Positions 1-64,000 of a DNA stretch of 64,000 nucleotides are shown in pieces. The stretch is from positions 5,942,308 through 6,006,307 of the forward strand of contig CM082592.2 in assembly GCA_040954595.2 (NCBI GenBank). The letters are read 5' to 3'. Numbering within the stretch: the first letter of the stretch is position 1; each line of letters begins with the position of its first letter. This DNA comes from Balanoglossus misakiensis. Its lineage: Eukaryota > Animalia > Hemichordata. Below the pieces are notes generated by a model. It was not told the DNA's origin. It saw only the letters and a list, made by a program, of their open reading frames with translations, and made no database searches. The translations under genes were made by a program, and so were the position numbers.

Positions 1-136
1 ACAGGGTCTGTGCTTGAACCAAGTTGAACTATTCTTCTAATTATGCATGGAGTTTTTCTGTACGCCTTTTAATCATCGTTGTAGCTTGACTACATAGTGT
101 GACGTTCAACCACGTTTCTCTTTCTATTTTTTCCAG

Positions 137-1555
137 TTTGTGTAAAGGCAGTACTTTGTATTCACAAATCCATATATGGAAGGAGACTTTTCTTTTACAT
201 AAAAGTGTTCTTATTGCTACACAAATAGCACAGGTGAGTGGACACCAGTCGGTCTTGGCGTCATTTTCCTTTGCACTGTGCCCTCCAAGCGAATATGACA
301 TGTCGGTGTTGGAAGAAAAGTATTCATATTAAAGGCATAGGACAGACCCAGAAAACAGGTTACATGTGTTAAGACTCTGGTGTATGTTGTTACTTCTTTC
401 AGCATGAAGTAATCATGTACCATAAAATGGCTATTGATTAGCATATGTAAATGTGTGCATGTGCGTGTGTTCATACATGCATGTGTGTTATCAAAGTGCT
501 GACTGCGGTCTATTTCTTACAGGGTATGGGGTATCTCCATGCAAGAGGCATTGTACATAAAGATTTAAAATCCAAGAATATTTTCTTGGATTCAAGAGAC
601 AAAGCGGTCATTACAGACTTTGGCTTATTTAGTGTTACAAAATTGTGCGAAAATGACAGGTAAGTCTGAGCACTTTTCTGCCAATGAAAAAAATGACATT
701 TCCATGGTACGACCAAACACTGGCGTTTCAATTGTTGAGTTTCTATCCTATAATCTGTCAATGGCAACCAACATTTTGCCGTCTTCTTTTTTGTGTAGGG
801 GTGGCGACTGTATACGAATACCAGAAGGATGGCTGTGTTACCTAGCACCGGAGTTAATTACCTCGTTAAGGATAACGGAGCAAGGACTTGACAATGAACT
901 TCCCTTCTCAAAAGCATCTGATGTCTATGCCTATGGGTGAGTATTCCTTGTCCTTGGTCAAGGCTGTCTGTTTGAGATAACCTGTCAATTGAACATACAC
1001 TGTATACATACGTATGTAAGTACATACGTGCATCCACACACACACCTGCATTAGGTTTCTTGGTACATATTTATTCAACTGAAGTGTCCTTCTCCAACCT
1101 CTGTCAATTTCAGTACCATATGGTATGAACTTCTTGCTGGGGAGTGGACCTTCAGCAACCAGCCGGTAGAGTCCATTATCTGGAAGGTGGGAAAGGGTAT
1201 GAAGCAATCACTAGGTCATCTTCAAGCATCAAGAGATGTCAAGGTAAGTGTGAAAATGAAACGATGGATAGGTACATGGTAGAAATTTGAACGGAAAAGC
1301 TGTTGTCCATGGTGAAGAGAATACCTAACTGCTCTGTCTCAGTGTCTGGTAAACATGATTCTCCAAAAATGACAACCTGTTATTTGTTGTCACCCTGTGC
1401 AGGACATCCTCATGATGTGTTGGAGTTACAAGCCGGAGATCCGACCGACGTTCGGCGATCTGATGAAGACGTTGGACCGGCTACCAAAGAAGCGTCTCAC
1501 ACGGAGCCCCTCGCACCCTCTTCACCTGTCAAGATCGGCCGAGTCGGTTTTATGA
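137..1555 (+). CDS. KSR: Kinase suppressor of Ras (KSR1/2-type), last five coding exons; 5' part lies outside the window
   Basis: GT-AG exons 137-233, 523-659, 799-936, 1114-1243 and 1403-1555 join in frame: LCKGSTLY...[24 protein letters not shown]...ITDFGLF...[10 protein letters not shown]...SDVYAYG TIWYELL...CWSY...RPTF...[41 protein letters not shown] and the SHP.HLS.SA tail are KSR hallmarks. Confidence 0.93.
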
Positions 1556-3527
1556 TAATCACTGATAACCGCAAATCCGCTGTTGCCAGACTGAACTAGG
1601 CCACTTCCCTTTGCTTGCCAGAAACTGTGCTGTACACAGAGATAACACGGGCATTGATAATAATCAAAAGGGTGTATTAAGCAAAAAAAATTGTGTCAAT
1701 AATGGCCAGAATGAGTTACCATGGTAATCCAGGCACTTGCCTTTCGCATCTGCTGACAAACTGCAATGAAATGTACGCCAAGTTGCCCGCTTTTGATCAG
1801 GTCACAACCGCAGATCCTACCTTTAAAAGTTTCCATTCTAATTCTTGAAATAGTCGCTGAGATACAGCCATAATTTTGCTTCTCTTGTGAAGAAGCCATT
1901 GATTTTTTTTTTCAGTATTTTTCCAGACTCTGTTACCAGCATTGGGAAGTGGTCTAAGGATGAGAATATCAGAGGGGTGGGGGAAAAGTCTCAAGAAGTT
2001 TGTTTTTGTATTTACACTGCGTAGTGTGGGTAGATATAGACAGTGACACGACTTTCCAAACAGTTTCTCATAATTTGCCTCCTTAGCAGCCCAAACTCGA
2101 GCAGATAAACCACAAAACTGTGGTGTTGCCCGATATTGTCTTGTGTGAATCATGCTCTTTGCCGTTAAGTAATATCCAGCAAAGAATTTCACAGCAAAGA
2201 CAAACTCAAACCGTAAAATTCAGGTTGAATATGGAAAAAATTCAGAACACCATCCTGGGAGTATTGTACAACACCACATTTAGAATTGGTCCTCGTCTCT
2301 TGAACCCGATCACAGCTGATGTTCTGCCTAAGTTTTTCCTCCGTGTGAAATTTGGCTTGGAGAGTAAATACAAGTTAAACCATGTTCATTCTTCCACTAG
2401 ACTAATCTGCTTCTTATCACATCAAACTTTTCTCCATATCAAGAGTTTTCAAGATTTATATTGCACTTTTCCATTCATCACAAAGGAATGAGAATTTCCA
2501 CTCAACCAAAAAAAAAAAATTTGTGATGAAATTGCAAATAAATTGCTCTGTCTTCATATCACTTTCAGAATGGAACAAGACTCTCGATTGTGTTGACCCC
2601 AGCCGCCTGTCCACTGCCATTTCTGTGTCAGAAAGGAAAGTTTTTTTGATTTCTCTAGATTCAGTCTCTTTTTAAACAACTAGGATAAACTGAAACATGG
2701 AACTATAAATTCTTGAGACCTCTCCTACGCAGTGTAGATGAAAAAAAAAAGTATTGCACTACCATGTCGTATATGCACAAGATTTACTGTGAAATTTTTT
2801 GAGTTTGATATCACAAAACTCAGAAGTTCATTAACAAATGTAACAGTTTTTACAAGTTAGAGCAGAACACTAGTACACACACATGCAGAGGATTACATTA
2901 CGTAGTCATGCAAAACAGTATATAATGTTCTGTACTGTATATTTAATTATCCTTTTGTTAATTTATTGATGTGTCTGCCATGTTTCGCTGTCTCTTCTCT
3001 TATTTTTTTGCCCTCTTCTGGGAATGAGATATTTTTTACAAGTTTTTTATTTTGAGCATGTAAACTCATGAATACTTGCAGTGCACTCTTTCTATTTATT
3101 GACAAGTTGCCCTAGCAACAGTTTGCAATGCAGAGTCAATTCATATTCTTCCATTTTCTCTACTATTACTACTACTACTTACTATGTGTGTCATGTGATG
3201 TGTGGCTTCATGCTTGGGTCCATGTTTATTCAATTTTCCCAGATTCTTGGGATTTTGTTTTTCGATTTCTATATATGTACAGAGTGTTAAGGGGTTATCA
3301 ACGGAATCAAAGTGAAAATTAGACTCAAAGTAGAGATTTTTTTTTGCATCATGAATAATTGTGAACTTCACGATACAGGTGGAAACTTTGGGGTCGTGTG
3401 CAAAAGGTCAAAGGTTGTACTTCCTGATCACTCTCGGAGGATGGGGATGTCTACCCACCAACTACAAGACAGGTCGGTGCGGCAGACCATACATTTGTAT
3501 ATAGATTCGTCACACATGAACTAAACT

Positions 3528-4020
3528 TTAACTAGACATATTCGCTATTATTATACATCTAGTGCCGAGAACAATAGATTTTGGCGTGCAATAAAAAGCC
3601 GTACGGAACGGTACGTACGGAACGCGCGTTAAATAAGCCTTAGTTTCAAGGCGCCCCAAACTCACCGTGTACAGGTATGCACTGTTATGCGAACGGTTTC
3701 AAGGCGCCCGCATTCCAACGCACGTGCGCACACGTAAACAAAAAAGAAAGATGGCTGCTCACTGAGTCAACTGAGCGGTTTTCGATCGATTGTATCGGCA
3801 TTTTGGGCGTTTTGAAAGCCAAGTAACATGCAACACAAGAACTAACGGAGATGTAAGATGTATAATAATAAGGTTATTACGAAAATACCGCAAAGTATGC
3901 ACTCGGACATTAGCGCAGCGCATCGCCCTCCGCTACGCGTCGGGCGATACTCAGCGCTAATGTCCTCGTGCATACTTTGCGGTATTTTCGTAATAACCTC
4001 ATAGTACTGGGTAATATAAC
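3528..4020. mobile_element. Probable non-autonomous repeat insertion carrying a long hairpin; boundaries approximate
   Basis: CpG-rich island in AT-rich sequence downstream of the KSR stop. It has internal repeats (GTACGGAACG x2, TTTCAAGGCGCCC x2) and a long inverted repeat at 3871-3999. Confidence 0.5.
3871..3999. repeat. ~129-bp near-perfect palindrome/hairpin
   Basis: AGGTTATTACGAAAATACCGCAAAGTATGCAC (32 bp) pairs perfectly with GTGCATACTTTGCGGTATTTTCGTAATAACCT. The stem continues imperfectly to a short loop around CCGCTACGCGT. Confidence 0.95.
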
Positions 4021-5853
4021 AAGGGTATGTTATCATGATGTGCTAATCTAAAATAATTCTTCAACATTTCAACACAGAAATCATGATTCAAATCTGATGG
4101 AACATGGCATCTTCACCCTGTTTTATACAATGCTTTTTGACAGTTTTTTCCCTGCCTATTCTACATATTAGTGAGGTGACCCTTGACCTCCCGAGTGACC
4201 CTTGACCTGGGTGCTCATCCTGAGTACTTATCACTGTACAAGTACATAGCCCAACTAAAAAATCAATATTTTTTTATTTAAAGAGTGCTGATGTGAGCGA
4301 TTGCATAGATAATTTGTATATTATATGTTGCATACACCCATGCTATACATAATGTCTGTATATTCTGAGACCTGTTTTTAAAAAGCTACTTAATTATGAA
4401 AAAAAAAATTGGATGCTTCCATAAATTACTCTTCTGAAGAGATTTTCTTGTAGGAAGTTTTCGTTATAAATATTTCATTTAGTCTGTACAAAGGAATGCG
4501 AGTGACGTGAACACTCCAATTTGTAAAAGTGCTGGCTGTGAGGCAAAAATTTCAACAGCTTTTTTGTAAAAAAAAATGTGCTTTTAAATATTCACAGCGT
4601 ATGGAATGATGTCATCCAATATAAACGAATGTACAAGGATTTTTTAAGAATTGAAAGTTTACCATTTTGAGTCATTTTTATGCTTTTTAGCAATTACTGT
4701 CAATAGAAGCACAATTTTAATTCTTTTTTGAAATCGTGTTCTAATTTTTTTGAATTGCCAAGAAAGCTTTTTAAATAGCTTACCAGTTTTTATCTCTAAT
4801 ATTATTTTTTGACTTGTACATATCTTGTATATGACCCACTGCAATGTCTCTATGTGAATGGTAATATATTGTCGGGTGAGTGGAAACTAGTCTGTGTTCC
4901 GAGTCGTATTTTTCTTCCATAATCTAATTTTATTTTGCTAATTTAGACAAGAGTCATATCCTACTGAAGATTAATCCAGTTGAGCGCAGGGTGTCAGATA
5001 AAAAAAAAAAAAAAAATTTTTGCAATCGTCATAGAATTTCACTGTATTTATCTGGCCAATATTCCCATTCTAAAACACCTAAATTCACTGAAATCTACAT
5101 GTACCGTGATAAGGCATAAGAAAATAGAAAGACTATTGTATTTTTGGTGACAATACTTTCAAAATGATTGCGTAAAAAGCATCCCATGCCATTACATTGT
5201 CTAAATGGAAGCAGTTTCCCAAAGCAACATGAAAGAATTAAAATGTATTCAACTTCAGTCACTGTTGTCCAAACAGCTGTTGTTGCAAGCATGGAAGACT
5301 TACTTTTTCAATGATCAGCTTTTAATTGTGTTGCATTTATTCCACACACACATATGTTCGCTAAAAATGTCACTGAGGTAGTCCAGTAAAATATTCACAA
5401 GTCATAATAGAACCACAAATCACTTGATGGATAAAAAGTTGGCAAAAGACGAACGATATCCAAATGACTTTCTTTTCTTAGTGAAGTGTACAATAAGTGG
5501 CAGTCTTGTTACGTTTGGGACTAAAGTTTACATTTCAAAAATAAACAGAATAGAGAAACTGATCCAGGCTACACAAACTCAAAGTTCAAATTCCAGGATA
5601 TTCCAGGTTTATGTCAAAGTTTCTCCTTAACTTTCATGATTTTCAAAGTGCATACGAACCGTTTGTTCTGGTCAACCTTTTGAAGGAATCTGTAGGCAAG
5701 ATGAAGAGGCTATAAAGACCTCGGCGTTCTCCCCTTTTCAATGGTATTTAATACTACATATTAAAAGTTTCACCCACACTCTATATATATACTGCTTTGA
5801 TAGCATTTTTGGACGTATTGTGCATCAACTTTCAGACCGTTTTAAGGATCAGT

Positions 5854-8800
5854 CTACTCCTTGAAGATTGGTGGTTTGTAACCTTCTTTTGTGACTTCTG
5901 CTAAACTCTCTGCATACATTTCATGACGGCCAGTCATCTGAAATATATAAAAAAAATCACAATTCATAAACTGCAGGTTTAATGAAATTTCACTAAAGAA
6001 AGTGTCATCACAAACAAGTTCTCACAAAGTATCAACACAAATACACGCCATACTTTAATCAAAAAGATAAGCTTTTTCTGTTAAAATTTATCCATCCATA
6101 TCATTTTAGTTGACCATCGCATTTCGTCTTTGACCTGAACTTGACCTCACATGACCTTTGACATGGCCAGAGCGCGATTTACACACAACCACCTGTTAAT
6201 ATGAAGGACTTACAGTGAAGGTCCACTTGTCTTTAATCTGACGGATTAGATTCAAATCTAACTCTGTCACTAGGAGACCGTCTTGAGTGCGGCTTAAACC
6301 CTGGTAAGAAATAAAACAACTTTTCAATGACACATTCACAAAACACATGGCTAGTCCTGATAGCCAATAATAATTCATGTTTAAATGAGATCAAACACAT
6401 TTCACAAAATGATGTCAAGAGACCCTGTCTGATTATGCTGTGATGTAGTAGGATTCCTGAAACTAGGAAAATTCATCATCAAATATTTGTCAAAGCAAAA
6501 CAAAACTCACTGGTGTTCTGCTTCCATCAGGTGCTGCAATGTAGCTAGACCCTTTTGAAAGAAAACCAAAAAAATACATTTAAAACTGTATACAAACATT
6601 TTCCGACATAATTTTTGAAAATGTCATATCTATTTAATATCCGAATTTGCCATGTGGCAAGTATGATTCTCTTACTAGAAAGTATGACCTACCATAGAAT
6701 TCACCAAAGTCATGATGTGCTGTAACAAAAGACAGACAGACATCAGGTTATGAATTCAACCAATTGCGTTTGATTTTACATCTGTCCATGTCTTCAACTA
6801 GTGCTTACAGAATGGTTTAAAACCATGTTACATATATTCAAACAGCAAAATCCCATTTTTTATTCTGATCAATGATTGCTGGTAATACAAAACTACACAA
6901 ACAATATGGCCGCCAAGTACAACTTGATCGCTGAGTGACAGATGTCTTACCTTTCTTTGTATCGCCTGATGTGAATTCATTTTCGAATGTTTCCTAGTAA
7001 AACAAACAAGGTGATATTTATGAATCATAAAAATGTATTGACGTTGGACAAAATTTAGCTGAACATCCACTCCCTTTACGACAACTGTCGGTTAGAGTAC
7101 CGGTAATTCAGAACGACAGTCGGTCGGTTAGTGTGAGACTTACCGAGCCAACCCTATTGATGGCAGCAGTGAAGCAGTGATTAGCGATGGCTGCGTTGCG
7201 GGCTTCTATCGCCCACATGGGTTCGCTGAAACGAAAAGAGACACACAGGAATCACTGCTTGAGAATTTAGAGCTGGTTTACCCACCAAGAAATGGACTGT
7301 GCCCTTTTCTGTAGTACTGCTTTGGCTGGCCCCGTTACAAAAACACTGTGAAGACATTTCAGGCACTCCAAGTCAAACACAGCCAAAACCAGGGTTCCCA
7401 ATGTCTCATTGCACTCTGGTTATACAGACTGAGATCTGTGTAGTCTGAAGAAGCCATGTTTTCTTGATTAAAACATAACTTTCACACATACCTCAAAGCA
7501 CCGACAGTCGCTGATGGATTGAAGATGATTTCTGCTCCATTCAAAGCGTACATCATCCAGTTCAGTGGGTGGTGGCGACCATAACAAATATTGATAGCAA
7601 TTTTACCTGTGAAGATATTACCATAATACAGTATAGTAATTCAAATCAAAAATATGTGCAAATCTTCAGATATTCCAAATCTCGTCAACCAGTTCTGGTA
7701 ACCATGACTTCAAGTCAGGGAAGATGACTTACCAAACTGTGTTTCAAAAACCCTGTGTCCAGTATTCCCCTCCATGTAATAAGTCGACTGTAATATAAAG
7801 ATTTCATATAGTGAGTCGTGCTCAAAGTGTCTCAGCTAAGCGTTCACCTTCAAATTATGAAAAGTGTTTATTTTACAATGACATGTATTATGATGTAGGA
7901 CAATTTTACAGACGATAACCTGGACATGACAGACAACCAAATACCTTTCAGCACGATGGAGTATACAGGCTGCAATCAGTACTCCAGTATTATATAAGTG
8001 TCAAGAGTGCCCTCTATAGTTCAACAGTGGAATAACATCTTCGGTTTCTGAGACAACATTATTCTAGGTACATGTACTGGAATCTCACCTCATTGAAGTC
8101 ACCAACCCTTGGAATGTGGTTCTTTCTGCTTTTACCAATAACAGCACCGGTGTTGGAAATAACCACTGGAGAGCACAATAGTATTCGACATCCATGTAAG
8201 TACACAGATTTGAAAAACAAAACCACCAGAAAAGCAAAAAATCTTTTCAATGAACTTTACTGTTTTTCCTTTAATGGTCAGGATCTGGTAACAGAAATAA
8301 TCACCTGCAGTATTTGCCAGAACCTCTCCGTGTTCATAATCTCTCTCCAGAATTGGCGAGACAATCACCATGTTGTATCTTTTAGCAAGCTGGGAAAAAA
8401 AACACATTGATCACTTTTTTGTCAATCTTATCAATCAATCCATACACACCCACATTAATTTTGTGGATCAAATTTTGAAGCAAATGTGTGCAGGTGATTG
8501 TTCAAAAATCCATTTTCCAGTGTATAGGTATCAGGTACATCTTGTTGAAATGGTCGGTATCTGGTTCATCAACCAGACAGCAACAGTGAGGCAACAATGA
8601 ATGTTGCTCTTTCTGTACAGACAAGCCATATTACCTCTTGACAAAACTTTGTTGTCAGTCCAGTCTCTGCCGACTCAGCAAATTCACACCACGGCTGCTT
8701 CTCGCGTGTGCAGAAAGCAAAGGGCATGGCTGTGAAGTAAAAAATAAAGACACACTTGATTCTGTTTGTAGACAGCGGTGTATATAAGGGCCAGTGCCTT

Positions 8801-10302
8801 TGGGGGCCAGCCACGGTCTCCGTGTTTCAACATTTCATACCAGTTTCAGCAAATGAAGCTAAGCAAAATAATCCCTGATCTTTCAAGAATTAAGCTAAAA
8901 CTCCACTTCATTGCGGAAAGCATCACCTTAACCACTCCACTGACATTTCAGCATCAGACTCATGACATACTCACTCCATGCTTCCTGAAAGCAGACAATG
9001 TTGACATCGCACAGGGCGGCTGCCTCTACAATCTCACCAATACGCTGATGTAAGGCTTCGATCTGTAGGGGTGAAAAAATTACCCAATATATTGCGTTTA
9101 CAGGCCACCTACTGAAATGCCTACGACAGGGTGCAGACTTGTCTTGTTCACACAGAATAGCTCAACAGAAAATTGATAGAAACGGCAGGATTCTTTGAAA
9201 GCTGTATTTTGTATATCACAATAGAAACATCCAAACAACAAGGTCACTACAGCTGCACGCCATTAGAATCCAAAAACTGTCCCCCTGGAAATCACCTATT
9301 CCATTACTGTCCTCATGGCAAACACCGATCACATGTGTCTACCACTGATGATAATGAGATACACTGGAGATAAGACAGTTCAAAGTAAAACACCAAGCTA
9401 TACTTTGTGATCTTTTGGACTTTGACATAAATGTGTATATAATCAGACTTGGCAGATTTTCTCACCTGATCTAGCACTGGAGCGGTTGTTGGCAACACAA
9501 TTTTATTTTGAACCAGTCCAACTCGAACCACTCTTGGCTTCCTTAGTTGTTCCTTGCTGGCCGTCATGCGATAACCCTGAATTTCAAACTTCTTCTCCTT
9601 TGCCAACTGCACAGCTGCAGCTGGTAAATCTAATTTTCTGTTCAGTGAAAATGACACTATCACAGTTACAATTTGGACCAAATAATTATATCAACAGTTA
9701 TGTTAAAAACACCAAACATTTTTTTTCCTGGTTGAAATGGAAAGTAAAATATCTTATATGGTAATAATACATTGTATACAGCTATTTTGATGTCAAGAGT
9801 TGAAAAAAAAAGTCCAAAACCGAGAACTGTGAGTATATTAGTAGTCAGTTTCAAAACGAGGCCACTGCAAAACAATAACATGGTTCATTGATTGATTGAT
9901 GACATTGTGTATGGCTGCCCTGGGAGCGAGCGTGGACCGAGTACAGTGAAGATCATAGCTTCAATAATTGCAGCTCCCAGACAGTGGCTCCTGTAGACTG
10001 GTTGTGGAGGCGCAATAACTGTACACCCGACACCCCCAGGTAAAAGTTGTGTCCCGCCCCCACCCGCCCCGCCCCATCACCACCACTCTGCAGGGGGGGG
10101 GGGGGGCAATATTTATGAGTTTGTCAAATTAGTGTGGACGTGTCCCGTCCGCGCTTACGAGTCATCAGTTCAGAAAAACAGATTCTCATTTCGATACCTA
10201 CCCTGGCATATTACCGTACAGTATTCTCTGCACATGTTGGAGTTTGTCGGCGGGAATGTGTTCGGACAGAACGGAGTCTAAACTGTGAAATTCGTCTGCC
10301 AT
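5854..10302 (-). CDS. UPB1: Beta-ureidopropionase (beta-alanine synthase, nitrilase family), 14 coding exons, ~383 aa
   Basis: Exons 10302-10202, 9637-9466, 9062-8975, 8729-8635, 8389-8305, 8165-8089, 7787-7733, 7606-7492, 7225-7144, 6993-6951, 6719-6693, 6551-6511, 6300-6214 and 5937-5854 total 1152 nt in frame. Motifs: [48 protein letters not shown] and [12 protein letters not shown] (Glu-Lys-Cys triad). Confidence 0.97.
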
Positions 10303-10639
10303 GATGAACGTCGATTTGGCTTCTGCTTCTTATGACCTTTGACCCGAACCGCGAACACCAAAATCTCCCATCATGCCGCACTGACCCGACTTGACCCCGG
10401 ACCATCCATGTGCGTCGAGGACAAGACAGCCTTTGCTTTGGCAAGCATGTGGTCTTAATTTGGCGCTGTGGTTTTGTCTCACCAGTAAGTTAAGCAGTGT
10501 CACATCTTCGCCATTTACCAAAATAAGAAATGAAGTAGTATTGAGGACGCTTAGTTCTAGCCCCATCATCTCTGGTGTTCATCTTTTCAAGATCCTTGGA
10601 GTCGCGAAGAACAGGAAGAGCCCATCCTACAAATGCTGA
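10303..10639. promoter_or_regulatory. Putative bidirectional promoter / 5' UTR region between UPB1 and ZSWIM7
   Basis: The divergent ATGs are only ~340 bp apart, and the interval is CpG-enriched with TGACCTTTGACCC-type repeats. Confidence 0.6.
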
Positions 10640-12212
10640 ATGATGACAAGTCTTGAAATATCCGAGATTCAAAGTCAGCTTCTTTTGCAAGTTAAGGAGG
10701 TGTGTTCTGCTGAAGGTCGAACTCCTAGTGATTGTGAGTATTGTATGTTATTATTGTGAGTTTCAGAATTCACTCAAAAGGAAAAGTAAAAAAAAAAACT
10801 TCTTTTATTGCAAGGTTTATAATTTATGGCTTCTATTTCTATTTTACAGTACCAGATGATTTGATGTCAGCGTGAGTACATTGGTTTTTTTTACCACTTT
10901 TGTAACTTAGTTTAGTCGTCAGTAACCAACATTGAACTGTTGAAATAATATCAAGGCTGCTTATGACAGCTAAGAAACACACGAATTTCAATCTGTCTCC
11001 ATATCAATCTCTATTCCATCAGTAGATGTGTTTGATGAACATTAGTGGGATTCAGTGGCCTAATTTGTCTCTGATCATTTTGAGTTTTGTCAAGTGGAAC
11101 CCATTTGGATATATGTCAGCTGTGTTATTTTGCAGGTTGCATTTTGTTTTCCAAGGACCCCTGCAGCCAGCATTGGACATCTTGGATCATGACGGAGTAA
11201 CCAAAGTCACATCCTCTTCTGGCAGAACAGTTTACCAGGTGATCAAATGATTGACAGAATAATAAATTTTTTGAGGTCTGTGATTGGATGAATGGCTAGT
11301 GTAATGGTCACAGTGTGACGCTTGGTCCACTTTTGACAGCCACAGCCCTGCAAACTGAGCTTCCCATTAACTTTTGCATTCCTCTTATCCATAAATTTTG
11401 ATTTATAATGCCAGTAGATAGCAGTCACTTGAAAGTTCAGTGTATCCATTTATTACTGTTGAATATTTAACAGTACCACACATATTTTGCAGGTTGTTGG
11501 CAGCTCAAGTAAATTATACACCTGTCTTCCGTCTTCAAAGTATTGTACGTGTCCATCATATACGTTTGCAGGTAAGTCACTTTGTTCTAAGATGGTCATT
11601 AACCCCAAGACATTTTCCCAAGATCTTGTGAAAATCGAGTATTTGTGAGATTTTGCTGGTGTGTATTATAATTAAAACTGTAAATCTTATTCTTATTGTA
11701 GTGATGAAGAAGAAAGAAATTAGCATGGTGAGTGGGATCTGTTTTGTCCTTGTTTTTGTTTGTGGAAGTACATGTACTTGGTGAAAGAACATGTCAAATG
11801 TAAAGGGCCAATACGTTAATCCAAGGCCTAGGGATCAGGTGTGTCTGTGGTCGTGTATGAGGAACAAGGATGGTACAGTAACTTGTTTTCCATTGTAATC
11901 CATGAAATATACTACCACAGTAATTCCTCCAAAACATAACGGTGATAGCAACTCCTTTAATGTTGTTCCTAAAGAAAGGGGTTCACCATCAGAATCCAAG
12001 AAAATCACATTAAAACGATGACAGTTTGACCTTGCTTCATGGGACCTTTCGTCCCTCATTTACAGTGCAAGCATGTGCTGGCAATGTACCTAAGTGCTGC
12101 AATGGCCAAACATGAGGAAGTGACCATATCAGACAGCGAGATGACTAAGCTACTTCGCAACTGCTACGCTCCGAACCCAGACGAACAACAGGCATCATCT
12201 GCATCAAACTGA
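10640..12212 (+). CDS. ZSWIM7: SWIM zinc-finger protein 7 (SWS1, Shu complex), 6 exons, ~156 aa
   Basis: Exons 10640-10733, 10850-10871, 11136-11238, 11493-11571, 11702-11727 and 12066-12212 total 471 nt in frame: ...LPDDLMSALHFVFQGPLQPALDILD...SSSGRTVYQVVGSSSKLYTCLPSSKYCTCPSYTFAV...CKHVLAMYLS. SWIM motif CxC...CxH. Confidence 0.92.
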
Positions 12213-12513
12213 CCCATGCTGACATAACTACAGTGTTCTGTGTGCGACCAGGCAGCTACTGATGAAGAGATTGTGTTCAAACTAAAACCTGCGTACATTT
12301 ACAGCTTGGAATACATACACAAGTACTTCTGTGCACTTTTTTTGCGTGACATGTTGGTCTGTTATTTCCATGTGAACACCAGGTTATACCATTCACATCA
12401 TCATTGAACGTTTGTGTTACTGTATAGTAGCCTTCACTGGCATTTGATGCCCTGTCCGTTAACACAGCCTCCCAAAAAGAGATGCTTGCGCGACACATAC
12501 AACTTTTCAACAA

Positions 12514-14076
12514 TCAAACTAAACTTTCTGAACGTAGTACAGTATCAACATAGTTCATCTCAATACCGGACGAATCGCCACTTTTCAGTTTATTGACACA
12601 AGTTACGTCTTCTTTTGGCTTTTCCTTCACCATCATCAAAGACGCGTCGGCCATGTTTGTTTTTTGCCACCACTGAATGACCGACTTCGGAGAGGAGAGC
12701 TCTGGAGAGCTGTAGCTTCTGTTTCGAATCCGGAACCCTGGCGCTGGGTCAGCGTCGTCCGAGGCCGATTCTTCGTCCCACGGATCCGTCAGCAGTTTGT
12801 ATTGTCTGTCACCCATAAACAAGAGTTGGACGTAAAACGCTGTTATGTTGTACCTTCAAGAGACAGAAACCTAGAATATTATTCACGTTACACAAGAGGG
12901 GGGGGGGGGGGGGGGGGGCTAAAAACTTCAAGAAGATATTTTGTAGCCATATCACAAAATCACCATCAAACATCAAATTCAAGAATGAAATGCGCACATA
13001 TATTGTCCTTGCATCATGTTTAGACAACTTTAGTTCTGACATATCTGATTATGTATGTATCTATTTCAAAACTATAAAAATATCATTAACGGCCTTGGAT
13101 CCGATCGTAAGCTTTAATCAAGATAAAATAGGCAATCATACACATGCGTGCCTTGGGGTGTGTTGTTCACGTAAAATGTTTAAATCGAAATACCTCTGAC
13201 CCCTCTCCCATAATAACTGAAAGTTCTCTAAAGGAGAATCGAGATATGATCTTTTTGTGTATAGAAGAGTTGGGTTGTGGTAAAATGTACGTATCAGTTT
13301 TTAGAATGGTACCGTGAAGCGAAATGCAAATCCGATATACATGTTTACCTGATGGCGACAGTGGTAGACATTCCCAAAAACTGAGACAACCAGAGGCTTT
13401 TCTGGTTGTTTGTATCACTGATGACGCCAATCGAAGTTGCGATATATAACGAAAACATGATGGTCTCTGTCACGTTGGCGAAGGAAGCATAGGCTAGCAA
13501 CGCTTTGTACATGACAGGTAATCCAGGAAAGCTCTTTCCGCGGACCTCATGATCGACCGTCCGTGTCATGGGCCCGACTTCGTTCAGAACGACCATCCAC
13601 AGGAACCAGGAAATCAGTCCGCCTGGCAAAGTGGCGTAGCGAACAACCCCGGGCAAATTAGTGTCGACGGCGATCACTATGTAGTGGTAGAGGATCGAAC
13701 ACAGCGCAATTGTCAGGTACACCACGAACCAGAGCTTGGTGAACAAGATCTTGGGGCGCTTCAGAACAGCGAGTGTGAACACCCTTGCCCTCGAAGACGA
13801 CGCGAAGGTTAAGACCAGTGTCAGCACGACAATAGTTATGGACGTGAGCGGTTCTGCCGATTCCAGCGCAATCGTTGTCATCCTGTCCGCCGGCGTTAAA
13901 GTCGTTCGGTTGGCAGTGTTGAGGCAACTGGTCGTGGGACTCAAGTAAACGTACAGACAGCGGAACGCGTAGTAAAAATTCACAGTCACCAGCCCAAGAC
14001 CGAGAATAAGCAGCAAAACCAGCAGAGTAAACCACACAAAGTAACACCTGTTGGCTTTCTTTGAATGTGGAGTCAT
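12514..14076 (-). CDS. Uncharacterised multi-pass (~6 TM) membrane protein, paralog A, ~355 aa
   Basis: Exons 14076-13349 and 12853-12514 with a phase-2 intron in IR|Y. Six hydrophobic segments, a C-x10-C loop followed by an NRT sequon, and a hydrophilic tail ending ESLV*. Clearly homologous to paralogs B and C. Confidence 0.85.
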
Positions 14077-15417
14077 CGCTTGTCTGTCTGAAAGAGAGAG
14101 AGAGAAAAAAACATTACAAGTGGCTTCTTTCGATTTCTTGATAACTGTCGCTTCTACAGTCTGTAATCAAGCTAGTCGACATTCCCGAAATTAGTGTGTT
14201 CCATGGCTAGAGTAATCATATAGTATACGGAGTACAATCGGGCCGATTGGGTCCGAGTTCATAACATTAAACCATAGCTCCAGGGTATATGAATAAACAA
14301 GAGCATAGACATAGAGAAATTATAACATGCAATGAAATCGGGAGCAAGTATAGCCCAACTCGACCAAGGCTACTCCTGGCAAATATACCTTTGAATCTCG
14401 ATCAGCAATATTCCATTGTCTGTATGATTATATCCTGCCAGCTAGGGTTTTTGGTTTGCGGATATAAGACCTCAGGTGGTAATTAACATATTTGGTGCGT
14501 CTTTCTTGCACGCCATCTGGATGTTGCCATATAAAGCCGACACCAATTTCTCACCAAATCGTCGCCGGAAAAGTTAGATGTGGTTGTTCTGTCTCACTCG
14601 GGACAGCTCTAACCGACGAAGGACGCACTGCGACAAATGAGGGATGAGCCAGTTATACCCGTATAATTATACATCTGCAAGTTCATACCTGCATAAAGTA
14701 ATTATGGGGTCCTTCGTTCAAGGCAGTAAAATATTGTCATAACATGATTCGCCCCAAAAGCAGTAAATATATAACACGCTCCGCCCATGAGTAATAATCA
14801 ACAAAGGGTGACATCATTACAATTGATGTTTGTGCATAGAGAATTATCTTTACCGCAAAGGGATTTCTTGATGCGCCCTGGACTATCAGTCTGTCAACCT
14901 CGCAACTGCCCAGTCGAGGCTGTAACATCATAACCTTTAGATAGGCCTATCGTTTGCGCGGAATGAAGCAAAGCATGTTAGAAATGTGCTGGCCGACTTA
15001 CATACACTTATAAATTGCTATTCTGCTGGTCATTGTATTTCCTTTTGAAGACAGGGAGTCGGTAGTTACACCACTTATTTGCGTGAAACTGATCATTCCG
15101 ATGTCCATGAAAGTAAATATTCAATGTGTAAGCGAAATATTACTTACTTGAACTTATTTTAATATCACACCCAATCCACTGAGCATCGGGCGTATAGGTA
15201 TAAGTCGTTAAACGTATTCCGATTAACAACATAGACCTATTACATATGCTAAATTATCCACTTTGAGCTCCAACGATATTTTAACTCAGTTGCAATGCAC
15301 ATCGATTCTCGCCGAACACTATTTAAAGTGTCTGTGCCATGCCCATACACATAACACGTAAAGTCACTCTTTAGATGGTGAAGTCTGAGTTTGTTGCTGT
15401 CCAGAATCTCCGACACT

Positions 15418-16034
15418 TTAAAGGGGAAATCCGTTGTAGCTGATTTCTACATAATTTGGTAGCTTTGATGTCACTCTTTCAGAAAAAAACATATTCGCCA
15501 TGTATAGGTCGCGCGATTTTTTACAAAATCTAGGGAAAGTTGGCAGAATTTCCAATATGGCGTTTACTGTAATTTGAATCATGGGAAAAAAAGCGCCAGG
15601 ACCAACTTCCGCCCACCATGGTGTGGGTGATACCATTCTCCGATAGGTGTCACTGGGCGACAGACTAGGCGTATTTTCATAGCTATTGTTTGTTCTTTGC
15701 ATCAGTTGATAAACAATCATCAGCAAAGTCGAAAATTTGTCATCTATTGACAGTTTTCATGAGCTATAACCCATCGAAAATATGTAAATACGCTTAGCTT
15801 GTGACGCAGTGACACCAATCGGAAAATGGTATCACCCACACTAAGGTGGGCGGAAGTTGGTCCTGGCGCTTTTTTTCCCATGATTCAAATTACAGTAAAC
15901 GCCATATTGGAACTTTCTCTAGATTTTGTAAAAAATCGCGCGACCTATACATGGCGAATATGTTTTTTTCTGAAAGAGTGACATCAAAGCTACCAAATTA
16001 TGTAGAAATCAGCTACGACGGATTTCCCCTTTAA
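15418..16034. mobile_element. MITE / non-autonomous DNA transposon with TTAA target site and ~230-260 bp TIRs (Kolobok-like AGGGG termini)
   Basis: TTAA|AGGGGAAATCCGTTGTAGCTGATTTCTAC...GTAGAAATCAGCTACGACGGATTTCCCCT|TTAA. The arms are near-identical reverse complements, which is why ORFs 15418- and 15846+ translate the same peptide. Superfamily is inferred from the termini. Confidence 0.9.
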
Positions 16035-16482
16035 ATGGCCGTGTGTTTAGAAGCCAAAGGTCGACACCCTGGCTCGGTGGCACTACCGACCAACTCTAAC
16101 CCACATGACTTGCATGTATATTAGCATTGTGATATAATTTATCGCAAGTCTAATTTTATCACTGATGGCAATATTGTTTGAAAGCACATTAAGCTCTTAA
16201 AACCACGATACGACTTTCGTAACCAAACTAGCAAATTAAAACCAGTCATATGATTTATTATACAGTGAAAAAAATCCACATGGTGTCCTGGTACAGTTTT
16301 CATCAATTTGTGATCATCGGCCAATCAGACGGCAGTTTCTATACATCGATTGTCAGTTAACGTCAAGTCAAATCGGAAAGAATATAGGAATCGTCCGTTT
16401 TTGGTTTATTCACTAGGGCGTCACCGCCATTTTGTCTTATCCCCTCCGTCAACAATTAAACGTCGGCCATTTTTGTTTCCCG

Positions 16483-17812
16483 TCACCGCTGATCGTTCGA
16501 CCTGGAAGAGAGGGGCCACGGACTGCTGAACCTTCTGTTTCGAATACTGGACTTTGGTGTTTGGTCGCTGGCACCACCTGACGTCGAATCGTCTTCCCAT
16601 GGATCAGTCAGCAGTCTGTATTGCCTGTCGCCCATGAACAACATCTGGACGTAAAACGCTGTCATTTGGTACCTTTGAAGAGAAAATATCGTTCATTAAT
16701 ATACAATGCAATGAAGAAGACATTGAACCTCACCGTATATAGAATTTGTGACGTAGGGTTATCAATTGGTGACTCTTGAGCTAAATCTTCTGTGAGTCAA
16801 ACTATGATTTGCGAACACTGACTTATTCATTATCAAGCATGGCCAACAGATATCCAGCAACTTCTCTAGGAGAAGTTCTTGTTCTGTGGAACGAAAACGA
16901 AAAACCTGAGCACACGAACGCTATCAGGGATACTGGCAAATACATTCAATGAACTTTATTCCAAAGTTAAGCACGGTGTCCATAAGACTTCGACCGACCA
17001 ATGAATTTCAAGCAGTGACACTGGTGCTTCAAGACAACGTGATACAAGGTTCTTGATACATACCTGACGGCGGCAGTGGAAGACATGCCCAAGAACTGAG
17101 ACAACCAGACTATTTTGTCGTCTTCTGCCCTGCTGATCACGGCAATCGAACTCGCAATATACAAAGTATAGACCAGAGTCTTAGTGACATTCGCCAGTGC
17201 CGCATAGACCAGTAGCGCTTTGTACATCTCAGACAGTCCCGGGAAGGTGGTTTTCGCGCGAACTCCGTGGTCGACCGCCAGGGTCATCGGTCCGACTTCG
17301 TTGAGAACGACCATCCAGGCAAACCACGAAACCAGGCAAACCGGCAGGATGACGTAACGAACGACGCCGGACCAGTTCGTGTTGACGTCGATGACGATCA
17401 CCACGACGTGGTACAGCAATGCCATGACTAACACCGTCAGGTACGACACAAACCACAGTTTTGCGAACAACACCTTTGGGTGTTTGAGGACAGCGCGCTT
17501 GAACCGCCTCGCCTTCGACGAGGACACGCCGGTAAAAATCATCACCAGAATCACAACGGCTATGGACGTGACGGGTTCTGCCGTCTCCAGGACACTTTTC
17601 CCGAGCTGGCCGGTGAACGTTGTTAAATTCGCCGCGGTCGGAGAACAGCTTGTCGTCGGGCTCCTGTACACGTACAGACAGCGAAGTGCAAACCCAAAGT
17701 TAAAAATCACTGAAATGGTGCCGAGAAAGAGCAGTACCACCATCACACTAAGCCATAAAAAGTAATACTTCGCCACCTTCCTTTGACGAGGATTCATATA
17801 CGGTAATTCCAT
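16483..17812 (-). CDS. Uncharacterised ~6-TM membrane protein, paralog B, C-terminally truncated (~312 aa); could be a young pseudogene
   Basis: Exons 17812-17064 and 16672-16483, same intron position and phase as A and C. The TM region is intact. A TGA at 16485-16483 stands where the paralogs have the second Trp of QWWQKTNM. Confidence 0.75.
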
Positions 17813-18764
17813 ACTGTAAGAAAGAAAAATAAATCCACGATAAGATATTACATATTACTTATCTCATTGCGAGACCGTGTAACCCGAAGTGGACATTAGG
17901 CCTATACATGTTGGGGTTCATATCAGCAAACAGAGCTGTACCACGATGTTAATATAAACAAACCAACTACATGTAATACAAAACAACCGTAGAAAATAGG
18001 CTGATCAAAGCCATATAACTTTAATTTACCAGTATTTTAACATGACGTATGTCAGGCTCATATAGACTGAATATAGCGTATTGCAATATCAATGCCGAGG
18101 ATATGATGAAAGGGTTATTCTACTTACTTGACTAAACGTTCACATCTGATGACCAAAAGTTCAACACAAGTCCACTTCCAAATTTCCAGCATTCGCGATA
18201 ATTCAACCCGCAGAAAGAACACTCTTCTCACTGAATATTTTCAGTTGAAACAAACACCCCGAGATTTGACGATTGAGTAATTGTATTGGGCCAATCACTC
18301 GCTCATGAATATTTATACCCATTGTTGGGGATTTGGGATGCGGGTGTTGTTATGGGAACGAATTCCACCCCGAGTGGGCAAGCGAAATTCGTCCCAACAT
18401 ACTTTGCCTCCATCTGAAGGCCCTACATATTCTTCGTTAGATACGAACAGTTCCTTTCCTATGGAAGGTCTCCCACAGAATGTAGTAATGGGTGACACGC
18501 GTCGATCGCCATTTTGGACAAAATGGAGGATATACGCTCCACATCTGCGAAAATGTTACATAACACTTGTATAGATAAAATATAAAGAAGTGATTTTTAT
18601 GAAAACAAGACAGTGAACACCCTATTTTCTTTGGAAAAGATTCCTGTATTTTGTTTTACTGCAAACAATTCACGTCATGGAGGTGTTGTAGGGAAATACA
18701 CTGTATGATACATTTAGGCCATGTTACCGTCGCCTCGGACAATTATAAACGTCTCATGGATAGA

Positions 18765-19938
18765 TCAAACTGCAGTTTCCTCATATTGACTGTCTGTTGA
18801 ACTATCGTCTATATACGGCACCGTGTCATACCAGTCGCCGCTATTTTGTTTGTTTAAATGGGCTTTATCTGCGTTAGGTCTCCTCTTCACCGTTGCCTCT
18901 TCAAACGCGTCTTCCATATTTGTTTTCTGCCACCACTGAACGACCGACTTTGTCGAGGAAAGCTGTGGGCAGCTGTAGCTTCTGTTTTGAACGGCGAACT
19001 TTGTAAGTGTCTGGTCGCCGTCTTCTGCTTTCGAATCTTCGTCCCATGGATCTGTCAGTAGTTTGTGTTGCTTGTTACCGATGTACAGCATTTGGAGGTA
19101 GAATGCTGTCAGTTTGTACCTTGGAGAGAAAAGATGATTTACTAATTCATATGAACCAAGCGTTTTCTTCATGGGGTATAAAGACAAAATGACTGAACGA
19201 TGCATACCTGATTGCAGCAGTGGCCGACATTCCCAAAAACTGACAGAGCCATAGTAGCCTCTCCTCGTGCGCATCACTGATCACGGCAATCGAGGCCGCA
19301 GTGTAAAGCATGTAAATAACCGACTCCGTCAAATTGGCCATGGCAGCAAAGACCAACAGCAGCTTGTACATCGCAGACAGTCCCGGAAAGCAGTGTTTTC
19401 TGTACACCCCATCTACCGCCAGCGTCGTGGGTCCAACTTCATTGAGTATAATCATCCAAAGGAACCAAGCCAGCAGCCCGAGCGGCAGGGCGATGTAACG
19501 GACAACGCCAGACCAGTTTTTGTCCACGTCAATGACGATCACAACGATGTGATAAAACAACGAAATGGCGGTGGTTGTGACGTAGACCCCGAACCACAGT
19601 TTTGTCAGCAATATTTTGGGATGTTTCAGAAATTCGACTTGGAAGAGACGCGCCTTTGAAGATGAAAGTGTGGTGAACAGCATTATTAGGAGGACGATCA
19701 CTATGGAAACGATTGGTTCCGTCGTTTCCATGCCAACACGAACAAGGCGGCTCCCCGTGGTGGTTTCATTTACAGGGATCGTCACACAGGTTGTCGTGGG
19801 ACTCTTATAAAAGTACAGACAGTGTAATGCAAACCAGAAGTTCAATATCCCGAAGACAATCCCGATGACGATCATCAGTATCGTCACTCCAAGCCACAAA
19901 AAGTAACTTCTCTTGACCGACTTTGAGGGTGGATCCAT
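18765..19938 (-). CDS. Uncharacterised ~6-TM membrane protein, paralog C, ~361 aa
   Basis: Exons 19938-19208 and 19119-18765 (88-nt intron). The start MDPPSK follows an acceptor AG, and the protein ends EETAV*. Shares CLY.Y.SPTT.C, EP..SI, KLWF, GVVRY..LP, LNEVGP.T, FPGL..MYK and WL.QFLGMS with A and B. Confidence 0.85.
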
Positions 19939-21128
19939 CGCGATGTTACCTGTGGACAAGAGATAGACAATCGGCAAGCCATGACGGGAAAATTGCATTG
20001 ACAAACTTCAAAACTTGTGCCGAAATAACCAAATCATTTAGAGACAACACACATGCATGATAGTTCACGACCCGATTTAACAGATAAGTGATTACTCGTG
20101 AAATTCCACCCAACAAATGTTATCAAAAGAAACCATGGTAATCGTTAACCAGACTCCGATTTTAAATGCAATATTGTTGAGCTGAGCACATCTTTTGACG
20201 GTAAAGTATATCAGCAAGTTTTATATGGCATGTTGTGTTCCCGCTGTGAGGCCATGTCATGGAAACTGGCACGACTGTTATGATGTCTGAACCAAAGGCG
20301 CATTAGCTCAAATTGTGCGTGGGTTTGAATTGGACTATACAAGCTAAAATACATGTACCCGGTTCTTACCTTGTTGCGGCTTTCTAGGCTTCGAAAAATG
20401 TCTTCATAGTACCTGCAACATTCACGTGTATACAACACACTGGCACTCTGCAGGGTGTACAGGTCACCATGTAGCTTACCAAACACTTAATGATTCTTCA
20501 CAAAGTTCATAAAATGGCATCTTTCTGCATAATTACTATACCACATACCCCAATGTGTCTCACCATTCTGTTCTTAAGGGCTACAAGGGGTGACCAGTAT
20601 TCTTCTACAAGAGGTGTGCAGGGGGGAAAACCCAGTTCAGAATGTGTATTAATGTGGTCGCTGATCAGTATGTGATTAATGATGGCATCAGCTTGCACCT
20701 AACTATTACAACAACCCATTTTCATGTAATGGGGGAAATAACATATGTCCCTTGATTGGCTAAAAAGGGTACATTTAGTTGACTGATCTGTCAGAGAGAA
20801 AAGTCCGCCCTAAATGTCCAACAGATGGAAGATTTCATCTCTGATACCATCCGCGTCCCTGACCTAATCACAACCTTAAAATTGCGGAGTAAAGGTTGCG
20901 CGCTATTAATTGCCGTCACCTCTTCAACATTGAATGACTAACTGCTCGTGTCTAGAGATGTTCAACAACTGTTGTCAAACAAACCAGTCCAACAGCCAAA
21001 ACTGATAAGGACATTGAATATGGACGTTTAGAGGGCATTTTAGTTGTTGGGGTGGGCAAGAGCACTTTAGGTTTGGGAATTTCCATAATCTTAAGAGTTG
21101 TGGGTATGAGTAGTCTGCATTAGAGAAT

Positions 21129-21406
21129 GTACATACATACATACATACATACTCTTACATACATACATACATACATACATACATGCATACATACATACAT
21201 ACATACATACATACATACATACATACATACATACATACATACATACATACATACATACATACATACATACATACATACATACATACATACATACATACAT
21301 ACATACATACATACATACATACATACATACATACATACATACATACATACATACATACATACATACATACATACATACATACATACATACATACATACAT
21401 ACATAC
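21129..21406. repeat. (TACA)n microsatellite
   Basis: Direct inspection; nearly uninterrupted tetranucleotide array. Confidence 0.99.
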
Positions 21407-22379
21407 GTTCAAAGATAAAAACAAGAAAATCATGGTATTGGTGCACACTTTATGAACTTTATTGACATATCTCACTACACATGTATCCTATCGCTGTCTG
21501 ACACATCTCATCATTTATAACATAAAATCTTACTGTAAGATGCATGGGCACAAGTCATTGCATAAGTTATTAAAAAGAAGGTGGGAATGTTCATGATCAG
21601 GGGGGTTCTCGACAGAAGAATATGACAAACTCAAAAAATTAAAAGACTAGATATTCAAGGCACACCTGGTACACAGTTTTTCTGGTTACAACATGACATA
21701 ATTTTGTTCGTATTTCAGCTAGGGTTGCACTTCTCAACTTTTCTGTGTAACTGACCATTGACATTGAGGCCTTGTGAATCTAGAAATCAAGTCTTTGTTT
21801 GGATGCCAGATTACATAGCATAAAGAAAAGTTTCTGTGTGGCTACAATCCACCGCTGAGGGCGCTTGCAAAACATGCAGTATGTAGACAGCTGACATTGA
21901 GGGCGACAAACTTGTCAGAAACCTATTTCAGTATTTTTTCCCAAACTATCGTGACTACAGCCAGGGAAAAGTGTGTGTAAACTCAGACAAATTTTAATCG
22001 CTGTGTAAAACCTATACATGACATTGCTGCTAGTCTAAAAAAAAACTAAAAGTATAGAGTTCCTTTTTTGGCTTTTCTGTGAACACATTTATAGCTGTGC
22101 ATCTTGGCAGACGTGAAAAAATAAATCATACAATATTATGCCGATATTTACATAAAATTTGCATACAGTTTGTCCACAATAAAAAAAATGGGAATAGGAA
22201 GCACAGAATGTATACAGAAATCTGGAGGGTTTTCTCAAATACACAGAGAATAAGTCACACATGCATATACAAATAACCTCGTACATGTCAGACTACAAAA
22301 ATATTGGAGATGGCTTGGTATCCACTTGTAATGTGCTAAAGCATGGTCACTGTACTTATCATAGCATAATGCTGCACTA

Positions 22380-22472
22380 TTAACCCTTTCACCACCATGG
22401 TTCAGTCCGGACCCATTGTTTTCTATTGTACGGTTGGACCTCTAAAGAGGAAACTGGGGGTGAAAGGGTTAA
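22380..22472. mobile_element. Small piggyBac-like MITE (TTAA CCCT...AGGG TTAA)
   Basis: TTAA|CCCTTTCACC...GGTGAAAGGG|TTAA, ~93 bp including both TTAA sites. A diverged second copy lies at 22785-22877. Confidence 0.8.
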
Positions 22473-22784
22473 ATGAACAACAGTATATGTGGCAGGAGTG
22501 ACGACTATTCAGGGACAGTTTCTTTTTGCGGAATGATTTTTGTTCATCGGATTTTGTGAGGCGTCTTCAATGCTACACTCTTCATGGAATGCAATGAAAA
22601 AATGATGATACAGAAAAAAGTTGCTTTCTGTAAGCAAATCATGGAATGTGATACAAAATCTGTGAGAAGTCAGTCACAGTTCACTGACTGTAATACAGAG
22701 GAAAGTATAAATTAGTTTCAAAAGGAAAAACTATCTGAATACATAACTCGGTATACCAAAAGAGTCAATTGTTATCAGTTCATT

Positions 22785-22877
22785 TGAACCCCTTCACCAC
22801 CATGGTTTAGTCCAGATCCATTGTTCTCTATGGCAAAGTTGGAACTCCATAGCGGGAAACGGGGGTGAAATGGTGAA
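22785..22877. mobile_element. Diverged second copy of the small TTAA MITE
   Basis: CCCCTTCACCACCATGGTTTAGTCCAGATCCATTGTT...GGAAACGGGGGTGAAATGG is colinear with 22380-22472. Confidence 0.7.
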
Positions 22878-25451
22878 AGAGATTTCGGGATTAGGCAGGT
22901 GTTTTATACAGGTTTCCTAATTAGACATTAATTAGACAATATTTTTGACTGCAGGTTGGGTGAATTTTGTTCCATGTGATGTTCACATTCTGCCTTCTGA
23001 CACATTTGAAGTCATCAATCCAAAAGAAAACATGTACCTACAGAAACAAACTATCACACATCAATAATTGCATGTTTCAGGGTTTTTTGAAGCCTATATG
23101 GCAAAGCACCAGGAAATGTTAATACTAACGGTATGATAAATATCTGTTCGCCTGACTGCAGGGCTGCACGGATACAAAAAGCACCAAAGGAGTAAACTAC
23201 AATCATGATGGCAACAAAATGAACAAAATACACATGAACGCTAGTCGGATCAAGTAGGCATATTTCTATGTTCATTTATGCACATGGTTAGGCTGTAATA
23301 AATGAAATTATAATTATCTCTACATATGCCCCATAAATGGTTAAAAGGATGTGTCCATGTCTTATTTGTGTGTACTTCTATCCCTATATGCATACCACTT
23401 AGTGTGTATCCCTATAGGCATTATTCAGCTTTTCATCACAGCATTTAATTAAATTGAAAAACGTTCTAACTTCTAAGAATTCTGCCATTGCAATGTACAT
23501 GTCAGTTGTGGATTTGGTTACCTGGCTACCTTGACATGCTTTGCAACCCAGTGAAGTTTGATTGAGTAAACTACCACAGTAAAATTCCTCCTATCACCAG
23601 CAGTGGTCGAATTTCAGAAAATGGTTCCTTGTAACCAGGTGTACTACAGATTGCAACAGTTTGGATAAATGTTTAATTATGCATTTCTGCTTATAAGAAA
23701 CTAACTGCATGTACCTCTGCATTTGACAAAATCCTTAGTTTTGATCTGGGATTAGAGTTTCAATAACCCCTAATAATGTTTTATTTATTCTGCACGGTGA
23801 ATATTTTCAATACTAGGCAGTTGAAAGTACAGCTGAAAAAAGCTACTACATATGTGATGGCATTTCACAGATTTCATAGGTCACCTACAGTAGATGCAGT
23901 TTATATATGAAAACCGATCAGGATTTTTGATTTTTTGTCATTCTAAGGTGTAGAATTGCACTTTGTATATTTTTGTAGAGACTTCTCATCTTCTAGTTAG
24001 CAATTGTCTCTGCTGTGTGTGTGTGTTGAAAACATTGTTCTTTGTCAGCTGGTAAATTGATGACTTGAATACCTCTAGAAGACTACATTTGATCTTATTT
24101 CACAGTTTAACAGTTTGGTCCAGGAGGAGCTGTTCAGCGGAAACTTGTATATTTAAATATATTTTTTTCAATTTGTCTTGAAATCCGTCATAAATTTAAC
24201 ACAATTCCTCAGAAAGGACTTAAAAATGTATTTGTAAACTTTATTCAGATATCAAGACAATTAGGTGAAACTTTTGATCATATTTTATTGGACAGATTTG
24301 TTCGGGAAGAGCTATGTAGAGGCTGCTTGAGTATTTCTGTAGAATTGTAAAAGTAAAGAGAACTTTTACGATTTTGTTCAATTTGCCAGAAAATGCTATT
24401 CAGGGGAAGAGTTAACACAGTCAGCAATCATTCACTTGATTATATACAAACGACAATATCTAAGCATGTACATGTATTATGCATTTAGTCTACATGATCA
24501 TGATTCAGAATACTGGAAGATTCGTGACAAATTAATACCGGAAGCACTTTGCCTCATTCCAGTACTAGATCCATAAAAACATGGAATTACTAAAAAATCA
24601 TGTCCACTGGCATACCCAAAATAGCTGCATATTTATTTTCGTTTGTTCCCAAAATAAATTTCATTTATCTGACACCCAGCCAGCAGAGGATACAAAAAAC
24701 ACCTTAGCACATTTCTGCATCTAGTTGGCAGTTCTACTGTAGTTTCGGGGGAATCCCACAAGCAAGGCAAATTACAATAGCTACCCATCAAATTACCACA
24801 AAAAGTGGTATAGATTTTACTATACTTTTTGTGCAACTTTGAACTGCATGCCTGATGCAAATTATTGCTTGACAACACTGCGATTACCCAAGCAATTATT
24901 TCAACAGGCTTGCTCCAGAATCAAATGCTCCAGAATCAAATGTTGCATGCTGACTACAGTAGTGTTCATTGGAGAGCATGTTAACAGTCCAAACCCATAA
25001 ATATGTGAAAAAAACATAAACATGTACATAGGAACATACATATTTCTATGTACACATTCCAGCCAGGATGAAAAGTACAAAGTCTTGCCAAATGCTAACT
25101 TTCAAAATTCCAACGTAGACTGTCTAATGCCATATCACAAAATCTATAAATATACAAAGCGGTGCATTCTGGTGTTGTGGTGATATTTTAAGTGACTGAA
25201 TAGAGTTGGGTTTGCTCTCCAATAACTGGCCTATCGATAGTCAAAACTCGACTTTACATCCATCCACTTAATTTCAGCAACTGGTGAAAAGTTCACATCC
25301 TCATGCAAAAAAGAGTAAAAAATATAATTTTTTTCCCAATTCAAATGGAAGCTCATTATTCCTTTTTGCTCAGAAGGCTCTTCAACTCACATGATGGGGA
25401 ACGGTCACTCGCGCTTTGATGCCGACCTTGACCTCTGACCTTGACCTCTGC

Positions 25452-28400
25452 TTAATCTTCGAAATGCTTGTACAGGCAAGTGACGTAGGTCATGACGGAC
25501 TGCCAGTCTGGTCTCTCCATGGCCACCATGTCATCTACATCCTGAGATGGGTCGGAACAAGAATGAAACTTTTTTTAATACGGGGGCCCTTTTGTTCGAG
25601 ACAAACATTGTTTTCATAAAAAGTGCAACTAATTTGACAATTCATATCATGTTTGGACGTAAAGCATAAATATTTACACTTCAATACGGAATTCCTCATT
25701 ACGTGATATCAAATCATAAAAACAAAAAGATATCTTGTTACTGTAAATATTGCACAAATGGGTGACCCCTTTATCATAAACAAGCGTTCCTTGCCACTTT
25801 TCATAACAATCCATCTTATTGATTGGAAAGTGTCCCCTCCACAGCGGGGAACAAGAGCTGTACTTGCTACACAGAAAGGCACAGAAATAAAAACATGCCA
25901 ATAGACCTACCAGAATGGGTGGGACACCAACACTCTCAGCTGCTTCAAAGGCTAACTTGAAATTCCGTCTCTGAAAAAATGAGATCAATGCATCTTGGTT
26001 AGTAGCAGTCCAAGTGAGCATTTCATCCTCACCCCCCCCCCATTTCCCTCTGTAGAGATCCAACTTAGATCTTACTTTTCCACTAAAATCATATATCATT
26101 TCCTTTTATAGCTTACTCATTTCAGTACACGCCCAGCGATTTTGCTAATAAAAGGCCTGTAAACAGTCTCCAGGGCTCGACATTACCAGAGTTGCAATTC
26201 CCCTTTGCGTAATTATTGTTCAAAACAAGTCCCTATACCGTGACAAGAGTTGCACTAATACCTTACTCTAGTTCCCCATCCATTTTCCTATTTAAGTAGG
26301 TCACCGGACTATAAATCACACCTTACTCAACTTCTCCACGCGAACAATAAAACAGGAAAACTTGTTGAGTTGGGGTTTATTTTGAAAACTCTTCAAGCAT
26401 AGCAAGGTGTTGCAGGAGGGTGATGAAAGGTGACGTGTCTCCCTAGTATCGTGGTGTTACCATGGGGACGTGTTTTTGAGTGCCTGCGCGTGTGTGTGTG
26501 TGTGTTTAGGGCAGTTGTGGAAACCCTCACCTTGTCCTGAGTGTTGAGTTCGCTGTAGGGTATCTTCTGTGGCAGGTAGCTATGAATTAGTGCACAGAAC
26601 GCCAGGCCGTCGTTCCAGCTGCTGCTAAAATTGGTCACATCAATGCCCTGTAATGGAATCCAACAAATGTCTAGACCTATCAGTACAAGAATTATCACCT
26701 CAAATACCTCTAGAGTTGTACACTTATCGATCATACCACTGATGTACTGTTATGCATGAACTCGTATTTTCTTTGCGTCAAAATTATGAAGCTAGCTGGT
26801 TTTTGTGCATCATGTGGTAATGTTGTAGTTGAAATTATACCTGTACATACATTATAGACAAAGGGCTTTGAGTGTCCACTCCCTACTATTGTCTATCAAG
26901 GAGCACAAACTTCCATGATGCTGACAAACACTCAAAATACATTCAAACACCAGTCACTATTCTTCTGTTTCAGTATGTATTTAATATGGGACAACATGAA
27001 TATTTGACCTGGAAAGTTAACAAGCAGTTCAAAGGTTCGCTTTGAACAGTGCATCAAAAAGAAATCAATAATAGTAACCGATGTCCACATGTCTAGGTAG
27101 TGAGGGACTGTACAAGTTAGGGTGGGCACAAACTGTAAAATCAATACTTAATTCACCTCAATTTTTAGATATTACAGTTTTTATACTTTGAGTCATGTTT
27201 GTAATATCACAAATGTTTTACAAACAGTAAGGTCCACAGTGACACGTGTTTGCAAATTACCAAACATACATTTACAGCTGTTTTTGATTTTTCCATTTTT
27301 ACTGTCAAGCACTGCAAATGCCAGTGAGTGCACAGTCTGACCTCCGGATGACCTTTTGCCATCATGCTGTAGAACTCAAAAGGGCCACATGGCAGAATAA
27401 CACAAATTAAAACACTAAAACTATTTTACCTTGTATCCATATGTCTGAAGTTGACACCATTTCAATAATGCATTTCTTTTTGAGCCTCCTTTGTCTTTGA
27501 CCAGAGCTGCCAAAGGGTCTTTTTTCTCAGCCGAGTCACTGAAAATAAAAATGGACGATTCACCCATAATTTTAGCAGATGAGCTACGGCAAAAGCAATA
27601 TATTGCAACAAAAACACAATACATTATTGATTTCCAGGCCTTAGCAAAAACTTCCATGAAATCATCCATGCAAGCAAGCCTACTTTACATCAAGGTATAT
27701 TGGCAAAAAGAGGGGAGAGCTTACAGTGACGTCAAATGCACGTAAACCAGGCCCACTGACCAGACACAGGTCAGAACCAGTTAATGTACATTAAACATTG
27801 AATCACTGCACTAAGAAAAAAATCAGACTTCTGGAATGTCAGCTTTCTCCTAGTCTATAGATTGTATTTCTACGTTACCTTGATCTTCTGGTGGGTGTCA
27901 GTGGTGGATGGAGAGCAGACGACCTGCCAGTCACACCGCCGCTAATTCCACTCCCCTCATCTTTGTTATCCTTCTGCGGGCTCGTCATCTTCTGCGTGAT
28001 GATGTTACTCAGCGTCTTGCGCGGGTCGTACATGCGGCTCTCCTTGAGAACCGAATCGGTCTGCGCGGCGCGGAGCGACGACGACGACGATGAACCGTGG
28101 CGGTCGCGCAGACTGGTCGGCTCCGGGTAGCGGCTGCTGAAGGGCTTGTTGTCCCGGTTCAGCGATTCGTCCATCTTCCTCCAACTGCTCGTGTGGCTCA
28201 GCTTGCTGGCCTCGCTCGACGGCAACAGCGGGTTACTGTAGCGACGCGACGGCTGCTTGGGTTCCGACTTTTTGCCGCTGCTGCCGAACGATCTCCTGCG
28301 CTCCGACTGATACGTCGGGGAAGGCGGCGTGTGCGAGGCCGGCAGCGGCGGGGAGGCCTTGCCTTGCTGCTGCGAGGCACTCTCGATCGACTGCACTAAG

Positions 28401-30742
28401 TTCTTCACAGACAGCTGCACGTTATTCGCTCCGCCGCTGGACGACCGCTTCAGTCCGGTCTCCGTGTTCCGGCGCTCCAGCGAACTCAGCAGGCTCTGCG
28501 ACCGCGTGCCGCCGACGGGCGCGGCGGTGGTGGGCGACGTGGGGCTGCCCATGCCCATCTGCCGCTTCAGCTGGTTCACCTCGAAGGTCTGCTTCTCCAG
28601 CTTCTCCTGCAGCGCCGTCTTGTCGCGCTTGATGTTCTCCAGCTCCTCCTGCGCCTCGTTGCGGATGTCGTTGGCGATGACGACGGCCGTCTGCAGGTCG
28701 GCCTGGAACTGGCGCCACTCGTCCTCGTCCCGGGCGCTCTTGCGGCGCACGTCGTTCATGGTCCGCTCCAGGTCCTGCTTGTACTGCTTCATGGACTTCA
28801 CGGTGAGCTGCAGCTCGTTGATGGTGGCCGCGTCCTGCTGCTTCTCGGCCAGGTGCCGCTCGCACTCGATGTCCATCTCCTCCAGGGAATCCTTCAGGTT
28901 GCCGATCTCCGCTTCCAGCTCCTGCTTCTCCGTCTGCACCTTCATCAGCTCCTCCTTCAGGTCCATCATCTCGCGGTTGTAACGCGTCTTGTCGTTCTCC
29001 GACTCCTCCTCGTACTTCGCGATGGTGTTGCACAGTTTCGCGTTTTCGTTCTTGCTTTTCGCCAGGGCCTCTTCCAGATCCGCCTTTTCAGTTTCCAAGG
29101 CGTCTTTTTCCCTTTCTATATTCTCCAGCATTCCGGCCAAGTCGGGCTTGTCACTGCTGTGCAAGAGCTCGCTGGTCTGCGCACGTTCTTGCTGTATCCT
29201 AGTCTTCAGCCGTTCCATCTCCAAGTGATCACTAGCAATACTGCTTTTATGCTCGTGTAAGCTCTTTTCAATTTCCACTTTATCGGTTATGACATTCTCC
29301 AGAGTGGCTTCCAAGTCCCTATTTTTCTCCCTCAGATTCTGAATCAAATGTTCGTATTCTTTCTGATTTCTGATATCTCTGAAGAGACCCTTCGATTCGT
29401 ATTCCTCACCCTGATTTGTCATTAAATCGAGGATCTGTTGTTCGATCTGCGACTTGTCGCACGTGTAGGTGGCTTCAAACGCGTCCGGGTCGTACTGCAC
29501 GTTGCTCACTTCGATGACGTCTTTCAAGTAGTCCACCTCGGCCCTGCTTCGGTGCAGTTTCTCCGTCTGGCTGCAGAGCGCCTCCAGGAGGATTCCCTTC
29601 TCCTCCATCAGCCGGTCGTTCTCGAAGGTCAGGTCGCCCATGGACTCCTGCATGTCCTCCAGCTCCTGGATGGTGGCCTGCAGCTCCTCGTTGACGCTGT
29701 GGTGCGTCTCCTCCATCTGGTGGATGCGGTCCTGCAGGCAGGCCACCGAGCCCTCGCTGCGGAGGCTCTGCACCTCCCAGTTGGTGGACTCGCCGGCCAA
29801 CCCGTAGCGCTCGTCCGGCACGAACACGTGGTCGTCGTCCGACATGGAGGCGTAGGCGATGCGGTCGCCGTTCTCTGACGTCGGGTCGGGCGACGTCAGC
29901 GCCTCCATGGAGCCCTTCTCCTTCGGCGACAGATCGCTGGAACTGACCGTGCTGCCTTTGCTCTTGCAGGTGCCGTCGACGTTCAACAGCATGGCTTTCT
30001 CCGAATCCGTTCTCCTCTCGTGGTTGGCGCCGTCCTGCGCTTTCTCCTTGAGCAGCTGGTTCTCCTGCTTGAGTTGCTCGATCTGCTGCTTCATGGCGTT
30101 GTTCTCCTGCTGGGTCCTCTGCAGCAGGTTCTGTATCTCGGACCACCCGTCGGCCCCCGACTGGTTCTGGGCCATGCTGCTCTGCTGCCTGTTGTTGGCG
30201 TTGCCTATCTTGTCTCTGCCGAGCAACACGCAGTCGCCGCCGGCACCGGACGCCCGGCTGTTGGCCCGCAGATCCTCCCGACTCAGGCGCAGGAACCCCT
30301 CCTGGCTGGAGTACCCCCTCCGGTGTATCTGCGACTCGCTGGGACTGGCGGATATCGGCCTCTCCGGAGAATTGTCAATAATGTTCTCATACGAGCAACA
30401 GCCCCTCAGGGAGCCGTGGAACCCGCTGCGAGACCGGGCAATGTTCGTCTGGGAGCCCGAGCGGTTCTCCTTCGTCACGGTCAGTTCCGGGAAATCCTCG
30501 TAGTAGTCGGATCCCTTGGGGATTCCGATGGTGGAGCGGGGCCTCTGCTTGCTGCTGGCGGAGGAGGACCGGCGACGGACGCTGCCGATGAGGTCTTCCT
30601 GGCTCTTGCTGAGAAAGCTTCGGGACAGAGGCACCTGGTTGTGGTGGTTGTTCGTGTGGCCGCTTAGAAATGACCCGTCGTCGGACGTTAGATCGGATGG
30701 TTCCTGGTCAGCTGTGTCATACTGAGAGAATGATTTCTTCAT
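25452..30742 (-). CDS. SPECC1L: Cytospin (SPECC1/SPECC1L family): long coiled coil plus C-terminal calponin-homology domain, ~1079 aa
   Basis: Exons 30742-27879, 27538-27430, 26647-26531, 25970-25911 and 25541-25452 total 3240 nt in frame, with an in-frame stop just 5' of the ATG. Motifs: [79 protein letters not shown]. Probably a co-ortholog of SPECC1 and SPECC1L. Confidence 0.95.
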
Positions 30743-33700
30743 TCTGCTTTATCCACTGAACCCTGCCGGTCAAAAGAGAGGGAAAACAAGTAATCAGTAA
30801 AAGTATTTTCATTTCTTTTCAATGTAAAGTGTAAAAATTCATGAAAATAACAATAGTAGAAGTGAGTTTTCTAGCAATCTCAATGTAATTCTACGGGAAG
30901 AGACACGTGCTAAAGTTCGGGCGGTTTACCTAATTATATGCGCACACACCATGATCCTTACTTGTATTTTTATTGTGACATAAAAGTACTTAAAACTCTG
31001 GCTGATGACCAGTCTTACTCGTACTAAGAACGACACAGGAGACTGGTACTGTTGGCCGAGACACAACTGTCAAACTGTGAAAGAGGTGATATTACATTAC
31101 CTCACAATGAGAGAAATATTTCTGGCATGTGAGCAACAAACACATATAATCAAAACTGTCTGTTTTGACAATTGTAGGATGAAATCGGTACCGTACTGTG
31201 CATCTCTTTCAAAATGGTCCAAACAATAGTCGGTGAATGCACCATGCGTGCTTACATTTCGGGTGCAAATAGAAAAATTCTTGAAATTTCAAGAAAAGTT
31301 TCCAGGAGTACAAGGGGTTTTATTGTTTTGCTCAATGAACTTTGTCAGACTACTTTACACAAGGACTGACAACGAGGTGAGAGAAATTAACAAGTATGTC
31401 CCGAACGCATGTTGTGATCATTTGGATTTTTTAACGACTACCTTTTGATTAATGGCGGAGGTCCATGGATGAACAGAAATGACAGGCAGTCGCATTGTAA
31501 AATGAAATTATACGACTTACTATAGTATGTTGCTTTTGTAGTGTCCGAATGACCATGCAGTCAGTCATAAATGTCCTTTCTGAATGACACAGTGAATGGG
31601 CAATTTTGGTTCATGGCGTTGTGGAACCTTAAAATCATGAGAACCCTGTAATTAATTGTGTCTACCTACATATACCCCAGTACACACCCGTCTAATCATT
31701 GTGACATTTTAGTGTGCTGAACTGTAAATAGAGAAAATTAAATATACATACAATCATGGTAGAATGCGTTAATATCAGCAGAACAAGATGCTTTTCAGGT
31801 ACGAAAGGGGAATCTCATGACTTAGACCTAGCCATGTGGTATTTAATCAATTAACAAGCCGAATTCCGAACAATAATGACTCCATTATTCACAGGCAGTC
31901 ACAATGAATGAACAATTTAATTGAGCAAAATTGCAATCAATAATAGCTGTGGTCTAGCTCAAACCACTGGTTTCTCTCCAATTGGACAACCAAACCAGGC
32001 ACTTGAAAATAACCTAGATCATGGAAGCTGTCCCCGAAGAAATCAATACAGGTGGCTGATAATGACTAATTTAATCATACATGTGGTGTGTATCTGTAAT
32101 AAGGACTGCAGTCTATTATAGAGATTTGGGCAGTTCATCACAGAAAATTACACAATGCTCATGATTTTTAAGATACAGAAATTAATTACTACGATAGCTG
32201 TAAGAAAACCAGGGTGAATGTGTAAATATGTGTAGAGAAATTAATAGTGGGTGTGGCTGGTTGGCCAATACAGCAAGTTACTGATCTTGAGTGCAGACAG
32301 TGTGAATGACACACACATTGTGTGGAAAACCTTGATTGACTTGCATATGGATTGTGATACATGACACTCGAATGAAAAAAACAGGTTCAGGCTTTACGTG
32401 AACAGGAACATAGTCAAGAGGTTATAAGGGGGAGAAGTTAGCTTGCCAAGAACTTCAATATCAGAACAACGGAAGGAAGACAGATTGTTTTCAGGACACA
32501 CAAAAAAAGGGTTGGAAAATAGTCATGCGTATACTAAAAGGATAATGGAAGTGGAAGTAGGGATTGCATGCGACGACAAAAGAAATTCACAATCGTCTTT
32601 TTTTTCTACTCACAGAAAGGCCTCATATGAGGACCATGGCCGCGCCATGCCATGTACGTGCATGTGACAACTACACCACCCCCACGCTGTTGTTCAACTT
32701 GTTGGAATGTCTAGAACCGGTCAAAGTACAAGACCCTGCCAGCGTTTGCGCGAGATTGTCGTGCTCGGCGAAAAAAAATCCGGTGAATATAATTCCTGAG
32801 TAAACAGCCTGCCTGGCAGGTATCACTGGGACGATTGGTCGGGTGGGCACGCATGCAGCCACTCGTGGCCTGTCCCGTTGTTGGGGGCGAATTTATGGCA
32901 GCATAAATTGACGGCCATTCTAAAAGTCAGTCGTACACACTGATCGAAACACAATGGTCATAAAATAAGAATACCGGTAGGCTTATGTGGACAATTCACT
33001 ACTGGGATGAATTTACAGTTCCATGTCTCTCGATGACTGCGCTTGAACTAATATTTATTCGTGCAATGTCTTCCTGTCTTATGAAGTATCTAATGTCTCG
33101 CAGAAGTCTGAGAGTCTGACCACAGACAGGTGGACTGATCGAAACCACGGCCACTAGTCGAGAAGCGACCGCAGGCCAACTGTACGAGAAATACCTACAT
33201 GTACGTGCGTCTTATAGTTTCCCTTGGATTTCCTGCGGTATGCACCGATTATGACCCTGGAAATCAGGTTGCTTCTCTCGGATGTTTCGGGGGGTGATAG
33301 TCCACATCCCAAGGTATGGCTGGCACACAGGTATGGCCGTGGAGGACAAAGGGAGATATTGTGTTACCCCGAGTGAAAAGCCCTCCCCGTGACTGCATGG
33401 TACGACCTGTCTGACAATGACGGAAACAACAGGAATATTGTTTCCCCTCTGAGAAGGGGGGGGGATGTGGGTCATTGTGACAAGACCGAACTTCTGAAAT
33501 CTGAAATATTGCAACTTATGATGACAGGGCACTGCAGGTAGACAATGGCCGGTACACAGACGTCGACCTGACCGCACTCAAGAATTTGTTTGTCCGCGCG
33601 TCTGTCTTTGGACAACACTTCAGCGTTGAACTCAATCCTTCAATCACAATAGTTGGCAGTGCAGAGGTTGGCCCTTATGAATCAGAATGATGCAGTACAC

Positions 33701-36499
33701 TGAACACGGTGCCCAAATGAAGGAACAGGACGGAAGAGGAAACTGATACTCCCATTTGAAATTTCTTGGACCAGAAAAATGTCACGCATCATCCATGTTA
33801 TTTTTTTTTTCAAACAGCTGACAAAACTAGATGTTTATCTGCTTTACTACGGTCAACATGAAAACATTTTTGTCTTTCTTACCCCAGAGGTTTTACAAAT
33901 ATAAATAATTTTTATTTTGATGCAGATAATGTTTAATTCAAGACATCTGTGATAACTTTGAAGAATACCTTCATATTATTTGTCATTAGGGATTCCCTGT
34001 CTACTAAATATTATTATATTATGTAAAGTGCAAAGCTGAAAAATATTGAATTTACTGTTGAAATTGTGCATGCCATGCAAACAGTAAGAATCATAGATCT
34101 GCTTATAGAAATATTGACTTCCCTCAGCAAAAGCTTACTACTGTCGTAGATTGGACGTATTTAGATGTTTTGTGTACAAGGACATGTAGATCTCAATTCA
34201 TGTACACACACAACTCCGTAGTCAGAATATAAATACCTGCTTAAAGGGAACAATAGTAACCAAAAGACCCTCGAACAATAGTGTTTTTTTCTCTGTGTTT
34301 CCTGAGGGACACTCTTACTTCCTAAGCAAACAAGTTTAATTTGAACACAGTTTAACATAATATACATCCGCACAAAAAAAGCCACATGGTGTACGTGACT
34401 CACAGCTGTTTTAAAAATATAGTCCCGGAAGAGGCTGGACTCAAAAACCCAATACGTTCAACCACCGCCAAGTTACTGAATCACACATGCGTCCAACCCA
34501 GACAGACATGGTCCTCTGTGATGATGGTAGAAAGGCTTCGTCCGAGTCCCCACTGGGTTCCAGACTAGCAATGCTAAATATACACAATGCATTTCCAGTG
34601 CCGAGTTGTTCAATTGTACTCCAGCGCATTACTCATGGCTGACCTACAACTGGCAGCTTACACTGCAATTCTATTGTGACCTAACCACTGCATCGTTTCA
34701 AATTTGTGAGTCACTGCTTGAGGCCTGCAGGTTCTATTATTAATCACACTCTGCACTTACAATATGCGTTCTCCAGTAAGGACGTCAAAAGTGTAAATCT
34801 ATCTATCAAAACCAAGTACATGTACATTTGTTAACACTTGACAGATTGCAGCATACTAAATGGGCAGTAAAAATACTAGTACATGTATGCAGTTTTACTT
34901 TAACTGCTATTCTGTAAGTTGTAACTGTTCCATTCAATAAATTATCAAAATTTGTCACAGTGGGGAGATAAAAATATAATAGCAACATAAAACGTGTTTT
35001 ATGCGTGATGTGAGATCTCTCCTGTACAACAGCTTCGCGATTTACCATGGAGAGATAATTTGACACCAGAGTAAGCGTGATATAATTTCACTGTGGAAAA
35101 AAAAGCAACACTTGGTAATACTATACTCTGTGGGATCTGAACTACAACCACGCAGACTTGGCTAAAAATCAAATTCAGAAAAATTATTCTGTGCTTTATT
35201 TTTGTGGGGGGGGGGAAACAAAATGATACAAAGCATAATGATTACATTGGAAATTATGATGAAAAGGGGTGTGTACATGATGCAGTCAAATTGTCACTCT
35301 GTAATGGACATAATTAATGAGACAAACAAATGAATGTAATTTCTACTCATTTGCATGATAATAACCATGTCCATTCTGATATAACTACCACAAAGGATCA
35401 ATTTAGCTTTATAGTTTTCTATTTTTATAAAAAATTTGCATTGTATTAATGTTTCCATAACATATCTGTCTGTAAGTGACTCTCACAAAGCCAAAGTTCA
35501 AACATTAATCATGGCTAAATACCAGCATAATATGAACAACTGCTGTCTCAGCTCTAGGGTGACACAACATTCACGACGGAATGTTGTTCACATGTCTGCA
35601 GGATTAATCAAATCAATCATAGAGTCAATTTCCATTTTTATCAACATGTACAAACAGTCAAGATTCTGATAAATATAGTATTGTTGTTATTAATATGTTG
35701 ATACAGAGAATGTTGTGAGATAAGGGTCTGTAGCACTTTCACAGAGTGATCAAGTGTGGTTGTTCTTAATCTTTGGCAGTTCACCATCCTGACTATTATC
35801 GCGTCATGCCATATGGCACAGTTGACGTTTGTGGAGTGACGGTGACGTTAGTGTATATATGTAATCAGCACTCTCCTTATACATTATGCCCACTAACAAA
35901 TCTATACATCACAACTGAGAAACTTGTGTCATATTTCGTTTTCACTTGGCATGAGTTGCTATTTTTACTATTGCAGCTTGGGTCTGCAATAGTAAAAATC
36001 CTGGTTACTATAAAAACCCTGGAATCTGAAATTTCAAAAGCTGCAGCGTACGTTTTAATATTCTCCAGCAAGATTGTCTGGGTGCTTGTTGGATATGTAC
36101 AGTAATGTACACTCCTGTACAGGTACAGACAACTTGACCCTGCTTGGAGAAAATAAAACCCTTTGGCTAGATCGGACAGTGAAAAGGTATTGGCTGGGCA
36201 GACCAGTGGATTGGAAGAAGTTAATGCCCTCATTGTTATTCGCCGTAGCTTTACAAAACTGAATAACAAAAGCAGCATTAATGGGAAGAGAGAGGGTGAG
36301 AGACCGACTGTGGACCGGTACCATTGTCATTATTCTAATAAAGGCAAACGCTAATAGAACGCAAAACGTGGAATGTTTCTATTACAGGTCATACTTTATC
36401 TATACACTGCAAAGCCCCAAATCAAATTTGTTAAATACTAGACAGATACGTGAAACTTTTGACCTCATAAAATGTAACCGATCATGCCCATTGCGTGTT

Positions 36500-37172
36500 A
36501 TGTTTTTGAGACCGCGGCGGGCGAGATCGTATACCATCCCATGGCGTGGGATCGCAGCGGGTCGGTCGTGCGGGGACACCCACGCGCGCTCATTACAGAA
36601 CGTCAACAAACGCCGATCACCTCGCACATTTCGCGCAGGAGACGGGATTTTTAGGTAAGAACAGATAACGTGCAGCGATCGCGGGGGAAAATCGTGTACT
36701 CACCAGCCCGATTATTTCCAATTGTTCATGATAAAAGTTCACCACACCTCGGAATCCATTTCTATCAGCCCGTCTGACACCTAAAGCTCTCTTTTCGGTC
36801 TGGATTGAGTGCGCAGGGTTCACGGCGCATCTCACCTTTTGGGCCCACCCAGCTTTATACAACTTCCGCACACCTCTGGTTGTCGATTTCAAAACGCTCT
36901 CATTTCTGCGAAATCTGATCGACCGGGTAGCTTTATTCGCGTGGCGCGATGTTGCATTACTTCAGAAGCAACTTAAACGCGACTTCAAAATTACTTAGTG
37001 AGTGAAACACACTCTTTCGTTTGAGAACACCGACCTGACTGGGGAGACTCAATACAGCTGCCCGGTGCCAAGAGCTAGCTTGGCTGGGCATGTTGACAAG
37101 ATAAATGATGATGTGCATGCGAATGATGACGGTGCGATGATGTGAGTGTGAAGTCCAGGTTTCAAAGAAGCA
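36500..37172. promoter_or_regulatory. CpG-rich promoter region: probable non-coding first exon of cytospin (-) and promoter of SRPBCC gene 1 (+)
   Basis: Local CpG enrichment and a minus-strand donor (G|GTGAGT) near 36700. The cytospin coding exon starts at an acceptor (30762), so an upstream non-coding exon is required. Confidence 0.45.
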
Positions 37173-38263
37173 ATGGCTCTACGTTGTGGATTTTTCGCAA
37201 CTTGCCTGGTCGGCATCCTGGCAGTCGTTATATACATGGCCTTTCAAACAAGTACGGTGCGGTTTGAAAACCACATTTTCATCAAGGCGGAAATTCCGGA
37301 TGTTTACGACGTGTTCGCAGACCCCCAGTTGCTCTCGAGGTTCCATGATCTTGTAGTGGAGTAAGTCCCCGACATGTTTACATGTAAAATCACACGTACA
37401 CAATCAGTGTTGATTTTTTTCCCAACTCAACTTACACTATACACTTGTTTGCTGTTAAACATCAGTAGTTCACACCCAAGGCATTTAATCCGGTAAACAA
37501 TTTGGTTTTGATGATTGCCTGGGAATACTGTAGATGTGTAGAAGCTAGTTGTCCTTACGTGTAATCCCCATGGCAACAAAGGCTACGGCGCAGTCAGTCA
37601 CCTATAAATTGATGTGATGTTCGTATGTATGTCTAGCATGGATACAGTGGACTTCAGTGAAAAGGAGGAAGATGGCCACATTGTAAGGAGGTTCTCAGTT
37701 GTGGAGTTTGTTCCCGCATTGTTTGGATATAACGTTACCATCGAGGTCAACGTGACATCAGAGCTTTTAAGGTAATTGCTCATTTCAATAATTAGACTGT
37801 ACAACAGAACAACAAATACTGTTACTGTGAGGATGGGGGGGGGGCATCAAAGCACACCATTGAATTGTGGGTAAAAAGTCAACAACTCACTGATGGAATG
37901 ATATGTCAACTATATTTCTTAACTTTTGATCGTGTCGCTTACCACTTGATTTTAATGCTTTCCAGAAATGAAGTCAGGTCAAACGTGACTTTGGCAAGTC
38001 CTCTGAATCTGATGAGCTTTGACGTGAGCTGCCGGTTCCGCTTCATGGAGACGCAGAGGAATGGCGGCGAGACGGTGACGACGCACGTTCAGAACGTGTG
38101 CCAGTATGAGATGTGGCGGATCTTTCAACGGTTCACCGAGAAGACCGGGAGGGAGTCTCACCAGAGTTTACTTGCAAACGTGAAGGAGTACCTAGAGGGC
38201 AGAAACAAGGAAGGGCAATTCGAAGAAGAACTGAAAGAAGAAAAAAATGCAGGCGACAACTAA
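37173..38263 (+). CDS. N-terminally anchored SRPBCC/START-like (polyketide cyclase-like) protein, paralog 1, ~206 aa
   Basis: Exons 37173-37360, 37637-37771 and 37966-38263 total 621 nt in frame. Hydrophobic N-terminus, then HIFIKAEIPDVYDVFADPQLLSRFHDLV (typical SRPBCC opening strand-helix pattern), beta-rich middle and a long C-terminal helix (ESHQSLLANVKEYLE). Fold assigned by pattern. Confidence 0.75.
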
Positions 38264-39262
38264 ACCAATGTCTGCTTAGAGTTAACCCGGTCATGTAGCA
38301 GAATGTTTGGCAGAGGATCCTGAAGCCTTTTGATTGATTGATCTTGAGGAAATGGTCGTCTCAATCACGTCTAATAGTATTTGCCAACCGTACCTCACTG
38401 TATTGAAAATGCCATGGATTGTACTTTAATAGCCTTGAGCACACCGGTGGGGGCGCTGTTCAAATGGCTGTTAACACTTTTCATTACGGTACATGATTGT
38501 ACATTTGTTCTTCAAATAAAGTAGTGTTTCCAAAAAGTTCAGTGTCAATTCGGAAGAGGCTGTGTGCAGATTTAAAGGTACTACCCCCCTATTTCTTGCT
38601 GATGATTAAGTTCTTTGAACTCGATACGGATGTTTGAAATGTGGCAACGGTATTGTAACCGGTTATGTCTTTTTTGCACCCACGAATCATGACTGTGATT
38701 CCCTCTTCTAGGAAAACATTCCGTGGTACAATTCGATTATCAAGATATCAGTGGAGATATGATTGTACCGGTGGGCTGGTCAGATTTCTATAAACTGTAA
38801 CCGTTTCAAGTTCCAATTTTAACAACACACGTAGTTATAAATTTATAATCTTTAGGCAATGTCGTCTTGTTTTGAATAATGTACGAATAGAATTTGGCCT
38901 TCCTTACATATTATTATCAGTTGAAATCCAGTTGATTGTTAATGTGCATTTTACCGTTTTTTTATTGTTTTGTGTTTATTTTGATACGATTACCTTGAAT
39001 GAGTGTATTATGTTCAATACACGTAATGGGGTGTGTAGAATTCCATATCGAAATCAAGGTTCAGGAATGTTATTGTTTTTCAGATTTGTCGTGGCTTGTT
39101 CGTGTCAGGTGCCCTGTGCGCATACCGCAGTGATTGTATTGTATTGGCTATCACGTGCTGATAAGCACGTTTTTGTTTTGATTACTAATATCAAACCATG
39201 CACGTTACGAGACCCAGCATTTCGATTCACCGACTCAGCCCGCGAAGAACTAGAAAACCACC

Positions 39263-42200
39263 ATGAAAACGTCGATACACCAACAGAACATTTGCTGTCT
39301 CTTCGCCATAGCCGTGTATTTTTACCTGCGACCAAACACCGTTACTTTGCATCACGGCGTGGTCGTCGACGGGCGCCAAGAAGATATTTTTAACACTCTA
39401 CAAGAAATGAGCACAGCTGTGATATTCTACGGAGTCAGGTGCGTGACGTTTCCTGGGTGTTTAGTAACAAACACGGTATTTCGGGGTCTTTTTCGACAAA
39501 CGTTTCTTGATAAAGAAACTCAGTTTCGTGAACTATTTTCCATTTGCTTCTGAGATTATCTTGCGTGATTTGTATTATTGTCTTGCTGCAGCAGTCGTCT
39601 GCTAACAAGTACATGACTGTATATTATATATTCGTGTGCCAAGAAAGTGACGTTTGATTTGAACGCCAGACGAACCCCAGGGACATCCCCGGGATCGTGG
39701 GTATTTCTATATAGGGCCAAACAAAAGAACATTCGTATGCAGAACGCAACCGTTTACGTGTATTTGAAGCCAAACACCACGTCCACTTAGTATATATACC
39801 GCCTCGGTCATTTTAAAGGGACAAAGTCGTGAAAATACCAGCGAATTCGCGCACATAAAATAGAAATCGTGAATTGCTAGTGCCATGTCGTATTTGACGT
39901 AAATATCTACATCTTTGATTTTAAAAACTCCGAATCCGGGAAGGAGACAAACACGGAAAAACGAACTCAAGGACGACGAGAATCAGTCCCCACAGTGTTT
40001 GCGCTGCGTATCTGAACTCCGACCGAGAGAGATTATGACAACGTTGATGTTGATTCTAACATGATGCGCACATCGAAATTGATTAATAGCTCCATCTGTC
40101 ATTATGATGTCATGCATTTGATCCCGTCGCTTCTTTTGTCCGTGTAAACGTGAGACACACGGCCAGAATCTTATCTGGCCTTGCCGTTAAAAAAAAACAT
40201 GTTCATTGGTTAAAGTCTTCAAAAACAGTCTGTAAGTAAAAATATTTATTTATCATGAATACAAGCAAGCATCCTTCAGAGAGAACACGTGATGATTGCG
40301 AAAAAAGCAACGCGTCATTGGAATTGCGTAGCCAGTAGTGGCTATCATTCCTCTGTTATGATCGTGTCTAAACACGTTGATCATTAATAGGGAGAAAAAA
40401 GGGGGAGGCCCGTTGAAACAAGAATTGGAAGATTGTAAATAATAGCTTTTGAATCATGATGATATACGCCTTAGTACAGTCTCATCGAAGAATTCATATT
40501 ATTTGCTGTATCATGTTCATGGCCATTCATCTTTTTATAGACGAAAATCAAAACAAGTACTACAAAAGAAAAAAAGAGTGTCTGGAAATAGCTTTTCGCG
40601 GAATATTATGACTTTCAAAGTTTCCCCGAATTGTCTTAGTTCACTTGGTACAAGATCTCCAAGTATGGACTACTTGGTTGAAAACCCATCCGACGAAATC
40701 GGCTACATGTAGAAAACCTGGGCGCGATCTCACTGACTGTTAGTAGGCCTACTGCAAGAAAGACCAAAAAAGTCTTGATCAAAATGAAACCGACTTTCGG
40801 CCAGAAGGCTCCTTCGGCCTTGCCACGTGCACGGCGCAACTGTTGCATGTGCGCGACCACCTGGGCATGCACTGCATATCAGTTTAAAGGCCGAGTTACA
40901 CGAGGCAACTCGGCAGGCAACTCGGTGGGCAACTCGACGCGCAACCCGAGTCGCGACGCTACATCGAACGGTTACACGGGGCGACTCGACTGGCAACTAA
41001 TTGGGCGTAAACAGCGGCTGCGCATGTGCACCCGCCTCAAAAGCCGATCTTCAATTTGATCTTTATCCGATATTATGCATAAATATTTGGTGGTTATTCT
41101 GGCAACAGCATGCATATATTATACTTATCAATTAGCTGATCAAACTGGTCATCTGACCGAGTATTTTTTCTTGAAAAAAACAACAAAAAAAGTTTGCGAA
41201 TTTCAACTGCATACAATACGTATACTTTCTCCACCATGTATTACTATTGACATAATAAACTAACTAGTATCGCACTTCAACAGTATCCTCATCAATAAAA
41301 ACATTTTTTGTTCTCAGTTAGCAGGTGATATGCAAGTCTATATCAGTATTAAAAGAAAAAAAACTAGCTTGGGTGCTTAATTTAATTGATGAATACGGAT
41401 TTTTTAATCGTGATACCAAATTAGACAAAATTTAAACGTTACTGAATATTTTTTAATAGAACAGGAGTAACTTAAGTTTAATTTAATTTTATATAAAATG
41501 TACTTGAAACCAGGTATTATTTTTTTATAAAAGATCAACCGGCGAGTTTAAATCCTTGTAAGACAGGGGAGTAGATTATGGGGAAATTGAAGAAAGTTGC
41601 GCAATTTAACATTAAGATTACTGAATTATCAAACTGCACATCATATAAATGTGTGAAAAATGCGGAGCCAAAAGTCGTGCCAATCTGCAAAAACGTTATA
41701 GATAATATACAAAATTCGTGTTTCGAAATACAGTGAAAGTAATAACAAGTGGGACTTTTCATTGTAGAAGAACGAAGTAGGCCTATATTTTGTATATTGA
41801 TTGAAAGATTTGTTTGTATGTAAAATAATACAAATAGAACTATATTTGTATTTATAAGTTGATATGACCGGGCGAAATAGACACGTGTTTTGCCCAAAAA
41901 GATATATGATGTACACTGGCTGTGAACTCTTGAACTGTGGGCGATAATCATAAGCTGGCGTTTTATTATTCTGAAATTCGGTTATGATATTTGGTTGCGG
42001 TACCCCAAAAATCGGAAATGCAATCAATGTCGAGTCAATCATCATAACCATTTTCGCGAAACTGAATAGTAGTTTATTTTCATATCATCACTGGCAAGAT
42101 AATTAGTTGAAAGTTTCTTTAACAAAACGTGAGTTATATGGAAATATTGAACTATAAATACATACAAATATCCGATTTCATAGCAAATACTTATTCCCCA

Positions 42201-43552
42201 ATATTTTCGGAAGTCTACAGGTCTACAGTCTGTAGTTCCTGGTTCGGAAAATAACAAATAAACATCATTTTCGCATGTGCAGATGTCAAAATTTATTCGA
42301 GACAAAGTGGTAACGCGGGGCAACCGATTGCGCGTCAGGCAACTCGTCGCCCGAAAATCCGACATGACGGATTTTGAGGCGACGTCGCCAGACGCGTTCC
42401 ATTGAGGCGACTACATCATACACACGAGGCAACTCGGTAGGCAACTCGGGTTGCGCGTCGAGTTGCCTACCGAGTTGCCTGCCGAGTTGCCTCGTGTAAC
42501 TCGGCCTTAAGCCACCTTGGTATTCGCGCAAGGTTTCCCCCGAGCCGATACGCAATCATTCCTGACCGATATGAAAAATTCCATCCTTGAACAGGAGCAA
42601 CGAACTTTTGTGGCCGTACGTACTTCTCCGGTCTTCCGAGCTGGCACGACAAATGCAAAAGCCCTGCATGCACCCACAGTATGTTTTGATAACAAAACTT
42701 TCCGTTATTTATTTCAGGATGGCGTTGGTAGATAGAATTGGAAAGGAAGAAAGGTTGAACACACGAACCACTTGTTACACTGCGATATCAAGGGTTCCCG
42801 TTCACGGTTACAGTGTTCACGTTAGCTACGACGCATGTGTCACGACACCTAAAGCGTGAGTGTTTTTTATTTCTTTTTCCTGTACCTCCATGTTCATAAG
42901 AAATTGACTTGATCGTGTAGAAAAAGTGCACAATTCGTTTTTTTTTAAAGGGGCGTAGTCAATGCACAGACAACCGTTTGTTTCCAAATGAACACAGTTC
43001 CGTGCACAGACAATAGGGCTATTGTTTATTTCCATAGAAGTGCCCACGTCGAGAAATATGGGTCTTTAACGAACATAACAAACACACGTCAGCCCACTAC
43101 CACTGACTTAGGAAATCCCCACCTGTTGATATCAACATGTCATCAAGCACGTAGCGTGCTGGAGTTGCGCCCTCTGGTGACATATTTTGAATTGTCTTGG
43201 TTCAACGTTTCTCCATCAATTTCCTTCCAGAGCTCTCAACGAAGTCACGGTGACGTCCAGAATATTTGGTGGGCTGCTCACTGTAGAGCAGCGATGGTCC
43301 TTGGAACCGCATTTTGACGACAGGCTGGTCAACGCAACACATCCGTCTACAGGCGAATCAACCAACAGTGAAGACACAGCGAACAAAAGCAACACTGAAG
43401 CTGTGAAACACAGGACGCTTATTCAGGAAGATCTGACGATCACCTGCCCGAACTTTCTCAAGAGCTACGTCAGGGGTTTGACAAACGCTCAACACGGACT
43501 GTTTCTCAAGAACCTCAAAAATTATTTTGAAAACAGGTTAACACCGGCTTGA
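39263..43552 (+). CDS. N-terminally anchored SRPBCC-like protein, paralog 2, ~211 aa
   Basis: Exons 39263-39438, 42718-42855 and 43231-43552 total 636 nt in frame, with the same phase-2/phase-2 introns as paralog 1. Shared patterns: M..VD...KEE, VP...GY.V, NEV and the C-terminal H...L.N.K.Y.E. Confidence 0.7.
40885..42510. mobile_element. ~1.6-kb non-autonomous PIF/Harbinger-like DNA transposon in intron 1 of SRPBCC paralog 2
   Basis: TAA|AGGCCGAGTTACACGAGGCAACTCGGCAGGCAACTCGGT.GGCAACTCGACGCGCAACCCGAGT ... reverse complement ...AACTCGGCCT|TAA. About 65-bp TIR, 3-bp TAA duplication, AT-rich non-coding interior, GGCAACTCG subterminal repeats. Confidence 0.88.
43165..43180 (-). promoter_or_regulatory. 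CTCF-like motif
   Basis: Reverse complement TCACCAGAGGGCGCAA matches the CTCF core closely. Motif match only. Confidence 0.35.
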
Positions 43553-44670
43553 TATCTGAATATCCGGCCAAACACTGGCTATGCTTGTGTGTCCGAGTTA
43601 ATTCAATGGTGTTCATCATCCCATTGATATATACCACGGAGATTTTATGAAGGTTCTAAACTGTAAATGACCATGACAACGGTTGTCAGCACAAAGTATA
43701 GCAGAACTGCATGAAGTATGTTCACTTAATAAAAGATGACTAATATTCCCAGCTTGTTGGGGATCGATATTTAAACAGATGCAATTTTTCTCCAAGACAA
43801 AGTAACACCAGTGATGGCTTATTTTGACATGGTGTGCTATTCAATTGCCCAGCTCTGGCAATGTTTTTTTATGATAGTTTGACAACAGCTCTTTTTTTTA
43901 AAATGAAGTACAGACTTTTTGATAATACACATCCACGCTGCATTGGGCATTTCACATATAACAGATTATTACATGCAACACATACTGGGGGCTGCTTTGT
44001 TGTAAATTTCAACAAGTTAGGAATTAACAAACCCAAGTGTTAGACGATGATCGCAAAATGGTAGAATTTTGTTGTTAAGACATTTTTTTACAATTCCATA
44101 CCAATGTGTACCAGAATACAGAGGGATTCACTTTAGTCCAATTCCTTCAATGCTTAAATTCACTTTCTGAACTCTACTGTGCAATATTTTGCTCAGTAAA
44201 AGAAGAGGTCTCTTTATCGACAACAGATGTTTTTTTTTTATTTCTAGCACTTATACAATGTTGTAAATATGAAACAGTTTTAAAGATTAATATATCAACT
44301 CTGTATGACAAAGGAGGAAAGCATTCTCCTGTTTTGTGGCAAAGATATATCAAGCTTGTATCCATGGCAACTGATAGGTGTATTTGTCATGGTTATTTTT
44401 TAACGATACTTCTTGACAATTATAGCGGTCTGTTTTTGTGTCATTTCTCATTGAAAAGGTCATGACCTTGTCAGATGCAACTCTGCCATTTATTCTGTCT
44501 AATAACCAGTTCCAGTCTTACTCTGCACAAAACCTCCCAGAGTCCCCCGCAGTAACAAGGAAGCATCCACAAACTGGCCCTTTTCGACAGGTCCAATAGG
44601 ACTTGTATTTACTAACTGGGTCATTCCACAGAATCCCCAACCAATTCCTGAGCATTGATTCTAATCACGG

Positions 44671-45843
44671 TCATTCGGAAGACTCCAGCTGATCCAACGC
44701 TACATCTTTGGCCGTCTCTCCTGAAACAATTTTCAAGCACTGCTCGGCAAATTCTAGAAACAGAGGTTCGTGCATTGCCTTTTCCATGGCTCTGTCCTTG
44801 TTGCTGGCGTCGTCAACGTGGCCTATCAAATCCCTCAGGTGAGGGTTTTGGAGCAAACTTTTCATGTGCTGTGATTCTCCTGCAAAAGTAACCAGAAAGA
44901 GTCGAGTCATGTTTCTTGTGTTTAGTTACCTCTGTGTGACCTCACATGGTAGGTAGCCATTTTTGTTTAAACATTCAACTACTGCCCATATCTCTTCTAT
45001 TCACCAAGGTGATAAATTTCTAACCAGACTACAAGGGTTGAAAAGTGTGTGTCATTTTACAACTTTGAGAAGTCGATGACCCCAAAGCCCTCACCAAGTT
45101 TTCTGAGTGATTCGACAGAAATGTGGTCTTCGTCAACTTCCATGAATTCTGCCCGATCTTGCTCGCTGTCATCGCTCCATATCTCACCCTCCTCTGAAAT
45201 GAACAAGTGATTACATATTAATGCACTAAAATGTGTAGAGCATTTGTTGTCCAGTGGACATTATTCATCAAACACAATAATTATTACACCACCTTTGACA
45301 AACAGAAAAAAAACAAAGTTTTACCTCGACTGCTTTCAATCCTGTCAGCCTTCAGGCTCGTTGATATCACTGGCTTTTCTTCATTTTCTTTGTTATGTTG
45401 CAACTGTATTTGATCACATACTGTTTCTGCAAAAGAAACCCACAATGAAATCAATTACATGGGCAGTGGATAATTGTGGAATTACTTGTGATACCGGTAT
45501 ATAATTTGACTTGTCACATACATTCATCATATTTGCATAGTGGATCTAAATCGAAATCAGTTAAGAGGTTCGATTAACCCTTTAAAGTTGGATCTCTGCA
45601 GACGGAAACTTACTTACCTTTGTGATGTTTATAGCAATTCAGAGAGCAGCTGAAAAACAAAACAAAAACAGAAGACAGAAGTGATGACCATTCACTGATT
45701 CAGTCCCAGAGTCTCATTGAGGGTTGTTTATATGGCGATCGCCTATGATCAGGAGTGTACAGTGTTGTTACTTACTATAGAATTTTACATTTTGGACATC
45801 GGTACTTGTGACTCTCTTCCTTACACACCTCACACAGCTTCAT
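44671..45843 (-). CDS. ZNHIT3: Zinc finger HIT domain protein 3 (box C/D snoRNP assembly), 5 exons, ~169 aa
   Basis: Exons 45843-45776, 45649-45618, 45426-45325, 45193-45095 and 44879-44671 total 510 nt in frame. zf-HIT: CEVC...KYRCPKCKILYCSLNCYKHH. C-terminal domain: LGESQHMKSLLQNPHLRDL...AMHEPLFLEFAEQCL. Confidence 0.93.
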
Positions 45844-46200
45844 TGTTCAACTGGTTAATTTCTAGATCAGAGCGGTGTACGGGAGAAGCAGCACCGGTTC
45901 ACTGAGGAGACGGTGTGTATGCACGTGTGGTTTATAGGGAAACGGAAGTGGAATATACCAAGCCGATAGTTTGATGAGGGACAAGGCATGATTAAAATTA
46001 GCATTGGATACTTTGTGGTGATCTGAACAGTCAAAACCCCATGCGATTTTCAAAATTATTACTAAGATGTGATACTAAATATTCCAATTTGGTGAATTTT
46101 GAGTTACTTACACCCCAGGCTGTTGCTGTAAATTGGTGAGCCTTGGACCCACCCTTCCAACAAATAGACAAGTCTTTGACCTACTTTTGGTGATAATAAC
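45844..46200. promoter_or_regulatory. Putative bidirectional promoter between ZNHIT3 and the PPP phosphatase gene
   Basis: Divergent ATGs ~360 bp apart, with an ETS-type CGGAAGTG motif at ~45943. Confidence 0.55.
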
Positions 46201-49200
46201 ATGGCGACTTACAGTTGTGAGTCCAACTTGGATTCCGATCTATCAACCACACGAAATGTCGCCGTGTTTATTCACCGGGAGGCGGACCACAGGTATCTGT
46301 TAGTAAAATGTAGCGAAACCAAAGGATGGTGGCTTCCCCACGCGACTGTCAGTGGGGAAAAACAGACGTTCGCCGATGCCGCATCCATCGCTGTCAGGGT
46401 ACGTATTAGAAAACTTACCCGGCCGGTAAAAGTGAAAACCCCACAAGTGAACGTGTCCTTGACAATCTCAATGTCAAACGAAATGTCATCGTTGTGCATG
46501 GCGTTGTGTTTCTTATGTTATTCGATCTGTAGTGGAAGAAGTGTGGTTGTACTGAAACACGCTTCTGTATAATAAAAGACACTACACTAGAATATAGAGC
46601 TGCCACCAAAATAGCGGAACTTTAATACTCAAATTCCTCTTCGCAGAGACGTTTATCATTACATTATCAGTCAATGACCGTGTCGGCGAGGGCTGGTCTG
46701 TAGGCTAACCATGTATCACGAATAAACAAGCTCATTTCATGAAACGTGATTGACTAAATGTATATCCGGCTTACAGTTTTGCTTTACTGGCTGTTAAATG
46801 AAGTTCAGTGATGCTAATAATTTTATTTCAAGAAACCAATTAAGGAAAATATAAAATATCATAAATATTACTTACGAGACAACAAACGAACAAACAAACA
46901 AACAAACAAAACAACAGAACAGGTAAAAATTAGAGCAAAACATCATTATTAAAAATGACCGATGAAAATATTCAGGAAAAAACTCATTCAAATTTATTAC
47001 GATAACTTTGAGATTACTCAAAAGCAAAAAAAAAAATGGCTGACAAATATGTTTATATATGATTTAAAAATAAATGAACCATATGATTTATTTATATATG
47101 TCAGATTGTTAAATCTATCAATCTATGTCAACTCTGTAACCCTAACACTTTACAAAGATTCTGTTACTGTTGTACCTATTTATCTTTTAATAGCTCCCAT
47201 TGAGTAAATAGAAAATATAAATGATTTGATATATTTATGTGTTTTGCAGAAAAGTGGTGTTGAAGTCGAGTTGAGTGGCATACTTGGCATCTGCCATACA
47301 GGGCTACCAGAGGTTCACCGCTCGGTGTTACAAGTCCGATTCTTGGCCGTGTTGAAGCCGAGCCTGAATCGCAAGAAATCCCTCCCCCAAGGAAGCCAGT
47401 CAAAGAAAGTGGAAGTGGAGCTGGAAGACTTCGTCAAGTGGTATTCCTGGGATGAGATGCAGGAGTTAAGCGGTCAAGATCCGGGATTGCTGGGAAGAGA
47501 GCCGTTGGAATTGGCCAACTATATCAGGGAAGGTAAGGAATATTTTCTGTGACATTGAACGGAATTAACGTCTGTGTGGAACTCTGCAGGAAGTCGAACC
47601 ACATAGTGATCATTGAAATGCTATGTCATTAATTGGATACTCCTGGAAGTGGGGATATGTTACTATAACTGTATTTACATATACATACATACTGGGAAGA
47701 TGAAATCCTAATTTCATATTTGCCTAATTATAGCATTATGTACTTATGTTAAGTTATGATTTTATGTCTTATTCTCTTTCAGGTGGTACGGTGTATCCCC
47801 TGTCGTTTCTCAGAGAAGGTTTCATCCATTTAGTGAAGACAGCCGACCAAACGACAACTACACCATCACACACTGCACAGTTGCTTCAAGCAGCGAAATT
47901 TGGACGCAATGGTAAGCTGTGGAACGTTGTGTGTGCAACTTTCCACAAGTCAAGGTAGTTGACGTGACGTGAGGCAATATTTCCCATAATATTTCACTCA
48001 AAATGTATTCTCGACAGCACTCTTTATTTTATGGTTTTCGCCTTTTTTTTGGTTCCGCGACAGAACAAGAACTTGTACTAGAGGAGTATCTGGATATCTG
48101 TTGGCCGTGCTTGACGATGAATAAGTCGGTCTTCACAAAACATATGACAGCGAAGGGTGTACCAGACGACCACTGCCCACATCTCTTCAGGTAAATGCCT
48201 TCCCTTTGAAAAAAAAATACGAGACAGACCAGCTCATCCTGACATTGCTGCCTGTCCGCCAACATTTTGGTATAAAATTGTTCAGATTTTAGTATACTTT
48301 CAGCCGATACCATATTTTTTGTCAAACACAAGAAGCTAACAGTTTTAATTAAATTTAGTTGGAATAAAAATGAATTAAGGTGTGTCCTGTACATGAAGCA
48401 TCTATTGTCGAACATCACCCATCAGTCTGTTCTACCAGCACAAATCAGCAGTGTCTATGAAAATTTAAAATCTACATGTTATATTCATTTCATGTTAACC
48501 TTTCAACTTTAACCTTTGACCTACAGAGCCTTTGACGTACACAACAGAGGCTACCTCCACTTTCATGAGTTTCTGAGTGGACTTGCGGCAATGCAGCCAC
48601 ACACGCCACACGGTGGGCCACCCGCTGAACAGAGATGTAAATATATTTTCCGTTTCTACGATGTGAATAATGATGGATTATTAGAATTTACTGAATTTAA
48701 GTAAGTATACAAATCTGTTTTTGTTGTTGTTGCTTATTTTCTGTTAGCCACTATAAGAGGTTGATAATGTGTGTGGTTGTACCCATCAGTAAGTTTGTAT
48801 AAATGGACCAAAATATTTTTGAAGTTTAACATGGAAATAATGCAGGTATTGGGGCTGTAATGGTTTTAAAAATATGTATGTGTGACAGATAAAATATGTG
48901 GCAGTGTATTCACTGCAGTGCACTGACTGTGCTTGTTTGTACTTCAGAGCAATGGTGTCTGACATCAGGAGAAGAAAAAACATGCAAGTCACCGACGAAG
49001 CATTGGAAAAAGATGCTGTGGCAAGTGCCAAGTAAGACGCCCTCCACTGATGGCGCCCTCTGGAGACCAGAGTCACTCTGATCTCCAGAGGGTGTCGTTC
49101 GTTTCGCTTCATGACGCCGTTGATTTTGCTCAAAGGATTCCATTTTCAAATCATGTGAAGAATAGACAGATACCATCGCTGGTGCAGATCCCTGAAAATA

Positions 49201-52200
49201 CATGGATATATTGAAACTATATTTTTTTGATTCGTTATTTTTCAGGGTTTTTGGAACACAACCCAAAGCCAGCCTGGGCCTCAACGAGTTTTTGAATGCT
49301 GTTGGACAGTTGAAGTTTCGGGGAACATCTTTACTCTTGAGGCTACCCAAAGTGCCTGTGAAGTTGAATGAGTGAGTTGTGAACTTTGATCGTCACAAAA
49401 ACTGCTTTCACACATTATTGAGAAAATTGTTTTTTGAACACACCTTGATTTGCGTATTGCATATGTATACATTATTGTACTATGTCTATCCTAGTTTGGC
49501 TTGGCAAATATTTGTCTGCATCAAAAAAGCTTTTGTTTTCCTGCGGATGTGAACAGTTTTGCAGATTCAGTTGACACGGAAGAGGATTTACCGAACGAGA
49601 CGGAGAAGCGAAAGCGAAAACTCAAGGCGTCTCACCTCAACAAGAGTGGAAAGTTCACTTTGGTGTCCGTGGACATGAATGCCGATGGTAAGATAACATG
49701 GCCATGCGGAATATTTGGTTACGATTTTGCCTCTGAGGATGCAGATGCGTGACGAGATTAGACAGACAGCAAATTGTTTCATGCGCATTAAAAATTCATT
49801 GGAAAATGCAGCATATTACGTGTAGTTTGTTATGCCTGCCATATGGACAGCTTCGTTGCGCCCTCATATTGATGGTTGTGAATGTCGGGCTGACATTGTG
49901 GATTTCTCGGCAGGCGTAGACAGCAGTGAATCAGACAGTGGGTTGATGATGAAACCGGGTCGAATACAACCCAAATACGAACTAGCTATCCACTCGGTGA
50001 AGGTGAGACGCAGTGGAACGCTTTCCGACGTCAGCGCCGTATGGGATATTCAAGGTAATATGTTGGTTAATGGAAATCTGATGTTTAGACAGTATGGCAG
50101 TTGGGAATTGCGTGCATGCATGCAGACGCAATATGCCATTATTTGACTTGCACAGTATGTTGTTTTTAATAGACAGGATATGAAATATGTAAGCGATCCC
50201 AAGTCATTTTCCTAATCTGTCATTCCCAAATAATACTTTAGAGTTGATTCCCTTTAAATTTTCGTGTCCTTGAACTGCCCAAATTTGCCAGAAGCCATGA
50301 CTGAGATTGAATCCCTGAAAAAACTGGGGAAAATGTGGTTTATACTGATGTATACACATGTATATTCTTTCCATGGTCTCCACACGATCCAGGGACGTCA
50401 GCAGTAACCAAATCAACCAAGTCAACACTGTCAGACGTTGATGACCTTGACAGTGATAAAAGCAGATTTCAGAGGACCACGTCTGTGGATGCCTTCAATC
50501 TTGTAAGTATAAGCACCTCTGATGTCATGTTATTCGCAGAATTACCAGAGCTAGTGTCTTTAATTGTACATCTAATACAGAGGAGATATTGTCCAAGATG
50601 GTCGTGGACGATGTGATACATGATATCACTGGACACCATTCAATATGAAAAGTGAGGGAAAACTGATTGCAAACTTATTAAGCAAAAAAAATCACCACTT
50701 TGAACATTCATTTACATGAAGAACATTTGACGTTTGCCCTGTCAGTGGCTAATATATTCCTATTAGATTTTCCATCACTGTCTGTAAGGAGTGCATATTT
50801 TGAGAAAGTCATTTCTCCATTCTCTCGCTACAGAGGTCACATCCCAACGAAATGTTGACTGGTCTGCGGTATTTCGAGAGAGCAATAAAAGGGGACGCAC
50901 CCGAACAGACAAAACAACCACTAAGTTGGGGAGCTGTAGATAGAGGTGCCCTAGCTCGGTGTCTATTAGCAATATGTCGTGAAGCGAAAGAAGTTTTTGC
51001 AGCTGAATCAAGATTGCTCAGGCTCAGTGCACCTACGTATATATTAGGTCAGTTCAACTTTTTTGAGTTTTTGTAAAATTTGATACTGTAATACTTTCAT
51101 GCACAATAACATAAGGTGATTCGAATACATGTAAAAATATTTCATTTTATTCACAGGTGACATCCATGGGAATTTCCATGACTTGGTTTGTTTTGAAAAA
51201 GTGCTGTGGCGAATGGGGCCTTTACTGACGCCTGCAAATTTCTTATTCCTTGGAGATTACGTAGACAGGGGAGAGCATGGCCTAGAGGTTTGTTGTCCTC
51301 TCTTTTGCTACACCTCATTCGAATCCGTTGTGTTAGCGTGAATCTACAAAGATAACTGTCTTTTGTATACTCACTGAAATATTCCATGATTTCCATCTTT
51401 TCCAGGTGGTGGCATACCTTTTCGCCCAGAAGCTTCTGGCTCCGAGTAAATTTTTTCTCATCCGTGGAAATCATGAAGTGAGGACTGTGCAAGTCATGTT
51501 CAATTTTCAAAGGTAGATGTGCTTCGTATCTACATACTACAGTAATCTTGCAGTGTGAATATATATATATATATGAGACACATTTGAGCTCTATGTGACT
51601 TTTGGCTATTTTACAGTACATATACTGTTTACCACCTCCAGTTTCTTGACTGCCTTGCCAAAGCACAATGAAACACCAGATGTCTGTAGGTGTGTTATCC
51701 TTCTGTGACATCATTTATGTTGTTTATTTTACAGAGAATGTGAAGGAAAGTTTGGCCCGACTGTTGGCACACAACTTTGGGAGTCTGTCAATGACTGCTT
51801 CGATGCAATGCCACTGGCTGCAGTAGTTGATGAGAAGGTATTTGTCCATTACTCAGTTTGCAAGGGTGTCAGAAACGATGCCGATTTGGTTTTTAATTTC
51901 AAGTAATTAATAAGATATTGTTATGTTCTTTGATGCTTGACTTTTTTTCCCAGATTTTCTGTGTGCATGGTGGTATTCCTGATGCAAAACTGTATACCGG
52001 AGGGGGCTGTTTCTCCAGCATCGAAAAAATCCAGAAACCATTGAGAGATCCGGAGCACCAAAGTCCGCTGGCGTGGGAATTAATGTGGAATGATCCAGTC
52101 AGGTAAGTCCCCTGCCCCCCTCCTTTACACCTAGGGCACTTAATCCATGGGTGTACAGTACACTTGTGTTGTTTGAATACCGTTGTGTTGCAGGTGTGCT

Positions 52201-52944
52201 GATTTTTGGCGGGAACAGTAGCATGATCGACATTTCAGAAAAATTGTATCTTCTGAATATTAGGCAGCTTCAACTTGGCATTGCAGGATGTCTAAATGGA
52301 TCACATGCCAGTGAAAGTCCAATATTTTGTCCAGTATCTGCAGAGGAAGAATCAGCATCCAGATTTTTTGTGTTCTAGGTCCGAGGATCAAGGCCCTGAA
52401 TACATCAAAGAACTAGAGGATCATGGGGGTTTTGCCAGCAACAAAAGGAGGGGAACAGCGCACGTATTCAGTTGTAGTGCCTTGGAAAACTTCCTGGAAG
52501 AGAATAATCTGTCGCATGTCATACGTGCTCACGAAGTACAACAAGTAGGATTTCAGGTAAATGCTGGTGCTGCATTATTTAATGTTTTTGCAACATACTA
52601 CCATTCAGGGGATGAATTGCAATGGTGAGATCACAAAACTACTTGATTTTTTGTGTAAAATTTGAGAAATTCACTCATACATATATTCCTTTACTGTGGA
52701 TATAACATTGAGTTCACCACAAGGAAACATTGAGTGGGGACATCATAGAAGGGCACTGACTTGCATTGGGAGCCTCAGTACCATTGGCGCTATTTTTTCT
52801 TTCATGGTTGTCTTGTAGGTACAGCAACGGGGCAAGTTACTGACTGTGTTCTCATCGTCCCATTACTGTGGGGGTGGCAATGATGCTGCGTGTATCCTTG
52901 CTGATCGGTGTAAACTGAGGACTATCAGACTAGACACGACTTGA
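46201..52944 (+). CDS. Multidomain protein: degenerate Nudix-like domain + EF-hands + PPP-family Ser/Thr phosphatase, 17 exons, ~836 aa
   Basis: Exons 46201-46398, 47250-47532, 47783-47911, 48064-48190, 48527-48700, 48948-49031, 49246-49371, 49557-49687, 49914-50054, 50393-50502, 50834-51047, 51157-51287, 51406-51512, 51735-51837, 51954-52102, 52379-52556 and 52819-52944 total 2511 nt in frame. PPP motifs: GDIHG, GDYVDRG, RGNHE, HGG, WNDP, RAHE. EF loops: [12 protein letters not shown] and [12 protein letters not shown]. Nudix-like segment: YLLV...GWWLP....G...F..AA. Confidence 0.88.
49052..49096. repeat. Short intronic palindrome
   Basis: GGCGCCCTCTGGAGACCAGAGT-C-ACTCTGATCTCCAGAGGGTGTC, about 20 nt downstream of a splice donor. 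Confidence 0.75.
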
Positions 52945-54100
52945 CACTCGAGTGTCAGAAAAACAAAACAACCCGAGGGAGGTATCTATCAAAATTGATT
53001 ACTGAATTTCAGATATTTGGCGACTTTCTTTGAAGTGAAGAGCAGATGAGCAAATATCAAAGGATTTTTTTTACTTGCATTTTACGTGGAAACGATATTC
53101 AGCTGCCTTCAAAGAGACATTCACAAATTCTACAGTTTTTGGAATATGTGTAATTTCAGAGATGCACTCCGTAAATGTTGTTGTATGGTGCTTTCTGTAT
53201 ATAAATTATACAATTGAAATATGTCATTCGCTGCTGAACTTTGACATATTGTGAGGTCAAAGGGCAAATCAGCCACTTGTCCTATGCACTGCCATCTTTG
53301 CATATGCAAATTTGTTTGTGTGATAAATTTTGAATGAGTACAGTACTTGATTTTGAGTGCATCATGAATTTCATTTTTTTGTACAGCCTGTTGATAGAGA
53401 CTTCACGTATCATGGTAAGGATTTGATCAATCATGTGATGTTTATTTATACGCACAAAAATGATTGCTTTTGCCTGAAATATTCCAGTTTTGCTCATGCA
53501 AATTTGTGCTGATTGTTAATTAGCATAGTCAGATGTAAAGTTTTGCAAATATTTTGAAATATTTGAGAGTGGATGTTGTCTTTATACATAGCCCCCCTAT
53601 ACCCCCACCGGTATTGAATAATTTCCAGTTCTTAAGTATATTCCTGGTGTTTGGGTGACTTGCACACAGTGGCTGGAATTTGCAATGTCACTAAGGCCAT
53701 TTTAGACCTCCTTGTGTGGTTGGCCAAAATTGACGAAACCCTTCATAGTGTAATGCCTTTTGAACATCCGACCCATCACAGTTTGGCTCTGCCATATCGT
53801 TTCCCTGTATGTGGATAAAACATGACAACAGAAATGTGTAAGGGAGAGCAGGAAGTGTGTATAGTTCCAAATTGTCTCGCAGAGTGATGCAATTATACTG
53901 ATTATGTACAAATTGCAACAACGCACAGCATTGATTTTTCATCAACAGAAACTGAAATTCAGCTGGCAACAACTTCACATGCAAACTCTATAGCGTACAA
54001 CTTTGGAAAAAAAAACTAAAGACATGTCTTTGCCAACTTTCTAATTTCTATAACATGGTATCTTTATTGCTAAAAGATGATGTGTGCATATTGTAACCAC

Positions 54101-54215
54101 TACGGTGGACGATACCCACACTCCTCTGCTAAGTCGACAGTAGAGCAGATTATGTTAGCAGAGCAGATTAACTCAGCAGAGCAGGCCGACAGCAAAGCAG
54201 GTATCGTCCACCGTA
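54101..54215. mobile_element. 115-bp MITE with 16-bp TIRs and 6-bp target-site duplication (IS3EU-like termini)
   Basis: AACCAC|TACGGTGGACGATACC...GGTATCGTCCACCGTA|AACCAC, with internal AGCAGAGCAG repeats. Superfamily inferred from the TAYGG ends and 6-bp duplication. Confidence 0.8.
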
Positions 54216-54727
54216 AACCACAGTATATTATCAAGCTGTGTTGAAAGATTTACAAAATTAGACAAAAAACATAGTTGTTTTTATTCTGTATACACTTTGT
54301 ATTGCCGTCATTTTGATAACATTTCACCATGGGCAGCATGTGTTGTTTGCGTGGTAGTGAAGTGTCTGTGCGCAAGCTCTCGTGTTTTGAATTTTGTGAT
54401 TTTTTTCCCGCGAACAGATTGTAAAGTCAGTCACCATGACAACATCTGTAGATGTTGTTAAGGCAACGCGTAAAGTTTCAGGATCATGCCCATTGTAAAC
54501 TGATTTTTTCTCTCTCGGAAAGTTATATTTTTGCAGGTGTCTCATTATATGTACATTGTAAAAATCTGAGTAAAGTTCATATTTATGATAATTTTCATTG
54601 TATTCCTTGCCTTTGCATGTTAACAGATTTTGTGTAGTTTCAATATTGCCCATATTTTGGGGGCGAAGGAGACTTGCAATGAGAAACAAACGAAAACCAA
54701 GCTCGCCCCAATGAACAAAAAATATCA

Positions 54728-57408
54728 CTAGGCGTTCGATATCAATTCGGACGGATAAGAGTAACCAAATAATTTAAAATCCCACTCGTAAATGTTATAA
54801 AGTTGTATGAGTATAGCCAGTGGAATCGATTTGTAATATTTTTTGTAAGTTGAAAAGTCTGAACTGTTTGTGAAGTGTGTTCCCACGGTTGGAAACTTGA
54901 TCCTTTCGTCCTGACCGATGAGGTACAAGACATATTCCGCATCTTCGGCCATGGTTTCGAATTTTCCGATGAAATCGTAGGGGACGCTGCACGGACCGCA
55001 CAGGTGGTACATTGGTGTCCAGTGCGCGTCTGCCCAGGCACCCCTGCGCGTGTCGCTCACCAAGTACTCGACGAACTCGCGAAACGTTGGCGGGCCTTCG
55101 CCGAGCGTTCCGTCGGGCCCTTTTTCTCGGAACATCCTGACGGCGTTGTCGTATCTCTCGAAGTATCCATCGCCGGCCTGCCGGTTTTCAAACTTGTCCC
55201 GGTAGGCGGACAGTATTCTTTGGAAGGGGTGTCGCACAAACAGGAATCTGAACTGCAGGCTTCTTTCCAAGATGGCGTCGAACACCAGACTTCCATGGAA
55301 ACTACCGAGGTTGCTGTACTGGTTCTTGAAGTGTACGAAGTCGTGACTTAAGCCGTCGGTGGAGTTGACTTTTCCGTCTAGGACCAGAAGCACCTTCTTC
55401 CAGCTTGTACAGCCAATTTTAGGTATCATGCAGTACATTAGCAAGTTCTTGTAATTTACCAAGAGAAGGTATTTATGTATTCTATCGTTATATTGATTTG
55501 ACATCCTCATCTTCTCGCACATTTTCTTCAAACGCACGAGTCTGTACTGCGCTTCGACTTCTTTTGGTTTATATTTCCCTGTTACATTTCTTTTCTTCTG
55601 CAAATTTAAGAATTATAAAAGGAACATGTTAAGGATGTAAAATTGAAAGTATTGTCATTTCTTTTTATTGTGGATATTTGCTTTCTCCTTTTTTAGTCTA
55701 TGGGCAAAACATTTATCGAAGTTTATCTCAAAATAGAGCACGGTGACCATACGATTTTATTTGAACACTGGATGAAATTCTATTTTACTGAGCTATGTGT
55801 AATTTTACGTGAAAATGACAAAAGTGAGTTTTCCAGCAATTCTCAATATACATGTATCTATGGGAAGAGACATGCGCACATGTCAAGTTCGCGCGGTTTA
55901 CCTGTTTAGTTCTGCGCGTATATTTAAGTCACTCAGAATTCCTTACAATTTTAGATTATTTTGCATACTCTCAGGACTATCTACATTTCATCTTTAAGAA
56001 AACAGATCACATTTCATCTTTTAAAAGATAAAATAGCCGGTCAGGTGATAAATGCTCTTACCCAAGCTCTCACTTCGGGAAATATTTTGCCTGTGTCCAA
56101 AGCAGTATTCATAAACAGCTTATCATTCCTAGAAAGTTTAGTCATAAGTTCACCGCCGCGACGGTATGATGGCCGTATCGCTTTGCTAGTGTTTTGCCTA
56201 TACCGAGGCATTGGGATACGTTGGTTTTGTAGTTGAACTATTGGTCCGCCAGATCGCTTGGCGGTGATTTTGTCCTGTCCAAATTGTACATTTTGCTGCG
56301 ATGGGTTGAATTTCCCGTATGAGTAGCGCATTGACTTCGCATCCCAATGCTTCTTTTCATCTTTGCTGAGAATGTGTGGTTTCTGAAGGCGAGTTTCAAA
56401 TGGTAGAGTTTTATTGTGAAATTTGTGGCGTTCATCTTGAACGCGAGACTGCTCAGGATCATTAAGGCTTTCGGGAAATGGTTTTAGATGTTCATTCAAC
56501 CCTGGCCGTGTTTCGCCTTTCCTGGCTCCCAGTCCCGCAATGGAAAATGTTCCGAGGCGTCGATTTCTGTCTATTCCAACTGCACTCGTGTGGTTTCGAC
56601 TCTTGAACTGTAAAGTTTGGTTATTTAGAGACCTTGTCCCGTGCAAACCAAATATTGTTCTTGATTTTTCCTCAGTGATATTTTTGGAGGCATGATGAAC
56701 TTCATTTTGAACTTGCTTCAAATATTGGTCACTTTCCTCGTCGCGTTCACTTCCTTGCTGGCCTTGGCGAGGTTGCACCTGTTTAAAACTCGTCCAACGA
56801 ACATTCCTTCTTGGACCGCGAGGCACTGGAAAGTGTTGAATGATAACCACCTGTTGCTGCTCCCGTGATAACACGCTCAACTCGCTGGCATCGTCACCAT
56901 CGACACTGTCCACGTACACCGCCTTGCTACCAGCGTCGCTTTCCGCGAAGTACCCATCGTTCCTTCCAAATCGTCGCTCGCCTTGCCGATGCCGTCCATG
57001 ATCAAAGTAATGAATGCTTGAAGAAGGGTCTTGTGGTCGTTTGCCTTGCCGTCTGCGGTACCCGACTTCATTTACCGTCTCTGTGTAAATGGAAACTGAA
57101 AGAGGCAGCGATACGTAAATTCTACACCAAATTTCGTCGCTCATTGATTTTTTGATACTTTTCTTCAGTAAATTCTGCGTGAAGATTTCCAGTAAACTCT
57201 CAGGTTGAACTTGTTCGCTCTTTAATGGCCCTAGGCAACTGCAACATAGGTTGTGTACGTTCACGAAAGAAGCCGAAAATTTGAGAAACCGTTCCTTACC
57301 TGTTCCGGGAGACCTGCATATGGTGTACACGAGTTGTATGGACCAAGTCACCACAACGACCACTCCCACGACAAAGAAATATACCTCCAGTAATTTCCGG
57401 ACTCTCAT
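54728..57408 (-). CDS. Carbohydrate sulfotransferase (Sulfotransfer_2; CHST8-14/HNK-1ST-like), paralog 1, ~661 aa
   Basis: Exons 57408-57300 (type II anchor), 57080-56074 (or -56062; long stem) and 55597-54728 (catalytic). 5'-PSB YCMIPKIGCTSWK, 3'-PB FVRHPFQRILSAYRDKF, HW.P...LC.PC...YDFIGKFET, Y..DF.LFGY. Confidence 0.9.
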
Positions 57409-58237
57409 ACTGTGTATCTGGCGATTAATGGAATAGACGTAGCTTGGTCCTTGGAAATAGAAGAGTTTTGTAGCTTTGGACATTTTTCGGTTGTGTACTA
57501 GGATGTTACTTGTACCAATGGGCTTTATTAGACAAAAAAATGTGCAGAAAATGGCAGTTTCACTTGGACAGGTTTAGGTAGAGCCCAATAGGGTGTGCGC
57601 CAGTATGCTTGTGAAGTGTGTTTGGAGCGGAAAAAGTACTTCTCTTACCTGTTACGCATTCCTTCTTCTGAGCGTACCACTAGTTGTCTTTTCTTTCTTT
57701 ATGACGGAGCAATTGCCTCTTCGAGATTTGAAATCTTTATATTCGTTTAGACTATACTATCTATAGGATATAATTACGCGGATGTTACAGGAGTGACGAC
57801 CGAATCCGAGTCGAACATATGAATTCAAATGAAGTAATTGTAATCTGGATCGCGTATGGCATTAAATGAAACTCGCTGTCACGGTATTTGGACGATTCAC
57901 TTAACGTAAGAGGGTTGCCAACAATAGAAAAAAAATGCAATATGAAAACATTCCATATGAGAATATCTTACCGAATTTGTGAAACCGGGTATCAGGGTAG
58001 CACCCCCTGTCCGACCACCCGGACATTGTTAGCGCGCTGTTCTGACCTTTATTTTATATAATTGAATGCTTTACTTATGTCTTTATTCAAACAAACACTA
58101 ACAAAAACAATCTTGCTGATCTTGTTTTGTATTGATTCCGTAAACTCAGTACAAATGAACCACTTTATTTTCTAATGTTATACATGTATAAATATTTCAT
58201 GAAAGGACGTGTACAACGAAAATTATAAAAAACACTG

Positions 58238-60344
58238 CTACGTTGTTTGAACTATAAATTCTGACGGATAAGGGTAGTCGAATAATTTAAAATCCCATTC
58301 ATAAACCTCATATAAATGTTTGAGTAACTCCTGTGGGAGAGTTTTATAATATCTATAATAGCTTGAAGACTCGGAACTGTTTGTAACATGTGTTCCAACT
58401 GATGGGAATTTTATGTTCTCGTCCTGGTAGATATTGTATAACGCGTATTCTGCATCTGCGATCATAGTTTCGAATTTTCCGATGAAATCGTAACGAATGT
58501 TGCACGGCCCGCACAGATGGGTGACTGGTTTCCAGTGTTCGTCGGAGAGGGAGCCCATCAGCCTGTAGTCCACCAGATACTGGGCGAACTCGCGAAATGT
58601 CGGCCGCCCCTCGTCGACGGCTCGCCTGGACGGGTTTTTCCGGAAATTGCCGACGATGGTCTGGCCGTACCCTCGAAAGAGTTCGTCGCCCTTGCGCCGG
58701 TCCTCGAACTTGTCCCGGTACGCGGACAGCAGTCTCTCGAAGGGATGTCGGACGAACACCAAATTGAAGTACCGAGCCACGATAGAGGCGAGCTCCTCCC
58801 CGTAGTGGCTGTTCAGCGTCTCGTAGCCGTTGTCGAAATGCACAAAACTGTGGTTCAAACCGTCGGTGGAGTCGGCTTTACCGTCCAGCACCAGAAACAC
58901 TTTCTTCCAGCTAGTGCACCCAGCCTTGGGGACCATGCAGTACATCAGACGATGTTTGTTGTTTACCAAAAGCAAATTTCTGTTCACCGTGTAGATACTG
59001 ACGGGACTTTCGTTCGACTTCTCCATCTCTTCGCACATTTTCTTCAAGCGGGCCTTTCTATACTCGGATTCTTTCTCCTTCAGTGCATATTTCTGTGACG
59101 CTATTCTTGTCTTCTGCGGTATCAAAGTAAGAAGAAAAAATGGCACTGTTATTGTGCGCCTGTATCACTTTGTGGATGTTGTACTAAGGATGTTGCTCAA
59201 AATCAATGTGATATACGAATATTACATATTATACTATTAAACAGAACATTTGAAAATCGATCTGATTAAAATCAGATGTAGGGAAAGGCGACGTGGTTTT
59301 TTATGCTGTCGCCTACACTACCACGTCGCCGTTCCCTACATCTGATTTTAATCAGATTGATTTGAGAATATGCACAAAATCTTTCACTTACTCTGTGTTC
59401 TTGTCTTGGAGGAGAGTCGGGTTTCTCTGTCTTGGCAAACTTATCAACACCGCCAACCTTACCATTATCATCAGACCGCCTGGCAACGTTCAAGTTGATG
59501 TACCGTTCAGGTTGACGTGGGTTAAGACGCGGAGGGGATGGGCCAACTGAACGGCCGCCAGGGACATGCCCCTTGGCCACATTTCCCCGCTCAAAATTCT
59601 CCCTGTCGCTGTATTTCTCGCGTGGGCCTTCAAAATGTGTGTTGCTTTGATCTTTTTCCTGGTGAACCGGTTTCTGTAGGAAATTCTGCAGCAGGTTTAT
59701 ACTGCTGAGTATTTGCCCCCGGTTTGCTGATAACTGGCGTTGTTCCCATGGCGATCTCGTCTCCCTGACGTCACCTCTCCGGAACGCCTGTTGGCCGTGT
59801 CCCCTGCTATAATCATACTCTCTGTTTGGAAACTGGACCCTGGGCTGCTTGTTTTGACGTTGGTAGTAGCCAAGTTCACCTGTGTCACTGTAATCTGACC
59901 CTGAAAGTATTTGTATGTATGGATGTAAGTGAAAACGTTTATAGGCGTTGAATGCCACTGATCGAGGAGGGTTACATAAACCCGAAAGGGTAACTATAAA
60001 TTTTGTCGCTTGTCAACCGCAAATGGAAGGTATATATGCTTGGTGCGGCCATTATTGAGAGGTTCTGAGATCACCCTTGCTCTACAAAGGAATTTGCGCG
60101 TTTTGGTCGGTGAGTTCTCTCATTTGCGCGGTTGACCGCGGCCGCAGAAAGACACAATGGGCAGCTATGCATATGACGACTTAAACATTAAAACGGGTCT
60201 GGTTATATTTCCGTCACATTCCCTACCGCGATTATGTTGATTGGAACTCTTCCAGGTGGTGTAGACAAGTTGTACGGACCAACATACCACTAGTGCGGCT
60301 ACGGTCACCAGCAAATACAACTTCAGTTTTTGTCGTCGCATCAT
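58238..60344 (-). CDS. Carbohydrate sulfotransferase (Sulfotransfer_2), paralog 2, ~500 aa
   Basis: Exons 60344-60227, 59900-59392 and 59113-58238 total 1503 nt in frame. Motifs YCMVPKAGCTSWK and FVRHPFERLLSAYRDKF. Same exon phases and the same WS.QLVYT anchor motif as paralog 1. Confidence 0.9.
59254..59363. repeat. Intronic inverted repeat (~44-bp arms), probable MITE remnant
   Basis: AAATCGATCTGATTAAAATCAGATGTAGGGAAAGGCGACGTGGT ... ACCACGTCGCCGTTCCCTACATCTGATTTTAATCAGATTGATTT, 2 mismatches. Confidence 0.88.
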
Positions 60345-61385
60345 CAGGATGTTTATCTGCAAAGTGAAAGAAAGGGGTCGTGTTAGGAAACAGAAATCCG
60401 GGAAAGTTTCTGGATTGATACGCCGTATACGTGTCATATCTTGAAGTTCGTTCCCCATAGTCTGTGGTCTAATATCTATCCAGGTCAATCAATTAAAGTA
60501 ACGTTAAGTCCTGTAGTAGCGGATGAAAATATACCTGCATAAAAACTGGCTCAGTGCGTGCAACAATCACCCAAAGCAGGGTAACCACGGGACTCTGTTT
60601 ACAGTTTTCACGACGCCTTCTTTGTAATGATTTCTCTTCTTATAATGCCACCCCAGTGTCCTCGGAGGAGTATATATTTATATAGACTCTCTTCCCCGCA
60701 TTTGTGCGTTGGAATAACTTGGGACGCACCCTGTTAGATATCGTTTGTGTACATTCACCGCTATAAACAACTAACATATTTGTTTTTGTTGCGCTCATAG
60801 TTAAAACCTCTTTTATATATACTTCTCACACGACGTAGTAAGAATAGACAGCTACTGCGGTTACTGATAAGCCGACAAATTGACTATAATTTTCGTCCAG
60901 TGAACGATTTTCTTCATCGTGCCCTTCTCCACAGTCTGTAGTTCTCAAGTCTTCTGGTATTCATGGTTGGCGGGGATAGCGTACGGGGTACCAGGTGGGA
61001 ATCCGGCCACCGGACGGACCTCACACAGACAAGACGCCGCGCCACTGATGCGTGGTCCCGATTGCGTGTCAGCGATGTTTTGCGTTTGATTCAAGAAAAC
61101 GCAAACAGTGAAAGGATCCCTAACGGATGGCACTTACTGACGCATGGCCTTCAGTGACCTCAGCATCGTTCAAGAATTGTCCACAAAGTCACACACAAAA
61201 TTGTCAGACAAAGCGATCTTTTGGCCGTCCTTGCTGAACCAAGAACAACTGCGACGGTTACCAGGCCGTGCTCTTATTGTAAAAAGTTTTCTTTGTTGTG
61301 ACTTGTAAATCACATATCTGTGTTCAGCTATGTGTAGACCTATTCAGTTCACAACATGAGAGTTCGTTCAATTGGTTATTATTAT

Positions 61386-61387
<2 letters not shown>

Positions 61388-61417
<30 letters not shown>

Positions 61418-61590
61418 CATACATACATACATACATACATACATACATACATACATACATACATACATACATACATACATACATACATACATACATACAT
61501 ACATACATACATACATACATACATACATACATACATACATACATACATACATACATACATACATACATACATACATACATACATACATAC
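61388..61590. repeat. (TACA)n microsatellite
   Basis: Direct inspection; perfect tetranucleotide array. Confidence 0.99.
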
Positions 61591-64000
61591 TTAGTAAATA
61601 CTTACAGTGAGACTATTTGAAACTTCTCGTTTACGCTCTCGCCACTTGAAAGCCGCGCTTCAGGCCAATTATCCGCATCTAACTGCCAAGCACTGTCAAA
61701 TAAGCATATTATCTCATGCCAATCTGAGGACATGTCGGGGTATTATAGGTAATGTGATATGCACTTGGGCCAAACCACAGCACGATCCAGAAAGTGGGAG
61801 GGTCTTTAGTGCATGCAGCGTGGACGACCGCCTACTAAATCAGAAAGTGATGCATGTTTCTCTGACACGTGACTGCCACTGTCGTTGTGTGCCCGTAAAA
61901 CATTGTGCAATTTATTGTCTGCTGAGTTGTCCCGTTTACCCTCGGTGTCAAACACACTGGCTGTAAATTGAAGGGCTTGAGAAAATGTTGGCCTATCCAT
62001 CAAACAACAGAGGCAAAGTGTCAGGACTATTTGTAAGAAACTCAGTACAGAGTTCGACTATAGGCGTTTTACAGGAATGATTTGAGGACAGCCGGGTCAA
62101 CACTCGGTTGTTCCAATCAAAATAGTTTTCCACTTTCGTTGGTTTTTCTTACTTTTAACTTCTTGTATTACAATGTAAGGCCTCTCGTGTGACAACTACT
62201 GAGGACAGTTGCAAATTAGCCGTAAGCTATCAAAGTTTGATGCTTTTCAGGTATCATGAGTAGGAGGGACAGATTTATACACAAAATGATGACCCCCCCC
62301 CCCCCCACACACACACACCACACACACCATAGTTCCGCAGTATACTAGTAGCTAGGACTGAACAAATCACACACACGCACACCAGTTTTTAAAACTTTCA
62401 TGACTTTTATTAATTTCCATGGGACATTATTTACAAGGTCTACAAGGCATGTTCTTCAGGTGGGCTAAAGCTAATTTTCTCAACTCACAACTTTCATTTA
62501 AACACTTGAGAGCACGCCAAGGTTTCTTTGTTCAGAAAACACAATGCACCAGACAATTGTACACGAGTTGCAAGAGTGAAAATGTACAGCAGCGCCCTCT
62601 ATAGCGGAAACCGTTTTCCCTGAGGGCGAAATTCATCGATGTCGCATTCTTCTACAGTTCAGCTGTATTTTACAAATATTTTGATTCAAAATCCACATTT
62701 TAGAAGCAGGTAATTACTATAACTACTTTGTCTGCACAGGGAATAAGTGTAACCCCAGCACGCCTGAGCTGGGACCCTAATTTCTGTACGTAAACTTCAC
62801 ATGTGCGCTCCATCATTCTTGTAATGGAGTTGCGTGCATGCGCGCACGTGTCTTTCACAGAAATAATAACATTCGATGTAACTTTTTTTCACGCTAACAG
62901 ATATGGCCATGTGACCGACCCAGTGTGATGGAATCTAGTCACAAAAAACAACCAAGTTTTAAAAATTGGAGTCTGTCTATATGCAGGTGAGCATAGAACT
63001 TGAATGCCTGTGCTGTTTTCCCTGAAGAGCCTGTTCGTTCTCTGAGCATTTCAAACATGTGCTGAGCAAGAATATTTTGTGTACATCATTCGATTACTGG
63101 GGGCTGTACTTAGCAATGGTCTAACTCTACTTTCTATATTTCTGGGTGACTTGTAACAGCATGAATCTGACATACTCATCATGTCCATAAACTCTGTTAT
63201 GTCCCCCAAATAAGCACCATTGCTTGATAACCCATAGAGCTACAACCTATATGTTAAATGTGATAGGCAAAGTGCTTCTTACCCTTCCTTTCAACACGAA
63301 ACTTTGGCCCGGCCCCCTATGTTTTTCATGGTATTGATGGACTGGACTAAAAGGACGTGGGGGTGACAGCTGTCATATTCTGTAAGATCAGTCCATTTGT
63401 ATTTTTTTTAGTAATAAAACATTTCAGAGCTGTGAGCCATCAATGGGGAACTTGACAATGCGAACGTACGTGTCACATAAACAACACAAAAGCTGGCATA
63501 CAGGAATTACTCGAAAACTGAGTCCGAACGCTTTAAACACTGAACCAAAACCAGGAACGCTGCCTATTATTGATTAATTTCCACAGAATGAGCTACATAC
63601 GTCCAGTCCAGGTTTAATTAATACATAACTTTATGTACAGTTTTAAGGTACTTCCTACTTTTAGATTTCTTGTTCATAATCATTTTTACAGTTGAGTTCG
63701 ATTTCTTTCAATAATTATAACCATACAAACACTTTCAACAGATAGTTTTGCATCTCAGACACACATTTCCTCTGTTTACAGGAAGACTCACTCACCACAC
63801 CCCTTGTAAATATATTCACAAAAAATGTTGTGCTTTTAGTTTCAAAAATATTTACACCCACTGCAGGTTCATCAAAACTGCACAAAAAATAATAATCTGA
63901 AGGTAATAATTGCACATTTTTCTGCCAAGTTAGGATTATTTTCTTAAGCCCCAGTAGCTGCCAGTTTTTGAATTATGTTCATGGGTGTACACAATCATTT

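Follow-up and report, generated by a model that had tools for sequence, protein, structure and literature searches.

A likely unnamed, calcium-regulated subfamily of invertebrate PPP phosphatases with pseudo-Nudix and EF-hand domains

Introduction

The window analysed here, 64,000 nt of Balanoglossus misakiensis DNA, contains a predicted gene for a PPP phosphatase. The protein is not a one-off; it is a member of a family found across most invertebrate phyla, and its parts are all known folds. Judged from sequence, the family is likely an unnamed animal phosphatase subfamily of calcium-regulated enzymes. To our knowledge, PP1, PP2A/4/6, PP2B, PP5 and PPEF are taken to be the complete set of animal PPPs. 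A further conserved subfamily in most invertebrate phyla changes that list. It would add a third coupling of calcium to dephosphorylation, beside calcineurin and PPEF, and forms a link between animals and the protist EF-hand Bsu1 enzymes.

Results

The predicted gene and its products are summarised in Table 1. Splicing of 17 exons gives 2511 nt (836 codons plus TGA) with zero internal stops, and GT..AG borders flank all 16 introns. For exon 8, an acceptor at 49565 was dropped because it broke the frame; the acceptor at 49557 keeps it. The spliced protein aligns over residues 1–836 with proteins from Ptychodera flava (P0001; 81.2% identity) and Glandiceps talaboti (70.6% identity), which excludes chance splicing. 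Thus, the original prediction of a single gene with 17 exons and an 836-aa open reading frame is borne out by splicing and by collinearity with P0001. The 17-exon splice form is itself a prediction for B. misakiensis. FRAFD and FRFYD motifs fall at residues 245–249 and 287–291. The acidic/basic linker and full PPP domain described originally are also present, and every PPP motif was found.

Table 1. Positions (in the window) and strand of the predicted phosphatase gene, its exons and other features.
Feature	Position	Strand	Evidence
Entire predicted gene: 836 aa from 17 coding exons	46201..52944	+	81% to P0001 over 1-836
Exon 1, aa 1-66: ATG with upstream in-frame stops; first Nudix strands, start of degenerate Nudix box	46201..46398	+	
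Exon 2, aa 67-160: Nudix-like core	47250..47532	+	
Exon 3, aa 161-203: last part of Nudix-like domain, first part of EF module	47783..47911	+	
Exon 4, aa 204-245: EF1, C-x-P, non-canonical	48064..48190	+	
Exon 5, aa 246-303: EF2 degenerate, EF3 canonical	48527..48700	+	Pfam EF-hand_1 35 bits
Exon 6, aa 304-331	48948..49031	+	
Exon 7, aa 332-373: EF4 region, near-invariant FRGTS motif	49246..49371	+	
Exon 8, aa 374-417: acidic/basic linker; acceptor 49557 in frame	49557..49687	+	
Exon 9, aa 418-464: conserved YELAxHxV motif	49914..50054	+	
Exon 10, aa 465-501: conserved RxxS[IV]DxFN motif	50393..50502	+	
Exon 11, aa 502-572: helices before catalytic domain, PPP domain start	50834..51047	+	
Exon 12, aa 573-616: GDIHG, GDYVDRG, family-specific LW-x-x-G insertion	51157..51287	+	
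Exon 13, aa 617-651: RGNHE	51406..51512	+	
Exon 14, aa 652-686	51735..51837	+	
Exon 15, aa 687-735: HGG, WNDP	51954..52102	+	
Exon 16, aa 736-795: RGT (second clamp Arg), RAHE	52379..52556	+	
Exon 17, aa 796-836 and stop: motif 6 SSSHYC, not SAPNYC; no C-terminal tail	52819..52944	+	
Pseudo-Nudix domain, aa ~17-172, introns inside	46249..47817	+	Structure and box counts
Four-EF-hand NCS/CBL-type module, aa ~190-366, introns inside	47869..49348	+	Structure and PDB sequence matches
EF3 loop, aa 291-302, sole canonical Ca2+ loop	48660..48695	+	Canonical in 61/110 rows
Basic cluster (aa 391-398), putative nuclear localisation signal	49606..49629	+	
RxxS motif (aa 492-500), putative pseudo-substrate or phosphorylation site	50473..50499	+	85/105 rows
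PPP catalytic domain, aa ~537-836, introns inside	50939..52941	+	
Gap of 357 bp, ATG to ATG of head-to-head ZNHIT3-like gene	45844..46200	.	

Relatives of full length were found in one sponge as well as in cnidarians, molluscs, annelids, arthropods, echinoderms and amphioxus. The whole architecture is carried by transcript-sized contigs of relatives, for example P0008 (803 aa in 2,802 bp) and P0035 (802 aa in 2,637 bp). There were no vertebrates among the named matches, as anticipated originally. The literature searched nowhere describes the animal subfamily, and no ortholog among characterised phosphatases of the same architecture was met in the literature and databases searched. Most named relatives are gene predictions too. 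Databases mislabel the family as BSU1-, PP1-, PP2B- or pef-1-like.

The active site of the predicted catalytic domain is, by its sequence, intact. The GDxHG, GDxVDRG, GNHE, HGG and RxH motifs are all in the window protein, and metal ligands and the catalytic His are kept in 109–112 of 112 rows. Further PPP hallmarks (PMC8249667) are a two-arginine clamp, DP and RG doublets, and a Tyr and a Cys in motif 6. The clamp arginines are found in 110/112 and 108/112 rows, the DP doublet in 109/111, and the motif 6 Tyr and Cys in 105/112 and 93/112. Pfam Metallophos scored 106 bits on P0001; scans of single exons gave EF matches and weak Metallophos matches. The LW-x-x-G motif was seen in 60 of 142 family-search representatives and in 0 of 113 outside PPPs. 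The catalytic domain's final strand closes the protein at RLDTT, leaving no C-terminal tail. Likewise, nothing follows this domain in 60 of the 63 core-row ends listed.

The region at the N-terminus had been called Nudix-like. The fold was upheld: models of P0001 gave TM 0.76 and Z 14.8 (rmsd 3.0 over 129 residues), with DR1025 as the best structural match (Z 14.8). Pfam NUDIX also rose above its threshold in 2 of the 24 proteins searched. Conversely, Pfam gave no Nudix match for P0001 or for the exons in the window. The Nudix box (GX5EX7REUXEEXGU) is degenerate. G1 is retained in 11, E16 in 4 and E20 in 4 of 99 rows; RExxEE occurs in 0/99, and an active Nudix hydrolase was rejected on this basis. 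This is the least conserved of the folded parts, with 4/158 columns at least 90% conserved in 112 rows. In a comparison with the EF module, the counts of such columns were 5/158 and 46/179, the EF module figure being for 63 core rows. The fold is nevertheless kept from sponge to amphioxus. Conservation across rows reaches 79–97% for W46, P48, W132, G150, E152 and E174 (numbered as in P0001). Among the conserved positions of the domain, none is an Arg, Lys, Asn or Gln that might hold phosphates. Two of its glutamates and one tryptophan, ~90% conserved, could line a ligand site.

Inactive Nudix domains are also known in DBC1/CCAR1 and TIRR. These proteins and the sensor NrtR likewise have the Nudix fold without the catalytic box. 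NrtR with ADP-ribose is among the structural matches (Z 11.5–11.7), below many ordinary Nudix hydrolases. The present domain differs from the inactive examples in lacking conserved ligand-binding basic residues and, in the model, packs on the EF domain. It is likely an inactive structural partner of the EF module. The suggestion of a nucleotide ligand is weakened, because the box has lost its catalytic glutamates and so few columns are conserved.

In a model of the N-terminal half of P0001 (pLDDT 92, pTM 0.89), the Nudix fold is packed on a four-EF-hand domain of NCS/CBL type, both folds scoring Z ~15. The best structural matches of the EF domain were CBL2 (Z 15.0), calaxin (14.7) and CIB2 (14.2). 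With a family fragment lacking the PPP domain, 28 of 29 PDB sequence matches were NCS-family sensors. The NCS-like context of the original prediction stands; its EF-hand pair is replaced by four EF-hands with one canonical loop. The EF1, EF2 and EF4 loops are non-canonical. EF2 is canonical in 0/109 rows, and the inactive EF1 has a conserved Pro (107/112) and often a Cys (64/112). The EF3 loop is canonical in 61 of 110 rows. Its D/N/D/G/E ligands are kept at 78/68/78/77/82 of 84 less diverged rows. The canonical pattern failed in 49 of the 110 rows, which include Nematostella and many fast-evolving members, so this route to calcium control is closed to part of the family. For the family, calcium regulation as first proposed is plausible.

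NCS proteins have a functional EF2 and an N-myristoylation glycine. They share the four-EF fold of the module, as do CBL, CIB and calaxin (Z 11–15), and EF1 is disabled in NCS and here. Conversely, the present module is fused into an enzyme, its EF2 is dead and there is no myristoylation start (MG in 3/112 rows).

A linker of 60–70 residues, poorly conserved and of low model confidence, separates the EF module from the enzyme. Basic clusters were found in 78 of 112 linkers, compared with a mean of 42 and a maximum of 54 after shuffling. The YELAxHxV ... RxxS[IV]DxFN motifs that follow have a mean top-residue frequency of 0.73, against 0.77 for the enzyme. They also occur in protist members of the catalytic clade without an EF module; RxxS itself, found in 85/105 rows, is present in many protist members. 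The full-length AlphaFold model (pTM 0.49; pLDDT <50 for residues 374–505) does not fix the mutual positions of the domains. A complex prediction of P0001 residues 436–832 with 16–370, run without an alignment, scored 0.00 and gave no verdict. The pre-catalytic motifs resemble RLSxHAV ... RKISID of alveolate PPKL; a profile comparison gave a probability of 0.7% and E 0.08, which is not significant.

The catalytic domain and protist enzymes formed their own long-stemmed clade (support 100) in a tree whose sample had calcineurin, PP4 and PP6 outside it. Bsu1 was the sister of this clade under LG+G4 (support 85); the sister was open under C20. Constrained clade tests were run on 48 of 72 rows, 24 near-redundant rows having been dropped. 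For Bsu1, p was 0.57 as sister and 0.22 and 0.51 when nested. Grouping animals with EF-Bsu1 without the protist clade gave p 4e-47. Neither placement beside PP1 (p 0.16) nor beside PP2A (p 0.33) was rejected. Grouping with PPEF was rejected with two PPEF rows (p-AU 0.004), but not in a separate test with all six (0.067), and the best trees place the family elsewhere.

We also compared the protein with each known group by its features. By these features the protein is not PP1-like: identity is low (27–32% in structural alignments), SSSHY stands in place of SAPNY, and a PxTPP tail is lacking. An 836-aa multidomain protein ending RLDTT does not resemble PP2A/PP4/PP6, whose catalytic subunits have ~310 aa and a TPDYFL-type tail, the tail being seen in the PP2A reference P0187. 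Calcineurin A was set aside because there is no C-terminal CNB-binding helix, calmodulin site or auto-inhibitory domain. PP5 was rejected by the absence of TPR or PPP5 Pfam matches and by its placement (p-AU 0.0006). PPEF/RdgC was rejected on domains: the EF module is N-terminal and there is no IQ match. There was also no match to the Kelch of Bsu1/PPKL, the N-terminal half being Nudix plus EF. Both identity and domain content place the enzyme outside PP1, PP2A, PP2B, PP5 and PPEF, as first proposed. The highest-scoring single-domain PDB match of the catalytic domain was BSU1, at 227 bits; calcineurin scored 213 and PP1 210.

N-terminal EF-hands joined to a PPP domain had been considered a new layout. 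They are not; this arrangement is already listed for protist 'EF-hand Bsu1' phosphatases, and the same EF module is found in protist and fungal Bsu1-type enzymes (PMC8249667). The EF-hand Bsu1 proteins are Kelch-less Bsu1 from Thecamonas, choanoflagellates, Basidiobolus, Nannochloropsis and Cryptosporidium, and metazoan Bsu1 is recorded in 0 of the 19 metazoan rows tabulated in that study (Kerk et al. 2021, PMC8249667). Apicomplexan EFPP probably belongs with them. The shared four-EF module precedes the PPP domain and includes the closing GTSxLFR motif. It scored at most 50 bits against EF-Bsu1 proteins, 28 against NCS-1 and at most 4 against PPEF-type proteins; the animal EF profile gave 28–87 bits on the EF-Bsu1-type proteins compared and at most 17 on PPEF-type. 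Conversely, the P...GDI insertion and SAT[ND]Y motif of Bsu1-type enzymes are missing from the animal catalytic domain, where LW-x-x-G and SSSxY stand instead. The EF-Bsu1 proteins compared yielded no Nudix domain.

PPEF/RdgC (animal PP7) is a single-chain, calcium-regulated PPP with EF-hands. In that enzyme the EF-hands are C-terminal and unrelated in sequence to the family module, and its IQ/calmodulin site is absent here. Calcineurin (CNA plus CNB) pairs a PPP domain with a four-EF-hand subunit whose fold class matches that of the present module, and engineered CNB-CNA fusions topped the Foldseek list. The EF unit described here is instead fused N-terminally, and its sequence matches are NCS rather than CNB.

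Discussion

We give roughly even chances to the following model: a single-chain PPP phosphatase is switched by Ca2+ through a built-in NCS-like EF module, with the Nudix domain as an inactive partner. Inhibition of PP1/BSU1 by a C-terminal tail has been described (10.64898/2026.01.06.697939). The present protein lacks that tail, as well as calcineurin's CNB-, calmodulin- and auto-inhibitory segments. With no C-terminal regulatory segment, control would therefore be exerted from the N-terminus. Binding of Ca2+ at EF3 would change the shape of the four-EF module, which the pseudo-Nudix domain would brace. The reshaped module would then bind or release the YELAxHxV ... RxxS[IV]DxFN segment, relieving auto-inhibition. 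Phosphorylation of the RxxS serine could be a second input, and the basic cluster of the linker may direct the enzyme to the nucleus.

The same parts could be read differently. The enzyme may be constitutively active, with Nudix-EF as a targeting subunit in which Ca2+ opens an NCS-type groove for a partner or substrate and leaves the rate unchanged. By analogy this has some appeal, since the nearest folds (CBL2, NCS-1, KChIP, CIB2 and calaxin) are adaptors solved with target helices, and a long, weakly conserved linker lies between module and enzyme. We consider it a minority possibility; by itself it leaves unexplained both the strong conservation of the pre-catalytic motifs and their occurrence in protist members where the EF module is missing. 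Should the EF module instead be a calcium-independent scaffold, control would fall mainly to phosphorylation of the RxxS segment. Three non-canonical loops, the frequent failure of the EF3 pattern and an RxxS motif that predates the animal architecture all fit such a scaffold. We nonetheless judge it rather unlikely: retention of EF3 ligands in 68–82 of the 84 slower-evolving rows is hard to explain without metal binding.

Binding of a nucleotide metabolite (e.g. ADP-ribose) by the Nudix domain, as a second input acting with Ca2+, seems to us improbable. The long-kept fold, the NrtR match and the six well-conserved residues speak for it. Against it are the scarcity of conserved columns, the missing phosphate-holding residues and the rank of NrtR below ordinary hydrolases. 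An artefact, whether two adjacent genes joined in one model or mis-predicted long linker exons, could be suspected where relatives are mostly predictions themselves. However, dozens of relatives in many phyla are collinear end to end and whole open reading frames lie on transcript-sized contigs, so we regard an artefact as extremely improbable.

The calcium-switched, single-chain model can be extended to a broader proposal. The family would be an eighth animal PPP subfamily and a hidden animal branch of Bsu1/PPKL, its three-domain form as old as animals and its catalytic clade older, combining a one-chain calcineurin-like switch with nucleotide input through the pseudo-Nudix domain. Taken whole, we think this unlikely. 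Such a subfamily would have been overlooked for want of members in vertebrates and probably also in fly and worm.

As to origin, the family likely descends from an old EF plus PPP lineage related to EF-hand Bsu1, with the pseudo-Nudix domain gained in animals and the gene lost toward vertebrates. The tie of the catalytic domain itself to Bsu1 is weak. Most protist members of the catalytic clade are missing the EF module; hence, shuffling fits as well as descent. In one protein of the cryptophyte clade, P0137, there is a possible decayed EF module (5 bits, E 0.04).

An Rfam scan of positions 44000–56000 gave no match. The interval between the phosphatase and ZNHIT3-like genes is likely a shared promoter.

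The predicted phosphatase gene

We spliced the predicted gene by coordinate. The result was 17 exons totalling 2511 nt, encoding 836 amino acids followed by TGA, and all 16 introns were GT..AG. For exon 8, an acceptor at 49565 broke the frame; 49557 preserves it. The protein aligned over residues 1–836 with proteins of two acorn worms, Ptychodera flava (81.2%) and Glandiceps talaboti (70.6%). Hence, the original prediction of 17 exons forming one open reading frame of ~836 codons was borne out. The same species headed the 54 proteins, among 165 candidates, recovered with exon 11. In-frame stops lie immediately upstream of the phosphatase ATG, and the ATG of a ZNHIT3-like gene is 357 bp away on the opposite strand. 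Thus, exon 1 fits as the first coding exon. For several relatives, the whole reading frame occupies a contig scarcely exceeding the coding sequence (803 amino acids in 2,802 bp; 802 amino acids in 2,637 bp). These contigs indirectly suggest one transcript for the predicted gene. The predicted gene is judged to be real, and it is conserved.

Features of the phosphatase locus and its surroundings
Feature	Position	Strand	Remarks
KSR-like stretch (presumed)	569-940	plus	short, reads like protein-kinase subdomains; no Pfam match
Exon resembling beta-ureidopropionase	9313-9690	minus	no Pfam match
Membrane-protein gene, three tandem copies	12514-20007	minus	open frames 13345-14166, 16967-17854, 19147-20007
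Long tetranucleotide microsatellite	about 21120-21420		seen as repetitive open frame
Coiled-coil exon (957-codon open frame), then calponin-homology exon	26393-30748	minus	GC about 0.60 vs 0.40 around coiled-coil exon
ZNHIT3-like gene	44671-45843	minus	Pfam zf-HIT 32 bits, ZNHIT3_C 79 bits; head-to-head with phosphatase gene
Phosphatase gene	46201-52944	plus	
Carbohydrate-sulfotransferase exons, two in tandem	54728-55612, 58238-59164	minus	Sulfotransfer_2, 166 and 184 bits

Domain architecture and possible control

The metal ligands, catalytic His, both clamp arginines and motif-6 Tyr are each conserved in 105–112 of 112 aligned rows. Motif 6 is SSSxYC, not SAPNYC. Identity to PP1 is 27–32%, and PDB matches of the catalytic domain are flat (BSU1, 227 bits; calcineurin, 213; PP1, 207–210). 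The chain stops at the last strand of this domain. It therefore has no C-terminal tail, unlike BSU1 and PP1 which, according to 10.64898/2026.01.06.697939, are inhibited by such a tail when phosphorylated.

The N-terminal region (residues 18–370) of P0001, the P. flava relative, was modelled from 93 sequences with pLDDT 91.9 and pTM 0.89. The model thus predicts a single packed unit of Nudix and EF-hand parts. For model residues 1–160, the structural matches are Nudix hydrolases (best Z 14.8; rmsd 3.0 over 129 residues), and an independent atlas model has TM 0.76 to a Nudix cluster. The remainder matches CBL2 (Z 15.0), calaxin (14.7), CIB2 (14.2) and NCS-1 (11.6). Pfam NUDIX exceeded cut-off in 2 of 24 scanned proteins. 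RExxEE was found in none of the 99 rows (of 112) with the anchoring proline, searched across the following 30 residues. G1 of the Nudix box is present in 11/99 rows, and E16 and E20 in 4/99 each; these counts, but not the pattern search, shift with small insertions. Judged by its residues, the box is dead.

The EF3 loop is canonical in 61/110 rows and EF2 in 0/109; EF1 carries an almost invariant Pro, and no canonical loop is seen in the EF4 region. A basic cluster marks the linker in 78/112 rows (shuffled mean 42, maximum 54). The pre-catalytic motifs YELAxHxV and RxxS[IV]DxFN are conserved about as well as the enzyme itself, and occur also in protist members of the catalytic clade. In P0019 and P0020, Mytilus edulis models, the YELAxHxV segment stands in many tandem copies, which may be genuine repeated exons or may have arisen in assembly.

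The catalytic site is intact, and the NCS-type module, with EF3 as its one canonical loop, is conserved. From these sequence features, we give about an even chance to a mechanism in which control comes from the N-terminal side of the enzyme: Ca2+ at EF3 would move the EF module, which would govern the pre-catalytic segment, and the RxxS serine would be a second switch. The full-length model (pTM 0.49) does not fix the domain contacts. It is rather unlikely that Ca2+ serves only in targeting, and a calcium-independent scaffold is more doubtful. The originally suggested nucleotide-sensing Nudix domain is slightly less credible again: the fold itself is well matched, but nucleotide input is weakly supported with a dead box. 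A gene-model artefact is very improbable.

Precedents among EF-hand Bsu1 phosphatases

The proposed three-domain architecture was confirmed and, among the proteins searched, the combination of pseudo-Nudix, NCS-like EF and PPP domains was found only in animals. Novelty of the EF-first layout did not survive. Kerk et al. 2021 (PMC8249667) describe Kelch-less Bsu1 phosphatases with EF hands from an apusozoan, choanoflagellates, a fungus and a stramenopile, and list one from Cryptosporidium. By eye, their EF regions share the signature of our protein. Among 113 proteins recovered from 7,984 candidates with P0236, an EF-Bsu1-type protein, the animal EF profile scored 28–87 bits on those with N-terminal EF hands and a Bsu1-type catalytic domain, and ≤17 on PPEF-type EF hands. 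Similarly, one family fragment scored up to 50 bits on EF-Bsu1, 28 on NCS-1 and ≤4 on PPEF-type. Thus, an N-terminal EF module joined to a PPP domain is already published for protists. P0236 has a second EF module C-terminal to its catalytic domain; two others of this type carry an additional EF-like region (P0273) or a histidine-phosphatase domain (P0258) in front.

The main text of PMC8249667 does not mention Nudix, and the paper's 19 metazoan rows are PP5, PPEF, PP1, PP2A-group and PP2B. Passages of PMC2559854 and PMC10214084 cover standard PPP subtypes only. We found no account of the animal subfamily in the open-access literature searched; an earlier listing is possible. The subfamily is apparently unnamed so far. 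According to PMC8785970, EFPP of Toxoplasma resides in the cytoplasm and is not needed for virulence in mice; we infer that it belongs to the EF-hand Bsu1 group.

Phylogenetic placement

The tree comprised 72 catalytic domains and 283 columns, without calcineurin, PP4, PP6, land-plant BSU1 or bootstrap values; reference labels were our own, from names, Pfam content and motifs. The 20 animal rows formed one group (SH-aLRT 97). With 12 protist rows they formed a clade (support 100; stem 0.86 changes per site), sister to Bsu1 rows at 85. Under a mixture model, support was 100 for the clade and 94 for animals, and Bsu1 was no longer settled as sister.

AU tests used 48 of the 72 rows. Placement beside PP5 (p 0.0006) or two PPEF rows (p 0.004) was rejected, as was joining animals and EF-Bsu1 without the protist clade (p 4e-47). 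In a separate test, union with all six PPEF rows was not rejected (p 0.067). Placements kept with the 48 rows were sister to Bsu1 (0.57), nested among EF-Bsu1 (0.22, 0.51), with PP1 (0.16) or PP2A (0.33), and outside all three (0.58). Read cautiously, the data point to a distinct subfamily that shares its EF module with EF-hand Bsu1 and whose sister group is uncertain. The protist clade (P0146, P0133, P0201, P0208, P0224, P0230 and relatives) agrees with the animal proteins in catalytic subtype and RxxS motif but lacks Nudix and, in most members, the EF module. This clade, too, may be undescribed.

Distribution of the family

Searching with a profile built from 35 relatives recovered 77 proteins among 7,992 scored candidates. 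Names included a calcareous sponge, sea anemones, molluscs, annelids, nemerteans, a brachiopod, a priapulid, chelicerates, crustaceans, echinoderms and amphioxus. Among the best 150 representatives listed by an unfiltered search, 142 were new; 79 of these had EF module and PPP, and 42 all three domains (thresholds 15, 40 and 100 bits). Names sought for 30 of the 142 added corals, a tardigrade, krill, a millipede, beetles, a moth, true bugs, a cricket and mites. Rhodelphis, cryptophytes and two stramenopiles were named members without the N-terminal domains. No vertebrate, tunicate, fly or nematode was among the named matches, but only a minority of the 142 had names, and the word-based search had missed the insects. 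The human PPP set is well established and, on that basis, loss in vertebrates is likely; loss in tunicates, flies and nematodes is only suspected.

Database labels of relatives are inconsistent (BSL1 homolog, BSU1, PP1-like, pef-1-like, 2B), which points to naming by best hit. A subset of P0104–P0235 is a big, fast-evolving cluster whose three named members are mites (Halotydeus twice, Oppia). This suggests a mite expansion, with N-terminal domains lost in some.

Neighbouring loci

The coiled-coil and calponin-homology gene looks like cytospin/SPECC1L, and the beta-ureidopropionase-like exon may belong to UPB1. SPECC1L and UPB1 also adjoin in vertebrates, so the pairing may be old microsynteny. 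The tandem membrane-protein copies matched no Pfam family above cut-off; their tail exons at 12514 and 18765 resemble each other. A long open frame without annotation comes before each carbohydrate-sulfotransferase exon.
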